Notes under the pieces: model-generated | Told to the model about the DNA's origin: nothing | The model's database searches: none | The model's input: the letters and a program-made list of their open reading frames with translations, nothing else | Made by a program: the position numbers and the translations under genes | Source of the DNA: Methanobacteriota archaeon | GTDB lineage: Archaea; Thermoplasmatota; Thermoplasmata; RBG-16-68-12; JAFNFQ01 | Direction: 5' to 3' | Assembly: GCA_017885655.1 (NCBI GenBank) | Contig: JAFNFQ010000026.1 | Span: 2,505 to 66,504 of the forward strand | DNA length: 64,000 nucleotides | Shown here: positions 1 to 64,000 of the stretch, piece by piece | Layout of the letters: each line of letters begins with the position of its first letter | How positions within the stretch are numbered: position 1 is the stretch's first letter

Positions 1-764
1 ATGTCCTTCTCGAGGGCCAGGGCCTCGTCGCTCGGGTCCGTGCGGTCCTTCAACTCCCAGTTGCCCAGGCCGTCCCACTTCGCCAGGACCCATCCCTCCG
101 GCAGCTCCATCTTGACCCGCTCTTCCATGTACCTGCGCTGGCAGTCATAGCCGCGCTTGTGGCGCTCCTTGAGGGCATCGGAGCCGTGCGCGAATATCCA
201 TTCGGCCTTCACCTTGTCCTCGGCCTCGCGCTTGACCTTCTCTTCGGCATCTCGCTCGGTCTTCTCCTCGGCATTGCGGAAGCGCCGCACGGCATCCTCT
301 GGCGTGTCGGACGAGAAGACGAGCGAGGGCTGCCATGTGTACCCCGCTGTCTCGACCGCCTTGCGCTGAGCCGCCTCGTGCGCCAGGCGCTGTGCCTCGT
401 CTTTCGCCGCCGCCTCGAGCCGTTTCGCCTCGCTTGTCTCGATGTGATCGCGGAAGGCCGCGAGGGCTGCTATCGGGTCCGTACCCGCCAGGACGGCCTC
501 GATGAGGATGTTCTCTATCTTCTGTGTGCTTCCGTAGAAGTATGAGACATCCCATGTCGCCTCGCCTGTCTTCTCCTTCATGCCGCTCAGGAGTGGTGCA
601 TCGAGGGGGAGTTCGACCACGAGCTTCCCTCCGGCATCCAGCGCGATACCTTTGCGAGCCGCGGTCAACCGTTGCGAATCGCTCAGACTGCAGATCGTTT
701 TCACCTTCGTCCCCTGGTCTATCGCCAGGACCGGTGCGGCACTCGCCGCTTCGTTGGTTTCCAT
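1..764 (-). CDS. hypothetical protein, 3'-truncated by window edge (ATG at 762-764; ORF runs off position 1 with no stop)
   Basis: Read by hand in a frame different from track ORF 145..555. No stop over ~250 codons. GC3-rich codon usage like neighbouring genes. Helical, charged protein-like sequence (…WDVSYFYGSTQKIENILIEAVLAGTDPIAALAAFRDHIE…KWDGLGNWELKDRTDPSDEALALEKD). Absent from the ORF track, presumably because there is no in-window stop. Confidence 0.5.
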   Translation of the reverse strand, partial: METNEAASAAPVLAIDQGTKVKTICSLSDSQRLTAARKGIALDAGGKLVVELPLDAPLLSGMKEKTGEATWDVSYFYGSTQKIENILIEAVLAGTDPIAALAAFRDHIETSEAKRLEAAAKDEAQRLAHEAAQRKAVETAGYTWQPSLVFSSDTPEDAVRRFRNAEEKTERDAEEKVKREAEDKVKAEWIFAHGSDALKERHKRGYDCQRRYMEERVKMELPEGWVLAKWDGLGNWELKDRTDPSDEALALEKD

Positions 765-841
765 TGTCTCACTCTCGGGGCACTTGCCCTGGTGCGGGTA
801 TGCACTAATGCACTATAAGCCCTATGGTGCCTTACGCCCTA

Positions 842-1000
842 ATGCACGGTGAAACCTTGACGGACTCCATGGAGCGAGTCGTGACGTACTTCAACAAGCA
901 GGAGACCGCGAAGCTCAGGGAGTACGCGAAGCGCAAGAACATCTCCATGTATGCCCTGGCGAAGCGGGCGATCTTCGAGTACGTTGAGCGGCACCCCTGA
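842..1000 (+). CDS. small ribbon-helix-helix (CopG/Arc-like) DNA-binding protein, 52 aa
   Basis: ATG 842, TGA 998-1000. MHGETLTDSMERVVTYFNKQETAKLREYAKRKNISMYALAKRAIFEYVERHP. Beta-strand then two helices, typical of RHH. Below the 60-aa track cutoff. Confidence 0.4.
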   Translation: MHGETLTDSMERVVTYFNKQETAKLREYAKRKNISMYALAKRAIFEYVERHP

Positions 1001-1186
1001 TTGTCTCACGCCATGAAAAAGGGAAAGGTGCCCCGCCCTTCCGAGCGGGGCTTGACGTGGGGACGGGACAGGACAGCGAGTCTATGGAGCGTTCCCGTTT
1101 TATCGGCCCGATTTCGGCGGGCTAAAGAACTTTCGCAGCGCGAAATCACGGACCGCCATCAAGGGCGCGAGGAAGAAAGGCAACAC

Positions 1187-1441
1187 TCATTCTCTGCGCC
1201 GCGGTGGTATTTCACGCTCAAGCAGAACCAGCTCTCCCCGCCGCATCTGCAAATACCCCGCCACAATGAGAGCAAGGCCTGCCGCCAGCGGAATCAGCAA
1301 CCATACCAAGACGTCCGCCGGCGTGAGGATTATCGCGATCGCCGAAATGAAAAGAAGGACTATGCCGAACGAGCCGAGGACTATTCCCTGCATGCGAAGC
1401 CTATCATCCATCGGCGCGGGGGGTCTCTGTCTGCTTCTCAC
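1187..1441 (-). CDS. small membrane protein (2 predicted TM helices), hypothetical
   Basis: 84-aa ORF with two hydrophobic stretches (IVLGSFGIVLLFISAIAIILT / VWLLIPLAAGLALIVAGYL). Competes with a low-quality plus-strand ORF. Confidence 0.3.
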   Translation of the reverse strand: MRSRQRPPAPMDDRLRMQGIVLGSFGIVLLFISAIAIILTPADVLVWLLIPLAAGLALIVAGYLQMRRGELVLLEREIPPRRRE

Positions 1442-1552
1442 AGTGGTCGGGACCCTCAGAGTTCCAAGGTTTATTAATGTACTCCGCTGAATGCAGGGAT
1501 TTGGCGGGCGAGAAGCTTAAGACCGAGTGCACACTCCCTGTGACGGGTCAGC

Positions 1553-2476
1553 ATGAAGCGTGACTTGATTTCAATCGTGGATGTGGAGAAAGATCTCATC
1601 GCCCTTCTCGAGCTCAGTCAGAGCCTCAAGAACAGGAGCATGGCCGGACAGATTTCCGAGTCATTGAAGGGGCAGAGCCTGGCGATGATCTTCGAGAAGC
1701 CCAGCACCAGAACAAGGGTCTCCTTCGAAGTCGCGATGACGGAACTCGGCGGACATGCCCTATACCTGAGTACCGCGGACCTCCAGCTGGGCAGGGGGGA
1801 GACGATCGCCGACACGGCGCGCGTGCTGAGCAGATATGTGGACGGCATAGTGTACAGGGCGTTCAAGCATCAGGACATGCTCGAATTGGCACGTCATTCC
1901 ACGGTCCCTGTGATCAACGCCCTTGACGATCTGGAGCACCCCTGCCAGATACTCGCAGACCTGTTGACGGTGAAGGAGAAGAAAGGTGAAATGAAAGGGC
2001 TCAAGCTCGCCTATGTCGGCGATGGAAATAACGTCTGCAACTCGCTACTTCTTGGGTGCGCTCTCCTGGGAATGAATATGACGGTGGGCTGCCCCGAAGA
2101 CTACAGTCCGGACGAGCGCATACTCGAGACGGCGAAACGCATCGCGGCGCAGTATGGCGGTGGGGTGGAGATTGTCGAGGATCCAATGCTCGCCGTTAAG
2201 GGGGCAGATGTGGTCTATACTGATGTCTGGGTATCGATGGGTGCTGAGAAGGAAAGAAGGCGACGGGAGAAGGCTTTCAGGGACTACCAGGTCAATTCGC
2301 AGCTCGTGTCTGCTGCGAAGGACGACTGCATCGTGATGCACTGCCTCCCAGCGCACCGAGGCAAGGAAATCACGGACGATGTGTTCGACGGTCCACATTC
2401 TGTCGTCCTCGATGAGGCAGAGAATCGATTGCACGCGCAGAAGGCGGTGCTCGTGCACCTCCTTGGCGGGACATGA
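1553..2476 (+). CDS. argF: ornithine carbamoyltransferase
   Basis: STRTR carbamoyl-phosphate motif, DxxxSMG, HCLPAHRG(K)E ornithine-binding motif. 307 aa. Confidence 0.85.
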   Translation: MKRDLISIVDVEKDLIALLELSQSLKNRSMAGQISESLKGQSLAMIFEKPSTRTRVSFEVAMTELGGHALYLSTADLQLGRGETIADTARVLSRYVDGIVYRAFKHQDMLELARHSTVPVINALDDLEHPCQILADLLTVKEKKGEMKGLKLAYVGDGNNVCNSLLLGCALLGMNMTVGCPEDYSPDERILETAKRIAAQYGGGVEIVEDPMLAVKGADVVYTDVWVSMGAEKERRRREKAFRDYQVNSQLVSAAKDDCIVMHCLPAHRGKEITDDVFDGPHSVVLDEAENRLHAQKAVLVHLLGGT

Positions 2477-2549
2477 GGCTTGCTGCGGAGTGTCGGCGCC
2501 AACTCCTTGTCGGCCACTGCTGCAATGCGTCTGCGAGAGGTTGCCCAGA

Positions 2550-3098
2550 ATGCCCTTGACGCCTCTCCATCTTGCCCCCGCCTGGAGCGTTTTCCTCACC
2601 GCGCGGAGGAAGTGGAGCTTCGCGGGGTTGAGCATTGGGAGCGTTATTCCGGACGCGGAAATCCCAATCCTCTACGCAACGGGTATTGAGACGCAGACGG
2701 GACATGGAATCATGCACTCACTCTTGGGTGCTCTGACATTCGACGCCATGTTGGCGGTCCTGGCCGTATACCTGTTGTACCCTGCATTGGCGGGATGGTG
2801 GGAAGGTCGATTCGGAACGAAATGGGTCCACTTCGGCGGGGTCGATGTTGGCGACATCGACAAGCTGCCGCGCGTGATTGCAGGCGTCTATGCTGGGATT
2901 GTATTACATGTCGGCGTGGACTTCCTGACCCACACTTCGATGCCGTACCTCTGGCCCTTCGCTGAACCTGTGAGCACCTTCAGCTTTGCGAGGGACTTCT
3001 GGTGGCTCATCTTGGTCAACATGATCCTGTTGGCAGCTCTCCTTGCCCTGCTGCGCATCCACCTCGGGAGGATGGAGGACACCGCGCCAGGGAAATGA
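2550..3098 (+). CDS. DUF457/YdjM-like membrane-bound metal-dependent hydrolase (putative)
   Basis: Internal ATG at 2550 after the argF stop. MPLTPLHLAPAW… N-terminus, His-rich motifs (HVGVDFLTHTSMPYLWPF), several TM segments. The track ORF start at 2379 overlaps argF and is rejected. Confidence 0.5.
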   Translation: MPLTPLHLAPAWSVFLTARRKWSFAGLSIGSVIPDAEIPILYATGIETQTGHGIMHSLLGALTFDAMLAVLAVYLLYPALAGWWEGRFGTKWVHFGGVDVGDIDKLPRVIAGVYAGIVLHVGVDFLTHTSMPYLWPFAEPVSTFSFARDFWWLILVNMILLAALLALLRIHLGRMEDTAPGK

Positions 3099-3105
3099 CG
3101 GAGCC

Positions 3106-4674
3106 CTAGGCGCTCGAGAAGAACTGCCTCAGCACCGGGTGCATTTCCATCATCTGCTCTCTTCCTATCGCCTCGTACATCTGGATGATGATGCCTACGG
3201 CCAGCAAGACCCCTGTGCCGCTCGCATTGCCGACAGTCCCTATCATGTCAGCTACGGCCGCCAGCGCCCCCACGCCAGCTCCGCTAATCACCGTCACGAC
3301 AGGTATGTACCTTTCCAAGACACGTTTGAGCACCCTCGGGTCTCGGCGGAACCCCGGTATCTGCATCCCGCTGCTTTCTATTTGCTCCGCGACTGCCTCG
3401 GGGCCCATATTTGTTGTCTCGATCCAGAACTTCGCAAACATGACAGACCCGCCGACCATCACGGACAGCCAGACGCACAGATGCAATGCGACCTGCCAAT
3501 AGGCGTGTCCCCTGAGGTATGTGCCATACCTCTGCGGGTTCAGCAACGGCAGTAGCCAGTCAGAAAGCCCGTTGATCGAGGAAAGATAGTAGGCGGCACC
3601 CGAGATAGGCGTCGTCTGCTGTATCAGGCCGCCCGTTACTAAAGGATCGCTCGCGGATGGATAGCCGCCTAACCACCATTGCCTGCCGACAAGCGGCCAC
3701 TCCGGATGTTGCCAGAAAAGCAGCGAGAACATGCTCACGTTGGCAAGGACCGCCGCGACCAGTATGATGGGGATGTTGGACGCATACATGAGGCGTATGG
3801 GATAACGTCCTCGCGCACCTCGGGCAGCGCCGTGCGCGAGGGGCAGTTCTATGCGCGTCGATTCAACATAGGCCACCGCGAGGAATATGATGACGGTTCC
3901 GACCAGCGCGACCACTGGGTTGGGATTCGAGAGGAGGATAGTCTCATAGCCTCCGCTGGCCAGCTGATCCGCCCTGAAGTTCCCTAGGTAGAAGAGCGTC
4001 TTCGGGATTGTGCCGGTCGGAACGCCTTGGCTCACCTCCCAGTTGAACGTCCCCGTGAATATCTGCTGCGCCACGCCGGCCGCGATGAATAGGGAAATTC
4101 CGCTCCCTATGCCCCATTTCGACACGACTTCATCCATGAGGAAAACGAGGTAGCTGCCCGCAAATAGCTGGAAGATTATGATGAACTGCGCCAGGAGATG
4201 TCCGTTGCCCGGAGAGAACCTCTCGAGACCTCCGGTGAAGCTGGCAGATGGCGTCAGAAAGCCGAACACCTGCGGAATCGCCTCGACGAAGATCATGATG
4301 ATGACCAGTAGCTTCTGAGTGCCCTGGTAGACTGACTTGTCCTCGTCGTCCTTCAGATCCAGCTTGATGATCTTCGCGCCGGCGAAGAGCTGCATGATGA
4401 TCGAGCCGGTGACTATGGGGCCTATGCCTAGATGCATCAGGGACCCCTGGGCCCCCGCCATGATCGCGCGCAGGCTCGAGAAGAAGTCTATGGTCTGCGT
4501 TTTATCCAAACCGTAGATGAAGATGTTCGTCATGACGAAGTACAGGACTAGAATCAGTAAAACCCACATCATCTTCGTCCGGAAGTGGACGTGGCCCTCA
4601 GGCCTAGTCACAGCCGGCAGCCTGTCGGTCACCGGCTTCAGCTTGTAGAGCAGGCTCTTCCTTTCTTCTGCCAT
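3106..4674 (-). CDS. secY: preprotein translocase subunit SecY
   Basis: 522 aa, 10 TM, conserved SecY segments (GIGPIVTGSIIMQLFAGAKII; plug/hinge regions). Terminal gene of the r-protein operon. Confidence 0.95.
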   Translation of the reverse strand: MAEERKSLLYKLKPVTDRLPAVTRPEGHVHFRTKMMWVLLILVLYFVMTNIFIYGLDKTQTIDFFSSLRAIMAGAQGSLMHLGIGPIVTGSIIMQLFAGAKIIKLDLKDDEDKSVYQGTQKLLVIIMIFVEAIPQVFGFLTPSASFTGGLERFSPGNGHLLAQFIIIFQLFAGSYLVFLMDEVVSKWGIGSGISLFIAAGVAQQIFTGTFNWEVSQGVPTGTIPKTLFYLGNFRADQLASGGYETILLSNPNPVVALVGTVIIFLAVAYVESTRIELPLAHGAARGARGRYPIRLMYASNIPIILVAAVLANVSMFSLLFWQHPEWPLVGRQWWLGGYPSASDPLVTGGLIQQTTPISGAAYYLSSINGLSDWLLPLLNPQRYGTYLRGHAYWQVALHLCVWLSVMVGGSVMFAKFWIETTNMGPEAVAEQIESSGMQIPGFRRDPRVLKRVLERYIPVVTVISGAGVGALAAVADMIGTVGNASGTGVLLAVGIIIQMYEAIGREQMMEMHPVLRQFFSSA

Positions 4675-5127
4675 CTACTCTCCCTTTTGGATCTCCTGAA
4701 CCGTCGTTATGACCTTGCCTCCAGCTGCCTCAACCTTACTCTTCGCGGATTCGGTCGCCTCGGCGACAATCACCTCGAGAGGCAGGTTCGCCCTTCCGGC
4801 ACCGAGCAACTTGTCGATGCCGATCATAGTCAGGTCCACCTTGTAGCCAGCATCCGTCTTGTGCACCGCGCCCTTCAATCCGAACTCCGCAAGCCTGTCT
4901 TCTATGTCTCCGACATTGACGGACAGCTTCGCTTTCCTAGTCGCCGCATGGCGGACGAAACCGTGGGCGCCGAAGTGATCCGGGTCGTATTTGATCATCC
5001 ACTTGAACTTGTGTTTGTGCAGTCCGGCGTTTCCACGGCCTCCCCTGTCGCCAGCGCCCCTGCCATGCTTCTTCCCCCTGCCGTGCGTCCTGCTCCCCCT
5101 CAGCTTCTTTGTCCTGGACACCATCAC
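4675..5127 (-). CDS. rpl15: 50S ribosomal protein L15 (uL15)
   Basis: Gly/Arg/His-rich N-terminus (RTHGRGKKHGRGAGDRGGRGNAG), operon position after L30. Confidence 0.9.
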   Translation of the reverse strand: MMVSRTKKLRGSRTHGRGKKHGRGAGDRGGRGNAGLHKHKFKWMIKYDPDHFGAHGFVRHAATRKAKLSVNVGDIEDRLAEFGLKGAVHKTDAGYKVDLTMIGIDKLLGAGRANLPLEVIVAEATESAKSKVEAAGGKVITTVQEIQKGE

Positions 5128-5603
5128 TTCTCAACCCCGAGCATCCTGGTCAGCAAGTTGTCTATCTCCTTCCCTCTGTAGCCGAGGTCACCGCCTGCGC
5201 CGTAAGGGCGCTTGACACTCTTGTATCCCTTCAGTGGCGGATGGAGGCGGAGGACGGGCTTCAGTCCCTCAACATCCCGGGGGCTGGCTTCGCCTTTGGA
5301 CAGCGCCTGCGTGAAATCCCAAATTGAAGAGTATTTGGAATGTGCCTTGACATATGCGTCGTTGAGACCCTCGTCCCCTTCGACATGTCCTCTCCTCAGA
5401 AGCACCCTTGCTATGATTTGGGGCGTGACCTCACCCCATGTAACATAGTCTTTGACCTTCCTGAGCATGCCGCGCGTCGACGGCGTGTCTGCCAGAATGA
5501 CACAATGGTTTGCCCTCGTGAGGCGCAGCATCTTGAGAGTGTCGACGACCGTCTGCCGGGCAAGGACAGTTCCCCTGATGCGTACGGCAGCGATCGCCAT
5601 CAC
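5124..5603 (-). CDS. rpl30: 50S ribosomal protein L30 (uL30)
   Basis: MMAIAAVRIRGTV…TLKMLRL motif. ATGA overlap with S5 stop. Confidence 0.9.
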   Translation of the reverse strand: MMAIAAVRIRGTVLARQTVVDTLKMLRLTRANHCVILADTPSTRGMLRKVKDYVTWGEVTPQIIARVLLRRGHVEGDEGLNDAYVKAHSKYSSIWDFTQALSKGEASPRDVEGLKPVLRLHPPLKGYKSVKRPYGAGGDLGYRGKEIDNLLTRMLGVEK

Positions 5604-6412
5604 TTCTCACTTCCATTCTTGGTGCTTTCGGGGGGTGCCTCGCTGGCAACATTCTCCGCGGGCGGAGGCGCTTCTCCTTCCGGAGCAACACCGGCGGGGA
5701 CGCCCACTCCGGCTTGGGAGTAGACGAACACCTTCTCGGCTCCTGACCTTATTCGGAGCCTCGACGCCTGGTCGTCGCTCACCCTCATGAGTGACGTTTG
5801 TTTGAGGGCGTCGAATGCGGCGAGAGCGAAGTTGACCGTGGTCTTGGTATGCCCTCTGGCGAAAGCCCATGCGTCTTTTATGCCCGCAAGTCGCATGATG
5901 CTCTTGGCGACATCGCCGACGGCAATGCCTACGCCCTGGGGTGCCGGCTTGAGGACGACTTCGACAGAACCGGATCTGCCAATGACCTTGAACGGGAACG
6001 AATGGGAGCGGTAGCACCCGCATTCCCAGGACCCACAACCCCTCTTGACCTCGATGATGCTCAGTTTTGCCATGTCGATTGCCTTGCGGATGGCGGGCCC
6101 GACCTCCTTTCCCCTCGCCCTTCCGACCCCGACGAAGCCGTCGCTATTACCCGCGACGCATGTTATGGCGAAGTTGACTCTGCGGCCGGAGTCGGTCATC
6201 CTCTGCACCATGTTGACATCGAGAACCTCATCCTCGATCTCGGGCAGCAATATGTCCACTATCTCGGGCTCGCGGAGGGGCAGTCCGCTCCGGAACGCTT
6301 CGCTCATTGTGGTGATTTCCCCTCTGAAGACCATTTGCCCTAGCTTCGTCTTCGGGACCCACTGGCGGGTTCGGTCTTCTCTTGCTCTCCCAGAGCCTCG
6401 GCCTTGCATCAC
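5600..6412 (-). CDS. rps5: 30S ribosomal protein S5 (uS5) with low-complexity C-terminal tail
   Basis: S5 dsRBD and C-terminal domain motifs (GRRVNFAITCVAGNSDGFVGVGRARGKEV…GIKDAWAFARGHT). Start overlaps L18 stop (ATGA). A/P/E-rich ~50-aa C-terminal extension. Confidence 0.9.
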   Translation of the reverse strand: MMQGRGSGRAREDRTRQWVPKTKLGQMVFRGEITTMSEAFRSGLPLREPEIVDILLPEIEDEVLDVNMVQRMTDSGRRVNFAITCVAGNSDGFVGVGRARGKEVGPAIRKAIDMAKLSIIEVKRGCGSWECGCYRSHSFPFKVIGRSGSVEVVLKPAPQGVGIAVGDVAKSIMRLAGIKDAWAFARGHTKTTVNFALAAFDALKQTSLMRVSDDQASRLRIRSGAEKVFVYSQAGVGVPAGVAPEGEAPPPAENVASEAPPESTKNGSEK

Positions 6413-6909
6413 AGAGCCTCCAACTTTGCCTTCACGTCTTTAAAGGCTTTCATCACGTTCTCACCAAGGTGTTTACCCTCAAGCCTGTCCGCCGACGGCA
6501 GCACCTCTTCGTCGTGCGGGATTTCGATGCCGGCGTCCAGGAGTCCTTTGAGACATGCAAAGACCCGTGAGCCCTTCGTGGGAGCGTTGAGTCCGATATC
6601 GAGCACGGCCGACTCAATCCCTCGCGCTTTTGCCCTCTTGCCAGCAAGAAGACCGGTAAGGTATGCCGCCGGCAGGTTGCCCGTCGCGGAACCCCATCCG
6701 TAACGCACGAGTTCCCTGCTGAACGCGGACGCGACGGTCCTGTCGCCATCGGGATTATAGACGACTATCTGCACGATTGCGTTCTGGAGGCTTTTCCGGA
6801 ACACCGCCCTGGGTGCATTTCCCTTCAAGAGACCCAGCCTCTTGCGGTAGTCCGTCTTGCCATCCCTTCTTCTCCGGAAGGGCACCTTCGTCCTCGGCCC
6901 CTGCGTCAC
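6409..6909 (-). CDS. rpl18: 50S ribosomal protein L18 (uL18)
   Basis: KVPFRRRRDGKTDYRKRLGLLK N-terminal motif. Proposed GTG start at 6907-6909 forms a GTGA overlap with the L19e stop. The track ORF (to 7086) would overlap L19e by 180 nt and is rejected. Confidence 0.8.
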   Translation of the reverse strand: MTQGPRTKVPFRRRRDGKTDYRKRLGLLKGNAPRAVFRKSLQNAIVQIVVYNPDGDRTVASAFSRELVRYGWGSATGNLPAAYLTGLLAGKRAKARGIESAVLDIGLNAPTKGSRVFACLKGLLDAGIEIPHDEEVLPSADRLEGKHLGENVMKAFKDVKAKLEAL

Positions 6910-7373
6910 TTCTTCGCCTCCTTGAGGTGGCCCGCGGCCCTGATCTGTTGCTCGAGGTGCGCCTTGTTCTTGAACATCCCGCCCTTCGCCTGCATGTAGA
7001 GAATGCGGTAGGTGCTCTTGTCCACCTTGCCCTGCTCCTTCAGTTCCCGCAGTCTCTGTCTGAGAGGCCGGATTGTCCTGATCCATGCATCCTTCTTGGG
7101 CATCCGGGCTCGGGCCGCGCCCTGGCGTGTTCCGTGCCCCCTTCTGCGGCCTTTCGCCTTCTGCGCCGTTATGTAGTGCTTCCTTGCGCTCGAGATGCCC
7201 TTGACGGGAAGCTTGGCTATGGTACCCGATCGAATTGCCGTCCTTATGTCCGCCCTTGTGATTGCATCCTCAAGATCCTCGACCTTGTCAGGGTTCATCC
7301 AGACGCGGTGAATTCCGCACTTGAGCAGTTTTGCCGCCATTCGCCTCTGATTCCTAAGATCCACTCGAACCAC
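6906..7373 (-). CDS. rpl19e: 50S ribosomal protein L19e (eL19)
   Basis: DLRNQRRMAAKLLKCGIHRVWMNP… conserved L19e N-terminus. Arg/Lys-rich C-terminus. Confidence 0.9.
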   Translation of the reverse strand: MVRVDLRNQRRMAAKLLKCGIHRVWMNPDKVEDLEDAITRADIRTAIRSGTIAKLPVKGISSARKHYITAQKAKGRRRGHGTRQGAARARMPKKDAWIRTIRPLRQRLRELKEQGKVDKSTYRILYMQAKGGMFKNKAHLEQQIRAAGHLKEAKK

Positions 7374-8097
7374 TCCTGTTCAGCACCCTGATGCCCTTTT
7401 CGGCGGCGGCTTCCTCGATCAGCTTCCTCTTTCTCATCCCGACCGCGTGCGCGATCCTGACTGCTTCCTTGGCTGGATCGACGCCCTCCAGCTGCGCGGG
7501 GTTGTGTACGAGGACCTCCTTGAAGCCCGAGGGGTGCAGCCCCCTGGTCTTCTTGGGTCCCCTGTATCCGATTGAGACGACGTTGATCCTGTACTTGAAG
7601 TGCCTCCTGAGCTTCGATTGGCCGCCTTGTGGCCTTCGCCACTTCAGACCGAGCTTCTTGTACCTGAACCACTCCTGTCTGAGGAAGGTCGGGCGCTTCC
7701 TCGCGATCTTGTCTCGCAGGGCGAGCTGCCGGCTCCTCTCTTCGCTCGCGGCGGGCTTGATTTTCGGCACATAGGCTCCCTCCTCTTTGATCTCGACCGC
7801 GCCTTCTTCCTTCTCACCCTTCGCCTTCTCCTTCTTCTGCGCTTTGGGCGGATGCTTATCCAGATGCTCGAGAAGACGGTGACGGAGCTCATCGACCTTG
7901 CCCTCCGCGTCCAAACCGAGCTCCTTGCAGAACCCGACCAACTCTGCCTTCTTCGCTTTCTTCACGGCCTCGAGGGTTATGACGGTGCGCGCGGGTTTTT
8001 CGGTCTCGCGCTTCGCGGTCGTGGGTGTCTTCTCATGGTCCGTCTTCTTGGCGGCAATGCCCTTATCGCGCGCCGGCGCCTTTTTCTCTTCGGCCAT
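7354..8097 (-). CDS. rpl32e: 50S ribosomal protein L32e (eL32) with ~100-aa Lys-rich N-terminal extension containing a SAP-like motif
   Basis: Core FLRQEWFRYKKLGLKWRRPQGGQSKLRR…GYRGPKKTRGLHPSGF. N-terminal extension with ELVGFCKELGLDAEGKVDELRHRLLEHL (SAP helix-loop-helix-like). Confidence 0.85.
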   Translation of the reverse strand: MAEEKKAPARDKGIAAKKTDHEKTPTTAKRETEKPARTVITLEAVKKAKKAELVGFCKELGLDAEGKVDELRHRLLEHLDKHPPKAQKKEKAKGEKEEGAVEIKEEGAYVPKIKPAASEERSRQLALRDKIARKRPTFLRQEWFRYKKLGLKWRRPQGGQSKLRRHFKYRINVVSIGYRGPKKTRGLHPSGFKEVLVHNPAQLEGVDPAKEAVRIAHAVGMRKRKLIEEAAAEKGIRVLNRSGSSGS

Positions 8098-8645
8098 CAG
8101 GGCACCTCCCCTGGCTTGACGACTATGTAGACTCCATCTTGGAAGACCCGTGGGTCGAAGTTCTTGATCTTGGTCGCCCGCTCGATGTTCGCAGCTGATT
8201 GGCCAACATCCTCAATGTCGTGGCCGGTGAGAATGACCTGATCCCCTTTTACCTCGACCTGCGTCTCGCCCATGATCCGCGCCCTGCGCGGGAATTTTTC
8301 CCCCAAGAAATTCTCTATGACGAATCCCCTATCCTTGACGATCAGTTTCATCGGGAAGTGGCTGTAGACCATCTTCATCTCACATCTGAAGCCGTCTGTG
8401 ACTCCGACGATCATGTTCCTGATGTGCGCAGAGAACGTGCCGACCAACGCCTTCTCGCGCCTGCTTGGCATCTCGCTACTGATCGTGATGTGGTTTCCAG
8501 AGACGGCGAGCTTCACACGCGGGTGCCAGAGCCTCCTGGATAGCTTGATGCCCTTGGCCGAGACCGTGATGACATGCCCTTGGATGCTCGCCTTCATCCC
8601 CGAAGGGACCTCGATTATTTCTTCCACTTTCCCGGCGACTGTCAT
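8097..8645 (-). CDS. rpl6: 50S ribosomal protein L6 (uL6)
   Basis: Internal ATG (8643-8645) MTVAGKVEEIIEVPSGM…; 182 aa, two L6 alpha/beta repeats. The track ORF extension to 8975 overlaps S8 and is rejected. Confidence 0.9.
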   Translation of the reverse strand: MTVAGKVEEIIEVPSGMKASIQGHVITVSAKGIKLSRRLWHPRVKLAVSGNHITISSEMPSRREKALVGTFSAHIRNMIVGVTDGFRCEMKMVYSHFPMKLIVKDRGFVIENFLGEKFPRRARIMGETQVEVKGDQVILTGHDIEDVGQSAANIERATKIKNFDPRVFQDGVYIVVKPGEVP

Positions 8646-8653
8646 GTTATCCC

Positions 8654-9043
8654 TCAGTAAACGAAGGCGAGTAGTTTCCCGCCAATCCCCTTCTCCTTTG
8701 CGATGGCCTGCGATATCACTCCCTGCGTAGTGGTCAGAATCAACAGCCCGAAATCCTGGGCAGGCAGGTACCTGGCCTCCCACTTTTCCAGCTCGCTCCT
8801 GCGCACCGCGAATCGCGGCTTGATCACGCCACAGTTGTTGATGCTGCCTTTGAGTGCTACCAGATAACGGCCGCCCTTCCCGTCCTCGACGAACTCGAAG
8901 CCCGTGATGTAGCCGTGTTCCTGCATGACCTTCAGCACTCTGCCTACAAGCTTCGAGGCCGGCCGTAGGACGCACTTGCCCTTCCCGGTCGTCTCGGCGT
9001 TCTTCATCGCCACCATTGCGTCGTTAAGCGGGTCCTGCAGCAA
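8654..9043 (-). CDS. rps8: 30S ribosomal protein S8 (uS8)
   Basis: …DPLNDAMVAMKNAETTGKGKCVLRPASKLVGRVLKVMQEHGYI… Proposed TTG start at 9041-9043 (M-LQDPLND), 8 nt after the S14 stop. The track ORF N-terminus is an out-of-frame overlap of S14. Confidence 0.8.
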   Translation of the reverse strand: MLQDPLNDAMVAMKNAETTGKGKCVLRPASKLVGRVLKVMQEHGYITGFEFVEDGKGGRYLVALKGSINNCGVIKPRFAVRRSELEKWEARYLPAQDFGLLILTTTQGVISQAIAKEKGIGGKLLAFVY

Positions 9044-9051
9044 TCTATCAC

Positions 9052-9198
9052 CTAGGAGTATTTCCTGAATCCAAGCTCGAATGCAATCTCTCTGAAACAC
9101 TGGCGGCACAGATGCATGCCGTAACGTCTCACTATTCCCCTCTTGCGCCCGCACCTGTTGCAGCCAATCTTCCTGCCGAATTGTTTCCTCGGCTTCAC
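9052..9198 (-). CDS. rps14: 30S ribosomal protein S14 type Z (uS14, zinc-binding), 48 aa
   Basis: Not in ORF track (<60 aa). Hand translation [48 protein letters not shown] with CxxC…CxxC zinc knuckle. GTG start overlaps L5 stop (GTGA). Confidence 0.8.
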
Positions 9199-9704
9199 TC
9201 GACCACCTCCAGGCCCAGCTTCTCTCGCGCGAAGGCGATCCCGTCATCCTTGGTTAGACGATGGCTCGTCGACACGCGCTTGGGCGCGATGCGCCTTCTC
9301 ATGATGCGATACCCGGGCCTTGCGAGTGCCACGTTGACGTCCATGCCGACGACGCCGATCTCGGGGTCGTACTTCATGCCCTCGAACTCCGTGTAGTCCG
9401 TGATGCCGAAGCTGAAGTTGCCTTGAGGGTCGAAAGAGTACGCGGGAAGCGAGTTGTTCTTGATGGAGAGTGCCTTGCGCACGAACGTCTCCGCGTCCTT
9501 CCCTCTGATCGTGACCTTCGCGCCTATCGGCATGTTCAGCCTTATGCCCCAATCCCTGATCGTGCTCCTGCTCAGGGTCTGCACAGACTTCCTCTTCGTC
9601 ACGAGGCCGAGAACCTTCTGCGCCTTGACGAGCTTCTCGCCTGCAGCGCCGACGCCGATGTTGATTACGACCTTTTCAATCCTCACGTCGCGCATCTTGT
9701 TCAT
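9195..9704 (-). CDS. rpl5: 50S ribosomal protein L5 (uL5)
   Basis: [19 protein letters not shown]…, conserved uL5 core. Confidence 0.9.
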
Positions 9705-9712
9705 TCCAACAC

Positions 9713-10423
9713 CTACAGCGCCGCCCCTTCAGGTAGCGTGACTTCGCTTCTCTCGCCCCCTATGACGAAAACGTGGTCGATTATCGTTGAGAACCCTTCC
9801 TTGAAGTAGACCAAGTTGGCCTTCGGGTTCCTAGTGAGCTCGAGCCGGTCGATATGCGCGACTTCGCCGGCGTGGCGACCGCCTATCAAGAGGACAGTGT
9901 TCCCTCGTTCCAGCGGATATGACTCGAGGATCTTCTGGTCGGGGAGCTGTATCTTGAGCGTGGTCCTCGTCTTGTACTGATCCTTTTCCAGCAGGACATT
10001 TCTGCCGTCGTGCAGGTTCAGCTGAGTCACGCCCCCTCTGACGGTGTGCTTGTCCTCTATCCTCGCTAGCTTCCACTTCGCTTCGGATTCCCCGATTCTG
10101 ACGAGTGCCAGTCTACCCTTCCTGTCCAGGAGCATCCTGTGGGTTTCCTTGGTCTCCTCCAGGGCGAGGACATCCATCAGACCCACAGGGAACTTGAGAT
10201 TCGAGACGATTCTGCCGTCCACCCGGACCTTCCTGCCGTTCAATATCGCGCTGGCCTCCCGCCAGTTGTCCGCATAGTGGAGGTAGGTCCTCAGCACAGA
10301 TACGATGGGTACCGAACGCTCAGTCGGATGAGGTCCCGGCGAGGGTTTTGCCGTCCAAACCTGTACCTTCCTCTCCACCCGCCAGGTTCTCGGCGCTGCC
10401 AGCCTCTTCATGTGCTTCTTCAT
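9713..10423 (-). CDS. rps4e: 30S ribosomal protein S4e (eS4)
   Basis: Internal ATG 10421-10423 (MKKHMKRLAAPRTW…), 236 aa with S4/KOW domains. ATGA overlap with L24 stop. The track extension to 10843 overlaps L24 and is rejected. Confidence 0.9.
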   Translation of the reverse strand: MKKHMKRLAAPRTWRVERKVQVWTAKPSPGPHPTERSVPIVSVLRTYLHYADNWREASAILNGRKVRVDGRIVSNLKFPVGLMDVLALEETKETHRMLLDRKGRLALVRIGESEAKWKLARIEDKHTVRGGVTQLNLHDGRNVLLEKDQYKTRTTLKIQLPDQKILESYPLERGNTVLLIGGRHAGEVAHIDRLELTRNPKANLVYFKEGFSTIIDHVFVIGGERSEVTLPEGAAL

Positions 10424-10803
10424 TCTCTCTTCCCCAGGGACTCCAACTTGCCCTTTCTCCATGCGTCCGAATCGTCGATCTTCGTGATCATGACATTGGA
10501 TGGATGGATTTTCTTGGCGACCTGCTTCCCGTCCGCCTTCGCGTGGGTGATGCCCTCGATCGTGATTATGCCCCCGCGGTAGTCGACGGTCGCGACCTTC
10601 CCCTCCTTTCCCTTGTCGTCTCCCCTCATGATGTAGACCGTGTCGCCTTTCCTCACGGGAATTGCCCGCGGATAGACGGACTTCTCGTCCTCCAAGTACT
10701 TCGATGCCAGGTGTGCCGAGAGCATCTTGCGCCTCACATGGAGCGGCGCGTTGAACGCCCTCTTCCTCTGCTTCCTCGCCTTTATCGTCGCCATTTCTGT
10801 CAC
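10420..10803 (-). CDS. rpl24: 50S ribosomal protein L24 (uL24)
   Basis: KOW motif (RKGDTVYIMRGDDKGKEGKV), operon position. Confidence 0.85.
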   Translation of the reverse strand: MTEMATIKARKQRKRAFNAPLHVRRKMLSAHLASKYLEDEKSVYPRAIPVRKGDTVYIMRGDDKGKEGKVATVDYRGGIITIEGITHAKADGKQVAKKIHPSNVMITKIDDSDAWRKGKLESLGKRE

Positions 10804-11202
10804 CTAGACAATCATTTCCGCCGTGGCGGCTATCCTCGGCCACCTCTCCGCCGCTTCTCTCGCGACCGGACCTTTGATGTCCGATCCTTTCGTCTCACCT
10901 TCAGGCGTGATGATCACGCACGCGTTGTCATCGAACTGCACGATTGTTCCGTCTGGGCGCCTCCACGGTCTCCTCTGCCGGACTATGACCGCGTTGAAAA
11001 GCTGCTTGCGGGTCTCGGGCGTCCCCTTCTTGACTGTCACCACGAGGATGTCCGCCACCGCCGCGCTCGGCAGGCGGCGTCTCGTCCCGTGGTACTTGGG
11101 CACCTCCACGATCTCGACGATCTTGGCACCGGTGTTGTCGATGCAATCGAGCCTTGCCCCCTTCGGCAGACCCCTCGTTCGCCTTCCAGGGAGTCCCTTC
11201 AT
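10804..11202 (-). CDS. rpl14: 50S ribosomal protein L14 (uL14)
   Basis: Internal ATG 11200-11202 ([32 protein letters not shown]…), 132 aa. ATGA overlap with S17 stop. Confidence 0.9.
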
Positions 11203-11549
11203 GCGGTCGTCCCCCTCTTCTCGATGACAACGAACGAGACTGTCTTGCTGAGCGGCCGACACTCCATCAGTGTCACCTTATCGCCTTCCGCGAGGCCGAG
11301 GCACGGAGGGCTGTGCGCGCGCAGGCGCCTCGTTCTCTTCTCGAACCTCTCGTACTTGGTGATAGTCTTCATGTATTCCCTCTTAACGACGACGGTCTTG
11401 CCCATCTTCGTCGACACCACGACCCCACTCAGGATCTGGCCTCTCACGCTCAAGTTCCCATGGAATGGGCAGTGCTTGTCGTCGCAGGTCGCCTTGGGCG
11501 GGGCGACGTCGATTCCTATGTCCCTTGCTTTGCTGGTCTTCTTCGGCAA
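11199..11549 (-). CDS. rps17: 30S ribosomal protein S17 (uS17)
   Basis: …[44 protein letters not shown]…. Confidence 0.9.
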
Positions 11550-11553
11550 TTGC

Positions 11554-11805
11554 TCACCTCGCCCTCTTGATCCGCTCCTCTGGCCTGAACAGTATGTCCT
11601 CTCCGTGAACTTCGATTCCGCCGCGGATGTCGAACCGGAACAGTGCGCCCTTCTTCTGTACCATTTTCTCCTTTCCTTCCTTCTCGATGATTAGGGTCTT
11701 CATGGTCTCGTCCACCACGCGGCCCCTCAGCCCGGTTTGGCTGGGGTCCGTGGCCCCGATGACCTCGACATGAAGCCCGATCAGTTCTCCTTTCCTGATG
11801 CTCAC
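11554..11805 (-). CDS. rnp1: RNase P protein component 1 (Rpp29/Pop4 family)
   Basis: 83 aa, Sm-like fold signature (GLRGRVVDETMKTLIIEKEGKEKMVQKKGALFRF). Canonical position between SUI1/L29 and S17 in archaeal operons. Confidence 0.8.
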   Translation of the reverse strand: MSIRKGELIGLHVEVIGATDPSQTGLRGRVVDETMKTLIIEKEGKEKMVQKKGALFRFDIRGGIEVHGEDILFRPEERIKRAR

Positions 11806-11806
11806 A

Positions 11807-12106
11807 TCACCTTACCTCGGCGGTGAAACCCATCTCTTCCAGGGTCTGCTTGACCTTCTTGCGGTGCTCGCCCTGGAGCTCTATTTTTCCATCTTTCGCA
11901 GTCCCGCCAGCGGCGCACTTAGTCTTCAGCACACGGGCTAGTTCCTGCAGATCGATGTCGCTCGAGTCTATGCCCGCGACTATCGTCACCGTCTTCCCGT
12001 ACCGCCTCCTGTCGCTGTAGATCTTGATATGCTGCTGCTCGCGGGCGATCTCTTCACACATGCACAGCTCCTCTGGCAAACCGCAGACGGAGCAAATGCC
12101 GGGCAT
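11807..12106 (-). CDS. translation initiation factor SUI1 (aSUI1/eIF1 homolog)
   Basis: 99 aa, …[21 protein letters not shown]…[35 protein letters not shown]. Confidence 0.85.
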
Positions 12107-12348
12107 TATTTCGCTGCCTCCTTTGGCACTTTCTTCTCACCTCTGGTTCTTTTCTCCTCTTCCTTCATGATAGTGATCAGGCGGTTGATGCTCTTTCTGA
12201 GCGCGCGGATCTTTCCCGGGCTCGGCGGTGCGCCGCCCATCGCCGCCACGCCGCGCTCGTGCATCAGGTCGGTCCTCAGTTCCTTCAGCTTGGCGACTCT
12301 CGCCTCGGGGTCCATCTCCCGTATCTCGCGCGGCCTGATCAGAGTCAT
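12106..12348 (-). CDS. rpl29: 50S ribosomal protein L29 (uL29)
   Basis: 80 aa helical, [24 protein letters not shown]. Confidence 0.85.
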
Positions 12349-13223
12349 TACTTTGTCTCCTTCTTCTTCGTCTCGACATCCACGTCCATTTCCGTGCCGA
12401 GCTCCTTTGCTTCCCTGAGGACCTTTTTGAGCCTCTTCTCCGCGACTTTTCCGGTCTTGACCTTCTCCCCCTTCTCGTTCTTCCCTTCCTCCACCGTAGC
12501 GGAGGCGGGTTCGGTCGGGGGCTCAACCGGCTCGGGCATCTCGCCCGGAACCGGAGAGATTGGCGCGCCCTTGGCGGGCGGCGGTGCTTCCGTGGCGGCT
12601 GCCGTTTCCGCGGGTTGCGTGGGCAATTTCATCTCGAGCACTTCGATTTCGTCGGGGAGTTTCGCATTCGGGTCCATTATCTCCACGGTGACGCCGATTA
12701 CTCCCGGCTTCAGCTTGGCGATCGTGAAACCCTTTCTCATGAACAGGTTCCTCGGTTCCCCGCAGTATTTTATGTGGCCGGCCTTGAACTTCTGAGTCCT
12801 GTGGCGCTGGCTGGTGAGCTTGCCTGCGATGATGATCAAGCAGCCCTTCGCCCCTGCGTCCATTATCCGCCTGACTGTCGAGTGGCCAGCGCGGCGGAAA
12901 TGCCAACCCCTCTCAAGGGCGTTCGCGAGCTTCTCCGCCATGACCTGGGCGTTCAGCGAAGGGTTCTCGGTCTCCTGGACCTCTATCTGGGGGTTGTTGA
13001 ACTGGAACTTCGAGGAAACGGCCTCAGTCAAGGCCTTGATGGCCTCTCCCTTGCGGCCGATGATGAGACCCGGGCGCTCCGCTATGAGGGTAACCCTTGT
13101 CCCCATGGGTGTCCTCTGGATGTCCACGCCGCCGAAGCCGGCCCTCTGTGTCTCCTTCATGAGGTATTCCTTCAGCAGAACGCGCTTGATTTTATCGGCC
13201 ACGATCTTCCTTTCGCTCGCCAC
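12348..13223 (-). CDS. rps3: 30S ribosomal protein S3 (uS3) with P/E/K-rich C-terminal extension
   Basis: KH domain (…GRKGEAIKALTEAV…). Proposed GTG start at 13221-13223 (M-ASERKIVADKIKRVLLKEYL) overlapping the L22 TAG by 1 nt. The track start 13274 overlaps L22 by 50 nt. ~90-aa low-complexity tail. Confidence 0.85.
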   Translation of the reverse strand: MASERKIVADKIKRVLLKEYLMKETQRAGFGGVDIQRTPMGTRVTLIAERPGLIIGRKGEAIKALTEAVSSKFQFNNPQIEVQETENPSLNAQVMAEKLANALERGWHFRRAGHSTVRRIMDAGAKGCLIIIAGKLTSQRHRTQKFKAGHIKYCGEPRNLFMRKGFTIAKLKPGVIGVTVEIMDPNAKLPDEIEVLEMKLPTQPAETAAATEAPPPAKGAPISPVPGEMPEPVEPPTEPASATVEEGKNEKGEKVKTGKVAEKRLKKVLREAKELGTEMDVDVETKKKETK

Positions 13224-13678
13224 TACTTCACCTCTTCCAGAACCAACTCTATGTTGACGGTCTCGTGGTACCACCGCGTTGATCGCCCCATGGCCCTCGG
13301 CATCATGGCCTTGTTGGGCGAACCTTTGTGTGCCGCGATGACCTTGATTCTCATATTGTCAGATGTCAGTCCCTTGTACTCTGCGTTCTCCTGGGCGTTC
13401 TCGATGACCTTGAGCACCGCGCGCGCGGATTTCACCGGGTACCTGCCGGGTCCGATGCCTTTCTTGTGGCCGACCCAGCGCCTGTATGTCTTGAAAGGGA
13501 CGGGCTGCTTCAGGGCAATGACATTCTCGAGATACTCCTTCGCCCTCTCCACGTTCATGCCCCTTATGGCCCTGCAGAGCTCGAACGTCTTCTTGGTGGG
13601 GATGAAGAGCTCGCGCCCCATGGCTTTCGCTGTCGACTCGGGGTCGACGTCCTGTGCCGAATATCCCGCTTTCTTCAT
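13223..13678 (-). CDS. rpl22: 50S ribosomal protein L22 (uL22)
   Basis: 151 aa, conserved uL22 core (…RYPVKSARAVLKVIENAQENAEYKGL…). Confidence 0.9.
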   Translation of the reverse strand: MKKAGYSAQDVDPESTAKAMGRELFIPTKKTFELCRAIRGMNVERAKEYLENVIALKQPVPFKTYRRWVGHKKGIGPGRYPVKSARAVLKVIENAQENAEYKGLTSDNMRIKVIAAHKGSPNKAMMPRAMGRSTRWYHETVNIELVLEEVK

Positions 13679-13686
13679 CTGTTCAC

Positions 13687-14154
13687 CTATTTTAACGGCA
13701 TGAACTTTGACGATCTGGTCGCACCGACTCCCGGGCCAGAATGCTTGACTGTCTTCCGCGTCATCGCGAACTCTCCGAGATAGTGCCCTATCATCTCCGG
13801 CTTGATCTCCACTTTGACGAATTCCTTGCCGTTGTAGATTGCCACGGTCTTTCCTACGAAGTCAGGCAGGACGGGCACGTCCCTGCAGTGAGTCCGGAGT
13901 GGGTCCTCGCTGGCGCCATCGGATCTGAGCCTTTGAACGAAAATCGCCTGCGCTTCGTCCAGGCCGCGCTTGTAGGTCCTCCTTGCCCTCGAAGGCAACA
14001 GCTGGACTATCTCGTCCAATGTCATCGCCTTCATCTCTTCGAGGGTGTAGCCGCGGTAGGTAAACTCCTTCTTGCGGCGGACTTCGGTGCCCGCTGCCTT
14101 CTTCCTGAGCCTCCTGCGCGCTGCCTTGGCGAAACCGCCCTTCTTCCTGACCAC
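13687..14154 (-). CDS. rps19: 30S ribosomal protein S19 (uS19)
   Basis: [31 protein letters not shown]…[12 protein letters not shown] motif. Confidence 0.9.
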
Positions 14155-14852
14155 TACTTCACCTTCTTCTTCTTCTGCGGTGACAGCCTACCTACCTTGC
14201 GCCCCGGCGGCGCTCCGGACGACACGGTGCTGGGCTTTCCTACATGCTGGTGCGCACCACCACCGTGAGGATGATCCACCGGATTCATCGCCACGCCGCT
14301 GACCTTGAAGTACGCCTTGGCGAGCGATCTGTATGCGAAGAACTTCCTTCCGGCCTTGTAGAACGGCTTGTCACCGCGGCCTGCGCCGGACACGACTCCG
14401 ACTGTCGCCCTGCAGTGCCTATCGAAGTCCTTCATCTGCCCCGAAGGGAGCTGCAGGATCGTCTTCGCGCCCTGGCTGACGATTAGCGCGGTGGTGCCAG
14501 CGGCACGGACCAGTTTCCCTCCATCGCCGGGCTGCATCTCGATGTTGTAGACCAGAGTGCCCTCGGGGATCTCACCCAGGGGCAGCGTGCAGCCTCTCTC
14601 GATGACCGGTTTGCCGGTCGTGACTGTTTGTCCGACCTCGAGGCCGTCGGGTGCGATCAGCATCGTCTTCTTCTCGCCGTAGCGGACAAGCGCGACAGGT
14701 GCGGAACGGCCTGGAGCCTGGATTATGTCTTCCACGACGCCTTCACCCTCGCCCTTGAAGTGCTTGACGGCGCCGAAGTGCCTGTGGCTAGGAGAGCGAT
14801 AGGTCGGCGACGTTCCGCGACCCCTTCTCTGAGTCCTCAGGTTCTTTCCCAT
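14154..14852 (-). CDS. rpl2: 50S ribosomal protein L2 (uL2)
   Basis: 232 aa, …PDGLEVGQ…HPHGGG(A)HQH… conserved uL2 C-terminus. Confidence 0.95.
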
Positions 14853-14860
14853 GGCCTCAC

Positions 14861-15151
14861 CTAGAACACTCCTATTCTCATGCCGATGTCCTCGGCGGAG
14901 AATTCCGGCTTCAACTTGATGATCGCGTGCTTCCCGTCCTTTCTGATGAACGTGTGCACGCTGTCCACCTTGACTTCGAACATCTGCTCGAATGCCTTCT
15001 TGACGTCGTACTTCGTCGCCGTCCTCTTGACGATGAACTCGATCCTGTTGCCATCCTTCAGGTCCTGAGTCGGAGTGCCCGAGAGCATGTTCAGGGACTT
15101 CTCCGTCACATATGGATGCATCAATATCTCGTGCGGGTCCGTGATCACCAC
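14861..15151 (-). CDS. rpl23: 50S ribosomal protein L23 (uL23)
   Basis: 96 aa, TEKSLNMLSG…FIVKRTATKYDVKKAFEQMFEVKV. Confidence 0.9.
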   Translation of the reverse strand: MVITDPHEILMHPYVTEKSLNMLSGTPTQDLKDGNRIEFIVKRTATKYDVKKAFEQMFEVKVDSVHTFIRKDGKHAIIKLKPEFSAEDIGMRIGVF

Positions 15152-15999
15152 CCCCTCAGCTTCTCGAAGGCGCCAGCGCTGAAGATTGTCAGCCGGCCGA
15201 CGTCTCCACCTGGAGCCAGGAATTCCGCGTTTAGACCTGATGGCGTGGTCACGTCCACGCCTGGCATATTCCCGAAACCCTTCCGCACTCTGCTCGTGTC
15301 GTTCACGATGAGGAGGAAGCTCTTCGGAGACCTGTAGCGCCTTCCCCGCATCTTGCCTTTGCCGGGGCGGAGTGACGTCTTCTCCTTCGAGCGTGCGACA
15401 TCCTCTGTGACGCCGAGTGAGTCGAGCACCTTGAGCGCATCCTTGGCGGTAGCCGTGTTCTCGATCTCATCCACCGCCACGAGCGGGAGCGTCATTATCG
15501 GGCTGAATTGGTGGCCTCTCCTCCGGACGTTTTCGGCGACGCATATCGCGGACAAAGCCGAGTTGCGGGCCAATGTTCTCTCCTTCTGGTTCATCTTCTT
15601 CGCCCAGATAGTTTCCGGGCGAGGCGGGTGCGCCCTGCGGCCGCCTCTTGTTCCCGGCGCCTGCGCGCCGATCATCGTGCCCCTTATCCTTGGGACTCGG
15701 GAGACGCCCTGTCCTTTCCCGGACCACCGGACTGAGTGCCGCATGCCCGATCTGCTGCCTGGGCCGTACGCCTGACGCCGGTTTGCCCGGGAAGCCGTCA
15801 CTGCGCGCATGACCAGGTCGGGCCTGAATTCCGACATGAAGACGGCGGGCAGCTCAACGGAGTGGTCGACCTTCCCTTCGAGGTCGTAGATGTTGACCGT
15901 GCGAGCTGGCGGTGCCTGAGTCGCCACAATGGGGTGCTTCTTCGCGTGGATTGGTTTCTTCACCACGCGCGTCGCCTCCTTTTTCTCCGCCATCCCCAT
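15145..15999 (-). CDS. rpl4: 50S ribosomal protein L4 (uL4/L1e)
   Basis: 284 aa, conserved uL4 segments, operon position. Confidence 0.9.
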   Translation of the reverse strand: MGMAEKKEATRVVKKPIHAKKHPIVATQAPPARTVNIYDLEGKVDHSVELPAVFMSEFRPDLVMRAVTASRANRRQAYGPGSRSGMRHSVRWSGKGQGVSRVPRIRGTMIGAQAPGTRGGRRAHPPRPETIWAKKMNQKERTLARNSALSAICVAENVRRRGHQFSPIMTLPLVAVDEIENTATAKDALKVLDSLGVTEDVARSKEKTSLRPGKGKMRGRRYRSPKSFLLIVNDTSRVRKGFGNMPGVDVTTPSGLNAEFLAPGGDVGRLTIFSAGAFEKLRGW

Positions 16000-17036
16000 C
16001 AGCCCCCCTGCTTCGATTCTTTTGAAATATAGGTCATTTCAGGCGCCTTCTCTAGTGTGACATGCTTCGCGACCCTCGCGGCGTCTCGAAGGCGAACGAG
16101 CCTCTTCGTCGGCCCAGGTATGGAACCGTGCAGAAGCACGTAGTGATTCCTCACGACGCCGTAGTGCAGGAAGCCGCCGTCGGGCGTGATGTCCGCGCCG
16201 TTATCCCCGATTTTGAGCACGCGCTTGTTATGCTCTGTCCTTTGGTGGTAGCCAACCTGCCCGCCCTGCGGCACTGTTGGTCTGATGTAGCCCGGGTTGA
16301 AATTTCCCCTGGTTCCGATCATCCGCCTGTGCTTGCTGTTCTTGTGCGACAGGAGCTTTACGCCGAATCTCTTGATGAAACCCTGCCAACCTTTGCCCTT
16401 CGTCACCGCAGCGACGTCGAGCATCGCCCCTTCCTTCGTGAAGTCGGTGATCTTGATTTCTTTGCCGAGGAGGTCGACGGCATACTTGAGTCGCGCCTCG
16501 ACGGTACCTCCGCCGATTCGGTTCTCCATGATCTCGGGTTTCTTTTTCGGGATGCCCGTCACTAGGCTGGGCTGAGTGTACATGATGACGCGGACTTCGT
16601 CGATTCTCGAGATGTCGACCTCGACCTCACCGCCCTTAGACTTCTTGTTCTTCGGGATGGGGAAGGCGCGGGCGAGCTCTTTATCGAGCTTGTCTGCCCA
16701 GATTTCCTGCGCGACCTCGTGACCGTTGTGCGTCCTCTCGTACAGCCTGACGGCCGCGACTCTCATGGGCGGCACCTCGATCACGGTGACTGGGACCTGG
16801 ACCTCTTGCCCGGTGGTCGTGCTCGTGGGCCTAAAGTCGACCATCAAGGCGTGCGTCATGCCCGCCTTGTAACCCGCGAACCCCTGGAGTCTTGGCCCGT
16901 CCTGTATCTCGGGCCATCCGGAGAAATGCGGAATCTGGCTTTCGCTCCTCTTCCGCGGCGAGTACGCCATCGAGCCCTTTCGTGGCCTGTGCTCCTTCGG
17001 CATGTTCAGCCTCGAAGATGCCCTCTGCTGGGACAA
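15999..17036 (-). CDS. rpl3: 50S ribosomal protein L3 (uL3)
   Basis: 345 aa, first gene of the cluster. Start may be an internal Met (MPKEHRPRKGS…). Confidence 0.9.
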   Translation of the reverse strand: MSQQRASSRLNMPKEHRPRKGSMAYSPRKRSESQIPHFSGWPEIQDGPRLQGFAGYKAGMTHALMVDFRPTSTTTGQEVQVPVTVIEVPPMRVAAVRLYERTHNGHEVAQEIWADKLDKELARAFPIPKNKKSKGGEVEVDISRIDEVRVIMYTQPSLVTGIPKKKPEIMENRIGGGTVEARLKYAVDLLGKEIKITDFTKEGAMLDVAAVTKGKGWQGFIKRFGVKLLSHKNSKHRRMIGTRGNFNPGYIRPTVPQGGQVGYHQRTEHNKRVLKIGDNGADITPDGGFLHYGVVRNHYVLLHGSIPGPTKRLVRLRDAARVAKHVTLEKAPEMTYISKESKQGG

Positions 17037-17442
17037 GGCCGTCAGAGAGCCTTCTTTTCGCGTCGACCGTGACGCTTCCTACGCCCTAGAAAGGGCTAGG
17101 CGTGTTGTTGGGTTCCGTGAGGGATAACCCACTCACGTCTGGTTCGACGCTGTCTGTCGTCAAAACATGCGGCCGTATTTAACGCTTGCTATCTGCAGAC
17201 CCCCGTCATCATGGGGCGTGGCTGCTGGCCGAAGGCAATCAGAAAGGCTGTTGCGGCGAACGGATTTTGCAGACTGGAGCCTTCTCATCTCGCCATGACT
17301 AGAGCCCGAGCTTGGGCTCCGGCGCAGACAACGTTGCGCATTTGATGTTCACGTCGTAGCCACCAAATACAGGAAACGCCTTGCCTTCTTCCGGCCACGC
17401 CGGCAGGTGTAAGCCCTGGAATTCATCGCGGCTCTGCTGATT
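17037..17442. promoter_or_regulatory. divergent intergenic region (r-protein operon promoter on minus; antiporter promoter on plus); TATA-like GTTAAATA on minus near 17174-17181, two GC hairpins
   Basis: No coding potential consistent with neighbours. AT-richer patches with TTTAAC/TTAAATA. Hairpins GAGCCC-gagctt-GGGCTC (~17303-17320) and GCCCTAG-aaa-GGGCTAGG. Confidence 0.3.
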
Positions 17443-18630
17443 GTGCTTGTCACCGCTCTTGCACTCGGTGAAGGATTCCGCCGCCTTGGTCACGCCCCGC
17501 TCATCGGCGAAGTTCTCGCCGGTCTCATCCTCGGTCCGAGCCTTCTCGCATTGGTAGATACGAACCCTGCAACGAGCGCGGGGGCCGGGCTCGGGACCGT
17601 GGCGACGCTCGGTGTCTTTTTCGTCGTCCTGGCGGCGGGAATCGAGGTCGGTCGTAGCGGATTGCGACAGGCCGTGCGGGAGGGAACCGCAATCGTCGCC
17701 GTGGTCGAGTTCATCTTCCCATTCTACCTGGGGACGCTCCTTGCCCAAGCGCTCCGCCTCGATCCGCTCCCTTCGTTACTTCTCGCAACCGGCATGGCCG
17801 TGACGGCGCTTCCCGTGAGCGTCCGGATATTGATCGACTTTGACCTCCTCCAGACACGTCTAGGCCGCGCGATTATCTCAGTGGCCGTCGTGAACGACAT
17901 AATCGCTTTCGCCATGCTGGGCGTGATCCTGACTCTCCAAGGTACGACGACCGGGGGGGACCTGTTTGGCGGCGTCGCGCTCGGTGTGGGGAAGATCCTC
18001 CTATTCGTCCTGCTCGTCTCGATTATCGGATGGCTTTTCCTTCTGAAACGCGCAGACGGGCGGCCGCATCTGGCAGCGTTCACTGCGAAGTTGAGGCGAC
18101 CGGAGGCCGCGTTCGGCATCGCCGTCGCTCTCGCGCTGGGAATGGGCGCGCTGGCGGAGATGCTCGGCATACACTTCGTGGTCGGCGTGTTTTATGCGGG
18201 GGTCTTTCTCACCTCGGAGGCGGTCGGGGTGTCTCAGTTCGCCCTCGTCCGCAACACGACTCAAAGCGTTGGACTCGGTTTCCTAGCGCCCGTTTTCTTT
18301 GCGTATGTGGGTCTCCGCATATCGATAACGCAGGTAGATTGGCTCCTGGTGGCGGTGGTGACCGCCGTCGCTTTCCTGGGCAAGATCATCGGGGGAGCGA
18401 TTGGCGGGTACGCTGCGGGATTCAGGGGTCGCGAGCTAGCCGCACTCGGAGTCGGTTTGAACGCGCGCGGCATGATGGAACTCCTGCTGGCTGACATAGG
18501 TCTCCAGGCCGGAATCATCACCCAGAGCCTGTACGCCGCAATCGTTTTCATGACGCTGGTGACCACTGTGTGCGCGCCGATTCTGCTGAAGCTCCTGACC
18601 AAGGGCCCGAACGCGAACTTGACTATATGA
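17443..18630 (+). CDS. monovalent cation:proton antiporter, CPA2/Kef-NhaP type (membrane domain only)
   Basis: 395 aa, ~12 TM, family signatures (EVLAGLILGPS, AVVNDIIA, GLELS-like segments). GTG start is the first start after the in-frame stop at 17410. No C-terminal KTN/TrkA domain. Confidence 0.8.
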   Translation: MLVTALALGEGFRRLGHAPLIGEVLAGLILGPSLLALVDTNPATSAGAGLGTVATLGVFFVVLAAGIEVGRSGLRQAVREGTAIVAVVEFIFPFYLGTLLAQALRLDPLPSLLLATGMAVTALPVSVRILIDFDLLQTRLGRAIISVAVVNDIIAFAMLGVILTLQGTTTGGDLFGGVALGVGKILLFVLLVSIIGWLFLLKRADGRPHLAAFTAKLRRPEAAFGIAVALALGMGALAEMLGIHFVVGVFYAGVFLTSEAVGVSQFALVRNTTQSVGLGFLAPVFFAYVGLRISITQVDWLLVAVVTAVAFLGKIIGGAIGGYAAGFRGRELAALGVGLNARGMMELLLADIGLQAGIITQSLYAAIVFMTLVTTVCAPILLKLLTKGPNANLTI

Positions 18631-18705
18631 CCCCGGATCTGTGCGCGACAATTCTACGAGCGCGGGAAGTCCCCCCTTTCTTGAGACACCTCAGAGACGG
18701 CGCCA

Positions 18706-19719
18706 CTAGTCCCTGAGCTCCTTGCGGAGCCACGGAGCTTGCTTCTCCCCTCCTCTGAAGCCCAGCTCCCTCATGGCGGGCAGGAAATGCTTCGGAACGA
18801 AGACCCTCAGCAGCCCCGCACCCAGTCTCTCCGCTGTGGCGGCGGCGCATTTCACGATTGTCTGGACCGAATCGGTCCTTCTTGCCTCGGCTGAACCGGA
18901 CCACACGTCAATCTCGGTGACAGTCTCCGCGAAGAAGTCGCATCTCGATGCGAGGAGTAGGAATCCCAGTTGAAGCTGGTCGACCTTGACACGGACCAGC
19001 AGGTGCTTGTTGTGGCGGTCAACGCCCGCAATCTTGAACGGGGGCCAAGCGGCCAGGGCAATCTCGAACCTGAGTTGCGGCGGCTCTCTGTGGTTCCATG
19101 CTTGGAGGAAGCCGGTTATCCTGTAGTCCTCCGCCACCGGCGTCACCTTGAAATCGACATCGGGTTCCTCCATCTCTCTTAGGTCGATCTCGCACTCTCT
19201 CGTGTCCCAGAGTTCCTTGAATCCTAGGCGCCTGAAATCCAGCGAATCCCCGCCATGCTTCGAACCCACGTCCAAATTCTTGATGCTCATCTTCCTGCAG
19301 CGTTCCTCACTCTTCTCCAAGAGCAGTCTCTCGACGGACTCCTTCCCCGCGTCCTTGCTCGCCATCAGCATTTCCAGGGCGGCATATTTCTTGAACGGCG
19401 GTCCTTCATCGGCGAGCCAGAGCTCACACTCGCCCACAACCTTCCTGCCCTCCTCCGCCACCATTATCGGGAAGCCCCTCGTGATGTACTCGTGGATGTG
19501 GCGCCTGCACAGGCTGTCGTCCATCCAGTCTCCGCCATGCAGGAGCCGCTGGAACGGAGTCAGGTCCTCATAGCTGCACGGGCTGTCGCGTGTGATCGGA
19601 TTGCGGAACCAAGACCCGAATGGGTTCTCCGCGACGTGCAGCTTCACTATGGCGGTCGCGTCGTTGACGGTGGCGCTTCGGACTTGCAAGTCGCCCTCTT
19701 CTGCGGTGCATGCCCTCAT
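18706..19719 (-). CDS. GNAT-family acetyltransferase-like protein (duplicated/degenerate second half), hypothetical
   Basis: N-terminal GNAT beta1 (VRSATVNDATAIVKLHVAE), beta4 (IMVAEEGRKVVGECELWL) and FRRLGF-like motif. 337 aa. Confidence 0.45.
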   Translation of the reverse strand: MRACTAEEGDLQVRSATVNDATAIVKLHVAENPFGSWFRNPITRDSPCSYEDLTPFQRLLHGGDWMDDSLCRRHIHEYITRGFPIMVAEEGRKVVGECELWLADEGPPFKKYAALEMLMASKDAGKESVERLLLEKSEERCRKMSIKNLDVGSKHGGDSLDFRRLGFKELWDTRECEIDLREMEEPDVDFKVTPVAEDYRITGFLQAWNHREPPQLRFEIALAAWPPFKIAGVDRHNKHLLVRVKVDQLQLGFLLLASRCDFFAETVTEIDVWSGSAEARRTDSVQTIVKCAAATAERLGAGLLRVFVPKHFLPAMRELGFRGGEKQAPWLRKELRD

Positions 19720-19833
19720 GCTCTACAAATAAGTAATGAAGCAGGGGGTTCAACCTGGACGCTTGCATGTTCCGCAATGCATCCCCTCGCCCGCTGGATG
19801 GAGAGTATCGGGTGTGGTAACGTCGTGGAAACG

Positions 19834-19842
19834 TTTATATTA
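19834..19842 (+). promoter_or_regulatory. TATA box (TTTATATTA) for GTPase paralog 1
   Basis: AT-rich octamer ~40 nt upstream of ATG 19881 in otherwise GC-rich DNA. Confidence 0.4.
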
Positions 19843-19880
19843 AAACCTCTGGCTACTGAATAGCAAGGCCGGGGTTATCA

Positions 19881-20444
19881 ATGGACTCCAAGCGAATGAA
19901 GATGAAAATCTGTCTCGTCGGGGAGGCGGCGGTGGGAAAAACAAGCCTCATTCGGCGCTTCGTCCTGGATGATTTTGACGACAAGTACATTCAGACTCTG
20001 GGTACGAAGGTTTCGAAGAAGGAACTCAAGACGAACCACCCCGACCTGGACCTCGAGCTGAAGGTCGACATGACCATATGGGACATCATGGGACAGAAGG
20101 GATTCCGCGAACTGCTCAAAGAGGCGTATTTCTACGGAGCCAAGGGCATAGTCGCCGTCTGCGACTCGACGCGAAGGAGCACGCTCGACGACTTGGACGA
20201 CTGGATCGAAGGGGTCTACAGCGTGACAGGTAAGATCCCGATCGTCTTCATAGCGAACAAGTGCGACATAAGGGAGAAGATGGAGTTCGCCGAGGCCGAG
20301 ATGGTCCAGGCCACGAAGGCCTACGACTCGCCTTTCTATTTCTCCAGCGCGAAGACCGGGGAGAACGTGGAGACGGCGTTCCAATCCCTCGCCGAGCGGG
20401 TGGCCAAAGAGCGCTTGGCCAGGCGTGAACCAGTCGAGGAATAG
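19881..20444 (+). CDS. Ras/Rab-like small GTPase, paralog 1
   Basis: G1 GEAAVGKTS, switch-I Thr (TLGTKV), G3 WDIMGQ (DxxGQ), G4 NKCD, G5 SSAKTG. 187 aa. Confidence 0.8.
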   Translation: MDSKRMKMKICLVGEAAVGKTSLIRRFVLDDFDDKYIQTLGTKVSKKELKTNHPDLDLELKVDMTIWDIMGQKGFRELLKEAYFYGAKGIVAVCDSTRRSTLDDLDDWIEGVYSVTGKIPIVFIANKCDIREKMEFAEAEMVQATKAYDSPFYFSSAKTGENVETAFQSLAERVAKERLARREPVEE

Positions 20445-20984
20445 CCCTCTTGCGTCGGAGATGAACCGGCGGGCTGTCTTTTTCTCAATGAATGATCAGC
20501 CATGCCTTTGCGGAAAGATGCTGCCGCAGTAGGGGCACAGCAGTGCATCTGCCGGGGCGCGGCGGCCACATGCCGGACAGGTCGCATTCTCGACATCTTT
20601 GCCGCCGTGGACGCGACAAACACAATGATGGCGAGTATCATCCCGAGGAACATTGGCATCGGATTGAATGTCGGCGGCGAATGGTTCCAGTCAAAGGCTG
20701 GGAGGATCGAGATGGCGATGATGAAGAGCATCAGGGTGAGCAGCATCGACCCCTCTTGCCTATTCATTGCGGATGAATCAGACACCTCTTGTGGATTTGG
20801 CTTTCCCAGCATGGCCCGCACCCAAAGCACAATTGAACACGACCGATGAGTAGTGTTCGCTTGGCCATCGGTAGCACGGAGATGCCCGCCCAGAGACTAG
20901 ACCCCATTCACCCCTGTCATTCTCTGGTATTCGAATTGATACGCGTAATCAAGCGTGAGAAGCAGATTTGATACGTGCAGAGGA

Positions 20985-20993
20985 GTTTATAAC
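20985..20993 (+). promoter_or_regulatory. TATA box (GTTTATAAC) for GTPase paralog 2
   Basis: 27-35 nt upstream of ATG 21020. Implies a leaderless or short-leader mRNA. Confidence 0.4.
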
Positions 20994-21019
20994 ATCACGG
21001 GACTCATTTCGTATTCTTC

Positions 21020-21583
21020 ATGCAGACTGAGACTCTTCTCACACAGAAGCATGTGAAGGCGAAGCTGTGCCTCGTCGGCGAGACCGGCGTTGGCAAGACA
21101 TCGTTGATCCGGAGGTTCGTGACGGACAGATTCGATGACAGGTACATCGCGACGGTCGGCACGAAGATCACGAAGAAAAGCGCGGATGTCTTGTGGCGTG
21201 ACGAACCGAGGACGCTCGACATGACGATCTGGGACATCATGGGCGAGAAAGGTTTTCGTACACTACTCAAGGAGGCGTACTTCCACGGTTCTCAGGGCAT
21301 CATCGCGGTCTGCGACCTCACCAGGCCGGACACGCTCTTCGACCTGAGCGGATGGGTGAACATTGCGGTCAAGCAGGTCGGAGAGGTGCCGTTCGTTTTC
21401 CTGGGGAACAAGACTGACCTGTCCAAGGAGAAGCTCGTGGACGAGGAGGATCTTGCGAAGCTGTCCGCGATCCACAAGTCCCCCTACTACCTCACGAGCG
21501 CAAAGACCGGCGAGAACATCGATCACGCGTTCAAGTCGATATCGAAGGCGATAGTCGCGGCATATTCGGACGAGACTGGCTGA
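21020..21583 (+). CDS. Ras/Rab-like small GTPase, paralog 2
   Basis: GETGVGKTS, TVGTKI, WDIMGEKG (Gln of DxxGQ replaced by Glu), NKTD, TSAKTG. 187 aa. Confidence 0.8.
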   Translation: MQTETLLTQKHVKAKLCLVGETGVGKTSLIRRFVTDRFDDRYIATVGTKITKKSADVLWRDEPRTLDMTIWDIMGEKGFRTLLKEAYFHGSQGIIAVCDLTRPDTLFDLSGWVNIAVKQVGEVPFVFLGNKTDLSKEKLVDEEDLAKLSAIHKSPYYLTSAKTGENIDHAFKSISKAIVAAYSDETG

Positions 21584-21615
21584 GGATATCACTTGAGATA
21601 ACCACGAAGTAACTG

Positions 21616-21624
21616 CTTTATAAT
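21616..21624 (+). promoter_or_regulatory. TATA box (CTTTATAAT) for GTPase paralog 3
   Basis: 23-31 nt upstream of the 21647 start. Confidence 0.4.
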
Positions 21625-21646
21625 CGCGGGAACGTGGATTTCCTCG

Positions 21647-22213
21647 ATGTCGACAGTTGGAGCGGTCACCGCAACTAAGCAGAGGATGAAGGTCAAGATC
21701 TGTCTGGTCGGAGAGGGGGCGGTGGGCAAGACCTGCCTCATCCGCCGCTTCATCCACGATCAGTTCGACGACAAGTACATCTCGACTTTGGGGGCGAAGG
21801 TCTCCAAGAAGGAGATCAGTATGCCCGACCCCAGGGGCGGGCCAGACCTCGAGATAGACATGACAGTCTGGGACATCATGGGAGAGAAAGGCTTCCGTGA
21901 GCTGCTCAAAGAAGCATATTTCCATGGAGCGCAGGGCATCCTGGCGCTGTGCGATGTCACACGCAAGGACACGCTGCTGGAGCTGCCCGAGTGGGTCAAC
22001 GCGGTGAACAAGGTTGCCGGCGCGGTCCCGATGACGCTGCTGGCAAACAAGGTCGACCTTGTCAACCAGCGCGTCATCACCGACGAGGAGATCACGAAGG
22101 TGGCCGAAAGCTACAAGGCGCCCTGGATGAAGACGAGCGCCAAGACAGGCGAGAACGTAGAGTCCGGGTTCCAGAAGCTCGCGTGGCTCATCGCGAACAA
22201 GACTCTCCAGTGA
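21647..22213 (+). CDS. Ras/Rab-like small GTPase, paralog 3
   Basis: GEGAVGKTC, TLGAKV, WDIMGEKG, NKVD, TSAKTG. 188 aa. Confidence 0.8.
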   Translation: MSTVGAVTATKQRMKVKICLVGEGAVGKTCLIRRFIHDQFDDKYISTLGAKVSKKEISMPDPRGGPDLEIDMTVWDIMGEKGFRELLKEAYFHGAQGILALCDVTRKDTLLELPEWVNAVNKVAGAVPMTLLANKVDLVNQRVITDEEITKVAESYKAPWMKTSAKTGENVESGFQKLAWLIANKTLQ

Positions 22214-22292
22214 GTCTCCGACGCAATCCTGGTGCTGCAAGCTCTGTCAGCCTGAGCGCTGTACGCGATCGCCAGGCAAATCGACGAGATGC

Positions 22293-23618
22293 CTAGGGAA
22301 TCAGCCTATTCCTGTCCCTTGGGAAAAGCACGGCTTCGCGGATGTTCGGCAGGTCCAGCATTTTTTGCACGAACCTGTCGATGCCGAACCCCCAACCGCC
22401 GTGCGGCGGCATGCCGAACCTGAACGGTTTGAGGTAGAAATCGAAGTTCACGAGGTCCAGTCCGAAAGCCTTCATTCTCTCAACGAGTTTGTCATACCTG
22501 TGCTCCCTCTGCCCGCCAGAGGCCATCTCCATGCCCTTGTACTCCATGTCGAACGAGTTGCTGTACTCCGGGTCGTCTTCCTTCGGCATGACGTAGAACG
22601 CCTTGATTGCTGAGGGATAGTCGCGTATGTAGTACAGCTCGTGACCCTTTTCCTGCATCGCTCTCCCGATGATCTTCTCGCCCTCTGTGTCGATGTCGTC
22701 GCCTTCTTTGACTTTCTTGCCGTACTCTTGCAGGATCCCGATTGCGTCGACATACAGCAGCCGGGGAATCGGGAGGCTCGGGACCTTCGGGTCAAGCCCG
22801 AGGATCTCCAGATGCTCCTTGCCGTGCTCCTTCACGTAAGCAATGCTCCCGACGACGCACTCCTCGAGCATCTTGAGGAAATCCTCCTGATGCCTGATGA
22901 ACGCGACCTCCGCGTCGAAGGAGATGAATTCGGTGATGTGGCGGACGGTGTCGGACGGCTCCGCGCGGAACGCGGGACTTATCTCGAAGACGCGGTCGAA
23001 CCCGGTAGCCATGAGCATCTGCTTGTAGAGCTGCGGGCTCTGAGAGAGGAATGCACGCTTCCCGAAATAGTCGGTCTCGAAGAGTGACGCGCCGCCCTCC
23101 GCGCCCGCGCCGGCGAGCTTGGGCGTGTGGACTTCTACGAAACCATTCGCGTACATGTAGTCCCTGATCGACCTGAGTGCAAGCGAACGGATTGCGAACA
23201 GCGCTCTGTGCTCGGGCTTCCTCAGGTCCATGAACCTGTTGTCCAGGCGGGTGTCGAGCTCCGCACCGACCTTGTCAACGACGCCGAGGGGCAGTGGCGC
23301 CTCCGCGGGACTCAGCACCTCCAGCTTGGCGGGCAGAATCTCGAAGCCATTCCTCGCCTGCTTGTTCGCTACGACTCTTCCAGTTGCGCCGATGACCGAC
23401 TCGCGGTTCACCGCCACGGCCTGTCCAAGAATATCCGGGTCGTCCTTCTTCTTGAATGTGAGCTGGAGAGTCCCCTCTCTCTGCCTCAAAATGATGAACA
23501 CGACCCCGCCCAGATTGCGGATGTCTTCCACCCAGCCCGCCACGCTGACGATTCTTCCATCATCCGAGGGGCTGATGTCCTTGAGTCTCGCGTATGGAGG
23601 CTGCTGTGCGCCTGACAT
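22293..23618 (-). CDS. aspS: aspartyl-tRNA synthetase (archaeal type, class IIb)
   Basis: N-terminal OB anticodon-binding fold, motif 2 (FRAE), motif 3 (GGWGFGIDRF…LFPRDRNRLIP). Start moved to the second Met (23618), because a TATA-like TTTATAGCG sits at 23646-23654 on the minus strand, inside the track ORF's first codons. Confidence 0.9.
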   Translation of the reverse strand: MSGAQQPPYARLKDISPSDDGRIVSVAGWVEDIRNLGGVVFIILRQREGTLQLTFKKKDDPDILGQAVAVNRESVIGATGRVVANKQARNGFEILPAKLEVLSPAEAPLPLGVVDKVGAELDTRLDNRFMDLRKPEHRALFAIRSLALRSIRDYMYANGFVEVHTPKLAGAGAEGGASLFETDYFGKRAFLSQSPQLYKQMLMATGFDRVFEISPAFRAEPSDTVRHITEFISFDAEVAFIRHQEDFLKMLEECVVGSIAYVKEHGKEHLEILGLDPKVPSLPIPRLLYVDAIGILQEYGKKVKEGDDIDTEGEKIIGRAMQEKGHELYYIRDYPSAIKAFYVMPKEDDPEYSNSFDMEYKGMEMASGGQREHRYDKLVERMKAFGLDLVNFDFYLKPFRFGMPPHGGWGFGIDRFVQKMLDLPNIREAVLFPRDRNRLIP

Positions 23619-23722
23619 TGGGTCACGCTGAAAGATTGCCACGCTATAAAGGTGTTTGCGAGGGCCGTGGCTTGCGATTCACTCAGCGGAGTCGGTCGCC
23701 TCCCGCCAATGAGTGCGCATTC

Positions 23723-24913
23723 TCAGATGAGGTCCAGGAACTTCTCGACGAGCTGCGGGTGTCTTTCCTTGATGACTTTCAGGATGCGGTGAATCGAAAG
23801 TTTCTCGACACCTACCTCGGCGAGAGTCCCTATGATCAGGTCGAACTCCTCGTCGGTGAGCGTGACCAGCTTGTTCTTCGCCATCCAGTTGCGGTAGAGG
23901 CCCTCTTCCAGGATCGCCCGCCAGCCTCTCTCATACTTCATGAGCTGGTTTAGCGACCAGTCGCCCGTCCTTGCCGCTTCCCCGAGCACCTCACCGAGGA
24001 TTTTCCCTGCCCTGCAGCCGTTCCCGATTCCACCGCCAGTGATCGGATCGACCAGCCTCGCAGCATCGCCGACGAGGGCGACACCATCCCGCACAGTCTC
24101 GTCTATAGGCGCGCATGTTGAGACCGCGCCTGTGACCATGTCGAGCATCTGCGCCTTCTTCATGCGCGGTTCCTTGGCTATCCATCTGTCCAGGTAACCC
24201 CTGATTTCGTTGGGTTCCTTCAATCTGTCAAGCGAAAGCCCGATGCCCACGTTGGCGGTGCACTCGTCCTTCGGAAAGACCCATATGTACCCGCCAGGCG
24301 CGATGCTCCCGAGGAGGAACTCGCAGTAGTTCGGGAAGTCCTCGTCGGGCTGGATGTTCGTCAGCCTGTATTGCAGTGTAGCGGTGACGTCTTCCGCCTT
24401 GAGGATCGTCTTGATCCCCGCCCACCGTCCTACCTGCGACTCGTAGCCGTCCGCGCCGACAATGACCTTGGCCTTGATGTCCATATTCTCGCTGAGCCGC
24501 CCGACGCGCACGCCCGTCACCTTGCCGTTCTCCTTCAGCAGCCCGAATGCCGTAGTCTTGACCCAGATCTCTGCGCCCGCTTTGGCGGCGTGCTTGGCGA
24601 GCGTCTTGTCGAACATGTCCCTCTCGACGACTATCCCCACCTCATTCCCTGCGTGCCTCTCATCAATCTTGAAGACTTTGCCGCCAGGGGAGATGACCTT
24701 GGCGCCCTTGACCTCGATAGCCACCCATCTCCTGTCATATGGAATATTGCATTCTTCCAGGAAATGTCTCGCGATGCCCTCGCCACACCTGACAGGCGAG
24801 CCTATCTCCTGGCGCTTCTCGATCATCAGGACCGTCGCGCCGCCTTCTGCGGCGTATCTGGCGGTCAGGCTCCCGGCGGGTCCAGCGCCAACAACAACGA
24901 CATCGTATTCCAT
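23723..24913 (-). CDS. geranylgeranyl reductase (digeranylgeranylglycerophospholipid reductase family)
   Basis: Internal ATG 24911-24913, MEYDVVVVGAGPAGSLTARYAA… FAD Rossmann fold, PxVRCGEG motif, 396 aa. The track N-terminal extension overlaps the ferredoxin gene. Confidence 0.9.
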   Translation of the reverse strand: MEYDVVVVGAGPAGSLTARYAAEGGATVLMIEKRQEIGSPVRCGEGIARHFLEECNIPYDRRWVAIEVKGAKVISPGGKVFKIDERHAGNEVGIVVERDMFDKTLAKHAAKAGAEIWVKTTAFGLLKENGKVTGVRVGRLSENMDIKAKVIVGADGYESQVGRWAGIKTILKAEDVTATLQYRLTNIQPDEDFPNYCEFLLGSIAPGGYIWVFPKDECTANVGIGLSLDRLKEPNEIRGYLDRWIAKEPRMKKAQMLDMVTGAVSTCAPIDETVRDGVALVGDAARLVDPITGGGIGNGCRAGKILGEVLGEAARTGDWSLNQLMKYERGWRAILEEGLYRNWMAKNKLVTLTDEEFDLIIGTLAEVGVEKLSIHRILKVIKERHPQLVEKFLDLI

Positions 24914-24917
24914 GTCC

Positions 24918-25151
24918 TCACCTCCGCCTGGACAGCCTGTGCCCCTGCGGGTAGTCGATCGCACCGACCGCGCACACTCGCACACACATGCCGCACTGCG
25001 TGCACTTCTCGTCGAAAGAGAGGAACGTCTCGTAGAGGAAGATCGAGTTCATCGGACATGTGCCGACGCACGCTCCGCAGTGCATGCAGAGAGTGCCTTC
25101 AACGGTCATGCGGCCGCTGTCGTCTCCGCTCGTGTAACCTTTAGGCCTCAT
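24918..25151 (-). CDS. 2x[4Fe-4S] ferredoxin
   Basis: CMHCGACVGTCP and CTQCGMCVRVCAVGA motifs. Probable start at internal Met 25109 (MTVEG…). The track start would overlap the rSAM stop by 11 nt. Confidence 0.75.
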   Translation of the reverse strand: MRPKGYTSGDDSGRMTVEGTLCMHCGACVGTCPMNSIFLYETFLSFDEKCTQCGMCVRVCAVGAIDYPQGHRLSRRR

Positions 25152-26754
25152 GCTTCTTCCTCCATTCCTCGAGGGGAACCGAGAACTTCTTCTCTGTCGA
25201 CTCGCGGAAGACAGGCCCTGTGTTGTACGCGCAGAACGGGATTATCTTGCCATCCGGCGTGGCATAGTGCACGCCGCACCTCTTCACCCGCTCTATGTCG
25301 TAGTTGTAGAGGTCCATGAAGTGCATCGCGCCGACGTACATCGTCGCCCAGGAGAATTCCGATACCCCCTGCTTGTCACCCCTGGTGAGCATCGAGCCGA
25401 GTATCTTCCTCATCTTGACGAGGCTCATCTGGTCGGGCGACTTCGTCTGGTCGAAGTGCCTGCTCAGGATCCTGAAGGCCTTGACCTTCGTGAGGAGCAG
25501 CATCCTCTTGCCCCTCGCCTCCTGCGTCAGGGCCCACAGCTCCTCCATCAGTCCCTCGACGTCGACGAACCTGGTGATCGGCAGGGGGGGCTTCCCCGTC
25601 TGGAGGAAGAAGTACGACGCGAGGCCGCAGCCCGGGTGAGTCGTGAAAGATGTCTTCGGGGTGCCCGCGAAGATCGAGAACAGCTCGGACAGCGGGGACA
25701 CGAACGGCGGCGGGTACCAGTCGTCCTTCGTCAGGTATCCCGTCTGCTTCTCGACGTCGTGAACTAGGTCGCTCAGGGTGTACCTAAGCTTCCTCCGGTC
25801 CTCGTCGGGGATCCTGCCCGAGAGGCTTACAGGTTGGAAGTTGATGCCTTTGATTACATCCCCGTTCTCGATGCCGTATTTGATGATCTCGCCGACCTGG
25901 TCGTCGTTGAACGTCTTGACTATCGTCGGTACGAGGACCACGGAGGGTCGCCTCTCCTTCGGCACCTCTCTCACGTTGGCGATGACCTTCTTCTTGGTAT
26001 CCAGCAGGGCGACACCGCGAGTCTTCTTGTAGTTCTCGTCGCGGAGGCCGTCGAACTGCAGGTAGATGGTGTCCAGCCCCGCCTTCGAGGCATCGTCCAG
26101 GAACTTCGGTTCGTTGGCCATCCTGATCCCGTTCGTGGCGACCTGGATCTGCGTGAATCCGAGCCTGTTGGCTTCTCTGAGCACATCGTGAAACCTTGGA
26201 TAGATAGTCGGCTCGCCGCCTGACAGCTGTATCGCGTTGACGGGGATAGGCCTCTGCTCCTTAAGCATCTTGAGCTCCCCCGCAATCTGATCGTAGCTCG
26301 GCTCGAAGACGTAACCCGCCGCGTTCGCGTTCGCGAAGCACACGGGGCACTTGAGGTTGCATCGGTTGGTGAGATCGATGTTGGCGAGGCAGGTGTTGGT
26401 GTAGTGGAGGTTGCACAGGCCGCAATCTGTCGGGCAGGTCGTCGCGTTGGTGACCTGCGGGTTCTCAATGCCGACGCCGTCGAAGGCCCATTTCTCCGCC
26501 TTGAGGTAGAGCTCGACGTCGGACCACAGGACGTCTTCAAAGTGACCGTGCTCGTCGCAGTCCTTCTTCATCATCAGCGCGCCCTTGTCCGCGTAGATCG
26601 TGGCGGGAATGATCTTGACGCACTCGGGGCAGAGCGATTCCGTCTGCCGGGGCAACCCCTTCTCGAGCTTCGAGGGCGTGGTGACCATGCCCTCGTCCCG
26701 CGACTCCTCGTAGACTTTTTTCAGCACAGTCCCGTTAGCACCGCACAGAGCCAT
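25141..26754 (-). CDS. radical SAM enzyme, 537 aa, with N-terminal Cys/His zinc-ribbon-like region and two tandem Cx3Cx2C motifs; candidate lipid-modifying (Tes/GDGT-MAS-like) enzyme
   Basis: CNLKCPVC radical-SAM triad is preceded by CPTDCGLC. N-terminal CPEC…CDEHGH. First gene of a tight operon with ferredoxin and GGR. Family assignment is inference. Confidence 0.8.
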   Translation of the reverse strand: MALCGANGTVLKKVYEESRDEGMVTTPSKLEKGLPRQTESLCPECVKIIPATIYADKGALMMKKDCDEHGHFEDVLWSDVELYLKAEKWAFDGVGIENPQVTNATTCPTDCGLCNLHYTNTCLANIDLTNRCNLKCPVCFANANAAGYVFEPSYDQIAGELKMLKEQRPIPVNAIQLSGGEPTIYPRFHDVLREANRLGFTQIQVATNGIRMANEPKFLDDASKAGLDTIYLQFDGLRDENYKKTRGVALLDTKKKVIANVREVPKERRPSVVLVPTIVKTFNDDQVGEIIKYGIENGDVIKGINFQPVSLSGRIPDEDRRKLRYTLSDLVHDVEKQTGYLTKDDWYPPPFVSPLSELFSIFAGTPKTSFTTHPGCGLASYFFLQTGKPPLPITRFVDVEGLMEELWALTQEARGKRMLLLTKVKAFRILSRHFDQTKSPDQMSLVKMRKILGSMLTRGDKQGVSEFSWATMYVGAMHFMDLYNYDIERVKRCGVHYATPDGKIIPFCAYNTGPVFRESTEKKFSVPLEEWRKKHEA

Positions 26755-27096
26755 CTTGAATCACTTGACCGGAATGAAGAAACGGTCTGCAAATAAACAT
26801 TTTGTAGCTATGCCTACTACGAGACGGGGAAAAGGGAGAGATTGGCTCATTCTTTCTTGGCGGGGGTGTCGTCTGAGCACGGTGATTTTCTCCTGAACTC
26901 TTTGTGATTGATTCCGGATTTCTTGGAGAATGCGGAATGTCATCTACGTATCAACTACGGACCAACAACGCTCCAACTACGGTCTGGAAGCGCCACAAAG
27001 ACATTTGATGCCCGAAATCTTCTTATCTTCAAGTGGGCTTCACGCTCAGGTCAGACTGGGGCGACGCACTCAGTCGCCTTGACGCGAGGTGCGGAC

Positions 27097-27663
27097 ATGG
27101 CAAAGATCTCCAATGTCTTCGGCACGACTTTCAGCGGCAGGATAGGGAAGAAGATGATCGCCTCATCGTGGAAGGGGCACGAGTACATCCGCACCTACGT
27201 GAAGCCGCACAACCCGAATACCAGGAACCAGCGAAGGGCGAGGGGGCGGTTCGCCGCGGCCGTCGAGGAGTGGCAGGGGTTCTCCGGCGTGCAGCAGGAG
27301 TTCTACGACAGGATCGCCGAGAGGATGAGCGGGTTCAACCTGTTCATCAGCAGGTACGTGAAGGCGGTGCGGGATGGAGAGGAGCCGGAGACGCCGGTGG
27401 AGATGAGGTGGAAGACCGCTGGCGGGGGGCTCATCGAGGACGGCGACCTGATAGTCATGGCGGGGAAGCGCGAGGTGTTCAGGGTCGGCCTGGGTGAGGG
27501 CAGGGCGGAGGTCGCGCTCACACAGTCGGACTCACCCTACTTCTTCGTACTCAAGAATGGAATGGCGAGGGAGGAGGTACTGGAGATCAGGGACCTGGCA
27601 AAGGCGGGAGTCCCCAAGGTGCTCGAGAGCAGGAAGCTGGGAATAAAGCTGGTGGCATACTAG
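27097..27663 (+). CDS. hypothetical protein (188 aa)
   Basis: Internal ATG 27097 (MAKISNVFGTTFSGRIGKK…) chosen over the track start 26908, whose upstream part lies in a promoter-like region. Good codon usage. Confidence 0.45.
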   Translation: MAKISNVFGTTFSGRIGKKMIASSWKGHEYIRTYVKPHNPNTRNQRRARGRFAAAVEEWQGFSGVQQEFYDRIAERMSGFNLFISRYVKAVRDGEEPETPVEMRWKTAGGGLIEDGDLIVMAGKREVFRVGLGEGRAEVALTQSDSPYFFVLKNGMAREEVLEIRDLAKAGVPKVLESRKLGIKLVAY

Positions 27664-28414
27664 CCGAGGTCAATTGCACTGCGCGCGTTCGCGATCATCC
27701 TGCTCGTGGCGGGAGAGCGGTCTTCGAAGAAGCGGCCATGGACGGCCGGGAAGGACGGGATGGCGGTGGCGAAGGCGTTCACCTTCACCTCGATGCCATT
27801 CGTCGTCGCGGAGGCGGCAACTGGCGTGGCGTCTTTCCTCACAGGGCAGCTGTCGATGCCGCCGCTGGTTGGAGTGGGCACTGCCGTTGACTTGGCGATT
27901 GCCCTTGCAGGAATGGTCACCGCGATTCTACGGACGGTGAGGACAAGACCATCGGGAGCAGGAGAAACGGGCGCGCCGCAGAAGCGGTGACAGGCGGGAG
28001 TCCGACCTGTTTTCCGGCCGCCACACCCTCATGTTACGTGGGGGTCTCGATGACACCCTCGGAAACGGAGGACCTTCAAGACCCTCCGGGCCGCTTTGCA
28101 GGAATTCCCTTCCGTAACGGGAGTCACTGAGCACTCGCAGACCCTGCAAGAAGGGATAAATATCAATCCGCCGTTCCGCGATCCAAAGTTCCCTGCGAAA
28201 TGGGAGTGGAGAAGATGAAGCGGAATATGTTTCGGCGTGTCGCGGTAGGTCTGATTGTCGCCGCCCTCAAGGAAGGGCAACCATTGGAAGGGAATCCATA
28301 TAATGTCGTGGAAAAGTTCTGGAGTCCAGTCGAATCCCAGCATCTCAAGCTGATAGTCGTCCTTGGAGAAACGTACCTTACCGAAGGCAGTATTGTTACA
28401 GCCTACATCGAGTA

Positions 28415-29152
28415 GTGATGTCAAGATGCCGCACGCACAAGCTCCTCCTGAAATGGACGCGCCTTCACTTCGAGTTAGGATTGTCGGCCTTGAGGGTGGC
28501 GAGGGAGATGGGCATGGTCGATTCCAATTGCCCAGTAGGAGAGCCATCATGTGCTTCCTGCCTGATTGGACCATGGAACCATGGCGCGACCGAACCCATG
28601 GGAGACCTGATGCCTCGTGGTTGGGGAGAAGGGCCCTCATTCGACCGAGAATCGTTTTATGCCGGCAGGTCGCGAGACTTCCCCCCGAGCGGGATAGGGT
28701 GCTCCTGCACTACGTCTTGGGGGGGCATTGGATTCACCCACCACCTTATATGTGGTGCCGTTGTAGGGAAGGTACGGGACGAGGACCGTGCCTTCGTCGT
28801 GGATTGCGGAGTCCCCGTCAGCGTGTTCTTGCCCCCCGGGATGTCTCCTAACGAAGGCGAGATGATAGAAGTCACGGGCAGACTTGATGCGACCTTGATT
28901 AGAGAAATGGATCCTCTTTTTACCCTTCCCGCGGAGTATCGCGAATTGCTCGAGATGCCCCCAGGCTCTAACTCTCGTCTATTAGAGAACCAGTTCATCA
29001 AGGAGTTCGAGCGGCATGGAATCTCTCTGGGCGGTCCCGTATGGGTTTCGATTACGGGGGATGGAAAGGAATTTCGCGTGGACGCTTCGGAGAGCCGGGA
29101 ATTCTTTATCGTCGAGACCGCGAGGGATTTGGCGGTTTACCCACCGCCCTAG
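28415..29152 (+). CDS. hypothetical protein, uncertain (atypical composition region)
   Basis: Longest ORF in a 2-kb stretch (27990-30150) of mixed-frame ORFs with lower GC3. The C-terminal half looks protein-like (…IEVTGRLDATLIREMDPLFTLPAEYRELLEM…). The start is unclear. Confidence 0.25.
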   Translation: MMSRCRTHKLLLKWTRLHFELGLSALRVAREMGMVDSNCPVGEPSCASCLIGPWNHGATEPMGDLMPRGWGEGPSFDRESFYAGRSRDFPPSGIGCSCTTSWGGIGFTHHLICGAVVGKVRDEDRAFVVDCGVPVSVFLPPGMSPNEGEMIEVTGRLDATLIREMDPLFTLPAEYRELLEMPPGSNSRLLENQFIKEFERHGISLGGPVWVSITGDGKEFRVDASESREFFIVETARDLAVYPPP

Positions 29153-30149
29153 GCCAATCAAATCGCACCGCTCCACGCACGTGGCGCCTTGCTCCACACG
29201 CGGAAGGTACGGCTCGGGATGCGGAGGAGAGACCTCTGCATTAGGACTAGAATGCTCCGAATGCGGAGGTGCTTCCCCCCAAAGCCTTCAGGCTCTGTCG
29301 GCATCGGGGAAAACCGACCAGGGAGTCTCAGTCGCTTCCTCCCGCTCGCTTTGACCCCTTCCAGAATCGACTGCAATGGTTCCGTCTACGGTCATCCATT
29401 CTCTTGATCCTGGTCGGGCAGTCTCGACTTCTCCGACGACTCGAGCGTGACTATCTGCTCGTCGATCTCCGCGATGAAACCATCCGTCACAGATTCCGCG
29501 CGACGACCGGAATCCCTCATCTGCTGCACCGCGCTTCGCTGTGCCAAACCACCCCGGAGTGGCGGGCGAAAACAAGACACCGAGAGTGGTCACCAAGGCG
29601 AGGAATGCATGGTACAACCTAACGCAAAGCGAGAGAGTGTTCTACAACCAGATTGCCGCTGCAAATGGTCTTCCTGGCATCTACCTCTTCGCGAGCATGT
29701 ATGTGATGGCTGTGCGCGGGGGGGCTTTGGGACAATTGGAATGAGATACCGAGTTAGCGCATCTCCTCCCGCGGCTAGATGCGGAGCTCCCTCTTGTCCG
29801 CCGCCGTCAAGGCCACCGACCTCGTATGCACCTCCGCGCCAAGCCCCCTCAGGAGACGGACGACCTGCCAATAGTCACCGACGCGGCAATGTCATCTAGG
29901 ATGTGTGTCGCCAAGTCGGCCTCAAAGGCGTCTAGGCTGCCTCTCATCAGGGACATCGCTTCATGTTATGCGCAAGGTTTTCACGCATGACTGATCAAAA
30001 GGAAAACTCCAGGAAGTCCAGAGGCATCGGATTCCTTGTCAACGGATACGGTGCGGCGCTGAAAGACGCGCGAGATCATGGGCGAGTGGAGTGGAGACTG
30101 CTCCTTGCCTACCTGAACGCATTGGCACGCCGTTGCGATTCTCTCCAAA

Positions 30150-33100
30150 TCAACCGCCCACGAACCATGTCGCGTCGGACGACAGGCACACCCAGTAGCC
30201 CTGCCCCGGCAGCATCAGGTCGTTCGGACCAAGCACCCGCAGATTGTAGTCGGGGGCAGACGGGCTAAAGCCCTCTATGCGCGAGATGGGCAATCCCGCC
30301 AACGCGTCTGCCACCCTCCTCGGCGTCATGCTGGGATAGCCGACGAGATTCCATCCCGCCTTGAGATGCACGGGGTACCCTGACGGCACGACTCCCGCCA
30401 CGGTGATTTGTGAAGGCCCCGAGCTCCCTGCCCAAAGCCCCATGCCGTTGTCCACGAAGAACAGGTCGCGATATCCCGCCGCGGTGTACTCTTTCCACGG
30501 ATCGACGGAGTCCGTTGAGTCAAAGTATCTCGCATATGTGAAGTTGAATGGACGAATCGTTGCGGTGGCCAGCACAGATGACGCGCTCGTGTTCTCGATC
30601 AGCAGCGGGAACGAGACGAGGTCGTGCCCCGTGAGATGTATCTTGTACGCACCCGCCTGATTCGACGGCGCAGATAGGCCCGCCGTGGAGTTCGCGAGTA
30701 CCTGGCAGAAGATGTTGTCCGGGCTGCGTTGGCCCATGTTCTGCAGCACCGCCCAGTCGTATCCCGGGGGCGCCACCACTACCGGGCCATAGGATGCGCC
30801 GCTCGGGTCATACACGTTTCCGCACCTCACGACATAGCCCGTCACTCTCCTGTACAGCCAGTCATCGGCGGATAGGTTCCAGGTCAGCCTGACATCCCAG
30901 AGACTGTTGCCATCCAGTTCGGCTCGGAGGTCTGAAGGCCCTCTCACCGGCACAATCGGAGCCGCCCCCGATCCTGTGAACGCCTTGACATAGATGTCCT
31001 TGTCCCCGAAGCCGTTCCTGTCGCTCTCCCAGGCGAGCCACATCGCGCCACTGGCCCCGCCACCGATGGCTACCTCCTCGTCAGCGTGCGGGTCCGTCGT
31101 CACCTGGAAGTCGGGGGACCAGCCGGTCTTGTTCCACACCTTGAGGAAGATGTCCTTGTTGCCGGTCCGATCGCTCTCCCAGGCGACATAGACGTAGCCG
31201 TTCGGGTTCGTCGCGATGGCGGGCTTGATGTCCTCTCCGATATCCGTGGTCAACTGCCTCTCAGCGGACCAAGTCGACCCGTCGTAGCTCCTGACGAAGA
31301 TGTCCTTGTTCCCGTTGCGGTCACTCTCCCACGCGACCCAAAGCGTGCCCGCGTTGTCGAACGTCACGACGGGCCTCACGTCCTGCGCGGCGTTCGTGCT
31401 GAGCCTCGTCGGCGTCGTCCATCCGGAGCCGCTGTTCGTGCTGTAGTACAGGTCGAACTGCTTGCCGGACTCCGATTCATAGAACACCCAGATGGTCCCG
31501 GTCGGAGACACCACGACTTTCGCCCCGCCCCACCACCCCTGGTTCCCAGGCCTCTTGTCTACATCCTGCTGCGCGGTCCATGTCGTGCCGTCGAACGACC
31601 GCGCGGAGATGTTCTCGTCGTTGAACGGGGTGTTGCTGATCTGCATGCCCGGCCGGAAGTACAGCGCGTAATACGTGTGCCTATACGCGGTCCAGAGCTT
31701 GCCGTCCGGCGCGAAGGCCGCAGATGGTGCACCGTCGCTCTCGTTGTGATCGACGGCGTTGGTGATTCGCTCGGGCGCATGCCAGCCGTCGTACGAGTGC
31801 ACTGCACCATAGAGGTCGTACTTCGCCGCCCAGTACCACATCGGGTGCCTCGTGGCGATGTAGTTGGCATACTCCACTTTGTTGCTCGAGAATATGAGCC
31901 ACATGTCGCCGTTCGGATCCGGAGCGAGAGTCGGCGCGCCGGTGTGCTTGTAGTTTTCGGCTATCGTCTCGACCTTTCCCCAGCTCGTCCCGTCGAAGTC
32001 GGTGGCATAGACGTCGAAGTTCTCGTACATCCCGAATGTGTGCCAGGTGAACCAGACGCGGCCATTCGTGTCGACTGCGATGTCTGGATCCATATCGTTG
32101 TGCTTGCTCTGGGAGATGAGTATCTCATCGCTCCATGTCCGCGCTTCGCGGGTGATTGTGAATTGCCTGCTCATGATGTTGTTGTCCTCGTCCAGCTCCT
32201 TGATCACTCCAGCGCGGTCAACAGCAACGAAGATGTTCTTGATTCCGACGATGCCGGCGGTGTCCCAGACGACGCTCGCGGTCTCTCTGCCTCCCGCGGC
32301 GATGGCGAGGATGACCTGCGTCAGGCCAATCTTCGTCCCGCCAGAACTCGGGTCGCCGTTGAAGAACTCAACGGGGACGTTTGCGGTGTCATTGAACCCC
32401 ACGTTCCAGATGTTGGCGGTAATCGTCACAGCCGTGTTCTCAGCAGGGTCCGTCGGGTCTGTCGTGATGTCGAGCATGTTCAATGTGAGGTCAGCATCCG
32501 CCTCCAGTTTCAGCGGATTTCTCATGACCTCCGCCAGCGATTCGTAGAGCGCCACAGAATGGTCGTAGGGCAGCTCCATGACAAGTACCTCGTGGCTTGT
32601 GATGTTCATGGAGGATACAGGCACGTGCACGTACCCGCCCGCCTCGCCGGTCTGGGTCATGTACGTGGCGCCGTACGCGTATCCGTGATACTGGGTGGTC
32701 CAATATGCCCTCCCGACGAGGATCCCGCGCGTCACATACCCGTCTTCAGAAGGTAAGAACGGATAGTAGCTCACGTTCCCTCCCGCCCAGGGATACATCT
32801 GTCCGGAGTATCTGTCCCTGTAGACGTACGTGGAGAAGTCGGGAATGTAACGGAAAATGGAGGCATTGGCTGACGGCTGCGCGACGGCGTACCAGCCGTT
32901 GAAGCCCGTCGAGTAGTTGGTGGTGACCAACTGCCCGTCGTTTCCTTGATTGTCATAGAAGAACCGGTAGGAGCCGTTCTCCAGGGGCTGCATCTCGTTC
33001 ACGTGCCGCTCATACCAGCCCCATCTGGTGTTCGTATACAGCTGCAGTGTGCCGTCGTTCATGCCCATGACGATGTCCTGGAAGCCGTCCCCGGTGAAGT

Positions 33101-34883
33101 CCCCGAACTCGGGGACGGTGTAGTCCTTGTTCCACCACACGCCACTTCCTATCGTGCCGAGCACGGAGGGCTTGAGCTGTGTGAAGCGGGGTGACGAGTT
33201 CGTCCCGGTGTTCGCGAAATAGATCAGGCTACCGAAAGTCGTGAAGTTCTGCCCCGAGACGAAGTCGAGCAACCCGTCCATCTCGACGTCCACGATCTCG
33301 GGCGTCGTGAAGTTCCCAGGCATCTTTGTCGGGCCATGGTTGAGGTAGGAGAACGTCACATCGTCCTTGACCCACGCCGGGTTGACCCTGTTGCCGTCGT
33401 TGCGATAGAAATCGAAACCACCAACGAACTTGCCCACCAGGAGGTCGAGGTCCCCGTCGGAGTCCACGTCAGCCAGTTCCGGGGCGGCGAAGAGCGGCAT
33501 GGCCATGCTGTTGACGCCCGTGAGCATCGCGTCGTCCCGCATCCAGACCGGAGAGGCGGGAGTCCCCGTGTTCCTGAAGGCGATGAGCTGCCCGCTCGCC
33601 AGACCCACGACCAGGTCCAAGTCGCCGTCGCCGTCCAGGTCCCCGAGGACCGGGGCGGTGTTGCTGTTCCAGGGCCCGCCGGGCGGAGCGAAGTTGGGCC
33701 TTGCGGTGAATATCGGATTCGATGGCCCGCCGGTGTTCTCATAGCCCGTGAGGGTACCCGCCAGCGAACCGACGATCATGTCCAGATCGCCATCGCCGTC
33801 GAGGTCGCCAGAAGATGGCGCGCTGCGGTTGCCGACGTCAAGGCCAACCAGTTTCGTCTGGTCCCATGTCCAGTTGAGCGCGGGAGTCTTCACCCATTGC
33901 CGGACGTGGTTCGGCGTCCCGTAGATGTACTCGTAGTTCCCGTCGTCAGCCATAAGCGCCGAGATCTCCATGACGAAACCGTTGTGGTTGTAGAACTTCT
34001 CGTTGACCTTCTTCGAGACGTACTCGTCGATGACGGAGCGGTTGTTGTAGACGATGACGGTTATGACGGCCCAGAGGAGGTCCGTGTCCCTTTCGAGGCT
34101 CGAGAGCATCCCGACCCCCCAGTGTATCCAGTAGGGGCTTTTGTAGACGAGATGAGTCGACACCATGACGTTGTTGCTGTCGACGACGATCGAGTCGGGG
34201 ACGCCCCATCCCAGCTGGATGCTCGGCTGGTCGGGGACGAGCAGGTCTCCCGCCACCCTCACCAGTATTCCGCTCTGTGCCTGGTAGGGGTAGGTCGTGT
34301 GGTTGTAGTAGACGCGCACGCTGTTCGTGTAGTAGAAGTCGGAGTTGTCGATCCAGATTCGGTAGTTCCTCATGTCGGTGGCGTTGCCGTCGGTGACGTA
34401 GATGTTCGGCGGATTGATGGAGAATCCCATGTCTCCAACGAGCGCCGTCCTGTTGCCGGGTTTGATGAAGTAACCCCTCTTCTCGCCCGCGTTGAAGCTG
34501 TCCTGGAAGGCAATCCTCATCCTGTGAACATACCCGCTGGGATAGAGCTCCACTGTGGAGTTCAACGGTCCCGACAGGACCTCGCTGTCATCGGTCTGCC
34601 GCCGCACCGAGAAGTTCGTCGAATCGGTGATCATAGAGTCGGGCAGGGTGAGGTTCATCTGGATGACTTCATCCGGCCTGTTGACTGCAATCGTGTTGGT
34701 GACGTTCAGCGCAACCGCCAATGGCGAGGCCATCGGGCGTGGCGACTCGCTGCCCGCCTCGCTCCCGCCATGCAAGTACGCCGGCATGAAAAGCATCGTC
34801 GCGACAATCGCAGCGCCAAGAACCTTCGTCAGCCGTGCGGTTGGAGAATCCGACAAGTGACCCCGACCCCTTGGGGGAGTCAA
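30150..34883 (-). CDS. giant secreted/surface protein (1577 aa) with FG-GAP/VCBS and PD40-like beta-propeller repeats
   Basis: N-terminal signal peptide. Repeated GDLDGDGDLD (FG-GAP/VCBS Ca-binding), repeated W(E)SDRNGNKDIF (PD40/TolB-like), many N-x-S/T sequons. No C-terminal TM. Confidence 0.85.
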   Translation of the reverse strand: MTPPRGRGHLSDSPTARLTKVLGAAIVATMLFMPAYLHGGSEAGSESPRPMASPLAVALNVTNTIAVNRPDEVIQMNLTLPDSMITDSTNFSVRRQTDDSEVLSGPLNSTVELYPSGYVHRMRIAFQDSFNAGEKRGYFIKPGNRTALVGDMGFSINPPNIYVTDGNATDMRNYRIWIDNSDFYYTNSVRVYYNHTTYPYQAQSGILVRVAGDLLVPDQPSIQLGWGVPDSIVVDSNNVMVSTHLVYKSPYWIHWGVGMLSSLERDTDLLWAVITVIVYNNRSVIDEYVSKKVNEKFYNHNGFVMEISALMADDGNYEYIYGTPNHVRQWVKTPALNWTWDQTKLVGLDVGNRSAPSSGDLDGDGDLDMIVGSLAGTLTGYENTGGPSNPIFTARPNFAPPGGPWNSNTAPVLGDLDGDGDLDLVVGLASGQLIAFRNTGTPASPVWMRDDAMLTGVNSMAMPLFAAPELADVDSDGDLDLLVGKFVGGFDFYRNDGNRVNPAWVKDDVTFSYLNHGPTKMPGNFTTPEIVDVEMDGLLDFVSGQNFTTFGSLIYFANTGTNSSPRFTQLKPSVLGTIGSGVWWNKDYTVPEFGDFTGDGFQDIVMGMNDGTLQLYTNTRWGWYERHVNEMQPLENGSYRFFYDNQGNDGQLVTTNYSTGFNGWYAVAQPSANASIFRYIPDFSTYVYRDRYSGQMYPWAGGNVSYYPFLPSEDGYVTRGILVGRAYWTTQYHGYAYGATYMTQTGEAGGYVHVPVSSMNITSHEVLVMELPYDHSVALYESLAEVMRNPLKLEADADLTLNMLDITTDPTDPAENTAVTITANIWNVGFNDTANVPVEFFNGDPSSGGTKIGLTQVILAIAAGGRETASVVWDTAGIVGIKNIFVAVDRAGVIKELDEDNNIMSRQFTITREARTWSDEILISQSKHNDMDPDIAVDTNGRVWFTWHTFGMYENFDVYATDFDGTSWGKVETIAENYKHTGAPTLAPDPNGDMWLIFSSNKVEYANYIATRHPMWYWAAKYDLYGAVHSYDGWHAPERITNAVDHNESDGAPSAAFAPDGKLWTAYRHTYYALYFRPGMQISNTPFNDENISARSFDGTTWTAQQDVDKRPGNQGWWGGAKVVVSPTGTIWVFYESESGKQFDLYYSTNSGSGWTTPTRLSTNAAQDVRPVVTFDNAGTLWVAWESDRNGNKDIFVRSYDGSTWSAERQLTTDIGEDIKPAIATNPNGYVYVAWESDRTGNKDIFLKVWNKTGWSPDFQVTTDPHADEEVAIGGGASGAMWLAWESDRNGFGDKDIYVKAFTGSGAAPIVPVRGPSDLRAELDGNSLWDVRLTWNLSADDWLYRRVTGYVVRCGNVYDPSGASYGPVVVAPPGYDWAVLQNMGQRSPDNIFCQVLANSTAGLSAPSNQAGAYKIHLTGHDLVSFPLLIENTSASSVLATATIRPFNFTYARYFDSTDSVDPWKEYTAAGYRDLFFVDNGMGLWAGSSGPSQITVAGVVPSGYPVHLKAGWNLVGYPSMTPRRVADALAGLPISRIEGFSPSAPDYNLRVLGPNDLMLPGQGYWVCLSSDATWFVGG

Positions 34884-34964
34884 GCCGCAGGGCCAACATC
34901 AAACTTTCGACGGCGCGAACCATACATGATGCCGGCGTCGCCGTGGAGTCGGGTTACCCTTCGA

Positions 34965-35520
34965 GATAGACTTCTCCTACGCCCAGACCGGGTCTTCCCG
35001 CACGGTTATGGGACTTGTCTACATCCGCGTCGATGCTATCCGATTCCACGCCGATCTAACGAGGACGGTTGCGGACCTCCCCCCGACCGTTCCTGAGTCC
35101 TCCTCGATTCTGACGAACCCCGCCTCGATCGTTGCGGAATCGCCCTCGATCCGGGTGGACCCTGCCTCGGTGTAGGAAGACCTCTCCTACGCGTAGGAAT
35201 TGTCCTCCTACAGCGGGACGGACATTTCCTACATCCGAATGGAACTCTCCTACGTGTAGGAGGACTCCATCCGGGTCGTCTACACCCCATCAGACCGGGG
35301 ACAGGTTTCTCCTACGTGTAGGAGGACCTTGCCCGAACATAGGAGGCTCCCTCCTGCGTGTAGGAACATGTCTCCTACGTGTAGGAGGACTCCGTCCAGA
35401 CGCGATTCGGGCCGTCAGCATGGTTTAGACCCTGGTCAGAGTGAGAACGACCTTCTCCTACGTGTAGGAGGACTCCTCCTCGGTGTAGGAGGACCTCGCC
35501 TACATGTAGGAAGATTCCGT
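34965..35520. repeat. array of >=12 copies/half-sites of an imperfect palindromic motif CTCCTAC-N3-GTAGGAG(GAC)
   Basis: Seen directly. Full copies at ~35183-35200, 35245-35266, 35307-35328, 35350-35366, 35372-35393, 35455-35476, 35477-35494, 35498-35518, plus half-sites. Lies between the stop of the 35680 gene and the start of the 34883 gene. Confidence 0.7.
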
Positions 35521-35679
35521 CCCGGAGGTCCTCCCCATAGAAACGGTCGAGGAGCAGGCCGTGGCGGCATGGCTGGAAAATATCCACGGCGGGAAATCCC
35601 CGATTCCCGAACGATGGCGGAAAAGCCTCACGATTCGCCTCGAGATGACGATGCTCGACATCCCAGTCGCTCGCGATGC

Positions 35680-38600
35680 TCATCCACCGAGCAGCCAAGT
35701 TGCGTCCGAGGAGACGTAAATCCAGTATCCGCGGCCTGGGGACATCATGTCGTCGCCGCCCAGGACTTTGAGGTTGTAAGGAGGAGCGGCAGGGTCTTCT
35801 CCCTCGATTCGCACGACAGGCAGGCCCGCCAGCGCGTCCGACACTGTCCGTGGAGTGAGGCTGGAATAGCCGACTAGATTCCAGCCCGCCTTCAACATGA
35901 TCGTGTATCCATTCGGCACCGTCCCCGTCACCGTGAGCTGACCTGGCCCAGAACTGCCGATCCACAATCCCATGTCGTTGCCTATTCCCACTGAATCGCG
36001 GGGGCCGATCATCGAGAATATCTTCCAAGGGCTCACCGCGTCGAGTTCATCGTAGTATCGCATGTATGTGAAGTTGGATGGTATGTTCGTGAGAGTCGCG
36101 AGCACGGACGTAACAGCAGGATCCTCGATGAGCAACGGGATCGAGATGAGGTTGTGCCCGGTCAGCGCGATTTTGTACGCACCCTGCTGGTTGGAAGGCG
36201 CGGTCGAAGCAAAGGGCGTGTGCGCGATCACATAGCAGAAGACATTCCTCGGGTCGCCCTGTCCGCGGCCAGCCAAGGTCAGCGACCTCACGCTGGCGGG
36301 TGTGTCTGCGACATTGACGTAGCCGACTCCGCTTCTATCATAGACATCCCCGCACATGACCGTGTATCCGTTCACAAGATTGGTCGACCAGTCGTGCACG
36401 GGGTAGCTCCAGGTCAACTTCACGTCCTCGTAGAGGGCTCCGGACAGCTCCGCCTTCAACGTAGGAGGCGGCAACTGCAGGACCTTGGCGATTATGTCCT
36501 TGTCGCCGTAGCCATTCCTGTCAGACTCCCAGACGAGCATCGCGCCCCCTGAGCCGGTCCCCGCGATCTTGACCTGCTCATCGGAGCGGGCATCTTTTGT
36601 AACCTGCAGGTCCGGCGTCCAGGCGGCGCCGTCGAAGACTTTCAGGAAGATGTCCTTATTCCCGGTCCTGTCGCTCTCCCATGCCATGAGGACGTTTCCC
36701 GTGCCGTCCGTGGAGATCGCGGGCTTCATATCCTCGCCAGGTTCGGTCGTGAGCCTGATGTCGTTCGACCACGATGTGCCGTTGAGGTATTTCACGTACA
36801 GGTCCTTCTCGCCGTCCCTGTCGCTCTCCCAAACGACGATAAGGCTTCCGCGCGAGTCGAAGGTCGCGACGGGCCTGACGTCTTGCCCGGGGTTGTTCGT
36901 CAACCTCGCGGGCGCACTCCATCCAGATCCGTTATTCTTGCTGTAGTAGATCTCGAACTGCGTCTGGCTGAGCTCGGATTCGTAGAACGCCCAGATCGTG
37001 CCGGACGGCGACACCGTCAGGTAGGCACCGCCCCACCAGCCTTGGTTTCCCGCTCGGTTGTCGACTACCTGCTCGCCGCTCCAGGAGGTCCCGTTGAACG
37101 ACCTGGCGGAGATGTTCATGTCCTGATAGGGGATGTTGTACATCTGCTGCCCATGGGAGTAGAGGTCGAAGTGCGTGTGCCTGAACGCCGTCCAAAGCGT
37201 GCCGTCTTGGGCGACCGCCACTCGCGGCGCCTGGTCGGCGTTGTCCTTCTCGACCGCCTGGGAGAAACGATACGGGGCCTGCCAGCCGCCTGACGAGTGG
37301 TTCAGGGCCCACAGGTCGAACTTCTGGCTCCAGTAATAAATGCCGTTCTTCGTCGTGATGAACTTGTCATACTCGACGATATTGCTGGAGAAGATCAGCT
37401 GTACGTCCCCGTTAGGCATTGCGGCGAGGGCGGGCGCGCTCGTCCGCTTCATTCCCGATGTGAGCTGCTGGACGCCAGACATTGTATTCCCATCATAGAC
37501 CCTTGCGAACATGTCGAAGTCATCCTTTCTGACGAAAGTGTGCCACGCCACCCAGATGTCGCCGTTGGCATCGGTCACGAGGTCGGGATCCATGTCGTTG
37601 TATGTTGACTCCGAGAGTATCCAATCCCCGCTCCATGCCCTCCGCGTGGCTGTGATTTGAAACGTCCTGCTAGCGACGTTGTTGTCTTCGTCGGTCTCCG
37701 CTACCGTGTTCCCCCGATCCACCGCCACGAAGATCGTCCTCGCCCCACTTATGCCCACTGTGCTCCAGAGGGCGCTCGCACTGTAGACGCTCCCGGCCGG
37801 AATCGACGGGATCACGTAAGTCGTGTCAATCTTCGTGCCACCAGCCGACGGATCGCCATCGAAGAACTCCACCTGGACGTTGCTCGCGGTCTTGAACCCG
37901 GTGTTCCACACGTTGGCGAGAACCCAGACATCCTGTCCCTGCCCGGGGTCCGATGGATCGGTCGTGATGTCGATGGGGCGGAGCGTGAGATCGGGATCGC
38001 TGTCCAGAATCAACGGGTTCTTCATCTTCGCGGCGATCGAATCATAGAGCGCGGCGGAATGGTCGTACGGCAGCTCCAGCACCAGGGTCTCCCTGCTCCT
38101 GTGGTCCATGGCGGTCATCGGGACCTGCAGGAACCCGCCCGCCGTCCCGGTCTGCGAGAGGTACGTTCCGCCGTATCCGTAGCCGCCTGCGGTCGCATCG
38201 GTGGCGGCGCGGGTGACTAGCATCCCCCTCCCGATCCGCCCGTCCTCTCCCGGGATGAACGGGTAGTAGCTCGTGTTCCCGCCGGCCCACGGATACATCT
38301 CGCCTGAATATTCGTCCCTGTACGCGTACCTCGCGAAGTCGGGCACGTAGCGGAATATCGAAGCGTTGGCGGAAGGGTTGGAGACGACGTACCATCCGTA
38401 GAAGTCGCTGGAGTAATTCCTGATCACATATTGCCCGTCGTTGCCGTCCTGGTCATAGTAATACCTGTACGAACCGTTCTGCAGGGGCTGCATCGTGTTC
38501 GCGTGTCTCTCGGGCAGAGAGTATCCCTGGTTCGCATAGAACTCCAGGGTCCCGTTGTTGATGCCGATCGCTATGTCCTCGAGCCCGTCGCCGTTCAGGT

Positions 38601-40356
38601 CGCCGAATTCCGGCGCACTGTAGTCGGCGTCATAGTACCCCGGCCCGCGGACGTTGTTGAACATGGCGGGGTAGAGCTTGGTGAATCTCGGCTCCGAGTT
38701 GTTGCCCTCGTTCTGGAAGTAGACGAGGGTGCCGAAGCTCGTGTAGTTCGTGCCTGAGACGAAGTCAACATTTCCGTCACGGTTGACATCGGCGATTGCG
38801 GGAGTGCAGTAGTAGCCTAGTTTCAGTGTGTTGCCATGGTTCAGATAGCTGAAGGTCAGGTCGTCCAACGAGAATTGTGGGAATGCCGCCGTGCCGACAT
38901 TCTTGTAATAATGGAAAATGCCGCTGGCGAACCCGATGAGGAGGTCCAATGTCCCGTCTCCATTGAGGCCCGCCAGCTCTGGCGCAGCTTCCTGGACATT
39001 GGCGGCGGCAAGCACGCCCGTCAGTAGGGTATCATCTCGGGTCCATGCGGGCATGAAGGCGTTTCCAGTGTTCCTGAACGCAATCAGGCTCCCGTTTTGG
39101 AGGCCGACCACCAGGTCCAGATCCCCGTCTCCATCGAGGTCGCCAAGGGTGGGCTTGGTGTTTGCATCCCAAGGCCCGCCGGTCGGCGTGAGGTTCAAAT
39201 CGCGTGTGAATGCGGGATTCGTCGGACCGCCCGTGTTGTTGAACCCGGTCAAGTTCCCGTCCGCCGAGCCCACGATCAGATCGAGGTCCCCGTCGCTGTC
39301 CAGGTCTCCCAGCGCGGGGGCGCTCCGGTTCCCAACTTCCACCTCCCGGAACTCATGCCAGTCGAGCGCCCAGTTGAGGGACGTGGTGTTTGCCCATTGC
39401 CTCGTGTGGTCAGGCGTCCCAAAGATGTACTCGTAATTGCCGTCCCCCGCCAGGAGAAGCGACGTCTCCATGAGGAAGCCGTTGTGGTTGTAGAACTTCT
39501 CGTTGACCTTCTTCGAGACATAAGCGTCAATCATCGAGTTGTTGTTGTAGAAGTTGACGGTGAGGTCCGCCCAGATGACGTCAGTGTCCTTCAACCAGGA
39601 CGAAGTCGCACCGTAGCCCCATTGAGCTGAATACGGGCTGTGGTAGGAAAGATGGACCGAGACCATGGCGCTGTTCACATCCGCCACGAGAGAGTCCGGT
39701 GTCCCCCATCCCATCTGGAAGTTCGTCTGGTCCAGCGAGAGCTGGTCCCCGCCGACCCGGACGAGTATCCCGCTCTGCGCTTCGTATGGATATGTGGTGT
39801 GATCGTAGTACACCCTGATGCCGGTGGTATAGTAGTTGATGGAGTTGTCCGTGGTTAGCATGTACGTCCTTCTGTCCGTCACATTCCCATCGGTGACGGT
39901 CACAGCCGTGAACCCGATGCTGCAAGTCATGTCCCCCTTGAGGGCGGTCTTCTCACCCGCATTTATGAAGTAGCCCTTCCTCTCGCCCGGCGCGAAACTG
40001 TCTTGGAAAGCAATCCGCATCCTGTGGATGTAGCCGCTCGGGTACAGTTCAACGGTAGAGTTCAGGGGACCGGACAGGACTTCGCTGCCATCGGATTGGC
40101 GGCGTACTGTGAAATGGGTGGAATCTGTGATTGTTGAATCCGGCAGAGTCAAGTTCATCTGGATGACCTCATCGGGCCGGTCGATCGTCAGGGTGTTGGT
40201 TACATTCAGGGCGAACACGGACGAGGAGGCTGCGGGCATCGGGAGAGTACCGCCAGAATCCCCGCCAGAGCGCATGGACACGGGGATCAGGAAAAGAGAT
40301 GCGATCGCGACGGCGCAGACAATCTCTGATACTCGGGAGAACGAAGAGCGGTGCAT
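35680..40356 (-). CDS. giant secreted/surface protein (1558 aa), paralog of the 30150..34883 gene
   Basis: Collinear similarity to the downstream gene from N-terminus (NVTNT…NRPDEVIQMNLTLPDS…LSGPLNSTVELYPSGY) to C-terminus (GYW…SSDATW…GG). Same FG-GAP and PD40-like repeats. Confidence 0.85.
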   Translation of the reverse strand: MHRSSFSRVSEIVCAVAIASLFLIPVSMRSGGDSGGTLPMPAASSSVFALNVTNTLTIDRPDEVIQMNLTLPDSTITDSTHFTVRRQSDGSEVLSGPLNSTVELYPSGYIHRMRIAFQDSFAPGERKGYFINAGEKTALKGDMTCSIGFTAVTVTDGNVTDRRTYMLTTDNSINYYTTGIRVYYDHTTYPYEAQSGILVRVGGDQLSLDQTNFQMGWGTPDSLVADVNSAMVSVHLSYHSPYSAQWGYGATSSWLKDTDVIWADLTVNFYNNNSMIDAYVSKKVNEKFYNHNGFLMETSLLLAGDGNYEYIFGTPDHTRQWANTTSLNWALDWHEFREVEVGNRSAPALGDLDSDGDLDLIVGSADGNLTGFNNTGGPTNPAFTRDLNLTPTGGPWDANTKPTLGDLDGDGDLDLVVGLQNGSLIAFRNTGNAFMPAWTRDDTLLTGVLAAANVQEAAPELAGLNGDGTLDLLIGFASGIFHYYKNVGTAAFPQFSLDDLTFSYLNHGNTLKLGYYCTPAIADVNRDGNVDFVSGTNYTSFGTLVYFQNEGNNSEPRFTKLYPAMFNNVRGPGYYDADYSAPEFGDLNGDGLEDIAIGINNGTLEFYANQGYSLPERHANTMQPLQNGSYRYYYDQDGNDGQYVIRNYSSDFYGWYVVSNPSANASIFRYVPDFARYAYRDEYSGEMYPWAGGNTSYYPFIPGEDGRIGRGMLVTRAATDATAGGYGYGGTYLSQTGTAGGFLQVPMTAMDHRSRETLVLELPYDHSAALYDSIAAKMKNPLILDSDPDLTLRPIDITTDPSDPGQGQDVWVLANVWNTGFKTASNVQVEFFDGDPSAGGTKIDTTYVIPSIPAGSVYSASALWSTVGISGARTIFVAVDRGNTVAETDEDNNVASRTFQITATRRAWSGDWILSESTYNDMDPDLVTDANGDIWVAWHTFVRKDDFDMFARVYDGNTMSGVQQLTSGMKRTSAPALAAMPNGDVQLIFSSNIVEYDKFITTKNGIYYWSQKFDLWALNHSSGGWQAPYRFSQAVEKDNADQAPRVAVAQDGTLWTAFRHTHFDLYSHGQQMYNIPYQDMNISARSFNGTSWSGEQVVDNRAGNQGWWGGAYLTVSPSGTIWAFYESELSQTQFEIYYSKNNGSGWSAPARLTNNPGQDVRPVATFDSRGSLIVVWESDRDGEKDLYVKYLNGTSWSNDIRLTTEPGEDMKPAISTDGTGNVLMAWESDRTGNKDIFLKVFDGAAWTPDLQVTKDARSDEQVKIAGTGSGGAMLVWESDRNGYGDKDIIAKVLQLPPPTLKAELSGALYEDVKLTWSYPVHDWSTNLVNGYTVMCGDVYDRSGVGYVNVADTPASVRSLTLAGRGQGDPRNVFCYVIAHTPFASTAPSNQQGAYKIALTGHNLISIPLLIEDPAVTSVLATLTNIPSNFTYMRYYDELDAVSPWKIFSMIGPRDSVGIGNDMGLWIGSSGPGQLTVTGTVPNGYTIMLKAGWNLVGYSSLTPRTVSDALAGLPVVRIEGEDPAAPPYNLKVLGGDDMMSPGRGYWIYVSSDATWLLGG

Positions 40357-40399
40357 GGTGACCCCAGCCCTTTGAGGGGACGAATCTTCACTCTGATGA

Positions 40400-41326
40400 T
40401 TAAGCTTTCGAAGGCGGGAGAGAGCTCAGCGAAGCCGTCACCTCCGCCCTCGAGCGATAGACTCTGTCGTCGAGCTGCTTCAACAGCACAGAGGCCCGAA
40501 CACGCTTGCTGTCCGCAAGATCGACGAGTTTCCAGCCTTGGTGGCGTATCAGCTCATCCCTGGAAGACGGGAACTTTGCATCCTCCTTGAGAACCTCGTC
40601 GAGCGATGCGAGGCCCTCGCCTTTCGTCACCTTCGGGAATATTCCCGTCCTCTTGAACGCGGCGAACCGGGCGGCATCCTTGTACATCTTCACTCCGTGG
40701 AATGCGAACACGGCGAAGTCGAACCCGCCCCTGGATGTCCGGTCGTCTGCGTCCTCCAGCTCCTCGTCGGTCGGCTGGTAGATGTTATGCTCGCCCTTCC
40801 CGAAGATGCGCAGATACGCCTGGTCGGACGGCACCCTCGGATCCTGCAAGATGGGATCGACAACGTCGATGGCATGAATGTCGCTCATCGTCTTGGCAAG
40901 CTTTAGCGGGAGATCCCGACCACTGTAGGCTCTTGCCTCGATACATACCGTCGCACGCAGATCGACTGAAGAGACGAGATTCACGATGGCGGTGCAGGAG
41001 GAATCGTCGAATTTCCGCCATGGCGGGTACTCGAGCACGAGCCAAGGGGCTTTGAGGCGGTCGCAGATGGCGGCGGCCCGACCTAGGTGCTCTCTCGCCT
41101 CGGGATCGTCTAGTCTCCCGCCATCGTGAGTGATTCGGCGGGGAGCCTTGACTGAGAACTTGAATGTCGATGGAACGGTTTGCCGCCAACGGGCCACGTC
41201 CCTTGCTTCGGGAAGGCGATAGAACGTATTATTCGCCTCGACGAACTGAAATGCCCGCGCATAGGTGCGGAGGCCGCCGGAGAAGTAGCCCCACCCGCCG
41301 GCGCCGATGAAGGCCTCGCCGCTCAT
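40400..41326 (-). CDS. DUF72 (UPF0759) family protein
   Basis: Internal Met MSGEAFIGAGGWGYFSGG… (IGTSGWSY-like motif); …FQFVEANNTFYRLP. Confidence 0.7.
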   Translation of the reverse strand: MSGEAFIGAGGWGYFSGGLRTYARAFQFVEANNTFYRLPEARDVARWRQTVPSTFKFSVKAPRRITHDGGRLDDPEAREHLGRAAAICDRLKAPWLVLEYPPWRKFDDSSCTAIVNLVSSVDLRATVCIEARAYSGRDLPLKLAKTMSDIHAIDVVDPILQDPRVPSDQAYLRIFGKGEHNIYQPTDEELEDADDRTSRGGFDFAVFAFHGVKMYKDAARFAAFKRTGIFPKVTKGEGLASLDEVLKEDAKFPSSRDELIRHQGWKLVDLADSKRVRASVLLKQLDDRVYRSRAEVTASLSSLPPSKA

Positions 41327-41555
41327 CGGGCATGAAAGATGGCGGGAGTGGTATAAGAGCTGCGGGATGAGGGGGATGAAAGTGACGGCGGCATCGTCCA
41401 TTCAATCTGGAAAAGGTGGACACATTTCGGGAAAACGCGCTCGAACCTTGGGAGCATGCACCCGAGTCAGCGCATCTTCAGCACTTACAGCGAGAAGTTG
41501 AAAGGAGGGAAGATAGTCACTCGGCCTGGGCCTGATGCTGGTGGTATTCCCAATC

Positions 41556-41813
41556 TCAAGTTTCCAGAGTCTCAGCGTCCTTTTTCAGGTCGCGCGCGGT
41601 GTATCGGAGCTTGATCTTGCGGCGGCGCATCAGCTTGAGGAACTCGGAGACGGTGAGGTCGAGGAGTTCTGCCGCCTTGCCCATGGAGACCCTCCCCTCC
41701 AGGTAGAGCTGGAGCGCCAGGGATTCCTCGATGCGGCGGGGGAGCGTCTTCTCCGATTCGCCGAGGAGCTCCACTACCTCTTCAGGGATCTTCACCTTGG
41801 TCGTCAGGGCCAT
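41556..41813 (-). CDS. UPF0175-family small protein (antitoxin-like HTH), orphan
   Basis: MALTTKVKIPEEVVELLGESEKTLPRRIEESLALQLYLEGRVSMGKAAELLDLTVSEFLKLMRRRKI…; UPF0175 signature …SLGKAAELAG…EF. No adjacent PIN/DUF3368 partner visible. Confidence 0.55.
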   Translation of the reverse strand: MALTTKVKIPEEVVELLGESEKTLPRRIEESLALQLYLEGRVSMGKAAELLDLTVSEFLKLMRRRKIKLRYTARDLKKDAETLET

Positions 41814-41835
41814 CGATGGATAACACGCCGTCGGG

Positions 41836-42132
41836 CTACTTAAATGCACTCTCGCGGCGAATGCGTTCCGCGCAGGGGATGACTGTCGGAATCATGGGAT
41901 GCCAATACTGCGACGGACACTCCAGCGGCGGTGTCGGCGGTGCCGGCTCATACGGCTCCGACACGGCCGGCTCAGATGCGACGTAGTACGTGGTCGTGGG
42001 CACGCGGGCCACCCTCTTCCTCTTCTCGTTCCGGTAGTCCAAGCTCTGTATGACGAAGCCCGCCAGGAACACGAGGCCGCCGACCGCGACGGTGGTGCCC
42101 AGTCCAAGCAGGATGATTCCCACGTCGACCAT
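41836..42132 (-). CDS. small membrane protein, hypothetical
   Basis: N-terminal TM (VGIILLGLGTTVAVGGLVFLAGFVI), Pro-rich tail. Confidence 0.3.
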   Translation of the reverse strand: MVDVGIILLGLGTTVAVGGLVFLAGFVIQSLDYRNEKRKRVARVPTTTYYVASEPAVSEPYEPAPPTPPLECPSQYWHPMIPTVIPCAERIRRESAFK

Positions 42133-42298
42133 GTTGTAGTCGCCATCCCGGGTGAGGGTATAGCTGTCACCGTTCAGCGCGTAGCCTCTGGATCACCCGC
42201 TGCCGCAGCCTGTCGATGCTCCGCAATCGCCATCGCGACTCGGAGTGTTGGCGGACATGCCATCCTTTTGGCTTGGGGCTTGTTGTCAGACTACGAAG

Positions 42299-42937
42299 CT
42301 AGTTTCCTGGAGAATCGCGACCGAGGCTTGACACTGCACGAATATCACTGCAATTCATGCGCCAGAAGCCTGCCAGCCAGGCAACTGGTGGTCCGAACAG
42401 CATCATCAAGCCGGCAAACGCCCATAACGTAGTGGCCCAAGTACCAGGACCTTCCCATAGCGGCTCCAACAGGTAGTTGGCAACCCATGCCGCTGACACG
42501 ATGGGGACCGCAATCCACAATATGCTGATCCAGAGCGGGACGCCAGCGGAGACGCCCAACGCGCGACGGTTCATCTCGGGACTAATTACGAAGATAACCA
42601 AGATGAGAACTGCCCAGCCGGGCCACATCATGGTGGCCAGAATCCCACAGAAAAGCATCAGAACCGCCAGACCTTGGTCCACCAGCTGCGGCGGGAGTTG
42701 ATAAATCATCGTGGGGTGGTAGCCCTGATCCCCAAACAGGGCCGCACGAGCCTCGGGATGTCGGGCCGAAATCAGCCGCCTAACCAGCACCGAGCCCAAC
42801 ACCGCCGAAATCACGGCGAGGTAGAGTCCGTACAGTCCGACAGCCAATTCCCCGGGTCCGACAATTGCAATTACCATGACGGCAACGGTGAGGCCGAAAG
42901 CCCATATCCCTTCGACCAAGCGCAGAGTCAGCAGCAA
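42299..42937 (-). CDS. integral membrane protein (5-6 TM), hypothetical
   Basis: 212 aa, multiple hydrophobic helices. No recognisable family. Confidence 0.5.
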   Translation of the reverse strand: MLLTLRLVEGIWAFGLTVAVMVIAIVGPGELAVGLYGLYLAVISAVLGSVLVRRLISARHPEARAALFGDQGYHPTMIYQLPPQLVDQGLAVLMLFCGILATMMWPGWAVLILVIFVISPEMNRRALGVSAGVPLWISILWIAVPIVSAAWVANYLLEPLWEGPGTWATTLWAFAGLMMLFGPPVAWLAGFWRMNCSDIRAVSSLGRDSPGN

Positions 42938-43248
42938 TGGATTTGGGCGGACTCACCCCACCTCCTAGACGCATGATTGGCTCTCTGCGAGGCAGGGCAG
43001 AAGATGGAAGACGAGCCAGGGGGCGCATGCGATTGCTGTGCATATGAGGAAACTCGCGAACATTGCGCCGGCCACCCAGAATTGCCACGCGAACAAAGCA
43101 TACAAAGCTCCAATGAAATAATAGCCGCAGACCATTATAAGGCCAGTGATACACGCCGCCACCACCGCCCCGCCCCCTAGCCTGGGAGGGCTGGCTCGCG
43201 ATAGGTCGGTGGATTGGCGGTGCAGAGGAATCAAGTAGTCATCGAATA

Positions 43249-44448
43249 ATGCCCTCGCCCGTGAAGAAGTACCGCTTCGGTTGCTCCGGCTGGTCCTACG
43301 ACGAATGGATCGGCCCCTTCTACCGCTCCGAGTCCGAGAGCAAGCTGGAGGCCTACTCAAGGGTCTTCGACACCGTCGAGATCAACAGCACCTTCTACCG
43401 CCCCCCTGAGACAGGGATGGTCTACGGCTGGGCGAGGAACAGCCCCGAGGGGTTCGTCTTCGCCGCCAAGGTCCCCCAGACTGTCACTCACGACAAGCTG
43501 CTTGACGTGGAGAAGGGCGCCGCCACGGAGCTTGCGAACTACTGCGAACTGATGAGGCCCCTCCGCGACGCTGAGAAGCTCGGTCCGTTACTGCTGCAGC
43601 TCCCGCCACGCCTGCGGTTCGAGGCGAAGCACATCGACGCCTTCCTGAGCACCCTGCCTGACAGGTACCTGTTCGCCTTGGAGCCGAGGAACAAGTCGTG
43701 GATGGTCCCAGAGGCTTTCGACCTCCTCAGGAAGCACAATGTCGCGTACACGGTCGTGGACGAGCCCCTGCTCCCGGGCGATGTCCACGTCACCGCGGAT
43801 TTCTCGTACTTCCGCTGGCACGGGCACGGCGACCAGCCCTGGTACGACTACAGGTACAGCCTCGGCGAGCTCAAGGAGTGGGTCCCCAAGGTCGAGGACG
43901 CCGCCTCGAAGTCTGAGACGGTCTACGGATTCTTCAACAACCATTTCCACGGATACGCGCCGGAGAACTGCATCCAGATCCTCGAGATGCTCGGCGGCAT
44001 CGGGCCGGAGCAGCAGAAGGCGATGAAGCGAATCGAGGAGTTCAGGCACAGTTTCGCCATCGAGCGGCGGGGGTCGGGAAGAGGCGTGACCCTGGAGGAC
44101 TTCTCCGAGACACCGATTGCAGACCCGGAGCTTGACCCCATCCTTTCCAAGTTCCTCGGCAGTGCGAGACTGGACAGGGCGAAGCGGATTGCATCGACCG
44201 AGGTGAGCATCAACGACGAGGGGACCTCGATAGCGGCGAAGGTGAAAGACTACAGGATTACCCTCGACCTCTCAGCCAAGAGGATCGAGCACGACTGCGA
44301 CGACTGGGCGAAACGGATCGCGGGGAAGGAATTCTGCAAGCACGTCGGCAAGTTCTTCATAATGCTCCCGAGGGCGAGGGCTCTATCAATCCTGGAAGAG
44401 ATGAGGAAGGCCCTCGACGCGTGGACATTCGCCGTCAGAGAGGGCTAG
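43249..44448 (+). CDS. DUF72 (UPF0759) family protein with ~150-aa C-terminal extension; paralog of the 40400..41326 gene
   Basis: MPSPVKKYRFGCSGWSYDEWIGPFY…VFDTVEINSTFYRPP; 399 aa. Confidence 0.75.
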   Translation: MPSPVKKYRFGCSGWSYDEWIGPFYRSESESKLEAYSRVFDTVEINSTFYRPPETGMVYGWARNSPEGFVFAAKVPQTVTHDKLLDVEKGAATELANYCELMRPLRDAEKLGPLLLQLPPRLRFEAKHIDAFLSTLPDRYLFALEPRNKSWMVPEAFDLLRKHNVAYTVVDEPLLPGDVHVTADFSYFRWHGHGDQPWYDYRYSLGELKEWVPKVEDAASKSETVYGFFNNHFHGYAPENCIQILEMLGGIGPEQQKAMKRIEEFRHSFAIERRGSGRGVTLEDFSETPIADPELDPILSKFLGSARLDRAKRIASTEVSINDEGTSIAAKVKDYRITLDLSAKRIEHDCDDWAKRIAGKEFCKHVGKFFIMLPRARALSILEEMRKALDAWTFAVREG

Positions 44449-45194
44449 TACATCACCGAGCCGCCATTGACGAGCAACGTTGTCCCGGTTATCCAGTCCG
44501 AATCCTTCGACGCAAGGAAGCTGACCACTGCCGCGATGTCCTCCGGCTTTCCGATCCGCCTCAATGGAATCTCGCGAGCACGCTGCCTCTTCTTCTCCGG
44601 AGTATCTCCCGCCAGGATGTCTGTGTCGACGGGCCCGGGGGCAATCGCGTTGACCGTGACATTGTACCTCGCGAGCTCCTGAGCCGCCGCCTTCGTGAAG
44701 CCGAGGATGCCGGCCTTTGATGCTGCGTACTCGGAACCGTGGTCTGTGCCCTTGATGGCGATCTGGCTGGAGATGTTGATGATGCGACCCCAGCCCGCCC
44801 TCTTCAGATATGGCATGGCTGCCTTGGTGCAATAGAAGACGCTGCTGAGGTTCGTGGCGACCCTCCTGTCCCATTCTTCCGGGGTCAGCTTGTCGAGGAC
44901 AGTCCGCTCGTAGATGCCCGCATTGTTGACGAGGACGTCGATCCTGCCGAACGACCTGACCGCCGTCTCGATGAGGCGTCTCGCCTCTCGCCACCTCGAG
45001 ACGTCCGCCTTGACGGAGATCGCTTTGCGACCACTTGCCTCGATTGCGTCGACGACTTGTGCTGCCTGCTTGTTGCTCCGTACGTAGTTGACGACGACAT
45101 CGAAGCAATCGGCGGCAAGGCGAAGCGCCGTTGCTTTGCCGATTCCGCGCGAACTGCCCGTGATGAGCGCAATACCCGGCATCGATACCACCAA
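44445..45194 (-). CDS. SDR-family oxidoreductase (3-oxoacyl-ACP reductase-like)
   Basis: TGSSRGIGKA Rossmann motif, NNAG, catalytic Y-x3-K (YAASKAG), PGPVDTD. Confidence 0.85.
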   Translation of the reverse strand: MVVSMPGIALITGSSRGIGKATALRLAADCFDVVVNYVRSNKQAAQVVDAIEASGRKAISVKADVSRWREARRLIETAVRSFGRIDVLVNNAGIYERTVLDKLTPEEWDRRVATNLSSVFYCTKAAMPYLKRAGWGRIINISSQIAIKGTDHGSEYAASKAGILGFTKAAAQELARYNVTVNAIAPGPVDTDILAGDTPEKKRQRAREIPLRRIGKPEDIAAVVSFLASKDSDWITGTTLLVNGGSVMY

Positions 45195-45414
45195 TGAGAC
45201 AAACCCGCCGCGGCATTTAACGATGATGAGGGCGGGACGGATGCTCTAGCTTTCAGCACATTCGAGCAATGCAGGATTCTCTTCAGTATCTGCGGGGGCG
45301 GGCATCCTCGTGGCTGGGAGCTTCCAGGCAGTGGCGTACCGCATTCGCAACCGCGGTCATCCACGCCTGAACAACAGCGACCACCGCTTGATCCGCGCCG
45401 GTTCTCCTCCATAT

Positions 45415-45990
45415 GGCACCGCATTCTCCCGCATCGGAATCGAATCAGTCCGCATTTCCCCGAGCTTCGGGCGCGTTTTCCGGGCATCCGTCCGCGTTTT
45501 CCCCGACCTCGGGCGCATTGTCCCAGGCTTGTGGCGCATTCTCCGCGATTCCCTCCGCATCTTCCCCGGCTGTGTCCGCGTTCTCGTATATACGTAACAT
45601 TGCTCCCGGACTCGCTCCGCGTTTTCCCGGGACAGAGGCGCATGCGCCCAGACCTCGGGCGCATTTTCCGAAGAGCGGTCCGCATTTTCCCGAGCACGCT
45701 CCGCATGCGCCGGAAGTCCATTCGCATTTTCCCCGACACCGTCCGCATTTTTTCCGGTTATCGATGACTCTCCTCGCATCCGCCAAGATGCTCCGACGAT
45801 CGGTTCCGGTTTTCCGCGAGGAGGTCCGCATTTTCCCGGGCTCCGTCCGCATTGTCCGAGACGCCGTCTAAGTCTCTTCAAATCACTGACAGTCTTCTTC
45901 GCAACCGCTCGGATGCCATGATACTCGATTCAGATTCTCTGAAGGATTGTCCACGTTTTCCCGGATGCCCTCCGCGTTTTCCCGCCGACG
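45415..45990. repeat. degenerate tandem repeat array, ~20 copies of a 13-17 bp core (G)TCCGCATTTTCCC(G) with ~21-30 bp periodicity
   Basis: Seen directly (for example 45449-45461, 45490-45505, 45614-45630, 45678-45692, 45721-45735, 45741-45756, 45825-45840, 45846-45858, 45950-45963, 45971-45986). Occupies most of a ~900-bp intergenic space upstream of the SDR gene. ORFs across it encode repetitive GKMR/HFP strings on both strands (artifact). Confidence 0.7.
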
Positions 45991-46118
45991 GCGTCAACCT
46001 GAATGCGGAATCTGGCCGTGTCGGGGGATTTGTCGCGTCAAAGATGAAGAGCTGATAAATCTCAGCCTAGAGCCGGGGGAGGACTCTGAACGATAGGAGC
46101 AACGCCTCTGCCCTCAGT

Positions 46119-47063
46119 TCACGATTCTCCGGTGAACTGTTGTATCACTCTTGCTTTCTTTCGGGGAGTCTGATAACCGAGACCGCTTCTGGAGAAGACC
46201 TTGACAATCGACGCCGAACACTTAGGACAAATCCTTGCGCCAGTCTCAGCGCGCACCTTCGGCATGTAGGAGCAACGCGTGCAATATTCCGTCCGTATGA
46301 AACCGAAAATCATGTTCAGATAAACCGTCGAGGTTCCATACGCAGGCATTTCCCGGTATCTCGGTGCGAACACGCCCGGGGGACTGAGAGAAAGCCCAAT
46401 TGCCTCACGGAAGCTATCGAACATCCGCTTCAACCTCTCCGCCTCCAGGCTCGCCAGTTCTTTCGATTCTGGAATCAGAGCGCGAAGATCCAGTCTTTTG
46501 AAGACCCAATTCGTGAAGAGCCCCTCATATGGAGATTCCCAGATGTCTCTCCGAAAGGAGAATTTCTCCAAGGGATGCAGGGCTGAGACATCGGCGTAGA
46601 AGTACTGGCCGTTGACAAATATGTCGTCAGGGCGCTTCCACGGAGTGTGAGCGAGAATCTGGGGAGGTCTAGGATCCAGCTCGATTGCGATGGGGATTTG
46701 CTGCCCGTCGACAGGGAGGAACCCTTTGGCGACGGGATGGAATGCGAAGCCGGACTTGCACAAGACCTGGGAAATCGCGATAGAATCATCCGACAAGAGA
46801 AAACGTTTGAACGTCACGTATCTGACGAGCTGTTGTCTCGTCTTGCGTATCATCCCTCCTGCAAGGGCAGCGCTGAATGCGAATGTGGTGCCGAAAAAGG
46901 AAGCAAGGAGGGCTCCATCTATGGCCGGATACATCATGGCACCAAGCATCACAGTTGCAGCTGCTGCGGCGGCGAGGATCCATACGAGAATCCGATAGAG
47001 CGAGAAGAGTCGCTCGCCCTCACTCCCAACTTCCTCGAGCCAATCCTCCAATACTGGCGGCAA
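46119..47063 (-). CDS. hypothetical membrane protein with C-terminal zinc-ribbon (CxxC…CxxC)
   Basis: N-terminal 2 TM (VWILAAAAAATVMLGAMMYPAIDGALLASFFG…). C-terminal CTRCSYMPKVRAETGARICPKCS. Confidence 0.5.
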   Translation of the reverse strand: MPPVLEDWLEEVGSEGERLFSLYRILVWILAAAAAATVMLGAMMYPAIDGALLASFFGTTFAFSAALAGGMIRKTRQQLVRYVTFKRFLLSDDSIAISQVLCKSGFAFHPVAKGFLPVDGQQIPIAIELDPRPPQILAHTPWKRPDDIFVNGQYFYADVSALHPLEKFSFRRDIWESPYEGLFTNWVFKRLDLRALIPESKELASLEAERLKRMFDSFREAIGLSLSPPGVFAPRYREMPAYGTSTVYLNMIFGFIRTEYCTRCSYMPKVRAETGARICPKCSASIVKVFSRSGLGYQTPRKKARVIQQFTGES

Positions 47064-47180
47064 TTCCTCCCCTCATGATGGGTCTGGTGTCAGACAAGAA
47101 GGGGGCGATTAATAAGACATTCGGCGATTCGACAGAAAGCCGAAAGCCTATTCCGATTCAGAGCGTTCACGGGGACCGTC

Positions 47181-48203
47181 ATGGGCGTCAATCTCACACC
47201 AGTCATTTCCCGCCATCAAGTCGATCTTGAGTACTTCCGCGGGAAGACCCTGGCGGTCGATGCCGCCATCGAGCTCTACCAGTTCCTCTCAATCGTTCGA
47301 CTGCGCGATGGCTCTCAGCTCATGGACTCGCATGGCCATGTGACCTCTCACCTTAGCGGCATCGTCTTCAGGACGACCCGCCTCATCGCGGACTACGGCA
47401 TCAACCCGATATTCGTCTTCGATGGGAAGCCACCGGACCTCAAAGCGGCGGAAATCGAGAAGCGGCGGGAGGCGAGGAAGCAAGCGCTCGCGGAGTACGA
47501 GAAGGCCAAGGCGGCGGGAGACATGGCCACCGCCTGGTCAAAGGTCGTGATGAGCTCCCGTCTCACGAGAGAAATGGTCGACGACGCGAAACGTCTGCTC
47601 GGCCTTCTGGGGATTCCGTTCGCGCAAGCTCCATCTGAGGGCGAGGCGCAGGCGGCCTCGATGGTTCAGCGCGGTCAAGCCTACACCGTGGCGGGAAAGG
47701 ATTATGATTCGCTCCTTTTCGGCTCTCCCCGCCTCGCGAGGTTCATCGCGCTGCAGAGCAGGGAATTCCTCCCGAGCATCGGCCGCTACCGCGTCAGCCC
47801 GCCGGAGATCATCGACCTGGAGGAGAACCTCAAGGCCATGTCCCTGTCAAGGAAGCAGCTGGTTGAAGCCGCCATTCTCGTGGGGACTGACTTCGATGAA
47901 GGGGTCAAGGGCATTGGCCCCAAGAAGGCGGTCGAGGCGCTGAAGAAGTGCGGCTCGATCGAGAGCCTGCCCGGCGCCATAAGAGACGAGCTCCCGCCAA
48001 ATTACGATGCGATCCGCGAATACTTCCTCCATCCCGAAGTCGACGAGAATCCCGCCATCGAGAAGAAGCGCATGGACTTAGATGCCGCGATCAAGTTCCT
48101 TTGCGGTGAGCGGGACTTTTCCGAACAGCGAGTGAGGAAAGCGCTGGAGCGGCTGGCGAAGACGGCACCTCCCGCAAGGACACTAGAAAGCTTCCTCGAT
48201 TGA
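47181..48203 (+). CDS. fen: flap endonuclease 1 (FEN-1)
   Basis: MGVNLTP…GKTLAVDAAIELYQFL…, XPG N/I domains, C-terminal PIP-like tail. 340 aa. Confidence 0.9.
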   Translation: MGVNLTPVISRHQVDLEYFRGKTLAVDAAIELYQFLSIVRLRDGSQLMDSHGHVTSHLSGIVFRTTRLIADYGINPIFVFDGKPPDLKAAEIEKRREARKQALAEYEKAKAAGDMATAWSKVVMSSRLTREMVDDAKRLLGLLGIPFAQAPSEGEAQAASMVQRGQAYTVAGKDYDSLLFGSPRLARFIALQSREFLPSIGRYRVSPPEIIDLEENLKAMSLSRKQLVEAAILVGTDFDEGVKGIGPKKAVEALKKCGSIESLPGAIRDELPPNYDAIREYFLHPEVDENPAIEKKRMDLDAAIKFLCGERDFSEQRVRKALERLAKTAPPARTLESFLD

Positions 48204-48221
48204 CGGGATTGCGGGAGCGAA

Positions 48222-51056
48222 CTACTTGATCCTCTCCAGAGCGAACGCCCCGATTATGAGCGTCTTGTTCGTCGCCTTGTACCCGACCCAGTCCCGCGAT
48301 TGAACATCTCCGAGCCCCGCCACGGAGAACATCATCTTGTTCCCCTCGGACTTGAAGAGAATCGCCCCGTCAGCCAAGTGCTCGAGCGTCTCTATCTGCT
48401 GGTCGGTGTGCATGCCCTTCTCCAGCGTCATGAAGCTCAATTCCTTCGTCTGCCTGAGGCGGTTGACCAGCTGCTGCACGAAACCGACAGCCTTGCTCTC
48501 CTCCGTGTGAGTTGTGCTAGAGGACAGCGTGATGTAGGCCAGGCGGAAGTACGGGTGCTTCTTCTCCTTGAACTCCGCGTCTAGGAGGTCGATGACATCG
48601 AGAATGTTGGCGAAGTCCGTTGCGCCGTTGACCCGGTAGACGGCCCCGTCCTTCTTCGGCTTCGAGCCTGCCGGCAGTGTCCCTGACGCGTCTATCCACC
48701 GCACAAGCCCGAGCTGCTCGTACTCGATGAACGAGGGCAGCACCGGAGCGATCTCTTTCGCGATCTCCACCGGCGGCTTCGTCGTCGTCACGATGATGGC
48801 GGGGGCTCCCTTTTTCAAACCCTCCGCTACGAAGTTGTAGAGCAGGACCTCCTTGCCGACGAAGGCCGGTCCGACCAGGAGGACGCTCGTGTTCATCCTC
48901 AGGCCTCCGAAGAACAGGTCGTCCAGGCGGGCGATGCCGGTCTTCAGCTTGCCCTCGGCCGCCGCCGCCTCCTCTGCAGGGGCAACTTCTTCCCCCGCCG
49001 CCACTGCCAGGGTGCGCTCCTTCTCCTTCAGAGCGGTCTCTAGCGCCTCCATCTCCTTCTCCTTCTGGTAGGCGCGCCTGCGCAGCTCCTCCTCCCTCTC
49101 GCGGAGGCGCTTCTCCCTCAGCTCCATGGCCTTCTCCCGCTCCTTGTCGACCATGCCCGCGATCGGCGCCTGAGAGAGCGCCTTCTCGCGCCTGTCGAGC
49201 TCCAATATCCTAAGCTGCAGATCACTCTCCCTCTGCTCAAGCTCCTTCTCGTGTTCGGCCAGCTTCCTGTTCTTCTCGTTCAGTCCCCTGACCTCCTTGC
49301 TCAAGTTCTCTGATATCGACTTGGCCTTCTGCCTCTCGCCGCCGACATCGCCCTGCTGCCTCTTCAGCTCCTCCTGCGCCGCCACGACCGCCGCCTCGGT
49401 CTCCTTAATCGACCTGAACAGCTTGGAGTACTCGGACTCCTTGAGGTTGAGCCTGTCCCTCTCGGCCTTGACAGCGTTGATCTGCTGCTCCATGTGCTGC
49501 GCTCTCTGGGTCATCGACGCCTCGAGGTCTGAGAGCTGCTTCTGCCTGATGACTAGATCCTTTTCCCTGTCGGACAACTGCAGCCTCTGCTGCTGCAGCC
49601 GCGCGTCGGACCTCAGCTGCTCGTCCGCCTTGGTCTTGGTGTCCTTGTCCAGTCTGCGGAGCTCGACATCGAGCTTCGCCAGGTCCCTCTCCTTCTTCAT
49701 CACCTTGTCTTCCCAGTCCTTGATCTCGCGAACCTTCGTCTCCTGGTCCTTCGAGAGCACCGCCTCGAGCTCCTCGATCTTCATCTGCATCTCGCTCTCC
49801 CTGAGCTCGATGTTCTTCTCCGACTGTATCGTGTCGTTCCTCCGCTTCTCGATCGCCTCTTCCTCGACCTTGAGCCTCCTCTCCGATTCCTCGGCGGCAG
49901 ACGCCCTCTCATCCGCCTTCCGCAGCTTCTCCGAGATGTCTATCTCCTGACGCCTGAGCTCCTTCTCGCGCTCGAGCATCTTCAGCTCGCGTTCCTTGAT
50001 CTCGTCCTTCAGGCGCTCGACCTCGTCCTCCCTCTCCTTGAACGACTTCTTCCTCAGTTCGAGCTCCTCGGCCTTCGTCTGGACATCCACCTTCATCACG
50101 CTGAGCTGCCTTTCCAGCCCCTTCAGCTCCTTCCACTGCGCTTCGTACTTGATGTTCAGCGCCTCGGCGGCCTTCGTCTTCTCCGCTATCTCGTCCTCGA
50201 GGCCCCTCAGCGCTTGTTCTCTGGAATCGAGATGGGACTCCTGGGCCCTCATCGCCTTCTCCTTGTAGTCGATCGCCTGCTGCCGCTTCTGGTACTCCTC
50301 GCGGAGGATGGCGAGGTGGGTGTCCCCCGCCTTGACTATCTCCCGCTCTTGGGCTTCCGTTGCGGTTGCGATGATGAGGAGGAGAGAGCCGCTCAGCTCG
50401 ATCAAGAGAGCCCCGAACAGGTAAGCGAGGACGAGCCAACCCGTGTCAGGCGTCTGCATGCTGGGCATCAGGGTGAACAGGAAGAACAGCGGGAGGACTG
50501 CCGCGCACACGATGCTCGCGACCTTCCGCCTGCTCCTGCCCTCCCAGGTGGCGGCGATGGAAGCGAGCGTTAAGGAGATTGGAAGGACGGAGACCGGATA
50601 GACCCATCCGACATAAGGCAGTACGAATTGCCCGGCCACATGGAGTATGACAAGCACGAGCATCAGCGCGGAGATGACAACGGCGAGCGCGGTGAGGATG
50701 AAGTGACCGGAGTTCTTGTGGCCCACATACGGCCTCCACTTCTGGATCACGAGGGATACTGAGATGGCGAGACCGACGATGAGCGCGATGAGCCAGAGGA
50801 AGTAACCCTGCGTGAGGAAGGGAATGTCCTGGAACCCTCCGAGGGGGCTGACAGTCGCAAGTATCGCGTTCAGAGCGAGGGCGAGGGCGGAGTAGATGCC
50901 GAACATCTGCGCGGTGCGGCCCAGGCTAAGCTGAAGGAGGGCGATCTTCGACGAGTCCGAGCGGAGCTTCACGTCCTCCGCCCTGGTCGACCGCTCAGCA
51001 AGCTCGCGCTCCTCCGTGTCCGACGCAGCTTCAGAAGTCTTTCTTCTGGCCATCAA
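48222..51056 (-). CDS. 944-aa protein: N-terminal polytopic membrane domain, ~500-aa E/K/R-rich coiled coil, C-terminal KaiC/RecA-like domain with degenerate Walker A (GPAFVGKE)
   Basis: ~6 TM (aa 50-250). Heptad-rich region (…LKDEIKERELKMLEREKELRRQE…). C-terminus LDDLFFGGLRMNTSVLLVGPAFVGKEVLLYNFVAEGLKKGAPAIIVTT matches the KaiC/RadA-like pattern but has Glu in place of the Ser/Thr after GK. Confidence 0.75.
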   Translation of the reverse strand: MMARRKTSEAASDTEERELAERSTRAEDVKLRSDSSKIALLQLSLGRTAQMFGIYSALALALNAILATVSPLGGFQDIPFLTQGYFLWLIALIVGLAISVSLVIQKWRPYVGHKNSGHFILTALAVVISALMLVLVILHVAGQFVLPYVGWVYPVSVLPISLTLASIAATWEGRSRRKVASIVCAAVLPLFFLFTLMPSMQTPDTGWLVLAYLFGALLIELSGSLLLIIATATEAQEREIVKAGDTHLAILREEYQKRQQAIDYKEKAMRAQESHLDSREQALRGLEDEIAEKTKAAEALNIKYEAQWKELKGLERQLSVMKVDVQTKAEELELRKKSFKEREDEVERLKDEIKERELKMLEREKELRRQEIDISEKLRKADERASAAEESERRLKVEEEAIEKRRNDTIQSEKNIELRESEMQMKIEELEAVLSKDQETKVREIKDWEDKVMKKERDLAKLDVELRRLDKDTKTKADEQLRSDARLQQQRLQLSDREKDLVIRQKQLSDLEASMTQRAQHMEQQINAVKAERDRLNLKESEYSKLFRSIKETEAAVVAAQEELKRQQGDVGGERQKAKSISENLSKEVRGLNEKNRKLAEHEKELEQRESDLQLRILELDRREKALSQAPIAGMVDKEREKAMELREKRLREREEELRRRAYQKEKEMEALETALKEKERTLAVAAGEEVAPAEEAAAAEGKLKTGIARLDDLFFGGLRMNTSVLLVGPAFVGKEVLLYNFVAEGLKKGAPAIIVTTTKPPVEIAKEIAPVLPSFIEYEQLGLVRWIDASGTLPAGSKPKKDGAVYRVNGATDFANILDVIDLLDAEFKEKKHPYFRLAYITLSSSTTHTEESKAVGFVQQLVNRLRQTKELSFMTLEKGMHTDQQIETLEHLADGAILFKSEGNKMMFSVAGLGDVQSRDWVGYKATNKTLIIGAFALERIK

Positions 51057-51137
51057 GGGGTCTCCTGACGAGGGGGAAGCCAGTCTGGACAGAAAGTGGC
51101 ATATCTCTACTTAAACGTTGATGAAGAATAGAATGCC

Positions 51138-52592
51138 TCATTGCCCTGCGGATATGAGCAAACCGGGGTCGTCGACCAGCAGGTAGTGCAATCTGCCGTC
51201 AGTCTCTCCCTCAAGCTTGACTATCCAGTCGCGGAGCCTCTTATCCGGGCTCTCTCCACTCTTTCCGATGAAGGCGATTGGCAGCATGACTTCATCCTTG
51301 GCGGTCAAGCCGTCCTGGATCAGGAGCAGGTGGCCCCAGCCGCACTTCCTCTCGGTAACGAGGAGGTCCACGGGCTTCTGCTTGCCTATCTTGAAGTCCC
51401 TCATGACGACCTCTTGGACCGCCAGGAGAGCTTTCTCCATTCCAGCATCGGATATCTTGTCCTTTTCACTCGTCTTTGCGGTCTTCAATCTCGCTGCCGT
51501 CTCCTGGAGGATCGGTGCACCCACCGCCATCAGTCCCTTGAACTCCTCGCTGCCCCATCCGTCGGTCAGCGGGGCCAGGACGACGATTCTCCCGCCAAGC
51601 TTCACCGCGTGCCTCGCAGAGTTGAACGCCTTGCCGGCCTGATAGAGGTCGATCCCTTCGTGGCGGGCGGCCATGATGACCACGTCGGCCAGCCGCGGGA
51701 TCTTGGCGGTGCTCACGCTGGCCAGGATGGGCTCGCCACGCCTGTGAGTCTCCAAGACATCACCGCCTGCGATGTGAACCAGCTTGTCATGAGCGTCCAC
51801 GACTGTCACAATGCCGTACAGCCAGCCGCCCTTCGCCTTGAGTGCCTTGTCTATGAAGTTGACGAGCTTGGTCTTGCACTCGTAGACGGGGTTGTGGCTG
51901 AGACTCCCCATCTCCACGTGCTCGGCGAACCCGACCTTGCCGAACATCTTGAGGTGCTCCCGGGTAATCGTGTTCTTCCCCGCCACGCCGGGTATCAATT
52001 GCTTAGGTCCCCCGCCCATTCCGGCGAAGTAATGGTAGTCCAGGTCGCTCAGTCCGATCAAGACCTCGGAAGCGTAGGCGGTTCTATTCAGCTCCACCGG
52101 GATGCCATCATCCAGCTTCCCAATCACCTCGACGCTCTTCACGCAATCGTGGTCCTCGACGACATCCTTGTAGGATTCCCAGACCTCCTTGCCGAAGATG
52201 TGGACGTACTCCTCGCCCTTCGCCGCCCTGTGCGTCCCATGTGCAATCAGCAGGCGGATCCTGTCGCGCTTGACGCCCATGGCCTGCAATCTCTCCAGGA
52301 GCAGGGGCAGGAGTATCCTCGTGTGGACGTTCGGGCGGGTGTGGTCGTCAACTATGATCGAGACGAGCCCGCCGTGATAGTGCTTCGTGAGTATCGTCCT
52401 CAGGTCTGGAACTTTGGCGGGAGTCTGGGATTTCGAGATTGCGTCGTCGAGGGCTTTTTCGATGTCCGCGATTTCCTTTGGCGCCTTCGGAAGCTCGATG
52501 GGAATCGTTCTTCCCTCGTCCACGATCTTCTTCGGGAGGAAGTCCTCGATCACGCGCTCGCCATAGTGAAGCCTGCCCGTGTACTCGCCCAT
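51138..52592 (-). CDS. LarA-like (lactate racemase family, DUF2088) protein
   Basis: 484 aa; …GGLVSIIVDDHTRP…LIAHGTHR…HYFAGMGGG… resembles the LarA N-terminal Ni-pincer binding domain. Assignment from motif memory. Confidence 0.6.
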   Translation of the reverse strand: MGEYTGRLHYGERVIEDFLPKKIVDEGRTIPIELPKAPKEIADIEKALDDAISKSQTPAKVPDLRTILTKHYHGGLVSIIVDDHTRPNVHTRILLPLLLERLQAMGVKRDRIRLLIAHGTHRAAKGEEYVHIFGKEVWESYKDVVEDHDCVKSVEVIGKLDDGIPVELNRTAYASEVLIGLSDLDYHYFAGMGGGPKQLIPGVAGKNTITREHLKMFGKVGFAEHVEMGSLSHNPVYECKTKLVNFIDKALKAKGGWLYGIVTVVDAHDKLVHIAGGDVLETHRRGEPILASVSTAKIPRLADVVIMAARHEGIDLYQAGKAFNSARHAVKLGGRIVVLAPLTDGWGSEEFKGLMAVGAPILQETAARLKTAKTSEKDKISDAGMEKALLAVQEVVMRDFKIGKQKPVDLLVTERKCGWGHLLLIQDGLTAKDEVMLPIAFIGKSGESPDKRLRDWIVKLEGETDGRLHYLLVDDPGLLISAGQ

Positions 52593-52695
52593 GCACTCAC
52601 CTCTGTGGCTGATGCGTCGCGAAACAACTCGCTCGCCATATTTAAGGGGTGCGAGTGCCCGGGAACGGCAGTCGCGGATAACCCAACCCCAATCT

Positions 52696-52702
52696 CTTAT
52701 AT
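52696..52702 (+). promoter_or_regulatory. TATA box (CTTATAT) for thyX
   Basis: ~30 nt upstream of ATG 52731. Divergent from the larA-like gene, whose own TATA-like CATATTTAAGG is at ~52636-52648. Confidence 0.35.
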
Positions 52703-52730
52703 CGCGTGGCGGGATTCACCGCCCGATATC

Positions 52731-53507
52731 ATGACCGCCGAGGGGAAGGGACATTCCGAGCCCCGAATCATCAGGAAGCCCACGGTCCAGCTCATCGCAT
52801 GGACAGACTTCAGAAAGCCGCAGGACATTGATTGGACCACTGACACCAAGGTCCCCGCCGAGCAGCTCATCGAGATGGCGGGGAGGCAGTGCTACGAATC
52901 GTGGACCAACCCCGCCGGCAAGACCAACGCGGAGTATGTCGCGAACATGCTCGACCACGGCCACCTAAGCGTCATCGAGCATGGCACCGCCACGTTCCGC
53001 TTCACCGGCGTGAGCAGATCATTCACCCACGAGCTGGTCCGCCACCGCCTATTCTCATATTCCCAGCTCTCGCAGCGGTTCGTCTCTGAGACCGATGCCG
53101 CTTTCATCGAGCCGGACGTGATTGCCAACGACCCGAAGGCGCACGAGATCTTCGTGAAATCCATAGAGCAGTCCCGCCAGGCCTACACCCAACTGAACGA
53201 GATCCTCAAGACCAAGTTCGACGGCCTGCAGGACAAGACGCTAAAGAGGAAGAAGGCGAGGGAGGCGGCCAGGGCCGTTCTGCCCAATGCCACCGAGACG
53301 AAGATTGTCGTCACGGGCAACTTCAGGGCTTGGCGGCATTTCGTGAGGCTTCGCTCAGCCGAGCACACAGACGTGGAAATCAGGGCTGTGGCAATCGCCG
53401 TGCTCCGACAGCTCAACAAGCTCGCTCCCGCGATATTCGGGGACTTCGAGATCTACAAGGGCCCCGATGGCCTTGAGTGCGCGCGCACCAAGCACGTCTT
53501 CGAGTGA
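52731..53507 (+). CDS. thyX: FAD-dependent thymidylate synthase ThyX
   Basis: RHRxxxxxxxS motif (ELVRHRLFSYSQLSQRF), 258 aa. The N-terminal 530 codons of track ORF 51141..53507 are antisense to larA and are rejected. Confidence 0.9.
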   Translation: MTAEGKGHSEPRIIRKPTVQLIAWTDFRKPQDIDWTTDTKVPAEQLIEMAGRQCYESWTNPAGKTNAEYVANMLDHGHLSVIEHGTATFRFTGVSRSFTHELVRHRLFSYSQLSQRFVSETDAAFIEPDVIANDPKAHEIFVKSIEQSRQAYTQLNEILKTKFDGLQDKTLKRKKAREAARAVLPNATETKIVVTGNFRAWRHFVRLRSAEHTDVEIRAVAIAVLRQLNKLAPAIFGDFEIYKGPDGLECARTKHVFE

Positions 53508-53511
53508 GTGC

Positions 53512-54798
53512 TCAGCCGATGTAGTCTTGCTCTCCCTCGGCGCGGTCGAGCAGCTCGCGTGCAAGATCGTATCTCGGATTGAGCTCCAGCGCTTTGTCCA
53601 GCTCTCTCTTCGCCATTTGGCCCATCCCCTTCATCAGGTACACGCGCCCGAGATTGCAGTGCGCGTAGCAGTAGCAGCAGTATCTCTCTGATTCCAATGC
53701 CCTTTGTAGCCACTCCACCGCCTCGTCCAGCCGTCCAAGTTCTATGAGGTATGCCCCTATGTCGTTGTAGGGGTTCCCGAGGGTCGAGTCGACTTCGATT
53801 GCCCTCTTGCACTCCTCGATAGCCTCCTCGTACCGACCGTCGAAGCTCAGCCGCCATCCCAAGAATGTGTGCGCCTCGGCAGAGGGGATGATCCTCAGGG
53901 AGGCCTTGTAAAGGTCTTCCGCGTCCTCCAAGTAGCCCATTGTCTGGTACAGGTACGCGGCATGGAATGCCTTCACGGCGCTCATCTTCTGCTTGTCCTT
54001 CCCGCCATGGCGGACGAGATCGAGCGGGCCGTCCTCGAAGGTCTCCTTCACCAGCTCCGCCACATTCGCCTCCTTCTCAGCGGTGAACTTGCCAGTCCAG
54101 ACGTGGCTCACTATGTCCTCCAGGCCGAGGACTCTGGAAACGTCGATGTCCATTGCGATCTCGCCACCTCGAGGACCCGCCATCGGACCTATCAATCGCA
54201 TGTCGCCGAAGAGGATTTCGAGGAAATCGTCGCCACTGCGCACGTGCCTTGCGAGCGCGAGCCCTTCGGGCCCGCCCCTGCTGACGACGAAACCGAGTTC
54301 CGAGACTTGGGGAAGGATGTCCTTGGGCGTCAATTCGTCCGCAAGAAGAAGGACTCGGGTGTACGTCGATGATTTCGCCATGAACGCATAGAGGCTCATC
54401 ACCTCTACGGCCTCCGAAAACCCCGCCCTCTCGAGATTCTTCAAGACGGCTTCCTCGTCGCTCAGATCGAACTCGACGGCCGTCACGGAGCCCTTTCGAC
54501 CGATCGTGGCTGCGATTGCAGCCGCAACGTAGCCGCCCCGGGAATCTATCACTGCGACACGCTGCCCCTGCGTCAATTCCAGCGCCTCGAGCAGCAGCGC
54601 CATGAACCTGACCGAGGGGACGAATCTCCCGGTGTCGCCGCACTTGCACGGGAGCGGCGCATCGCAATCGCCGAGGGCCTCAAGCTCCGGCGGAAGGAAT
54701 GCGCTGCGGCGGACTGACCTGAGCGCTGACTCTGCGGCCCGGTTCTTGAGGAGTTTGATACCCTTCAGCCTGTGGAACAGTCGCTCCTTCGAATCCAT
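53512..54798 (-). CDS. protein-L-isoaspartate O-methyltransferase-like (degenerate) domain fused to C-terminal TPR repeats
   Basis: N-terminus ALRSVRRSAFLPPEL…MALLLEALELTQGQRVAVIDSRGGYVAAAIAATIG… parallels PIMT, but the SAM-binding GxGxG and substrate loop are altered. C-terminal ~150 aa has TPR-like helices (AYLYQTMGYLEDAEDLYKASLRI…). Confidence 0.55.
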   Translation of the reverse strand: MDSKERLFHRLKGIKLLKNRAAESALRSVRRSAFLPPELEALGDCDAPLPCKCGDTGRFVPSVRFMALLLEALELTQGQRVAVIDSRGGYVAAAIAATIGRKGSVTAVEFDLSDEEAVLKNLERAGFSEAVEVMSLYAFMAKSSTYTRVLLLADELTPKDILPQVSELGFVVSRGGPEGLALARHVRSGDDFLEILFGDMRLIGPMAGPRGGEIAMDIDVSRVLGLEDIVSHVWTGKFTAEKEANVAELVKETFEDGPLDLVRHGGKDKQKMSAVKAFHAAYLYQTMGYLEDAEDLYKASLRIIPSAEAHTFLGWRLSFDGRYEEAIEECKRAIEVDSTLGNPYNDIGAYLIELGRLDEAVEWLQRALESERYCCYCYAHCNLGRVYLMKGMGQMAKRELDKALELNPRYDLARELLDRAEGEQDYIG

Positions 54799-54948
54799 GG
54801 AGGAAACCCGTTTGCGGTTGAAGAAGCTAAGGGAATCCTCGTTAAAGCCGTTTTTTGATTTCGTTCGCTAACACTGAGTATTCAACGTGGTGCTTGCCGC
54901 CGGTTGCCGCAGACGCGCGCGGCGATCGTCTGAAGAAATCGCCCTCGT

Positions 54949-55152
54949 CTATCGTCCTTCGATGTCGAAGTAGACGTCCATGGTGGTCCTGAAGCTCTTC
55001 ACCTTCCCGCCATCGAGCTCCAGCTCGAACCCGGTCACCCTCGCCCACTTCAGTCCGCGCACCGTCTTCGATGCCGCCGCCACGCCTTCTTTCGCCGCAT
55101 CGGCGAAGCTTTCTTTCGATATGCCGACGATTGTGCTGATCTTCTGAGTCAT
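54949..55152 (-). CDS. dodecin (flavin-binding)
   Basis: MTQKISTIVGISKESFADAAKEGVAAASKTVRGLKWARVTGFELELDGGKVKSFRTTMDVYFDIE; 68 aa, dodecin fold signature. Confidence 0.7.
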   Translation of the reverse strand: MTQKISTIVGISKESFADAAKEGVAAASKTVRGLKWARVTGFELELDGGKVKSFRTTMDVYFDIEGR

Positions 55153-55214
55153 GGTTTCCCCGCAGGGTATAGCCACGGCTGGTCAAAATGCTTTGCGGAG
55201 CCGGTTGGCCGGGT

Positions 55215-55637
55215 CTACTTCTGTTGCCTCAGGAGCATGACGAACTTGTCAGCGTGGTGCTGCTCGTCCACGAGGATGTTCTCGATGATGAGCGCCGTGC
55301 CGATCTCGCCCATCTTCTCCGCCTGCTTGATGCGCTCTGCGTAGTCCTTCAAAGCGAGCCGCTCGCCCTTGAGGTCGGCGGTCAGCATGTCCTTGATGGT
55401 TTTTGCCGCCACTATCGGCCTCGGCCTTATGGTCGGCGTGCCGCCCATGGCCACAATCCTCTCCGCGAGCTCCTCGGCGTGCTTCATCTCGTCCTTCGAT
55501 ATCTCCTCAAGCACGTCATGGAGTTGCGGTCTGTTCACCCCCGCGATCTGATAGCTGTGCTGCAGATACTGGATAATCGCCTGCAGCTCGCCCGCCAGAT
55601 CGTAGTTCAGAAGGTCAATCAGCTTCTTTGTGTTCAT
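55215..55637 (-). CDS. ferritin-like (bacterioferritin-family) protein
   Basis: 140 aa four-helix bundle pattern, LNYDLAGELQAIIQYLQHSY…EMKHAEELAERIVAMGG…EQHHADKF. Confidence 0.65.
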   Translation of the reverse strand: MNTKKLIDLLNYDLAGELQAIIQYLQHSYQIAGVNRPQLHDVLEEISKDEMKHAEELAERIVAMGGTPTIRPRPIVAAKTIKDMLTADLKGERLALKDYAERIKQAEKMGEIGTALIIENILVDEQHHADKFVMLLRQQK

Positions 55638-55828
55638 CTGCTATCCTCCTCGTAAGTGCGACTTTGTTTGTCAATCCATCGCAAGTATATAATTCTACCA
55701 ATCTCGAGACGACCCCTCCACGCAAAGATGTCAAGGCAAATGGGAGGAAACAAAAGAGGTTGGGGGGTTCGAACCCCCTTCGTAGGCTACGAGCCCGAGA
55801 TTCCGGGCCGCCAAGATAGGCTGAGTGT

Positions 55829-56269
55829 CTACATCGGCGGCGGAGCCATCGGGGCGACCGGAGGGGCCGCTGCCTTTTTCGCCTGTCCCATTCCCAGGCC
55901 CGCACCGACGATGAGGATTATGGACCCAATCATGCTGATATAGATTCCATATCCCACTTCGACGACACCGCCCGAAATCAGAGAGACGAGAGTTGCGCTA
56001 AGTGCGAAGCCCAACAGGACCATGATGAAGGCGAGTATTCCATTGATCAAGCCGGCTATGCACATGCCTCGCGAACCGATCGCCACGAATATCAGGCCGA
56101 GTACCCCGAATATCAGCGCAAGCCACCCGAATATGGGGAACATCGCGCCCATCAGGCTAGCTGTCTCTCCTGTTGCGCTATTCGTTGCGGTCAGCCACGG
56201 CAAGAACATGCCCACAAGGATCAATATGCCGCCTACTATTCCGATTAACCTTCCAGAACTCATCGCCAT
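55829..56269 (-). CDS. integral membrane protein (4 TM), hypothetical
   Basis: 146 aa, Gly/Ile/Leu-rich helices, Pro/Ala-rich tail. Confidence 0.5.
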   Translation of the reverse strand: MAMSSGRLIGIVGGILILVGMFLPWLTATNSATGETASLMGAMFPIFGWLALIFGVLGLIFVAIGSRGMCIAGLINGILAFIMVLLGFALSATLVSLISGGVVEVGYGIYISMIGSIILIVGAGLGMGQAKKAAAPPVAPMAPPPM

Positions 56270-56500
56270 ATTTTTTCCTCAGACCCCCTCCTTCTTCCCT
56301 CTGGGGGCCCGGCCTTGAATACCCTTCGAATATAATAGTGTTGCCCTCATAAAAGGCCGTGAAAGGACATGTCTCCATGACGAAATCGGTCGTCTGCCAG
56401 GTGTATTTGGAGGATTCTCACAGATCCCTCCACCTTGAGGTCAATGATCCTGACCTATGCAGATGCGCTGCGAGGGCCCACCCTCGTCATGGAACGGTTC

Positions 56501-57952
56501 TCAATCTGAACGCCGGCTCATCGTTTTCACGGTCGGACCGGTCGGGGAAAACATCTCCCGCTTCCATCGGACAACCATCCCCCGAGAAATGAACCACGAG
56601 ATCGCCAAGAGAACCCCGGACTCCGTCAGCAATGACATCCACGCAAGCAAAGGATTACTCCGGATCAAGAAGGATACTATGGCCACAAGCACCAGAGGAG
56701 GGATGATCGCTCCCCCGAACTTTGCCAAGACTCTCACGTCGAACAGCATGGTATTCGTCCACAGCCCCGTCAGCCGCGCCGTCACGCCCGCCACATAGAC
56801 GGTAGTAGCCGCCGCTACAAGCAGCGACAAAGGAACTAAATCCAACTGCCCATTAAGAACGCCAATGACCACGACATAGGAACAGGATATGACGGCCGTC
56901 AGCAGGAAATAGAGCACGAGCTTCGCTCTGATAACCTGATCCGGGGTCACCGGCTGGACATTCATGAACTCATTTGTCTCGATGTTCGTCAACCAGGAAT
57001 AGACCATGACACCAAGGAAACCGACCATTCCGCCGTAGAAGATTCCGTTGAACTCAATCGGCACACCTATCCCTGAACGGAAGATCCACGCGAGCATGTA
57101 GATCGCGAGGAGTGGCCCCAAGAACCCGCCAACCACCGCACCTAGCGCCCCGCTCCGGCGGAGCTCCAGCCACTCCTTCGCCACGAGGGTCTTCAGAGGG
57201 CCGGAGAAGGAGAACCTGCTTTCCGTAGGCAGTAGCGCACTCTCATACATTCTGATTGGAGACTCGAAACGCTCCTTGGTCAGGAGGACCGCAGCCGCTG
57301 ATAGCAGGAAAGCGAGGATTGCGGAGATCAAGAGGAACCACGGATTCTTGTCTGTCCAGAAACCCAGCGGCGGGAGGATTTGGCCGGCGGTCAGGATCTT
57401 CAGTGGCCAGACCAAGGCGACGAGCCCGAGGACGGCCAATAGCCCGGCGAGCGACACGGCCCTCGATCGCGTCGAAACCGTTGACGCCAAGAAGGAAAGC
57501 GACATACCGATCATGAAAGCGAGGAAGAGGGTGAGGCCGAGAAGGCCGACGCTGGTCAATGAGGCATTGGCGAAGGGCGCGCCCACTGCGATCCCGCCGA
57601 CGATCGGCACGATGGCGTAGAGGATGTAGAACATTGCGTCCTTCAGAAAGAAGATTGCCATGACTCTGCTGAACGAGATAGGCTGCAGGGAAGGCAGCGC
57701 TAGCAGGACGTTCATCCGGCCCAGGCGCCTCGTCATCACCTGCTCCCCGATGCGGCCGAGCGCCCCGACGCCGAGGCCGTAAAGCACGCTCCCTGCATGG
57801 AGCATCAAGAGCACGGTCGGGACATCGACGCCTTTGAACCTTGAAAAAGTTACTGCAAGGACGACGGACAGGAAGAATATCATGACCGGGAAGAAACCGG
57901 ACCCGATGGAGCCCACGAACGACCTGTGGAGTCGTAGCTCCTCCTTGAACAT
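56501..57952 (-). CDS. ABC-2 type transporter permease (≈12 TM)
   Basis: 483 aa polytopic; immediately downstream of and co-oriented with the ABC ATPase gene. Confidence 0.7.
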   Translation of the reverse strand: MFKEELRLHRSFVGSIGSGFFPVMIFFLSVVLAVTFSRFKGVDVPTVLLMLHAGSVLYGLGVGALGRIGEQVMTRRLGRMNVLLALPSLQPISFSRVMAIFFLKDAMFYILYAIVPIVGGIAVGAPFANASLTSVGLLGLTLFLAFMIGMSLSFLASTVSTRSRAVSLAGLLAVLGLVALVWPLKILTAGQILPPLGFWTDKNPWFLLISAILAFLLSAAAVLLTKERFESPIRMYESALLPTESRFSFSGPLKTLVAKEWLELRRSGALGAVVGGFLGPLLAIYMLAWIFRSGIGVPIEFNGIFYGGMVGFLGVMVYSWLTNIETNEFMNVQPVTPDQVIRAKLVLYFLLTAVISCSYVVVIGVLNGQLDLVPLSLLVAAATTVYVAGVTARLTGLWTNTMLFDVRVLAKFGGAIIPPLVLVAIVSFLIRSNPLLAWMSLLTESGVLLAISWFISRGMVVRWKREMFSPTGPTVKTMSRRSD

Positions 57953-57992
57953 CAGTGAAAACAGGCGGCGGTTCGTTGATTTCGCCAGTCCC

Positions 57993-58829
57993 TCACTCCT
58001 CCGTCACGAGCCGCATGAATATATCCTCCAGGCGCTCGCCCGCCTTGGACCGAATCTCATCCAAGGCGCCTATCGCCACTATCCCGCCACGGTTGATTAT
58101 GGCAAGCCGCGTGCAGAGCTTCTCAGCGATCTCCAGGATGTGCGTGCACATGAAGATGGTCTTGCCCTTCCTGACATGCTCGGCCAGGTATTCCCGCACC
58201 TTGCGCTGGAAGACCGGGTCGAGGTTTATGAAAGGCTCGTCCAGGAGCAGGAGTTCCGGTTCGGGGATGAATGCGGAGGCGAGCATGATCTTCTGCCTCT
58301 GGCCCTTCGAGAGGTCGCGGCACAGCACGTCCTTCTTCTCCCTGATGTCGAAGAAATCCAGCCATTTGTCGACGCGCTCCTGGACTTTGTCCAGATCCCG
58401 GAGGCGACATACGAGCTCGAGGAACTCCTGGACGGTGAGGAAAGTCGGCGGGGTCTCGGACTCGGGGACGATCCCCACCTTCCTTTTGATGGCGATGCCG
58501 TCGCTGAAGGACACCCCCATGGTCTCTCCTTCCCCCTTATCCGGGGAGAGCTGACCGGTGAGTATCCGCACGAGAGTCGTCTTCCCGGCCCCGTTGGGAC
58601 CGAGGAGACCGAAGAATTCGCCTCTACCGACGGAGAAGCTCACGCCGTCGACGGCACGGACCTCGCCGAAAGCCTTGGCTATGCCGGAAACCCTGATTGC
58701 CGGCGTCGACCGCGGAGTTGTTGATGGAGCGCCACCCGATGCGGACATCTCCACGCAAGAAACGACGGATGTTCTTATTCTCTTCCCCTCGGCTCGCGCT
58801 GTTTGATACCGAGCCCTGCTGGCAACCAC
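57993..58829 (-). CDS. ABC transporter ATP-binding protein
   Basis: Walker A GPNGAGKTT, Q-loop, signature LSKGQRQK, Walker B LLLDEP. Start may be an internal Met. Confidence 0.85.
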   Translation of the reverse strand: MVASRARYQTARAEGKRIRTSVVSCVEMSASGGAPSTTPRSTPAIRVSGIAKAFGEVRAVDGVSFSVGRGEFFGLLGPNGAGKTTLVRILTGQLSPDKGEGETMGVSFSDGIAIKRKVGIVPESETPPTFLTVQEFLELVCRLRDLDKVQERVDKWLDFFDIREKKDVLCRDLSKGQRQKIMLASAFIPEPELLLLDEPFINLDPVFQRKVREYLAEHVRKGKTIFMCTHILEIAEKLCTRLAIINRGGIVAIGALDEIRSKAGERLEDIFMRLVTEE

Positions 58830-58844
58830 CGCAACTATTAACTC

Positions 58845-59300
58845 ATGGCCGGACCATATATTCTATTCGTTCAGGGCTCGCAGGGGTTAGGGGGAATGAG
58901 GGAACACCATCGTAGCTTTGGCGAAGCGCTCTTCAGCAGGGTCAGAAGTCGGTGGTTCGTCTACCTCGCGATGAGCGTGTTCTACTGCCTCGACATCTAC
59001 CTGACGCTGCTCGTCCTGGGGAGCGGATTCAGCAAGGAGTCGAACGCAGTAAGTCGGTACGTGCTGTCCGCCTCTGGTCCTGGAGGCTGGGTGGCATTCC
59101 GCGTAATCATGCTCACCATGACGACTGTGGCGCTTCTATCGACGTTCACTCTTGCCACAATCTCCCTGAAGCAGGCCGGTCGGGAGAGCACGATCGACAG
59201 AGTCGAGGAAATCACCGTCGGGTCCGTCATGTTGTTCTATGCAATCGCCATCGTCCACAACCTCGTGGCGATCATGGCGCCTCTTCCTCGCTGGACGTAG
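58845..59300 (+). CDS. small membrane protein (3-4 TM), hypothetical
   Basis: 151 aa; WFVYLAMSVFYCLDIYLTLLVLG…; possible internal start MREHH…. Confidence 0.4.
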   Translation: MAGPYILFVQGSQGLGGMREHHRSFGEALFSRVRSRWFVYLAMSVFYCLDIYLTLLVLGSGFSKESNAVSRYVLSASGPGGWVAFRVIMLTMTTVALLSTFTLATISLKQAGRESTIDRVEEITVGSVMLFYAIAIVHNLVAIMAPLPRWT

Positions 59301-59382
59301 AGAACCCTAAGAGAAGGGGGGCCAGGTGACCGCCGTAGGCCCCCTTATGTGGAATTATCGTGCGAATCGTCGTTTGTCCCCC

Positions 59383-59425
59383 CAAGCCCCGCTCTCGCTG
59401 GCGGGGCACCTTCCCTTTTTCAATA
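59383..59425 (+). terminator. GC hairpin + T-tract (CCCCGC-tctcgctg-GCGGGG…CCTTTTTC), copy 1 of a repeated ~50-bp element
   Basis: Seen directly, downstream of the 58845..59300 gene. Related copy at 60065..60118. Confidence 0.4.
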
Positions 59426-59505
59426 TTCGAGTCAGCTCAAAGATTGTAGAATATCGCGGGCGGAAACAGTAATACAAACCTTGACTCTATCCTTGCATGT
59501 GATAC

Positions 59506-60036
59506 TTGATGGACGAATGCCTCAAATGCGGGAAATGCTGCATTGAGTTCAGCGGTGGCATATCCTTAGAGGCCGATGACTGCATGCTGGTTTTGATGCA
59601 TGTCAGCCAACTTGCTGGGAAACTAGAGGCGCTCGGCACCAGCTCCAATGACCATGGTGAGACTCTTGGTGAAATACTGGAAATCCTACGCGGTATTGAC
59701 TTTCCGATGCCTATCGCCTATGTAGGTTCTGACATACCAGGGGTCGAACTCATCCTAGGCGAAATCGAACATGAGAGGTTCCAGTGTGAGTGTGGTTGTT
59801 GGGTGACGCGGGATGATCATCTAGAAGACGAGGATGCATACAGATGCCCGAGATGCAAGAGACTCATAGTTGACTTTGTCGTCTCACATTGCGCTTGGTA
59901 TGACCCTGTGACTTCGCGATGCAAGTTCCACGACATACGACCCCGGATGTGCAGAGACTACCCGACCAAGGACAGCAATTACGCCTGTCTTAATGGGGTG
60001 GTGTTCTCTCCAGAACATGACCAAGAAGCGCCCTAG
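59506..60036 (+). CDS. YkgJ/UPF0153-family Cys-rich protein (CxxCGxCC motif), in low-GC cassette
   Basis: MMDECLKCGKCCIEF… plus C-terminal CPRCKRL…C…C. ~50% GC and A/T-ending codons, unlike neighbours. Confidence 0.6.
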   Translation: MMDECLKCGKCCIEFSGGISLEADDCMLVLMHVSQLAGKLEALGTSSNDHGETLGEILEILRGIDFPMPIAYVGSDIPGVELILGEIEHERFQCECGCWVTRDDHLEDEDAYRCPRCKRLIVDFVVSHCAWYDPVTSRCKFHDIRPRMCRDYPTKDSNYACLNGVVFSPEHDQEAP

Positions 60037-60064
60037 ATCGCACGGTCATCCGTGCACTTGTCCG

Positions 60065-60118
60065 ACCAAGCCCCGCTCGCAAGGGCGGGAGCACCCTTAC
60101 CTTTTTCTTGGTTCAATC
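60065..60118 (+). terminator. GC hairpin + T-tract, copy 2 (CCAAGCCCCGCTCGCAAGGGCGGGAGCACCCTTACCTTTTTC)
   Basis: ~80% identical to the 59383..59425 element; immediately downstream of the YkgJ-family gene. Confidence 0.4.
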
Positions 60119-60290
60119 AGATGAGTGCACTAAAGGGCAGAGGTCGCGAGAAAGGATGAGAGTCAGGTTCTTTGGCACGGAGGCCTTCAGGGGCGCCTCG
60201 CCTCGCAAGGTGGACCCGAGGTTTTCCGTGAATGACCTTTTCAGAGCCTAACAAGGGGGGCAAAAGTTCTTTTCAAAGAATCTCATTGGG

Positions 60291-60761
60291 GTGCCCGTGG
60301 AATCGCAGCCCCCCGCAGGCGACCCGAAGCTCCGCGCGCTCAATCTCCGGGTCCAATCCGCGGAAGAGTCGCTCTTGGCGGCGAAGCTCTACTGCAAGGT
60401 CACGCACCTCGAGACGACAGCTGCGAACCTCATGCTCTCCAGTCTGAAGCACCAGGAGCAGGCGGAATTGGCCACCGAAAGAGGCCAGCGCTTCTACGAC
60501 AAGATGAAGGAGCAGGACGCCGCCGTTGCCAAGGACAAGAGCCTCCAACATACCCTCGCCGCGGAGATTTTGAGGGCAAGGGAGAAGGCGATGAAACTCT
60601 CGGCCGAGGCCTCCGCTCACGAGAAGAAGTCCGGCGAGGCGGAGGAGAGCGCGAGGAGCGTCCTGGCGGAGAGCGAGGGGCTCAGGAGAGAGCGGGACAA
60701 GCACCTCATCGAAGCGAAGAGACTTGAGGCCGAGGCGGTCCGTGTCGAGAGCATGTTCTAG
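60291..60761 (+). CDS. coiled-coil protein, hypothetical
   Basis: 156 aa, A/E/K/L-rich heptads. Start uncertain. Confidence 0.4.
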   Translation: MPVESQPPAGDPKLRALNLRVQSAEESLLAAKLYCKVTHLETTAANLMLSSLKHQEQAELATERGQRFYDKMKEQDAAVAKDKSLQHTLAAEILRAREKAMKLSAEASAHEKKSGEAEESARSVLAESEGLRRERDKHLIEAKRLEAEAVRVESMF

Positions 60762-63700
60762 TCCGCTTTCCCGTCCTTCTCTTTCATTTCGCTGGTCTGG
60801 CCGGTCTCTTCCTGACCCTCTTCCGTTTCCGATTCGCCCTCTTTCTTCCTGCGCCTCAATAGCAGCAGCAGGATGGCGGCGATGAGGATGATCGCGACGA
60901 GCGCAACGGCTAGAATGACCATCGGATCGAGCGCGTTCTGGACTGGCTTCTCGGAGACATTGACAATGAATGATGCTGAGGTGTTGCGGTCCGCCGAGTC
61001 GAAGACAGTCAGGGTGACCGTGTACGCGCCGGCTGCCGTAAAGGTGTAATTCTTCAGCATCCCCTCAATCGTCTCATCTACTCCGGGTCCGACTATCCGC
61101 CACACATAGCGGACTATTCCGAAGTCGTCATGCGACGCCGATCCATCGAAGTCTAGTCGCGTGCCAGCCGTGATGTTCTGATCGACGCCCGCCACGGCGA
61201 CGGGCGGTTGTCCGACCGCCACGATCCAATCTCCGGAAAGGGAGGCGGTGTTGCCGCTCGTGTCCTCGGCGGAGATGGTGTAGTGATTCAGGCCGGGGAC
61301 AGAGAGACGTCCTTGAAACTCACAGACTCCTGCGGGAAGCTGCGTGATCGTCAGCGAGCCCCAGCTCGAGGGTGTCCATGCAACGCTCACGGCGTCGATG
61401 GCGGTACTGACAGCGAAGTTGTCCGTGACGCGAATGGTCAAGGTTGTCTCGTTATAAGTCTCGCTCGCTGTCCCTTGCAAGGAAACCAGCTGGATGACGG
61501 GGGGTGTCGAGTCTATGACAAGGAAGTCGCTCGCCGATAGCGCATGGTTATTGCTCAAATCAGTTGCCCAGAGCGAGTATGCGTAGGTCCCGAGCGCGAT
61601 GCCGCGGACATCGTACTCGAACGCTCCTGAGGTCACGTTGAACGTCATGGAATCGTTGCCCAGCGAAGTCCCGCTGGGATTCCAGACCTCAACCTTCACG
61701 CTGACGGGCTGGACGTCGGTCACGACGGCCGAGATTCTCACCCAATCTGGCACTTCGGCCGGATCGGACGTTGCCTGAACGATTCCGAACACGGGCGGGG
61801 TCCGGTCGACGATGAGGAAGCTGCCAGGCGATGACGCCTTGTTCCCGTACAGGTCGTAAGCCCAGACCGTGATATCGTAGGGACCGAGGATGGAATAGAC
61901 CTGCGAGTAGGTCCAGTTGTCCTCCCACGGGACTGTTCTGGTCATCGAGAAGTTGCCAATCGAGATTGACCCTGGTCCCGTGACGTTGGTCCAGACCGAG
62001 TCGATATGCGGGTCTGTCACCCATGCAGTCACCGCCACGGTCTGCCCGTAGGATTGGATTGGCGGCGTCGCGGTGACTGATACGAACACTGGTGGGAAGC
62101 CGTCGGTGATCACGAAGCTGCCGCAGGCGCTTGCGGGGTTGTTCGATGTGTCAAACGCGAAGAAGCAATAGGTCCACTGGCCGAGCGCCGCGAACGACAT
62201 CATGTAGCTGTAGTTGTCGTCTGCGGGCCCATTGCGGATTGCGGTGAAGTTGCCGGAGGGGATCCCTGCAGGATCCCAGAAGGCCACGTTCACGGTGTCG
62301 AGGAACTTGTCCGTCACCCAGGCGGTGAATGTCACGGTCATGCCGTAGTTCTGGGGCGATGGCACCGCCGCTTTCTGAACAATCACCGGCGGCGTCGTGT
62401 CAACAACATCGAACGAACCGGTGGTCGTGTTCCATTTGTTGCTCGTGTCGTTCGCCCAGATCGTCACCGTGTAGGTGCCAAGGGCGCTGTAGGCTACGTT
62501 GAGGTAATACAGGTTCTGGGCAGTGTCGTATGCCATGCTCAAGTTGCCCAGCGGGACGCCCGAGGGGTTCCTTATGCCCGCCCAAGTGCCGTAAACCGCG
62601 ATGTCGTCAGTCACCCTCACGCTGATGTTGACAGGTGAGCCGCTCTCCGCGGCGGGAGGGGTGAACGTGAGCAGATCGACGTTTGGTGGGTAGAGGTCCC
62701 ACACGCCGACATACAGGGTCAGTATCCTCAACGGGCCCCAGTTGTCGGACTGGTCCCTGCCCCTGAACCCGAGAGTGTAGACGCCCACGGGCACGGACGT
62801 CAGGTCGATGTCCAGCGTGGCGTCCTCGGTTGATGAGTCGTAACCGCCGTCAGTGGGCCCGAGCACGTTGCCTTTGCCCACGCCCGGGTCAGCACCCCAG
62901 AAGTACTCAGCGTATGTGACGATGCCGCCCCCGGTCGTCTCATCGGAGATTGTCACCTGCACAGTTGTTGAAGTGGCGGTCATCGTGGGATTCGGCGTCG
63001 CGGTCAACTGCGTCACGAGAGGACCTTCCGCGTCACCGGTCATGCTGTACGCGACCCTGAGACGGGGCGCGATGATCGAGTTGTCGTTGCCGGTGAACCA
63101 CTTGAAGAGGACTATGCCGGGCGGAGAGGGCGGACCGTCGAGGCGGAAGGAGATGCTTCCGCTGTTCACCCTCGCCCTCAGCATGTCGAATTGACTCGGC
63201 TGGAAGTTGAATGCGTTCCACTCCCCGGGCACGAGGTCGGGGTATGTGAGCGTGGGCTGGATCGTCGCGTCGACCGCGGCGCCGTTTATAGCCGTGTAGC
63301 CCTTCGTGGTCCAACCTGCATCTATGCTCGAGTTGAGCAATCTGAGGTTCCATGTCCCTGTCGCTTCGTATTCCCATGCCTCCGCGAGCGCTTCGAACGA
63401 AGCTTTCAATATTGTCGCGCCTGGCGGTATCGGAGTCGCGCTGGTGTCCAGCTGTGCAGCCCCGCGGTACGTCCCTTGGACGCCGAGACCGGACAGAATC
63501 TCCGGCCCGGTGAAGTAGTTGAGCAATGGCTCGTTGGATTTCACATAGCCGACATAGCCATATTCCGTTCTGACCACGATGCCGTGCATGGTCACGAACC
63601 TGTAGTGGCTCCCGCCATTGTTCGCGACCGCTGTGTTTCCCGCCTCATCGGCTGATTGAACATCGTAGTAGTAGGTGGTGCCCGGTGCGAGGCCGGTGAG

Positions 63701-64000
63701 GAGGACGGAATGGTCGAAGGTGAGGCCCGCCAGGTGCCTGCTGCTGCCTAGGGCGGGAGTCTCGCCGTAGAGGACCGTGCTGTCCGCGAGCTCGTTCGTC
63801 TCCCAATGTATTGTCGCGTAGTCGATGTCGGGCACTGCGTAGACGCCACTAATGACCGGGCGTATCGCGTCGATCCGCGCCGTCGCGGTCCTTGTGGCGG
63901 GCGGGTCCGCGTCGATGTACTCGACCCTGATGGTGTCCCCGTCCTTCACTTCGAGCTTCCCCGCCACCGGCGTCCCCGCAACCAGCTCGATCGAGCCGGT
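60758..64000 (-). CDS. large type-I membrane-anchored surface protein with repeated Ig/FN3-like ~90-aa modules; 5'-partial (continues beyond window end)
   Basis: No stop in frame from 63967 to 64000. At least four repeats beginning D(T/S/R)TPPV… and ending …VTD. C-terminal TM (ILAVALVAIILIAAILLLLL) followed by an RRRKK + acidic tail. No PGF-CTERM. Confidence 0.8.
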   Translation of the reverse strand, partial: TGSIELVAGTPVAGKLEVKDGDTIRVEYIDADPPATRTATARIDAIRPVISGVYAVPDIDYATIHWETNELADSTVLYGETPALGSSRHLAGLTFDHSVLLTGLAPGTTYYYDVQSADEAGNTAVANNGGSHYRFVTMHGIVVRTEYGYVGYVKSNEPLLNYFTGPEILSGLGVQGTYRGAAQLDTSATPIPPGATILKASFEALAEAWEYEATGTWNLRLLNSSIDAGWTTKGYTAINGAAVDATIQPTLTYPDLVPGEWNAFNFQPSQFDMLRARVNSGSISFRLDGPPSPPGIVLFKWFTGNDNSIIAPRLRVAYSMTGDAEGPLVTQLTATPNPTMTATSTTVQVTISDETTGGGIVTYAEYFWGADPGVGKGNVLGPTDGGYDSSTEDATLDIDLTSVPVGVYTLGFRGRDQSDNWGPLRILTLYVGVWDLYPPNVDLLTFTPPAAESGSPVNISVRVTDDIAVYGTWAGIRNPSGVPLGNLSMAYDTAQNLYYLNVAYSALGTYTVTIWANDTSNKWNTTTGSFDVVDTTPPVIVQKAAVPSPQNYGMTVTFTAWVTDKFLDTVNVAFWDPAGIPSGNFTAIRNGPADDNYSYMMSFAALGQWTYCFFAFDTSNNPASACGSFVITDGFPPVFVSVTATPPIQSYGQTVAVTAWVTDPHIDSVWTNVTGPGSISIGNFSMTRTVPWEDNWTYSQVYSILGPYDITVWAYDLYGNKASSPGSFLIVDRTPPVFGIVQATSDPAEVPDWVRISAVVTDVQPVSVKVEVWNPSGTSLGNDSMTFNVTSGAFEYDVRGIALGTYAYSLWATDLSNNHALSASDFLVIDSTPPVIQLVSLQGTASETYNETTLTIRVTDNFAVSTAIDAVSVAWTPSSWGSLTITQLPAGVCEFQGRLSVPGLNHYTISAEDTSGNTASLSGDWIVAVGQPPVAVAGVDQNITAGTRLDFDGSASHDDFGIVRYVWRIVGPGVDETIEGMLKNYTFTAAGAYTVTLTVFDSADRNTSASFIVNVSEKPVQNALDPMVILAVALVAIILIAAILLLLLRRRKKEGESETEEGQEETGQTSEMKEKDGKAD

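What the first reader, a model, noticed from the sequence alone, without database searches (positions are those of the whole stretch)
19740..22213. Three tandem, independently promoted Ras/Rab-like small GTPase paralogs
Three ~187-aa genes (19881-20444, 21020-21583, 21647-22213) carry complete G1-G5 motifs. These include the eukaryote-like switch-II DxxGQ (WDIMGQ in paralog 1, WDIMGE in 2 and 3), NKxD and SAK. Each has its own TATA box 25-40 nt upstream. No MglB/roadblock, GAP or GEF gene is adjacent. The 575-bp spacer after paralog 1 holds two conflicting small ORFs: a 2-TM peptide on the minus strand and a Cys-rich peptide on the plus strand. Multi-copy Ras-family GTPases are uncommon outside Asgard and a few euryarchaea. 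The Q-to-E change at the catalytic position in two copies suggests functional divergence, for example GTP-locked regulators.
Basis: partly seen in the sequence, partly recalled or inferred. Interest (0 to 1): 0.7.

Follow-up and report, generated by a model that had tools for sequence, protein, structure and literature searches.

The report
Co-regulated Rab-like GTPase trio in Thermoplasmata
Three neighbouring genes for Rab-like molecular switches in an uncultured Thermoplasmata archaeon are an ancient gene array kept in about 65 related genomes; each gene has its own promoter and a shared control site, and relatives are linked to a membrane-anchored longin-like partner domain.

Summary
Three + strand genes (19881-20444, 21020-21583, 21647-22213) encode Ras-superfamily small GTPases with complete G1-G5 motifs. 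Their closest solved relatives are a Thorarchaeota Rab and eukaryotic Rab1/8/18/43.

They are ancient positional paralogs, not recent duplicates. The order Q-E-E(-x) recurs in about 65 Thermoplasmata genomes, ancestrally between the rpl3 ribosomal operon and lonB.

Each gene is its own transcription unit. The only three TTTATAW boxes in the 64 kb sit 23-47 nt upstream of the three start codons. A palindrome, TTATC-N6-GATAAC, precedes the TATA boxes of genes 1 and 3. In 788 kb of related loci, 137 of 150 exact copies lie upstream of these GTPase genes.

"GTP-locked" is not supported: Ras Q61E hydrolyses GTP faster, and Glu is strictly conserved.

The minus-strand spacer ORF derives from the LonB membrane hairpin. 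The plus-strand Cys-rich ORF is its antisense shadow.

Verdict: a real and interesting new variant of a known kind. Its cellular function is inferred, not shown.

The parts
19806..19821 (+). Operator-like palindrome upstream of gene 1: TATC-gggtgt-GGTAAC, one mismatch to TATC-N6-GATAAC
   Evidence: Third-best site in the whole window with a PWM built from related loci. One-mismatch pattern hit. An equivalent site precedes gene 1 in 45 of 68 related arrays.
19834..19845 (+). TATA box of gene 1 (TTTATATTAAAA), 12 nt downstream of the operator
   Evidence: One of only three TTTATAW sites in the 64 kb. The position is conserved in related loci.
19881..20444 (+). Gene 1: Rab-like small GTPase, 187 aa, with catalytic Gln (WDIMGQ)
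   Evidence: Pfam Ras E 2.9e-33. AF2 model pLDDT 79.7, Foldseek top hits Rab1b and Thorarchaeota Rab at TM 0.8-0.88. Orthologs are 66-85% identical across loci. 8 synonymous and 0 non-synonymous differences against the sister strain.
20479..20483 (+). T5 run 35 nt after the gene 1 stop codon; possible archaeal terminator
   Evidence: Read directly from the sequence. The terminator role is inferred only.
20336..20812 (-). Small ORF with a two-helix membrane hairpin (core 20609-20776) derived from the LonB protease. Likely start is ATG 20812; the C-terminal tail is variable.
   Evidence: tblastn of LonB residues 119-176 gives 40% identity, E 4e-11. About 45 related loci match through their lonB genes. 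A 1-bp indel at 20581 against the sister strain changes the tail: 164 aa versus 105 aa. The only database homolog is the near-identical P0126.
20970..20974 (+). Right half-site (GATAC) of the gene 2 operator; the left half was lost at the rearrangement
   Evidence: Comparison with gene 2 promoters of other loci, which read TTATC-N6-GATAC. No full palindrome is found here.
20986..20993 (+). TATA box of gene 2 (TTTATAAC), 34 to 27 nt upstream of the ATG
   Evidence: One of only three TTTATAW sites in the window.
21020..21583 (+). Gene 2: Rab-like small GTPase, 187 aa, Glu at the catalytic position (WDIMGE); the fastest-evolving paralog
   Evidence: Pfam Ras E 5.8e-33. Mean identity within its orthogroup is 66%, against 80% for gene 1 and 75% for gene 3. 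31 synonymous and 13 non-synonymous differences against the sister strain, so still under purifying selection.
21587..21602 (+). Operator upstream of gene 3: TATC-acttga-GATAAC, an exact match
   Evidence: The only exact TATCN6GATAA in the window. Best PWM hit. An equivalent site precedes gene 3 in 45 of 57 related arrays.
21617..21624 (+). TATA box of gene 3 (TTTATAAT), 14 nt downstream of the operator
21647..22213 (+). Gene 3: Rab-like small GTPase, 188 aa (or 175 aa if translation starts at Met14, 21686), Glu at the catalytic position (WDIMGE)
   Evidence: Pfam Ras E 8.1e-38. PDB best hits Rab1a and Thorarchaeota Rab, E 3e-29 and 8e-28. Some database members are called at 175 aa.

Best explanation
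**What it is.** The locus is the local copy of an ancient, conserved tandem array of paralogous small GTPases. They belong to a Thermoplasmata-specific family of the Ras superfamily. The family is Rab-like by best match and falls under the prokaryotic 'Rup/RasL' type in the literature's terms.

**Shown**
- All three proteins keep every nucleotide-binding motif.
- Copy 1 keeps the catalytic Gln and is the most conserved. Copies 2 and 3 carry a fixed Glu.
- The duplications predate the radiation of the clade.
- Each gene has its own consensus TATA box.
- Genes 1 and 3 also have a palindromic site, TTATC-N6-GATAAC, 12-14 nt upstream of the TATA box. Gene 2 keeps only a half-site in this lineage. 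In related genomes this palindrome is almost exclusive to these genes.

**Inferred**
- One dimeric transcription factor, probably an activator given its position upstream of BRE/TATA, switches the paralogs on together. They are made as separate, probably short-leader or leaderless, mRNAs.
- The proteins have no lipid-anchor cysteines, so they are soluble GTP/GDP switches.
- They probably act at the cytoplasmic face of the membrane by docking onto membrane-anchored proteins that carry a longin-like domain.
- That domain is encoded next to sister paralogs in the same species, as the tail of a 1545-aa surface protein. It is also found next to, or fused with, family members elsewhere.
- The Gln copy and the Glu copies would then differ in how, or whether, a partner stimulates hydrolysis.

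The confidence given covers the statement as a whole. The shown part alone I would rate at about 0.85-0.9. The inferred partner and regulator part I would rate at about 0.4.
For: **Identity**
- Pfam Ras E 1e-33 to 1e-38.
- PDB sequence hits led by Thorarchaeota Rab 7ezb and Rab1/8/18.
- AF2 model with Foldseek TM 0.8-0.88 to Rabs.

**Conservation**
- The Q-E-E(-x) order is present in about 65 loci.
- Identity within positional orthogroups is 80/66/75%, against 50-62% between them.
- rpl3 lies upstream in 52 loci and lonB downstream in 59.
- All three genes are under purifying selection against the 96%-identical sister strain.

**Promoters**
- The only three TTTATAW sites in 64 kb are the three promoters.
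- Exact TATC-N6-GATA occurs 150 times in 788 kb. 137 of these lie within 170 nt upstream of a GTPase P-loop, a zone that covers 4.7% of the sequence.
- Spacers of N5 and N7 give 6 and 3 matches.
- The site sits at a fixed distance from the TATA box and shares a consensus.
- Window PWM hits occur only in the array.

**No lipid anchor**
- 214 of 215 family members lack a C-terminal Cys.

**Partner domain**
- The tail domain is conserved after the second-locus pair in L071-L076.
- In L037 it is fused to a Pfam Roadblock domain directly upstream of gene 1.
- A stand-alone TM-plus-domain protein lies 63 bp upstream of a related WDILGQ GTPase.
- P0169 fuses DUF835, this domain (hhalign probability 97%) and a GTPase 55% identical to gene 1.
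Against: - No partner, transcription factor or longin gene lies in the window. The link to the longin-like domain rests on sister paralogs and on other genomes.
- The longin model has only moderate confidence (pLDDT 69.9, five-sequence alignment).
- There are no expression data. Read-through transcription of genes 2 and 3 cannot be excluded, because no T-run follows gene 2.
- The operator copies in related genomes are homologous, so the counts show conservation and not independent events.
- Gene 2 in this lineage has lost half of its operator yet remains under purifying selection. The site may therefore not be essential.
- The cellular process these proteins control is unknown.
Confidence: 0.6

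Rival explanations
1. One reading: the Gln-to-Glu change makes copies 2 and 3 hydrolysis-dead, GTP-locked regulators, while copy 1 cycles normally.
For: Gln is invariant in copy 1. The same position in downstream copies varies across genomes: E, D, N, G or A in the third and fourth genes of some arrays. That pattern suggests the canonical Gln mechanism is not required there.
Against: Ras Q61E has increased, not decreased, intrinsic GTPase activity (PMC2987813 and PMC10515638, both citing earlier kinetics). Glu is conserved at 90% or more in paralog groups A2, A3, B1 and B2, which indicates selection for a carboxylate. All other catalytic and binding motifs are intact.
Confidence: 0.2
2. The three genes form one operon transcribed from the gene 1 promoter. 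The internal AT-rich boxes are incidental.
For: All three genes are on the same strand. Genes 2 and 3 are only 63 nt apart, with no T-run between them. The tandem order is conserved.
Against: The only three TTTATAW motifs in 64 kb fall at promoter distance from the three start codons. Operator plus TATA recurs in front of each gene in dozens of genomes. A 575-bp spacer with a T5 run and an opposite-strand ORF separates genes 1 and 2.
Confidence: 0.1
3. The array works with its conserved neighbours. It would regulate either the membrane protease LonB (downstream in most genomes) or ribosome and translation functions (the divergent rpl3 operon).
For: lonB follows the array in 59 loci and rpl3 precedes it in 52. 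The lonB link persists in the four-gene arrays that lack rpl3.
Against: lonB has its own TATA box and lacks the operator. In the window lineage lonB has been displaced, leaving only a hairpin fragment, yet all three GTPases stay under purifying selection. The proteins are Ras/Rab-like and do not reach the cut-offs for the ribosome-assembly GTPase families Era, Der or EngB.
Confidence: 0.12
4. An MglA/MglB-type polarity module, or a recent lineage-specific gene expansion (the outcome the first reader named as refuting).
For: MglA is the commonest prokaryotic small GTPase (PMC4316618). The genes are tandem paralogs.
Against: The G3 aspartate is present, whereas MglA lacks it (PMC4316618). No MglB or roadblock gene was found in the window. 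The best hits are Rabs. The paralogs are only 49-54% identical and form positional orthogroups across the clade.
Confidence: 0.02

Closest known systems
Asgard Rab-like GTPases (for example Thorarchaeota Rab, PDB 7ezb) and eukaryotic Rab1/Rab8/Rab18
   Same: Best sequence and fold matches: E 4e-26, about 30% identity, TM 0.8-0.88. Shared W-D-x-x-G-Q switch II. Single-domain switch. No prenylation site, as in the archaeal Rab-like proteins (PMC4915359). Genomic links to roadblock or longin proteins, as in Asgard archaea (bioRxiv 10.1101/2020.10.19.343400).
   Different: Found in Thermoplasmata, not Asgard. Only about 11 of 27 RabF-motif residues match (alignment). One extra residue in switch II / helix 2. 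Most paralogs carry Glu in place of the catalytic Gln. Conserved tandem array with a dedicated operator.
Prokaryotic Rup family (Wuichet and Sogaard-Andersen 2014, PMC4316618)
   Same: Prokaryotic Ras-superfamily GTPases that are not MglA and are not coupled to MglB. Multi-copy in some archaea: Rup group 2 has up to six copies per genome.
   Different: Rup group 2 is restricted to Crenarchaeota and no conserved neighbours were found for it. Rup group 1 lacks the catalytic Gln and sits in a different four-gene neighbourhood. The family here has its own signature (CLVGE..VGKT.LIRRF, WDIMG[QE]KGFRELLKEAYF) and its own context.
MglA/MglB (bacterial polarity switch) and the actinobacterial conservon
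   Different: The G3 aspartate is present. There is no adjacent MglB. The partner domain matches longin folds best and is membrane-anchored or part of a giant surface protein.
SR-beta / SR-alpha SRX, and longin-domain GEFs and GAPs (TRAPP, Mon1-Ccz1, folliculin, GATOR1)
   Different: Here the longin-like domain carries the membrane anchor and the GTPase is soluble. There is no sequence-level homology to these eukaryotic proteins (7-14% identity). No biochemical evidence exists.

Membership tests
Ras superfamily small GTPase (Pfam PF00071 / TIGR00231) | G1 P-loop, G2 Thr, G3 DxxG, G4 NKxD and G5 SAK in a roughly 170-190 aa single domain | tested here: met
   All five motifs are present in all three proteins. 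Pfam Ras scores 114-130 bits against a cut-off of 21.6. TIGR00231 scores 58-66 bits against 42.5.
Rab family | RabF1-F5 family motifs (IGVDF, KLQIW, RFRSIT, YYRGA, LVYDIT) | tested here: not met
   From the Rab18 alignment, gene 1 reads LGTKV, DMTIW, GFRELL, YFYGA and AVCDST. About 11 of 27 positions are identical. The motif definitions come from the literature (PMC4915359 and my own knowledge).
Rab family | C-terminal Cys prenylation motif | tested here: not met
   No Cys occurs in the last six residues of 214 of 215 family members, including the three window proteins.
Rab family | Closest solved structures and sequences are Rabs | tested here: met
   All top hits are Rabs or the Thorarchaeota Rab.
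Rab family | Phylogenetic placement inside the Rab clade | not tested
   No tree with reference Rab, Ras, Rho, Ran, RasL and Rup sequences was built.
MglA family | Loss of the conserved G3 aspartate and genomic coupling to MglB | tested here: not met
   The G3 Asp is present (WDIMG). No roadblock gene was found in the window. The criteria come from PMC4316618.
Rup family (prokaryotic non-MglA Ras-like) | Prokaryotic small Ras-like GTPase under 240 aa, not coupled to MglB | tested here: met
   Lengths of 187-188 aa with no adjacent MglB. Assignment to Rup groups 1, 2 or 3 was not tested by phylogeny.
Arf family | Arf-type profile match as the best hit, and an N-terminal amphipathic helix | tested here: not met
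   Pfam Arf at E 1e-12 to 1e-13, against Ras at 1e-33 to 1e-38. The N-terminus is a short basic stretch followed directly by strand 1.
Roco / ROC-COR | Roc domain followed by a COR domain in a multidomain protein | tested here: not met
   The Roc profile matches at E 1e-24 to 1e-28, but the proteins are single-domain and end after the G domain.
Longin domain (for the linked partner domain, outside the window) | β-β-α-β-β-β-α-α fold matching known longin structures | tested here: met
Known anti-phage defence systems (PADLOC) | Match to a defence-system protein model | tested here: not met
   Only P-loop-level hits at E above 1e-3.

The most novel reading that the evidence does not exclude
Thermoplasmata, which are non-Asgard archaea, may possess a dedicated signalling system that resembles eukaryotic ones. 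It would comprise a family of five or more Rab-like GTPase paralogs per genome, most using Glu in place of the catalytic Gln. One transcription factor would co-regulate them through a private operator. They would dock onto membrane-anchored longin-domain proteins, including giant surface proteins and 7TM/DUF835 receptors, to couple events at the cell surface to the cytoplasm. If so, the GTPase-longin partnership regarded as an Asgard and eukaryote hallmark would be older or more widespread than thought.
Probability: 0.3. Interest if true: 0.75.

Novelty: new variant of a known kind. Interest (0 to 1): 0.55.

Why it matters
Small Ras-like GTPases that work with longin or roadblock domains are central to eukaryotic membrane traffic. 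In archaea they have been discussed mainly for Asgard lineages. This locus shows three things:

- A different archaeal class keeps a multi-paralog Rab-like family under strong selection.
- The family has its own promoter architecture and a specific operator.
- Its relatives show repeated genomic and fusion links to a membrane-anchored longin-like domain.

This yields testable material:
- a defined DNA site with which to fish for the regulator;
- natural Gln and Glu variants for testing the catalytic role of that residue;
- a candidate partner domain.

It also corrects the generic database label "small GTP-binding protein".

Tried and rejected
**Rejected or ruled out**
- MglA/MglB module: rejected. 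The G3 Asp is present and there is no roadblock gene in the window.
- Recent duplication: rejected. The paralogs form positional orthogroups.
- Defence system: PADLOC gives nothing.
- ncRNA in the locus: Rfam gives nothing for 19500-22500 at E up to 1.
- tRNAs: none in the window.
- Plus-strand Cys-rich spacer ORFs: no homologs beyond near-identical strains. A 1-bp indel at 20581 in the sister strain shifts their frame. Gene callers disagree on the strand. I treat them as antisense shadows.
- Spacer minus ORF as a widespread stand-alone family: rejected. Only one near-identical cluster exists among 5.8 billion proteins.
- lonB as a member of the same regulon: it has no operator upstream.
- One-mismatch operator hit at 34954, upstream of a giant surface-protein gene: no TATA box follows, so it is treated as chance.
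- Near-palindrome at 21538-21556 inside the gene 2 3' end: not conserved at that distance in other loci, judged from the distance histogram.

**Unproductive**
- A profile search of the tail domain against PDB sequences returned only noise. The fold search was needed.
- Literature searches for Thermoplasmata or Thermoplasmatota small GTPases found only Surkont and Pereira-Leal 2016, which reports a single Rab-like hit in a "Thermoplasmatales archaeon".
- The transcription factor that binds the operator could not be identified.
Full report

Yes. The three + strand ORFs lie exactly where stated: 19881-20444, 21020-21583 and 21647-22213, at 187, 187 and 188 aa. Their alignment shows the following motifs.
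- P-loop: GEAAVGKT / GETGVGKT / GEGAVGKT.
- Switch I: a conserved Thr.
- Switch II: WDIMGQ in gene 1 and WDIMGE in genes 2 and 3.
- G4: NKCD / NKTD / NKVD.
- G5: SAK.

Genes 2 and 3 are 49% and 54% identical to gene 1. Pfam assigns all three to the Ras family (E 3e-33 to 8e-38), with weaker Roc and Arf matches. NCBIfam gives only the generic small_GTP domain, and the ribosome-assembly GTPase models stay far below their cut-offs. An HMM of the family finds no other member in the 64 kb.

**2. Which organism, and how widespread is the array?**

The window is 96% identical to contig JBGPQV010000004.1 of the MAG "Thermoplasmata archaeon OBJ1_062018_150_24" (locus L001). It is therefore a sister strain of that MAG.

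Gene 1 has more than 4,400 detectable homologs in public data. Many are 75-85% identical and labelled only "small GTP-binding protein" or "Rab family GTPase" in Thermoplasmata MAGs. In a library clustered at 50% identity, 341 clusters match at E <= 1e-30 and 10,793 at E <= 1e-10.

A scan of one genome per species returned 77 loci, all from uncultured Thermoplasmata or "Methanomassiliicoccales" MAGs.
- In about 65 of them the same tandem array is present. The first gene always carries WDIMGQ. It is followed by two genes (three in one sub-clade) carrying WDIMGE, or rarely D, N, G or A.
- Mean identity within the positional groups is 80% (gene 1), 66% (gene 2) and 75% (gene 3). Between groups it is 50-62%. 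The duplications are therefore older than the clade.
- The ancestral context is the rpl3 ribosomal operon (divergent, 52 loci), then the array, then lonB (same strand, 59 loci).
- The window lineage is rearranged. A Na+/H+ exchanger gene and a 337-aa gene of unknown function sit between rpl3 and gene 1. An aspartyl-tRNA synthetase gene (PF00152, tRNA-synt_2) replaces lonB.

**3. What the proteins resemble**

The best solved-structure sequence matches are the Thorarchaeota Rab (7ezb, E 4e-26 to 8e-28) and eukaryotic Rab1, Rab8, Rab18, Sec4 and Ypt. An AlphaFold2 model of gene 1 (pLDDT 79.7, pTM 0.81) has the canonical small-GTPase fold. Its top Foldseek hits are Rab1b, Thorarchaeota Rab, Rab43, Rab8 and Rab27 at TM 0.8-0.88.

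Rab membership is nonetheless not met.
- Only about 11 of 27 RabF residues match (alignment).
- There is one extra residue in switch II / helix 2.
- 214 of 215 family members have no C-terminal cysteine.

The G3 aspartate and the lack of an MglB neighbour exclude MglA, using the criteria of PMC4316618. In the literature's terms these are Rup/RasL-type prokaryotic Ras-like GTPases.

Surkont and Pereira-Leal (PMC4915359) reported a single divergent Rab-like protein in a "Thermoplasmatales archaeon". I found no paper that describes the array, its promoters or its partners.

**4. Promoters and a shared operator**

In this 59% G+C window TTTATA occurs five times on both strands and TTTATAW three times. 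All three TTTATAW sites lie upstream of the three GTPase start codons, at 19834, 20986 and 21617.

Aligning the upstream regions of all array genes across loci revealed a palindrome, (T)TATC-N6-GATAA(C), about 12-14 nt upstream of the TATA box.
- Exact TATC-N6-GATA occurs 150 times in 788 kb of related loci.
- 137 of these lie within 170 nt upstream of a GTPase P-loop. That zone is 4.7% of the sequence.
- Several of the remaining 13 precede GTPase genes that my motif filter missed.
- With N5 or N7 spacers there are only 6 and 3 matches.
- The consensus is atTATC-N6-GATAAC-N8-AAcg-TTtataa.

In the window, the PWM hits scoring 12 or more fall at only three places, all inside the array:
- 21585, the gene 3 promoter (exact site, hit on both strands);
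- 21537, a non-conserved near-palindrome in the gene 2 3' end (also hit on both strands);
- 19804, the gene 1 promoter (one mismatch).

Gene 2 keeps only the right half-site (GATAC, 20970-20974). The left half was lost where the spacer was inserted. lonB has its own TATA box and no operator.

I infer that one dimeric regulator binds this site. Its position upstream of BRE/TATA suggests an activator. It would co-regulate separately transcribed paralogs. Because these sites are homologous across genomes, the counts show conservation against a diverged background, not independent origins.

**5. The Gln/Glu difference**

Gln is invariant in gene 1. Glu is conserved at 90% or more in groups A2, A3 and in both genes of a second locus. 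A few third and fourth genes carry D, N, G or A.

Ras Q61E has increased intrinsic GTPase activity (PMC2987813, PMC10515638), and a strictly conserved carboxylate points to a selected role. Functional divergence between the Gln copy and the Glu copies is likely. Its direction is untested.

All three genes are under purifying selection against the sister strain. Synonymous / non-synonymous codon differences are 8/0, 31/13 and 9/3.

**6. A candidate partner, outside the window**

Nothing resembling roadblock, longin, a GAP or a GEF lies in the window. Four observations elsewhere point to a partner domain.

- **Second locus in the sister strain.** Locus L076 carries two more family members, both WDIMGE. 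They are followed by a 1545-aa surface protein with one transmembrane helix and a conserved cytoplasmic tail of about 140 aa. The same arrangement holds in L071-L075, where the tail is 41-46% identical.
- **Fusion to a Roadblock domain.** In L037 the same domain is fused to a bona fide Roadblock/LC7 domain (Pfam E 4e-9). That gene lies directly upstream of gene 1.
- **Stand-alone form.** A 194-aa protein with a membrane anchor plus this domain lies 63 bp upstream of a related WDILGQ GTPase in another lineage.
- **Three-part fusion.** The 698-aa protein P0169 fuses DUF835, this domain (hhalign probability 97%, E 7e-11) and a GTPase 55% identical to gene 1.

These four links make a GTPase-longin partnership the best-supported working model for the family. 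For the three window genes specifically it remains an inference.

**7. The spacer**

The usual gap between genes 1 and 2 is about 62 nt, as in L009 and L015. The 575 bp seen here is specific to this lineage.

The core of the minus-strand ORF (20609-20776) is 40% identical (E 4e-11) to the two-helix membrane insertion of archaeal LonB, including the DW..SPP.F.PM motif. No other part of LonB is detectable in the window. It is therefore a fragment or derivative of the gene that ancestrally followed the array.
- A 1-bp indel at 20581 alters its tail between strains: 164 aa versus 105 aa.
- Its only database relative is the near-identical P0126.
- Whether it is still expressed as a small membrane protein is open.

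The plus-strand Cys-rich ORFs have no support.

**8. Verdict**

What is really there is the local, slightly rearranged copy of an ancient Thermoplasmata array of Rab-like GTPase paralogs. The array has private promoters and a private operator. The family belongs to a wider set that is repeatedly linked to a membrane-anchored longin-like domain.

It is a new variant of a known kind. Gene identity, conservation and cis-elements are shown. The regulator, the partner and the cellular role are inferred.

Noticed in passing
window 20336-20812 (-), core 20609-20776: The small ORF in the spacer encodes a copy of the LonB protease membrane hairpin (40% identity, E 4e-11). lonB itself, which follows the array in 59 related genomes, is absent from the 64 kb window. 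This looks like a relic or co-opted fragment left by a rearrangement.
   Followed up: yes
window 19806-19821 and 21587-21602; related loci L002-L069: A conserved palindrome, TTATC-N6-GATAAC, sits 12-14 nt upstream of the TATA box of almost every gene in the GTPase arrays. 137 of 150 exact copies in 788 kb lie there. The binding factor is unknown.
   Followed up: yes
window, whole 64 kb: TTTATAW occurs only three times on both strands, and all three are the GTPase promoters. Other genes in the window evidently use less canonical TATA boxes.
   Followed up: partly
window 20936-20952: A separate near-perfect palindrome, TTGATACGCGTAATCAA, lies in the spacer about 35 nt upstream of the gene 2 TATA box. 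It is not the array operator and its meaning is unknown.
   Followed up: no
window 21538-21556: A second operator-like near-palindrome, GATATCGAAGGCGATAGTC, lies inside the 3' end of gene 2, 47 nt upstream of the gene 3 operator. It is not conserved at that position in other loci.
   Followed up: partly
window 13881-26441 versus L001: Divergence from the sister strain is mosaic. Gene 1 differs at 1.4% of bases, gene 2 at 8.7% and the geranylgeranyl reductase gene at 8%, with differences clustered in blocks. This suggests recombination between strains.
   Followed up: partly
L076 5351-11326 (sister strain, another contig): A second family locus holds two WDIMGE GTPases followed by a 1545-aa surface protein with one TM helix and a cytoplasmic longin-like tail. 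The second GTPase has no in-frame ATG, GTG or TTG upstream of its P-loop. This may reflect start-codon loss, a rare start codon or a sequencing error.
   Followed up: partly
L037 5033-5896: A 287-aa protein fusing a Roadblock/LC7 domain to the longin-like domain is inserted directly upstream of gene 1 of the array in one genome.
   Followed up: yes
L084 5001-6466; protein P0169: A stand-alone TM-plus-longin-like protein lies next to a 272-aa relative (WDILGQ) that has a C-terminal extension. A 698-aa fusion combines DUF835, the longin-like domain and a GTPase. In L064 a 7TM-DUF835 receptor and a KaiC-like ATPase lie just upstream of the four-gene array.
   Followed up: partly
L009, L015, L002 and L029, about 5700-5870 (-), between rpl3 and gene 1: A short conserved minus-strand ORF of about 55-60 aa begins MCDEYYDAR or MCDETWER. 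It lies between the ribosomal operon and the array in other genomes. It was not looked for in the window.
   Followed up: no
L063 and L064, about 2989-3010: Two overlapping copies of the operator sit between a TATA-like element and the start of a minus-strand 319-aa gene with a DDxxD motif (terpene-synthase-like). This is about 3 kb upstream of the array and may be another regulon member.
   Followed up: no
window 30150-34883 (-) and 35680-40356 (-); 48222-51056 (-): Two adjacent paralogous giant surface proteins of about 1560 aa carry FG-GAP and CARDB domains. A 944-aa protein has a C-terminal KaiC/DUF7504 ATPase domain. None of them carries the longin-like tail.
   Followed up: partly
window 21647 versus 21686: The start of gene 3 is ambiguous. 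ATG 21647 would give a leaderless mRNA, given the TATA box at 21617. Met14 at 21686 matches the conserved N-terminus (MKVKICLVGE). Some database entries are called at 175 aa.
   Followed up: partly

What the first reader, a model, noticed from the sequence alone, without database searches (positions are those of the whole stretch)
23723..26754. Radical-SAM / ferredoxin / geranylgeranyl-reductase operon: candidate membrane-lipid tailoring module
A 537-aa radical SAM protein (CNLKCPVC, preceded by a second CPTDCGLC Cx3Cx2C and an N-terminal CPEC…CDEHGH metal site) is translationally coupled to a 2x[4Fe-4S] ferredoxin and a digeranylgeranylglycerophospholipid reductase. GGR is the archaeal lipid saturase and needs a ferredoxin-type donor. 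A co-operonic multi-cluster radical SAM is the profile expected of tetraether-synthase (Tes/GDGT-MAS-type) or ring/bridge-forming lipid enzymes. Such a three-gene arrangement would be a compact, testable lipid-modification unit.
Basis: partly seen in the sequence, partly recalled or inferred. Interest (0 to 1): 0.65.

Follow-up and report, generated by a model that had tools for sequence, protein, structure and literature searches.

The report
Tetraether lipid synthase–ferredoxin–GGR operon

Summary
Three tightly packed minus-strand genes fill 23723-26754: a 537-aa radical SAM protein, a 2x[4Fe-4S] ferredoxin and a geranylgeranyl reductase (GGR).

- **Radical SAM protein:** it is an orthologue of tetraether lipid synthase Tes/GDGT-MAS. 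It scores 620.9 bits against the NCBIfam equivalog NF045702 (cut-off 450). It matches the MJ0619 crystal structure (7TOL) at E=4.7e-138 over its full length, with 46% identity. Every published or inferred metal ligand is conserved.
- **GGR:** it is 49% identical over its full length to the Thermoplasma acidophilum lipid reductase (3OZ2).
- **Gene order:** Tes-ferredoxin-GGR is the same set of adjacent genes as MA_1486/MA_1485/MA_1484 of Methanosarcina acetivorans. Zeng et al. 2022 used that adjacency as a clue to find Tes. GGR plus ferredoxin plus Tes has already been reconstituted in E. coli to make GDGT.
- **Conservation:** I found the same cluster in 47 of 70 evaluable Thermoplasmatota species genomes and in 96%-identical metagenome contigs.

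The source is an uncultured Thermoplasmatota archaeon.

- **Interpretation:** supported.
- **Novelty:** none beyond another orthologue.
- **Untested:** the product spectrum, and whether the ferredoxin also reduces Tes.

The parts
25141..26754 (-). tes: tetraether lipid synthase (GDGT-MAS), 537 aa. A rubredoxin-like Fe site plus three [4Fe-4S] sites.
   Evidence: NCBIfam NF045702 equivalog scores 620.9 bits against a cut-off of 450. Pfam gives Zn_ribbon_HMPTM plus Radical_SAM. PDB 7TOL matches at E=4.7e-138 over residues 28-536. Identity is 45.8% and all ligands are conserved. The N-terminal 21 residues also align in the closest relatives, so the ATG at 26754 is the likely start.
24918..25151 (-). 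2x[4Fe-4S] ferredoxin, 77 aa (63 aa if it starts at M15, 25109). Positional equivalent of MA_1485.
   Evidence: Pfam Fer4_7, Fer4 and related families. Eight Cys in two CX2CX2CX3C motifs. Lies immediately after Tes in 46 of 70 evaluable related genomes.
23723..24913 (-). ggr: digeranylgeranylglycerophospholipid reductase, 396 aa, FAD-dependent
   Evidence: TIGR02032 scores 223.4 against a cut-off of 158.8, and Pfam GGR_cat is present. PDB 3OZ2 matches at E=5.4e-118 over the full length with 49% identity. Motifs found: GAGPAG, RCGE, YIWVFPx8GIG, GDAA.
26791..26797 (-). TTTATTT, a candidate archaeal TATA box 37-43 nt upstream of the tes ATG
   Evidence: Read directly from the sequence. Inference only. 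No archaeal promoter tool was available, and the sigma-70 scan found nothing.
25159..25163 (-). GGAGG, Shine-Dalgarno-like, 7 nt upstream of the ferredoxin ATG and inside the 3' end of tes
   Evidence: Read directly from the sequence.
24918..24925 (-). GGAGGTGA, Shine-Dalgarno-like, overlapping the ferredoxin stop codon, 4 nt before the ggr ATG
   Evidence: Read directly from the sequence.

Best explanation
This is a three-gene archaeal core-lipid operon in an uncultured Thermoplasmatota archaeon.

- GGR is an FAD enzyme. It saturates the geranylgeranyl chains of the diether phospholipid to phytanyl chains.
- The small 2x[4Fe-4S] ferredoxin delivers low-potential electrons to GGR. This was shown for the M. 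acetivorans pair MA_1485/MA_1484.
- Tes then uses radical SAM chemistry to join the terminal methyl carbons of two saturated phytanyl chains. The steps are 5'-dA radical H-abstraction, a transient substrate-carbon to cluster-sulfur bond on an auxiliary [4Fe-4S] cluster, then a second activation. The products are biphytanyl chains, that is membrane-spanning GDGT, with GTGT and macrocyclic archaeol as intermediates or side products.

Shown here: the family identities, conservation of the cofactor ligands, the tight gene packing and the conserved synteny.

Inferred: the activities and their order (from the published work on orthologues), co-transcription, and which products this particular enzyme makes.
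For: Tes identity:
- NF045702 equivalog scores 620.9 bits against a cut-off of 450.
- 7TOL/MJ0619 matches at E=4.7e-138 over the full length.
- Rubredoxin-type C42-x2-C45-x20-C66-x2-H69 equals the published C9X2C12X20C33X2H36.
- C107/C111/C114 equal C73/C77/C80 of the N-terminal cluster. H117 aligns with the histidine of MJ0619 CPNH, which is probably the published conserved histidine ligand.
- C132/C136/C139 form the radical SAM cluster.
- Met477 and Tyr497 equal the invariant Met439 and Tyr459.
- Q307/S310/R314 equal the residues of the loop that closes over bound 5'-dAH in MJ0619.

GGR identity:
- 3OZ2 matches at E=5.4e-118 with 49% identity, and the family motifs are present.

Context:
- Tes-Fd-GGR is present in 47 of 70 evaluable Thermoplasmatota species genomes.
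- It has the same layout in 96%-identical contigs.

Literature:
- MA_1486, MA_1485 and MA_1484 are adjacent, and expressing Tes gives GDGT, GTGT and macrocyclic archaeol (PMC8941075).
- The substrate is saturated, and a sulfur-carbon intermediate forms (PMC9433317).
- GGR plus ferredoxin plus Tes makes GDGT in E. coli (PMC12042123).
- GGR-ferredoxin synteny is widespread in Euryarchaeota (PMC9385802).
Against: - No experiment exists on these particular proteins.
- The GGR scores below NCBI's order-specific equivalog cut-offs (420 vs 780 for NF041160). It is assigned at subfamily level plus full-length similarity to Ta0516.
- Product specificity cannot be read from sequence. The M. acetivorans paralogue MA_1114 made only traces of macrocyclic archaeol.
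- I could not compare the ferredoxin directly with MA_1485.
- 23 of 70 related genomes keep Tes without Fd/GGR nearby, so the linkage is not obligatory.
Confidence: 0.9

Rival explanations
1. The enzyme belongs to the Tes family but mainly or only makes macrocyclic archaeol or GTGT (an intramolecular or single coupling) rather than full GDGT, as reported for the M. acetivorans paralogue MA_1114.
For: Tes homologues differ in product yield and spectrum in heterologous hosts (PMC8941075). Sequence alone does not predict the product.
Against: It sits in the MA_1486-type context next to Fd/GGR. It scores well above the Tes equivalog cut-off. From general knowledge, not tested here: cultured Thermoplasmatota such as Thermoplasma and Methanomassiliicoccus have GDGT-dominated membranes.
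Confidence: 0.08
2. The radical SAM protein is the methanopterin-pathway methyltransferase (7,8-dihydro-6-hydroxymethylpterin dimethyltransferase, HMPTM), the older annotation of MJ0619 that survives in the Pfam domain name and in some JGI names.
For: The Pfam domain is named Zn_ribbon_HMPTM. One homologue is named this way by JGI (P0091).
Against: Lloyd et al. could not corroborate that activity. They showed lipid binding and biphytanyl formation by MJ0619 (PMC9433317). The gene here is packed with lipid genes, not pterin genes.
Confidence: 0.01
3. The radical SAM protein is another related radical SAM enzyme: a TrsS-like (seleno)protein, MoaA, a SPASM-domain maturase such as PqqE or the related AhbC, or a GDGT ring or bridge synthase.
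For: There are weaker hits to TrsS (357.6 bits) and to MoaA, PqqE, AhbC and others (28-73 bits).
Against: All of these are below their curated cut-offs (TrsS 490, MoaA 231-325, PqqE 381, AhbC 650), whereas Tes is above its own. No B12-binding domain was found, which a GrsA/B-type B12 radical SAM enzyme would need (the family description is, the bioRxiv 2025 abstract).
Confidence: 0.01

Closest known systems
Methanosarcina acetivorans MA_1486 (Tes), MA_1485 (ferredoxin) and MA_1484 (GGR)
   Same: The same three gene families lie next to each other, with the ferredoxin between Tes and GGR. The ferredoxin is required for GGR activity, and Tes yields GDGT, GTGT and macrocyclic archaeol (PMC8941075; PMC9385802).
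   Different: The host is a different phylum-level lineage (Thermoplasmatota rather than Methanosarcinales). I did not compare sequences directly with the MA proteins because they were not retrievable with the scans I had left. Here the genes overlap or are 4 nt apart.
Methanocaldococcus jannaschii MJ0619, GDGT-MAS (PDB 7TOL/7TOM)
   Same: 46% identity over 491 aligned residues. The domain order is identical: rubredoxin-like domain, N-terminal [4Fe-4S] domain, radical SAM core, C-terminal [4Fe-4S] domain. Every ligand named in the paper is conserved, as are Met439 and Tyr459.
   Different: The window protein has a 21-33 residue N-terminal extension. It lacks MJ0619 Cys225, Cys438 and Cys456, none of which the paper names as a ligand. 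It has extra Cys4 and Cys122.
Thermoplasma acidophilum Ta0516 digeranylgeranylglycerophospholipid reductase (PDB 3OZ2)
   Same: Full-length alignment at 49% identity. The FAD-binding GxGxxG, RCGE, YxWxFPx8GxG and GDAA motifs are all present.
   Different: It scores below the NCBI Thermoplasmatales equivalog cut-off (420 vs 780), so it is a more distant orthologue. Here it is paired with a ferredoxin.

Membership tests
Tetraether lipid synthase Tes / GDGT-MAS | Score above the curated equivalog HMM cut-off (NCBIfam NF045702) | tested here: met
   620.9 bits vs cut-off 450, covering profile positions 1-485 of 486
Tetraether lipid synthase Tes / GDGT-MAS | Full-length similarity to the structurally and biochemically characterised MJ0619 | tested here: met
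   E=4.7e-138, query residues 28-536 vs chain residues 19-516; 45.8% identity
Tetraether lipid synthase Tes / GDGT-MAS | Rubredoxin-like mononuclear Fe site CX2CX20CX2H | tested here: met
   C42, C45, C66 and H69 align with C9, C12, C33 and H36
Tetraether lipid synthase Tes / GDGT-MAS | N-terminal auxiliary [4Fe-4S] cluster: CX3CX2C plus a conserved His | tested here: met
   C107, C111 and C114 align with C73, C77 and C80. H117 aligns with the His of MJ0619 CPNH and is invariant in 15 homologues.
Tetraether lipid synthase Tes / GDGT-MAS | Radical SAM CX3CX2C cluster and the residues of the loop that closes over bound 5'-dAH | tested here: met
   C132, C136 and C139; Q307, S310 and R314 align with Q268, S271 and R275. 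Pfam Radical_SAM scores 81 bits.
Tetraether lipid synthase Tes / GDGT-MAS | C-terminal auxiliary cluster with the labile Met439, and the invariant Tyr459 | tested here: met
   M477 and Y497 are conserved. C376, C493 and C508 are the only conserved C-terminal cysteines. Their role as ligands is inferred, because the paper text I read does not list them.
Tetraether lipid synthase Tes / GDGT-MAS | Catalyses C(sp3)-C(sp3) coupling of phytanyl termini to form biphytanyl chains | not testable with these tools
   Needs lipidomics or an in vitro assay
Archaeal lipid geranylgeranyl reductase (DGGGPL reductase) | GGR subfamily HMM (TIGR02032) and the GGR catalytic domain | tested here: met
   223.4 bits vs 158.8; Pfam GGR_cat 85.4 bits vs 27
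Archaeal lipid geranylgeranyl reductase (DGGGPL reductase) | Order-specific equivalog models (NF041160 Thermoplasmatales, NF041080, NF041385) | tested here: not met
   420 vs 780, 172 vs 580 and 105 vs 700 bits. The protein comes from a lineage outside those on which the models were built.
Archaeal lipid geranylgeranyl reductase (DGGGPL reductase) | Full-length similarity to a characterised lipid GGR, plus the conserved motifs | tested here: met
   3OZ2 at E=5.4e-118 with 49% identity; GAGPAG, RCGE, YIWVFPx8GIG and GDAA present
GGR-partner ferredoxin (MA_1485 type) | Small 2x[4Fe-4S] ferredoxin encoded next to the lipid GGR | tested here: met
   Two CX2CX2CX3C motifs, and 4 nt upstream of ggr. 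Conserved in 47 of 70 related genomes.
GGR-partner ferredoxin (MA_1485 type) | Sequence orthology to MA_1485, and the ability to reduce GGR | not tested
The activity needs an experiment.
GDGT ring synthase GrsA/B (B12-binding radical SAM) | A B12-binding domain N-terminal to the radical SAM core | tested here: not met
   Only Zn_ribbon_HMPTM and Radical_SAM were found by Pfam
Radical SAM (seleno)protein TrsS | Equivalog HMM NF045646 above cut-off | tested here: not met
   357.6 bits vs 490, and only residues 37-349 are covered

The most novel reading that the evidence does not exclude
The co-operonic ferredoxin may be a dedicated low-potential donor for Tes as well as for GGR, reducing its radical SAM and auxiliary clusters. 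The operon would then be a self-contained 'saturate then couple' redox module.

Hints in favour:
- The ferredoxin start overlaps the tes stop codon, here and in the closest relatives.
- In the three closest species genomes, unrelated DNA has been inserted between the ferredoxin and ggr, while the ferredoxin stays attached to tes.

I found no paper that tests the physiological reductant of Tes.
Probability: 0.3. Interest if true: 0.35.

Novelty: already known. Interest (0 to 1): 0.12.

Why it matters
It adds little that is new.

- It confirms that this uncultured Thermoplasmatota lineage has the genetic capacity for membrane-spanning GDGT lipids. That is relevant to assigning sources for GDGT-based palaeotemperature proxies.
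- It shows that the Tes-ferredoxin-GGR linkage, published for M. acetivorans, is the common arrangement across much of Thermoplasmatota (47 of 70 evaluable species genomes).
- The only open question it touches is which protein reduces Tes in vivo.

Tried and rejected
- **Other radical SAM families.** MoaA, PqqE, NirJ, AhbC, SkfB, viperin and TrsS are all far below their curated cut-offs.
- **Ring or bridge synthase reading.** There is no B12-binding domain.
- **More lipid genes nearby.** Pfam on 20 neighbouring ORFs gave ribosomal proteins L3/L4/L2, a Na+/H+ exchanger, three Ras-like GTPases, AspRS, DUF6266, FG-GAP/CARDB giants, DUF72, FEN1/XPG, a KaiC-like ATPase and PCMT-TPR. None is lipid-related.
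- **RNA features.** Rfam and tRNA scans of the window found nothing.
- **Promoters and terminators.** The sigma-70 promoter scan found nothing, and the terminator scan gave 2 hits against 3.5 expected by chance. The tool does not model archaeal signals.
- **Isobe et al. 2014.** I tried to read it for the MA_1485 details, but it is not held.
- **DNA between the ferredoxin and GGR in L003 and L015.** I checked whether it encodes another lipid enzyme. It holds a TerC-like membrane protein, a small membrane protein and a possible transposase fragment. These calls rest on reading the ORF translations alone and are unconfirmed.
- **Not run.** I did not run structure prediction or further large protein searches. 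The sequence-level assignment is already decisive.
Full report
**Observation**

Region 23723-26754 holds three consecutive minus-strand ORFs.

1. A 537-aa radical SAM protein at 25141-26754.
2. A 77-aa ferredoxin at 24918-25151, with eight cysteines in two CX2CX2CX3C motifs.
3. A geranylgeranyl reductase (GGR) ending at 23723.
   - The ORF listing extends the GGR ORF to a GTG at 24985.
   - The sequence shows an ATG at 24913, preceded by GGAGGTGA, which overlaps the ferredoxin stop codon.
   - That start gives a 396-aa protein beginning MEYDVVVVGAGPAG. Gene calls in 96%-identical contigs have the same length.

The ferredoxin ATG at 25151 overlaps the stop codon of the radical SAM gene by 11 nt, and a GGAGG lies 7 nt upstream of it. 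An internal Met15 (25109), seven residues before the first cysteine, is an alternative start. It would leave a 31-nt gap instead.

Either way the three genes are tightly packed. Co-transcription is likely but not demonstrated.

A TTTATTT element at 26797-26791, about 40 nt upstream of the first ATG, is a candidate archaeal TATA box. The next gene downstream, aspartyl-tRNA synthetase, most likely starts at the ATG at 23618, which gives 441 aa as called in L081. It has its own TTTATAG at 23650-23644, so it probably lies outside the operon.

**Identity of the radical SAM protein**

- Pfam finds an N-terminal Zn_ribbon_HMPTM domain and a Radical_SAM core.
- NCBIfam's equivalog model for tetraether lipid synthase Tes (NF045702) scores 620.9 bits against a cut-off of 450 and covers the whole profile.
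- Every other radical SAM family is far below its cut-off: TrsS 357.6 vs 490, MoaA 73 vs 231, PqqE 47 vs 381, AhbC 29 vs 650.
- Against solved structures, the best match is GDGT-macrocyclic archaeol synthase MJ0619 (7TOL/7TOM), at E=4.7e-138 over residues 28-536.

I rebuilt the MJ0619 sequence from that alignment and mapped the published cofactor ligands (PMC9433317; mapping).

| Site in MJ0619 | Window protein |
|---|---|
| Rubredoxin-like Fe: C9X2C12X20C33X2H36 | C42, C45, C66, H69 (same spacing) |
| N-terminal [4Fe-4S]: C73, C77, C80 | C107, C111, C114, plus H117 |
| Radical SAM cluster | C132, C136, C139 |
| Labile Met439 and invariant Tyr459 | M477, Y497 |
| Gln268, Ser271, Arg275 (loop that closes over bound 5'-dAH) | Q307, S310, R314 |

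- The only C-terminal cysteines conserved between the two proteins are C376, C493 and C508. They are also invariant in 15 homologues, so I infer that they hold the C-terminal cluster.
- Overall identity is 45.8% over 491 residues.
The fourth was missed.

**Identity of the other two genes**

- The GGR passes the GGR subfamily model (TIGR02032, 223 vs 159 bits) and has the GGR catalytic domain.
- It aligns over its full length with the Thermoplasma acidophilum digeranylgeranylglycerophospholipid reductase 3OZ2 (E=5.4e-118, 49% identity). It carries the GxGxxG, RCGE, YxWxFPx8GxG and GDAA motifs.
- It falls below the order-specific equivalog cut-offs. That fits a lineage outside those the models were built on.
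- The ferredoxin is a generic clostridial-type 2x[4Fe-4S] protein.

**Source organism and conservation**

- The closest proteins are unnamed metagenome sequences at 96-76% identity. Named hits are Thermoplasmata and Methanomassiliicoccales, some already annotated 'tetraether lipid synthase Tes'.
- A scan of one genome per species returned 80 loci, nearly all labelled Thermoplasmatota or with older names for the same archaea. The best has only 64-65% identity.
- tblastn of the window's ferredoxin, GGR and AspRS against those loci left 70 loci with enough downstream DNA to evaluate:

| Arrangement | Loci |
|---|---|
| Tes-Fd-GGR contiguous (includes L020 and L023, whose ferredoxin hits overlap the Tes end) | 43 |
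| Tes-Fd, then 0.6-2.2 kb of unrelated DNA, then GGR | 3 |
| Tes-GGR-Fd-GGR | 1 |
| No Fd or GGR within 6 kb | 23 |

- The 23 loci without the cluster form a more distant group, with Tes 46-52% identical to the window protein.
- Two contigs carrying a 96%-identical Tes have the same order as the window: Tes, Fd, GGR, AspRS, then Ras-like GTPases.

**What is already known**

- Zeng et al. [quoted passage not shown] Expressing MA_1486 or Maeo_0574 in Methanococcus maripaludis gave GDGT, GTGT and macrocyclic archaeol (PMC8941075).
- Lloyd et al. 2022 solved MJ0619. They showed that the substrate is the fully saturated lipid, so GGR acts first, and that catalysis passes through a substrate-carbon to cluster-sulfur bond (PMC9433317).
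- A 2022 review reports that GGR-ferredoxin synteny is widespread in Euryarchaeota (PMC9385802).
- A 2025 study combined MA_1484, MA_1485 and MJ0619 in E. coli and obtained GDGT (PMC12042123).

**Mechanism (inferred for this locus from the orthologues)**

1. GGR saturates the geranylgeranyl chains, using electrons from the ferredoxin.
2. Tes then couples the terminal carbons of two phytanyl chains by radical SAM chemistry, giving biphytanyl chains and hence membrane-spanning tetraethers.

**Still open**

- The product spectrum of this particular enzyme.
- Whether the ferredoxin also reduces Tes. The ferredoxin start overlaps tes, and in the three closest genomes the ferredoxin stays with tes while unrelated DNA separates it from ggr. 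This is a weak hint only.

**Verdict**

- The finding is already known: an equivalog-level orthologue in the published gene order.
- Interest is low.

Noticed in passing
window 19881-20444, 21020-21583, 21647-22213 (+): Three Ras-family small GTPases of 187-188 aa lie close together on the plus strand (Pfam Ras 114-130 bits, Roc 87-99 bits). They are convergent with AspRS. The same GTPases sit next to AspRS in 96%-identical metagenome contigs: all three in L081, two in L082 before the contig ends. A cluster of eukaryote-like small GTPases in a Thermoplasmatota genome may deserve its own look.
   Followed up: partly
window 30150-34883 and 35680-40356 (-): Two adjacent proteins of about 1560 aa have the same Pfam domains, FG-GAP repeats and a CARDB domain, and one also has PD40 repeats. 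They are probably paralogous large surface or secreted proteins.
   Followed up: no
window 27700-30100: About 2.4 kb upstream of the operon has no ORF with a Pfam hit, no Rfam family and no tRNA. GC is slightly lower (0.57). Its nature is unknown.
   Followed up: partly
window 26908-27663 (+): A DUF6266 protein is transcribed divergently from tes. Its likely real start is Met64, near 27097, giving 188 aa. A 188-aa gene occupies the same position in L081 and L082.
   Followed up: no
L001 1904-4074; L003 1705-3730; L015 7619-11204: In the three closest species-level genomes, 0.6-2.2 kb of unrelated DNA separates the ferredoxin from GGR. L015 has what looks like a TerC-like membrane protein and a possible transposase fragment. 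L003 has what looks like a small membrane protein on the opposite strand. These calls rest on ORF translations alone and are unconfirmed. In L003 and L015 the ferredoxin start still overlaps the tes stop codon by 8 nt. L001's ORFs were not examined.
   Followed up: partly
L034, L045, L050, L053-L055, L057-L060, L062-L066, L068, L069, L071, L072, L074-L077: A group of 23 loci, nearly all labelled Thermoplasmata, carries Tes (46-52% identical to the window's) with no ferredoxin or GGR within 6 kb. The linkage has been lost, or was never present, in that group.
   Followed up: no
window 40400-41401 (-) and 43249-44448 (+); 48222-51056 (-): There are two DUF72 proteins and a 944-aa protein with a C-terminal KaiC-like ATPase domain. 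They are unrelated to the lipid operon.
   Followed up: no

Follow-up and report, generated by a model that had tools for sequence, protein, structure and literature searches.

A degenerate 21-bp palindrome array shared among unrelated intergenic loci of an uncultured archaeal lineage, and its putative role as a protein-binding pad

Interspersed non-coding repeats are well studied in bacteria, where they include REP/BIME, MIRU and BOX, but are hardly described in archaea. Partition sites consist of 16-bp palindromes, as in sopC of the F plasmid (12 units of 43 bp) and in chromosomal parS; their 7-2-7 palindromes lie whole helical turns apart, and a dimeric HTH protein binds them cooperatively. 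Plasmid iterons are phased direct repeats of 17-22 bp, and the dyads of known ORBs are of the TCCA-N-TGGA type. REP/BIME elements are GTAG-tagged imperfect palindromes whose terminal GTAG tetranucleotide stays outside the base pairing (PMC3733652). Dispersed non-coding satellites are rare in prokaryotes, and among 261 genomes they were found in two species only, Leptospira interrogans and Methanocella conradii, the latter with Fam_27_37_5 (PMC6749651). Archaeal SegB sites, TCTAGA-S-TCTAGA, are single and mostly intragenic (bioRxiv 10.1101/2025.02.07.637068). The array described here behaves most like bacterial REP/BIME clusters and the rare dispersed satellites of prokaryotes, and in site architecture it comes closest to sopC/parS-type palindrome arrays and iterons; we file it as an archaeal variant of the interspersed non-coding repeat-array kind.

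The DNA analysed, hereafter the window, is a 64-kb stretch of archaeal chromosome that carries a ribosomal-protein operon with L32e and S4e together with the genes for SecY, geranylgeranyl reductase (GGR), FEN1 and AspRS. The host is probably a member of the Thermoplasmatota; public records name the Orc1/Cdc6 homologs of related contigs as Thermoplasmata or Thermoplasmatota. A comparison of about 50 window ORFs with Pfam returned no ParA/ParB, Orc1, transposase, integrase or other mobile-element family, and the array has no match in plasmid, phage and viral-contig collections. On either side of it a Pfam scan recognises minus-strand genes for giant FG-GAP/CARDB surface-type proteins, gene B (30150..34883, 1577 aa) and its paralog gene A (35680..40356, 1558 aa, about 57% identical to gene B), and the array sits between the stop of gene A and the start of gene B, downstream of the former gene and upstream of the latter, where a first, sequence-only reading had placed it. 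The BRE/TATA-like element CGAAAGTTTGATG, with a TTG start at 34883 (34883..34912, minus strand), is probably the promoter of gene B, since comparable boxes, TTTAAA/TATATTAT, precede orc1 and the MFS gene of locus L005 by about 25 nt. It stands outside a presence/absence block of about 757 bp (34921..35677, GC ~0.59), which extends from the gene A stop to this promoter-like element and has no counterpart in the relative L149. Within the block, the module shared with other loci occupies 34975..35562; the remainder up to the gene A end (35563..35677) is a locus-specific flank that is 96.6% identical between the window and the ortholog L002 and is not found in the paralogous copies.

The module (34975-35562) consists of some 28 degenerate 21-bp units in tandem, the unit core being a 7-2-7 palindrome, CTCCTAC-GT-GTAGGAG, followed by GAC. 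A search for CTCCTACNNGTAGGAG with at most two mismatches gave eight matches within 35184-35512 and a single unrelated one, at 49059, in the rest of the window; shuffling predicts 0.15 matches per 64-kb window, and the observed count was reached in 0 of 100 shuffles. TCCTAC half-sites number 17 in 34975-35511 and 33 in the whole window, where 16 are expected. Seven-mer half-sites in the array come to 21 when one mismatch is allowed, and the exact 20-mer TCTCCTACGTGTAGGAGGAC is present there in four copies. The dense palindrome cluster of the sequence-only reading is confirmed by these counts, although several of its particulars have to be revised. The spacer between the arms is 2 nt long and not three, and instead of an irregular spacing of 10-60 bp we find 20 of the 21 half-sites in one common 21-bp register, which shifts by 1 nt at two points (near 35290 and 35420). 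TRF likewise reports a period of 21, and self-identity at a lag of 21 is 0.44-0.50 in the array against a background of 0.26-0.29. As 21 bp correspond to two helical turns, all half-sites come to lie on one face of the helix. The extent, given earlier as about 550 bp (34965-35520), is 34975-35562 by homology to other copies when decayed units are included. A cluster of half-site-like words at 49017-49095 belongs to the coiled-coil coding region of a KaiC-like protein and was rejected.

Three types of unit can be told apart: full palindromes, single half-sites and units decayed past recognition. All have one polarity and run head to tail, with a conserved GAC after the right arm, which is better conserved than the left. 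The edges of the array are more decayed than its centre. By the register layout, its left part (34975..35160) is made of C.CCCTCGAT-type units without an intact palindrome, among which the D3/D5 repeat families recur at spacings of 42 and 63 bp, and decayed units also fill two stretches in the interior, 42 and 63 bp long. The mismatch search places a palindrome CTCCTACGCGTAGGAA at 35184..35199, perfect-arm palindromes at 35247..35262 (CTCCTACGTGTAGGAG, followed by GAC), 35309..35324 and 35372..35387, and an imperfect palindrome, CTCCTGCGTGTAGGAA, at 35351..35366. A palindrome-free stretch of 63 bp then follows (35392..35454), equal to three decayed units and holding one of the two slips; it has the same position in all group-1 copies. 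Beyond it, the motif search and TRF both find three successive units at exact 21-bp spacing (35455..35512), namely a perfect palindrome, CTCCTCGGTGTAGGAG and CGCCTACATGTAGGAA. Unlike the repeats of a CRISPR, which are 23-50 bp long and alternate with unique spacers of similar length, these units abut one another, and the apparent spacers are decayed units that are conserved between copies, which bears out the earlier statement that the array is not CRISPR-like.

An exact 18-mer scan of JGI metagenomes led to 16 loci, of which 13 are related arrays, all of them with the same 21-bp spacing pattern; the other three (L006, L009 and L015) are chance single matches in DNA that is unrelated and of different composition. 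The related sequences all come from metagenomes, and the co-occurrence of copies is seen on one contig, of 250 kb, which carries those of L003 and L012. Three loci, L002, L010 and L011, are orthologous to the window: both giant genes are present there and are 81-91% identical in nucleotide sequence. Elsewhere a module of about 0.5 kb, defined by blastn and nhmmer matches at L004, L005, L017, L016, L008, L012/14, L003/07 and L013, is found in at least seven unrelated intergenic contexts. Its copies are 65-92% identical to one another, and the non-orthologous ones 73-91% identical to the window copy; the flanks of the latter are unrelated to those of the window at both the DNA and the protein level. 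At L004/L005 the module has an MFS transporter gene on one side and a divergent orc1/cdc6 gene on the other; at L003/L007 it directly precedes a CARDB giant gene; at L012/L014 it is flanked by the 3' end of a PKD giant gene and by an acetyl-CoA hydrolase gene; it follows an fn3 giant gene at L016 and an SBBP/PKD giant gene at L008, lies near a HicA-like ORF at L017, and at L013 is on a 1-kb contig that gives no context. Its place is thus sometimes before a gene, sometimes after one and sometimes between two that converge, without any consistent relation to promoters, and several copies adjoin other giant surface-protein genes. Among the copies' flanks there is no gene that regularly accompanies the array and no candidate regulator travelling with it, and the small flanking ORFs have no Pfam or PHROG match. 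The window itself holds one family-1 array; further copies are absent from its 64 kb and from the loci of more distant relatives. A motif scan gave 0 matches of the exact 18-mer in GTDB representative genomes, where three GTAGGA sites at 21-bp spacing occur at no fewer than 120 unrelated bacterial loci, none of them with the palindrome.

The way in which the copies resemble one another says what is being copied. Homology runs over the full length of the module, including the palindrome-free stretches and the two 1-nt slips, so that the copied entity is the array and not the unit. The left and right shared extents differ between pairs of copies, which implies that there are no fixed termini; the array therefore differs from a MITE, which has fixed termini with terminal inverted repeats and a target-site duplication. 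The sequence-only reading had named a dispersed repeat as a finding that would speak against its own proposal, and in kind this is what emerged, since the same module recurs in unrelated metagenome contexts. The resemblance to REP/BIME clusters is correspondingly broad: short imperfect palindromes lie in tandem clusters, dispersed over intergenic sites and often directly after coding regions, the number of units varies between strains, and the unit starts or ends with GTAG/CTAC. Set beside the 20-40 bp, extragenic, clustered palindromes of REP/BIME, the array offers palindromes of 16-19 bp, eight of them full, together with half-sites. The differences are that GTAG/CTAC here belongs to the inner part of the paired arms and is not an unpaired tag, that the host is archaeal and the 21-bp units keep a strict helical register, and that a whole array of about 0.5 kb is copied with the same internal layout. 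No RAYT (Y1 transposase) gene, which REPs flank in bacteria, is present in the window or at any fetched locus, and the tens to thousands of copies per genome that are typical of REPs compare here with one family-1 array in 64 kb of the window and two on the 250-kb contig. With the satellites of PMC6749651 the array shares both that it is a non-coding tandem array and that one family occupies several unlinked loci; those satellites have units of more than 30 nt, which in M. conradii are perfect repeats, whereas the units here are 21 bp long, palindromic and degenerate, with constrained half-sites.

The array is also a dispensable block that is gained and lost in intergenic DNA. In L149, at the start of a 159-kb contig, genes A and B are 84% and 90% identical to those of the window, but only 13-16 nt separate the stop of gene A from the CGAAAGTTTGATG...TTG preceding gene B, and there is no array; homology to the window covers 40423-35678 and 34920-30124. 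L149 is sister to L011 (p-distances 0.049 and 0.064), with the window and L002 outside this pair. Since the array is present in L011, the window and L002, the simplest history is a loss of about 750 bp (34921-35677) in L149, and since both genes and the putative promoter are intact there, the block is dispensable in that relative. The junctions against the empty site of L149 show no clear target-site duplication. Array length, in turn, changes by whole units through recombination between identical units: the array of L011 lacks 208 bp, which is exactly how far the identical units at 35247 and 35455 lie apart, and the remaining indels among copies are of 21 or 63 bp. At the orc1 locus the site is empty in L144, the closest relative there (Orc1 90% identical), with 142 bp between the MFS gene and orc1, and other relatives have a DUF6159 gene in place of the array.

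These comparisons bear directly on the proposal that the array is a multi-operator, or a phase or recombination switch, dedicated to gene B and its paralog. Its position 10-650 bp upstream of the presumed TATA box of gene B, the variation of its length between strains and the many copies that adjoin surface-protein genes would all suit such a switch. Yet the same module is a neighbour of orc1, of an MFS gene and of an acetyl-CoA hydrolase gene and also occurs where two genes converge, neither a recombinase nor a regulator gene was found nearby among the window ORFs and in the flanks of the copies, and the comparison of upstream regions in relatives, which had been suggested as a test, shows L149 keeping both genes, the start and the putative promoter of gene B without the array; the more distant relatives L148 and L150 also lack an array at this locus. 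The presence of the module in unrelated contexts and the array-less L149 imply that it is not a private switch of two surface-protein genes. A dedicated operator for the FG-GAP paralogs is consequently not supported as such, and we consider a switch of this kind decidedly improbable.

The copy beside orc1/cdc6 raises the question of a replication origin or its remnant, that is, of an ORB-like array bound by Orc1/Cdc6. At L004/L005 the array lies 250 bp upstream of the divergently oriented gene, and its unit, a dyad with an asymmetric G-rich extension, resembles ORBs as described (10.64898/2026.08.15.744077). Nonetheless, an archaeal origin would adjoin an initiator gene (orc1/cdc6 or whiP), and orc1 adjoins only this one of at least seven contexts; none lies in the 64-kb window, in which a tblastn search with the Orc1 of L005 gave no match. 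In relatives whose Orc1 is 83-90% identical, the DUF6159 gene or the empty site takes the place of the array. There is no AT-rich unwinding element, as GC stays at 0.50-0.70 throughout the L005 intergenic region, and no inverted ORB pair flanking a DUE, the array units being all of one polarity; the motif is also unlike the TCCA-N-TGGA dyads. A DUE is lacking, the window has no initiator gene and relatives do not conserve the array beside orc1, so that an origin is very unlikely indeed.

Despite this turnover, the sequence of the array is constrained. The arrays of the window and of its ortholog L002 are 90.2% identical with zero indels, compared with identities of 77% and 65% at the third codon positions of the flanking genes, so that the whole array evolves more slowly than the synonymous sites next to it. 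Within the array, the half-site (core) columns diverge 3-5 times more slowly than the non-core columns (Fisher p from 0.02 to 6e-8, with core columns defined on a third sequence and comparisons that are not fully independent). The slowdown also holds between orthologous copies, at 3.5-fold for the window and L002. Homogenisation among units, or the non-independence of copies, could explain part of the slower change in the cores.

This last point leads to the main rival of a functional reading, namely that the array is a selfish or neutral interspersed satellite which spreads and is deleted by recombination, serves no host function and owes its seeming conservation to recent spread and to gene conversion among units and copies. 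Much of its behaviour is what one would expect of a satellite: it is present or absent in close relatives, with a clean loss in L149 that left the flanking genes unharmed, its unit number changes among copies, its edges are more decayed than its centre, it has no fixed relation to neighbouring genes, the clade holds several unrelated families of 21-bp arrays, and paralogous copies, at 85-92% identity, are as alike as orthologous ones. Against this, the window and L002 share their insertion by descent and still show the 3.5-fold slower cores; conversion among copies should not lower the divergence of orthologs, the whole array changes less than synonymous sites, and the conserved helical register is left needing an explanation. 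We regard the satellite as somewhat unlikely, though it is the alternative that deserves to be taken most seriously.

The array is non-coding, as had been claimed. No frame is open across its whole length, no ORF is conserved, and substitutions between copies lack 3-periodicity in six of six comparisons. A small ORF at the right edge (MxLDRFYGEDLRDG...) was rejected as a gene, for it starts with CTG in the window and loses its frame in L012. The same results weigh on the idea that the array is a pseudogene fragment, a decayed protein-coding heptad repeat in which 7 amino acids give 21 nt. The period is indeed a multiple of three and some frames stay open for about 100 codons; still, each unit has a TAG stop in one frame per strand, two 1-nt register slips are conserved, and neither the substitution pattern in the six comparisons nor the unconserved right-edge ORF is that of a former gene. 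Such an origin is hardly credible.

Another alternative is an element acting as RNA. A transcript of the array might arise by read-through from gene A or serve as the leader of gene B, its many short hairpins protecting 3' ends, pausing or terminating transcription or titrating an RNA-binding protein. The motif contains GGAGG/CCUCC, the array directly follows the 3' end of a giant gene in four contexts, there are 32 C.A cells (G.U on minus-strand RNA) and only 15 G.T cells, and both strands fold far better than shuffled sequences (z = -7.4 and -5.8), although an array of palindromes must of necessity fold better than its shuffles. Compensatory changes, however, do not occur: none is genuine in 56 arm pairs from eight palindromes and 11 copies. 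Imperfect palindromes remain imperfect in all 11 copies, their mismatched pairs being kept as mismatches, and solitary half-sites are conserved among copies as well. Moreover, the hairpin as written, a 7-bp stem closed by 2 nt, could not form, the module contains no TATA-like promoter, two arrays run in the direction of the upstream gene and two against it, and Rfam and tRNA searches gave nothing at the gathering threshold or at E<=1. On this evidence an RNA-level element appears quite unlikely, if less so than a dedicated switch.

Our preferred reading is that this lineage-specific interspersed non-coding array acts on DNA, as a helically phased pad for a putative sequence-specific protein, and we would put the chances of this at about even. 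The reading of a protein-binding array at the DNA level is suggested by the conserved palindrome with its tail, by a two-turn phase that is kept because indels come only in whole units, and by the lack of RNA or coding evidence and of a promoter of its own. We speculate that a predicted sequence-specific protein, probably a dimer, would bind in many copies and cooperatively coat some 0.5 kb of DNA, giving a nucleoprotein array that might resemble those of the sopC/parS, iteron or BIME type. Its effect would be local: neighbouring transcription units may be separated or insulated by it, or the chromosome organised. New copies would arise by ectopic recombination or segmental copying and not by a transposase acting on fixed ends. 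The sequence-only reading had suggested operators for a dimeric regulator, and of this proposal a binding-site array remains the most plausible part, given the 3-5-fold slower half-sites and the phasing, while the dedication to the paralogs falls away.

The known protein-bound arrays fit this preferred reading to different degrees. Like sopC and parS, the array has 7-2-7 palindromic sites at integral helical-turn spacing, with cooperative binding here only proposed, but its sequence is unrelated, its arrays are many and dispersed, the host is archaeal and no parA/parB-type genes are nearby, where a partition site would have a parA/parB operon adjacent. With iterons it shares head-to-tail units of about two turns with a polarity, here given by the GAC tail, and a variable unit number; it differs in being chromosomal (it lies in a region with a ribosomal-protein operon), in having neither a rep gene nor an AT-rich region and in its many dispersed copies. 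SegB offers palindromic sites spread over an archaeal chromosome and a small dimeric binding protein, which for the array is again a proposal; the SegB sequence is different and SegB sites do not form tandem arrays.

The array is not the only one of its period. Strong 21-bp periodicity is found in two regions of the window, the array studied and a second, unrelated one at 45277-45990 (core CCGCATTTTCCC, 42-bp super-period), which lies between two same-strand genes. Relatives have further 21-bp arrays at L150 8428-8870, L023 10879-11214, L145 11509-11760 and L017 5503-5922, their motifs different again, in intergenic regions whose counterparts in the respective relatives are short. As a side observation that speaks against a landing pad, the other 21-bp arrays of the clade thus carry quite different motifs, and a period shared by different motifs may reflect how arrays arise and not one binding protein. 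The shared period is explained by no model tested. Intrinsic curvature was rejected as a common property, neither window array being among the 1% most curved segments in a wedge model. It is possible, and we advance it only tentatively, that these are members of an undescribed archaeal class of non-coding, 21-bp-period arrays of about 0.5-0.9 kb in several families, either putative insulating or organising pads or a new mobile satellite. Such arrays may sit between transcription units and be gained and lost as blocks; they may be pads for a filament-forming protein or, alternatively, a mobile satellite with a copying mechanism of its own.

An uncultured archaeal lineage thus has at least two families of interspersed non-coding repeats, both with a strict period of two helical turns, and the one studied combines half-site constraint with turnover between close relatives. 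Should there be a cognate protein, these arrays would offer a way to study how the chromosome is organised or genes are insulated in a phylum without a genetic system. In practical terms, such arrays cause gene-less stretches of about 0.8 kb and spurious ORFs in MAG annotation, and they are natural strain markers of the VNTR type. In the window and in sequence fetched by protein queries, not by motif, 21-bp arrays occur roughly once per 60 kb; those of L023, L145 and L017 are mutually homologous at 67-70% and are also non-coding.

Strong autocorrelation at a lag of 21 marks only two regions of the window, the studied array of degenerate 21-bp palindromic units and a second array at 45277-45990. 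The latter is non-coding, repeats with a period of 21 bp and a super-period of 42 bp, and lies between the 3' end of the ORF at 46119-47063 (minus strand) and the SDR gene at 44445-45194 (minus strand), whose start faces the array. Its sequence is unrelated to that of the studied array: the unit core reads (G/T)CCGCATT(T/G)TCCC, and palindromes of the form CCCGAG-C-CTCGGG accompany it. The plus strand of this second array is rich in pyrimidines.

Further intergenic arrays that have a 21-bp period and different motifs were seen in contigs of related archaea, at L150 8428-8870, L023 10879-11214, L145 11509-11760 and L017 5503-5922. Those of L017, L145 and L023 are homologous to each other (67-70% identity) despite their different loci, and in comparisons among these three the substitutions did not follow a period of three. 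The gap at the fibrillarin locus measures 0.9-1.6 kb, compared with 84-91 bp in the related loci L018 and L021. Within the window, two divergent DUF72 paralogs (40400-41401, minus strand, and 43249-44448, plus strand) stand 1.85 kb apart, and the ORFs in this gap gave no family matches; in L150, a distant relative, a 21-bp array occupies the corresponding gap.

The segment between the MFS gene and orc1 is highly variable even in close relatives, as a comparison of L005 5670-6636 with L018 8724-9957 and L144 1273-1503 illustrates. It holds an array of the studied type in L004 and L005, a gene for a DUF6159 membrane protein in L018, L019, L023 and L145, and an AT-rich stretch with two tiny ORFs in L021; in L144 it is nearly empty. 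In every case the sequences are homologous again from about 44 bp upstream of orc1, immediately ahead of a TTTAAA box.

The 115 bp that separate the studied array from the stop codon of gene A, one of the two surface-type paralogs flanking it, lie outside the module common to other loci. This stretch (35563-35677) contains T-runs, short inverted repeats and a possible minus-strand ORF of 53 codons. Its identity to the orthologous loci L002 (96.6%) and L011 (about 95-98%) far exceeds that of the flanking coding DNA. The part of gene A encoding the C-terminus (35800-36500) is just 62-78% identical to L002 but 74-98% identical to L011, next to intergenic DNA at 96%. The 3' part of gene A thus looks mosaic-like, which suggests recombination or else diversification of the surface protein.

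Two other coding regions of the window deserve mention. The gene at 48222-51056 (minus strand) encodes a protein of 944 aa whose C-terminus carries a KaiC-like ATPase domain and whose long N-terminal part is made up of coiled-coil-like repeats rich in Glu, Lys and Leu; this repeat region produces a strong GC and AT skew and is the source of chance half-site-like words at 49017-49095. Adjoining the AspRS gene, three paralogous ORFs stand in tandem (19860-22210, plus strand), each about 190-200 aa long. Judging by synteny with the more distant relative L148, they are putative counterparts of three Arf/Ras/Roc-type small GTPase genes. An ORF related to this trio is also present in L004.
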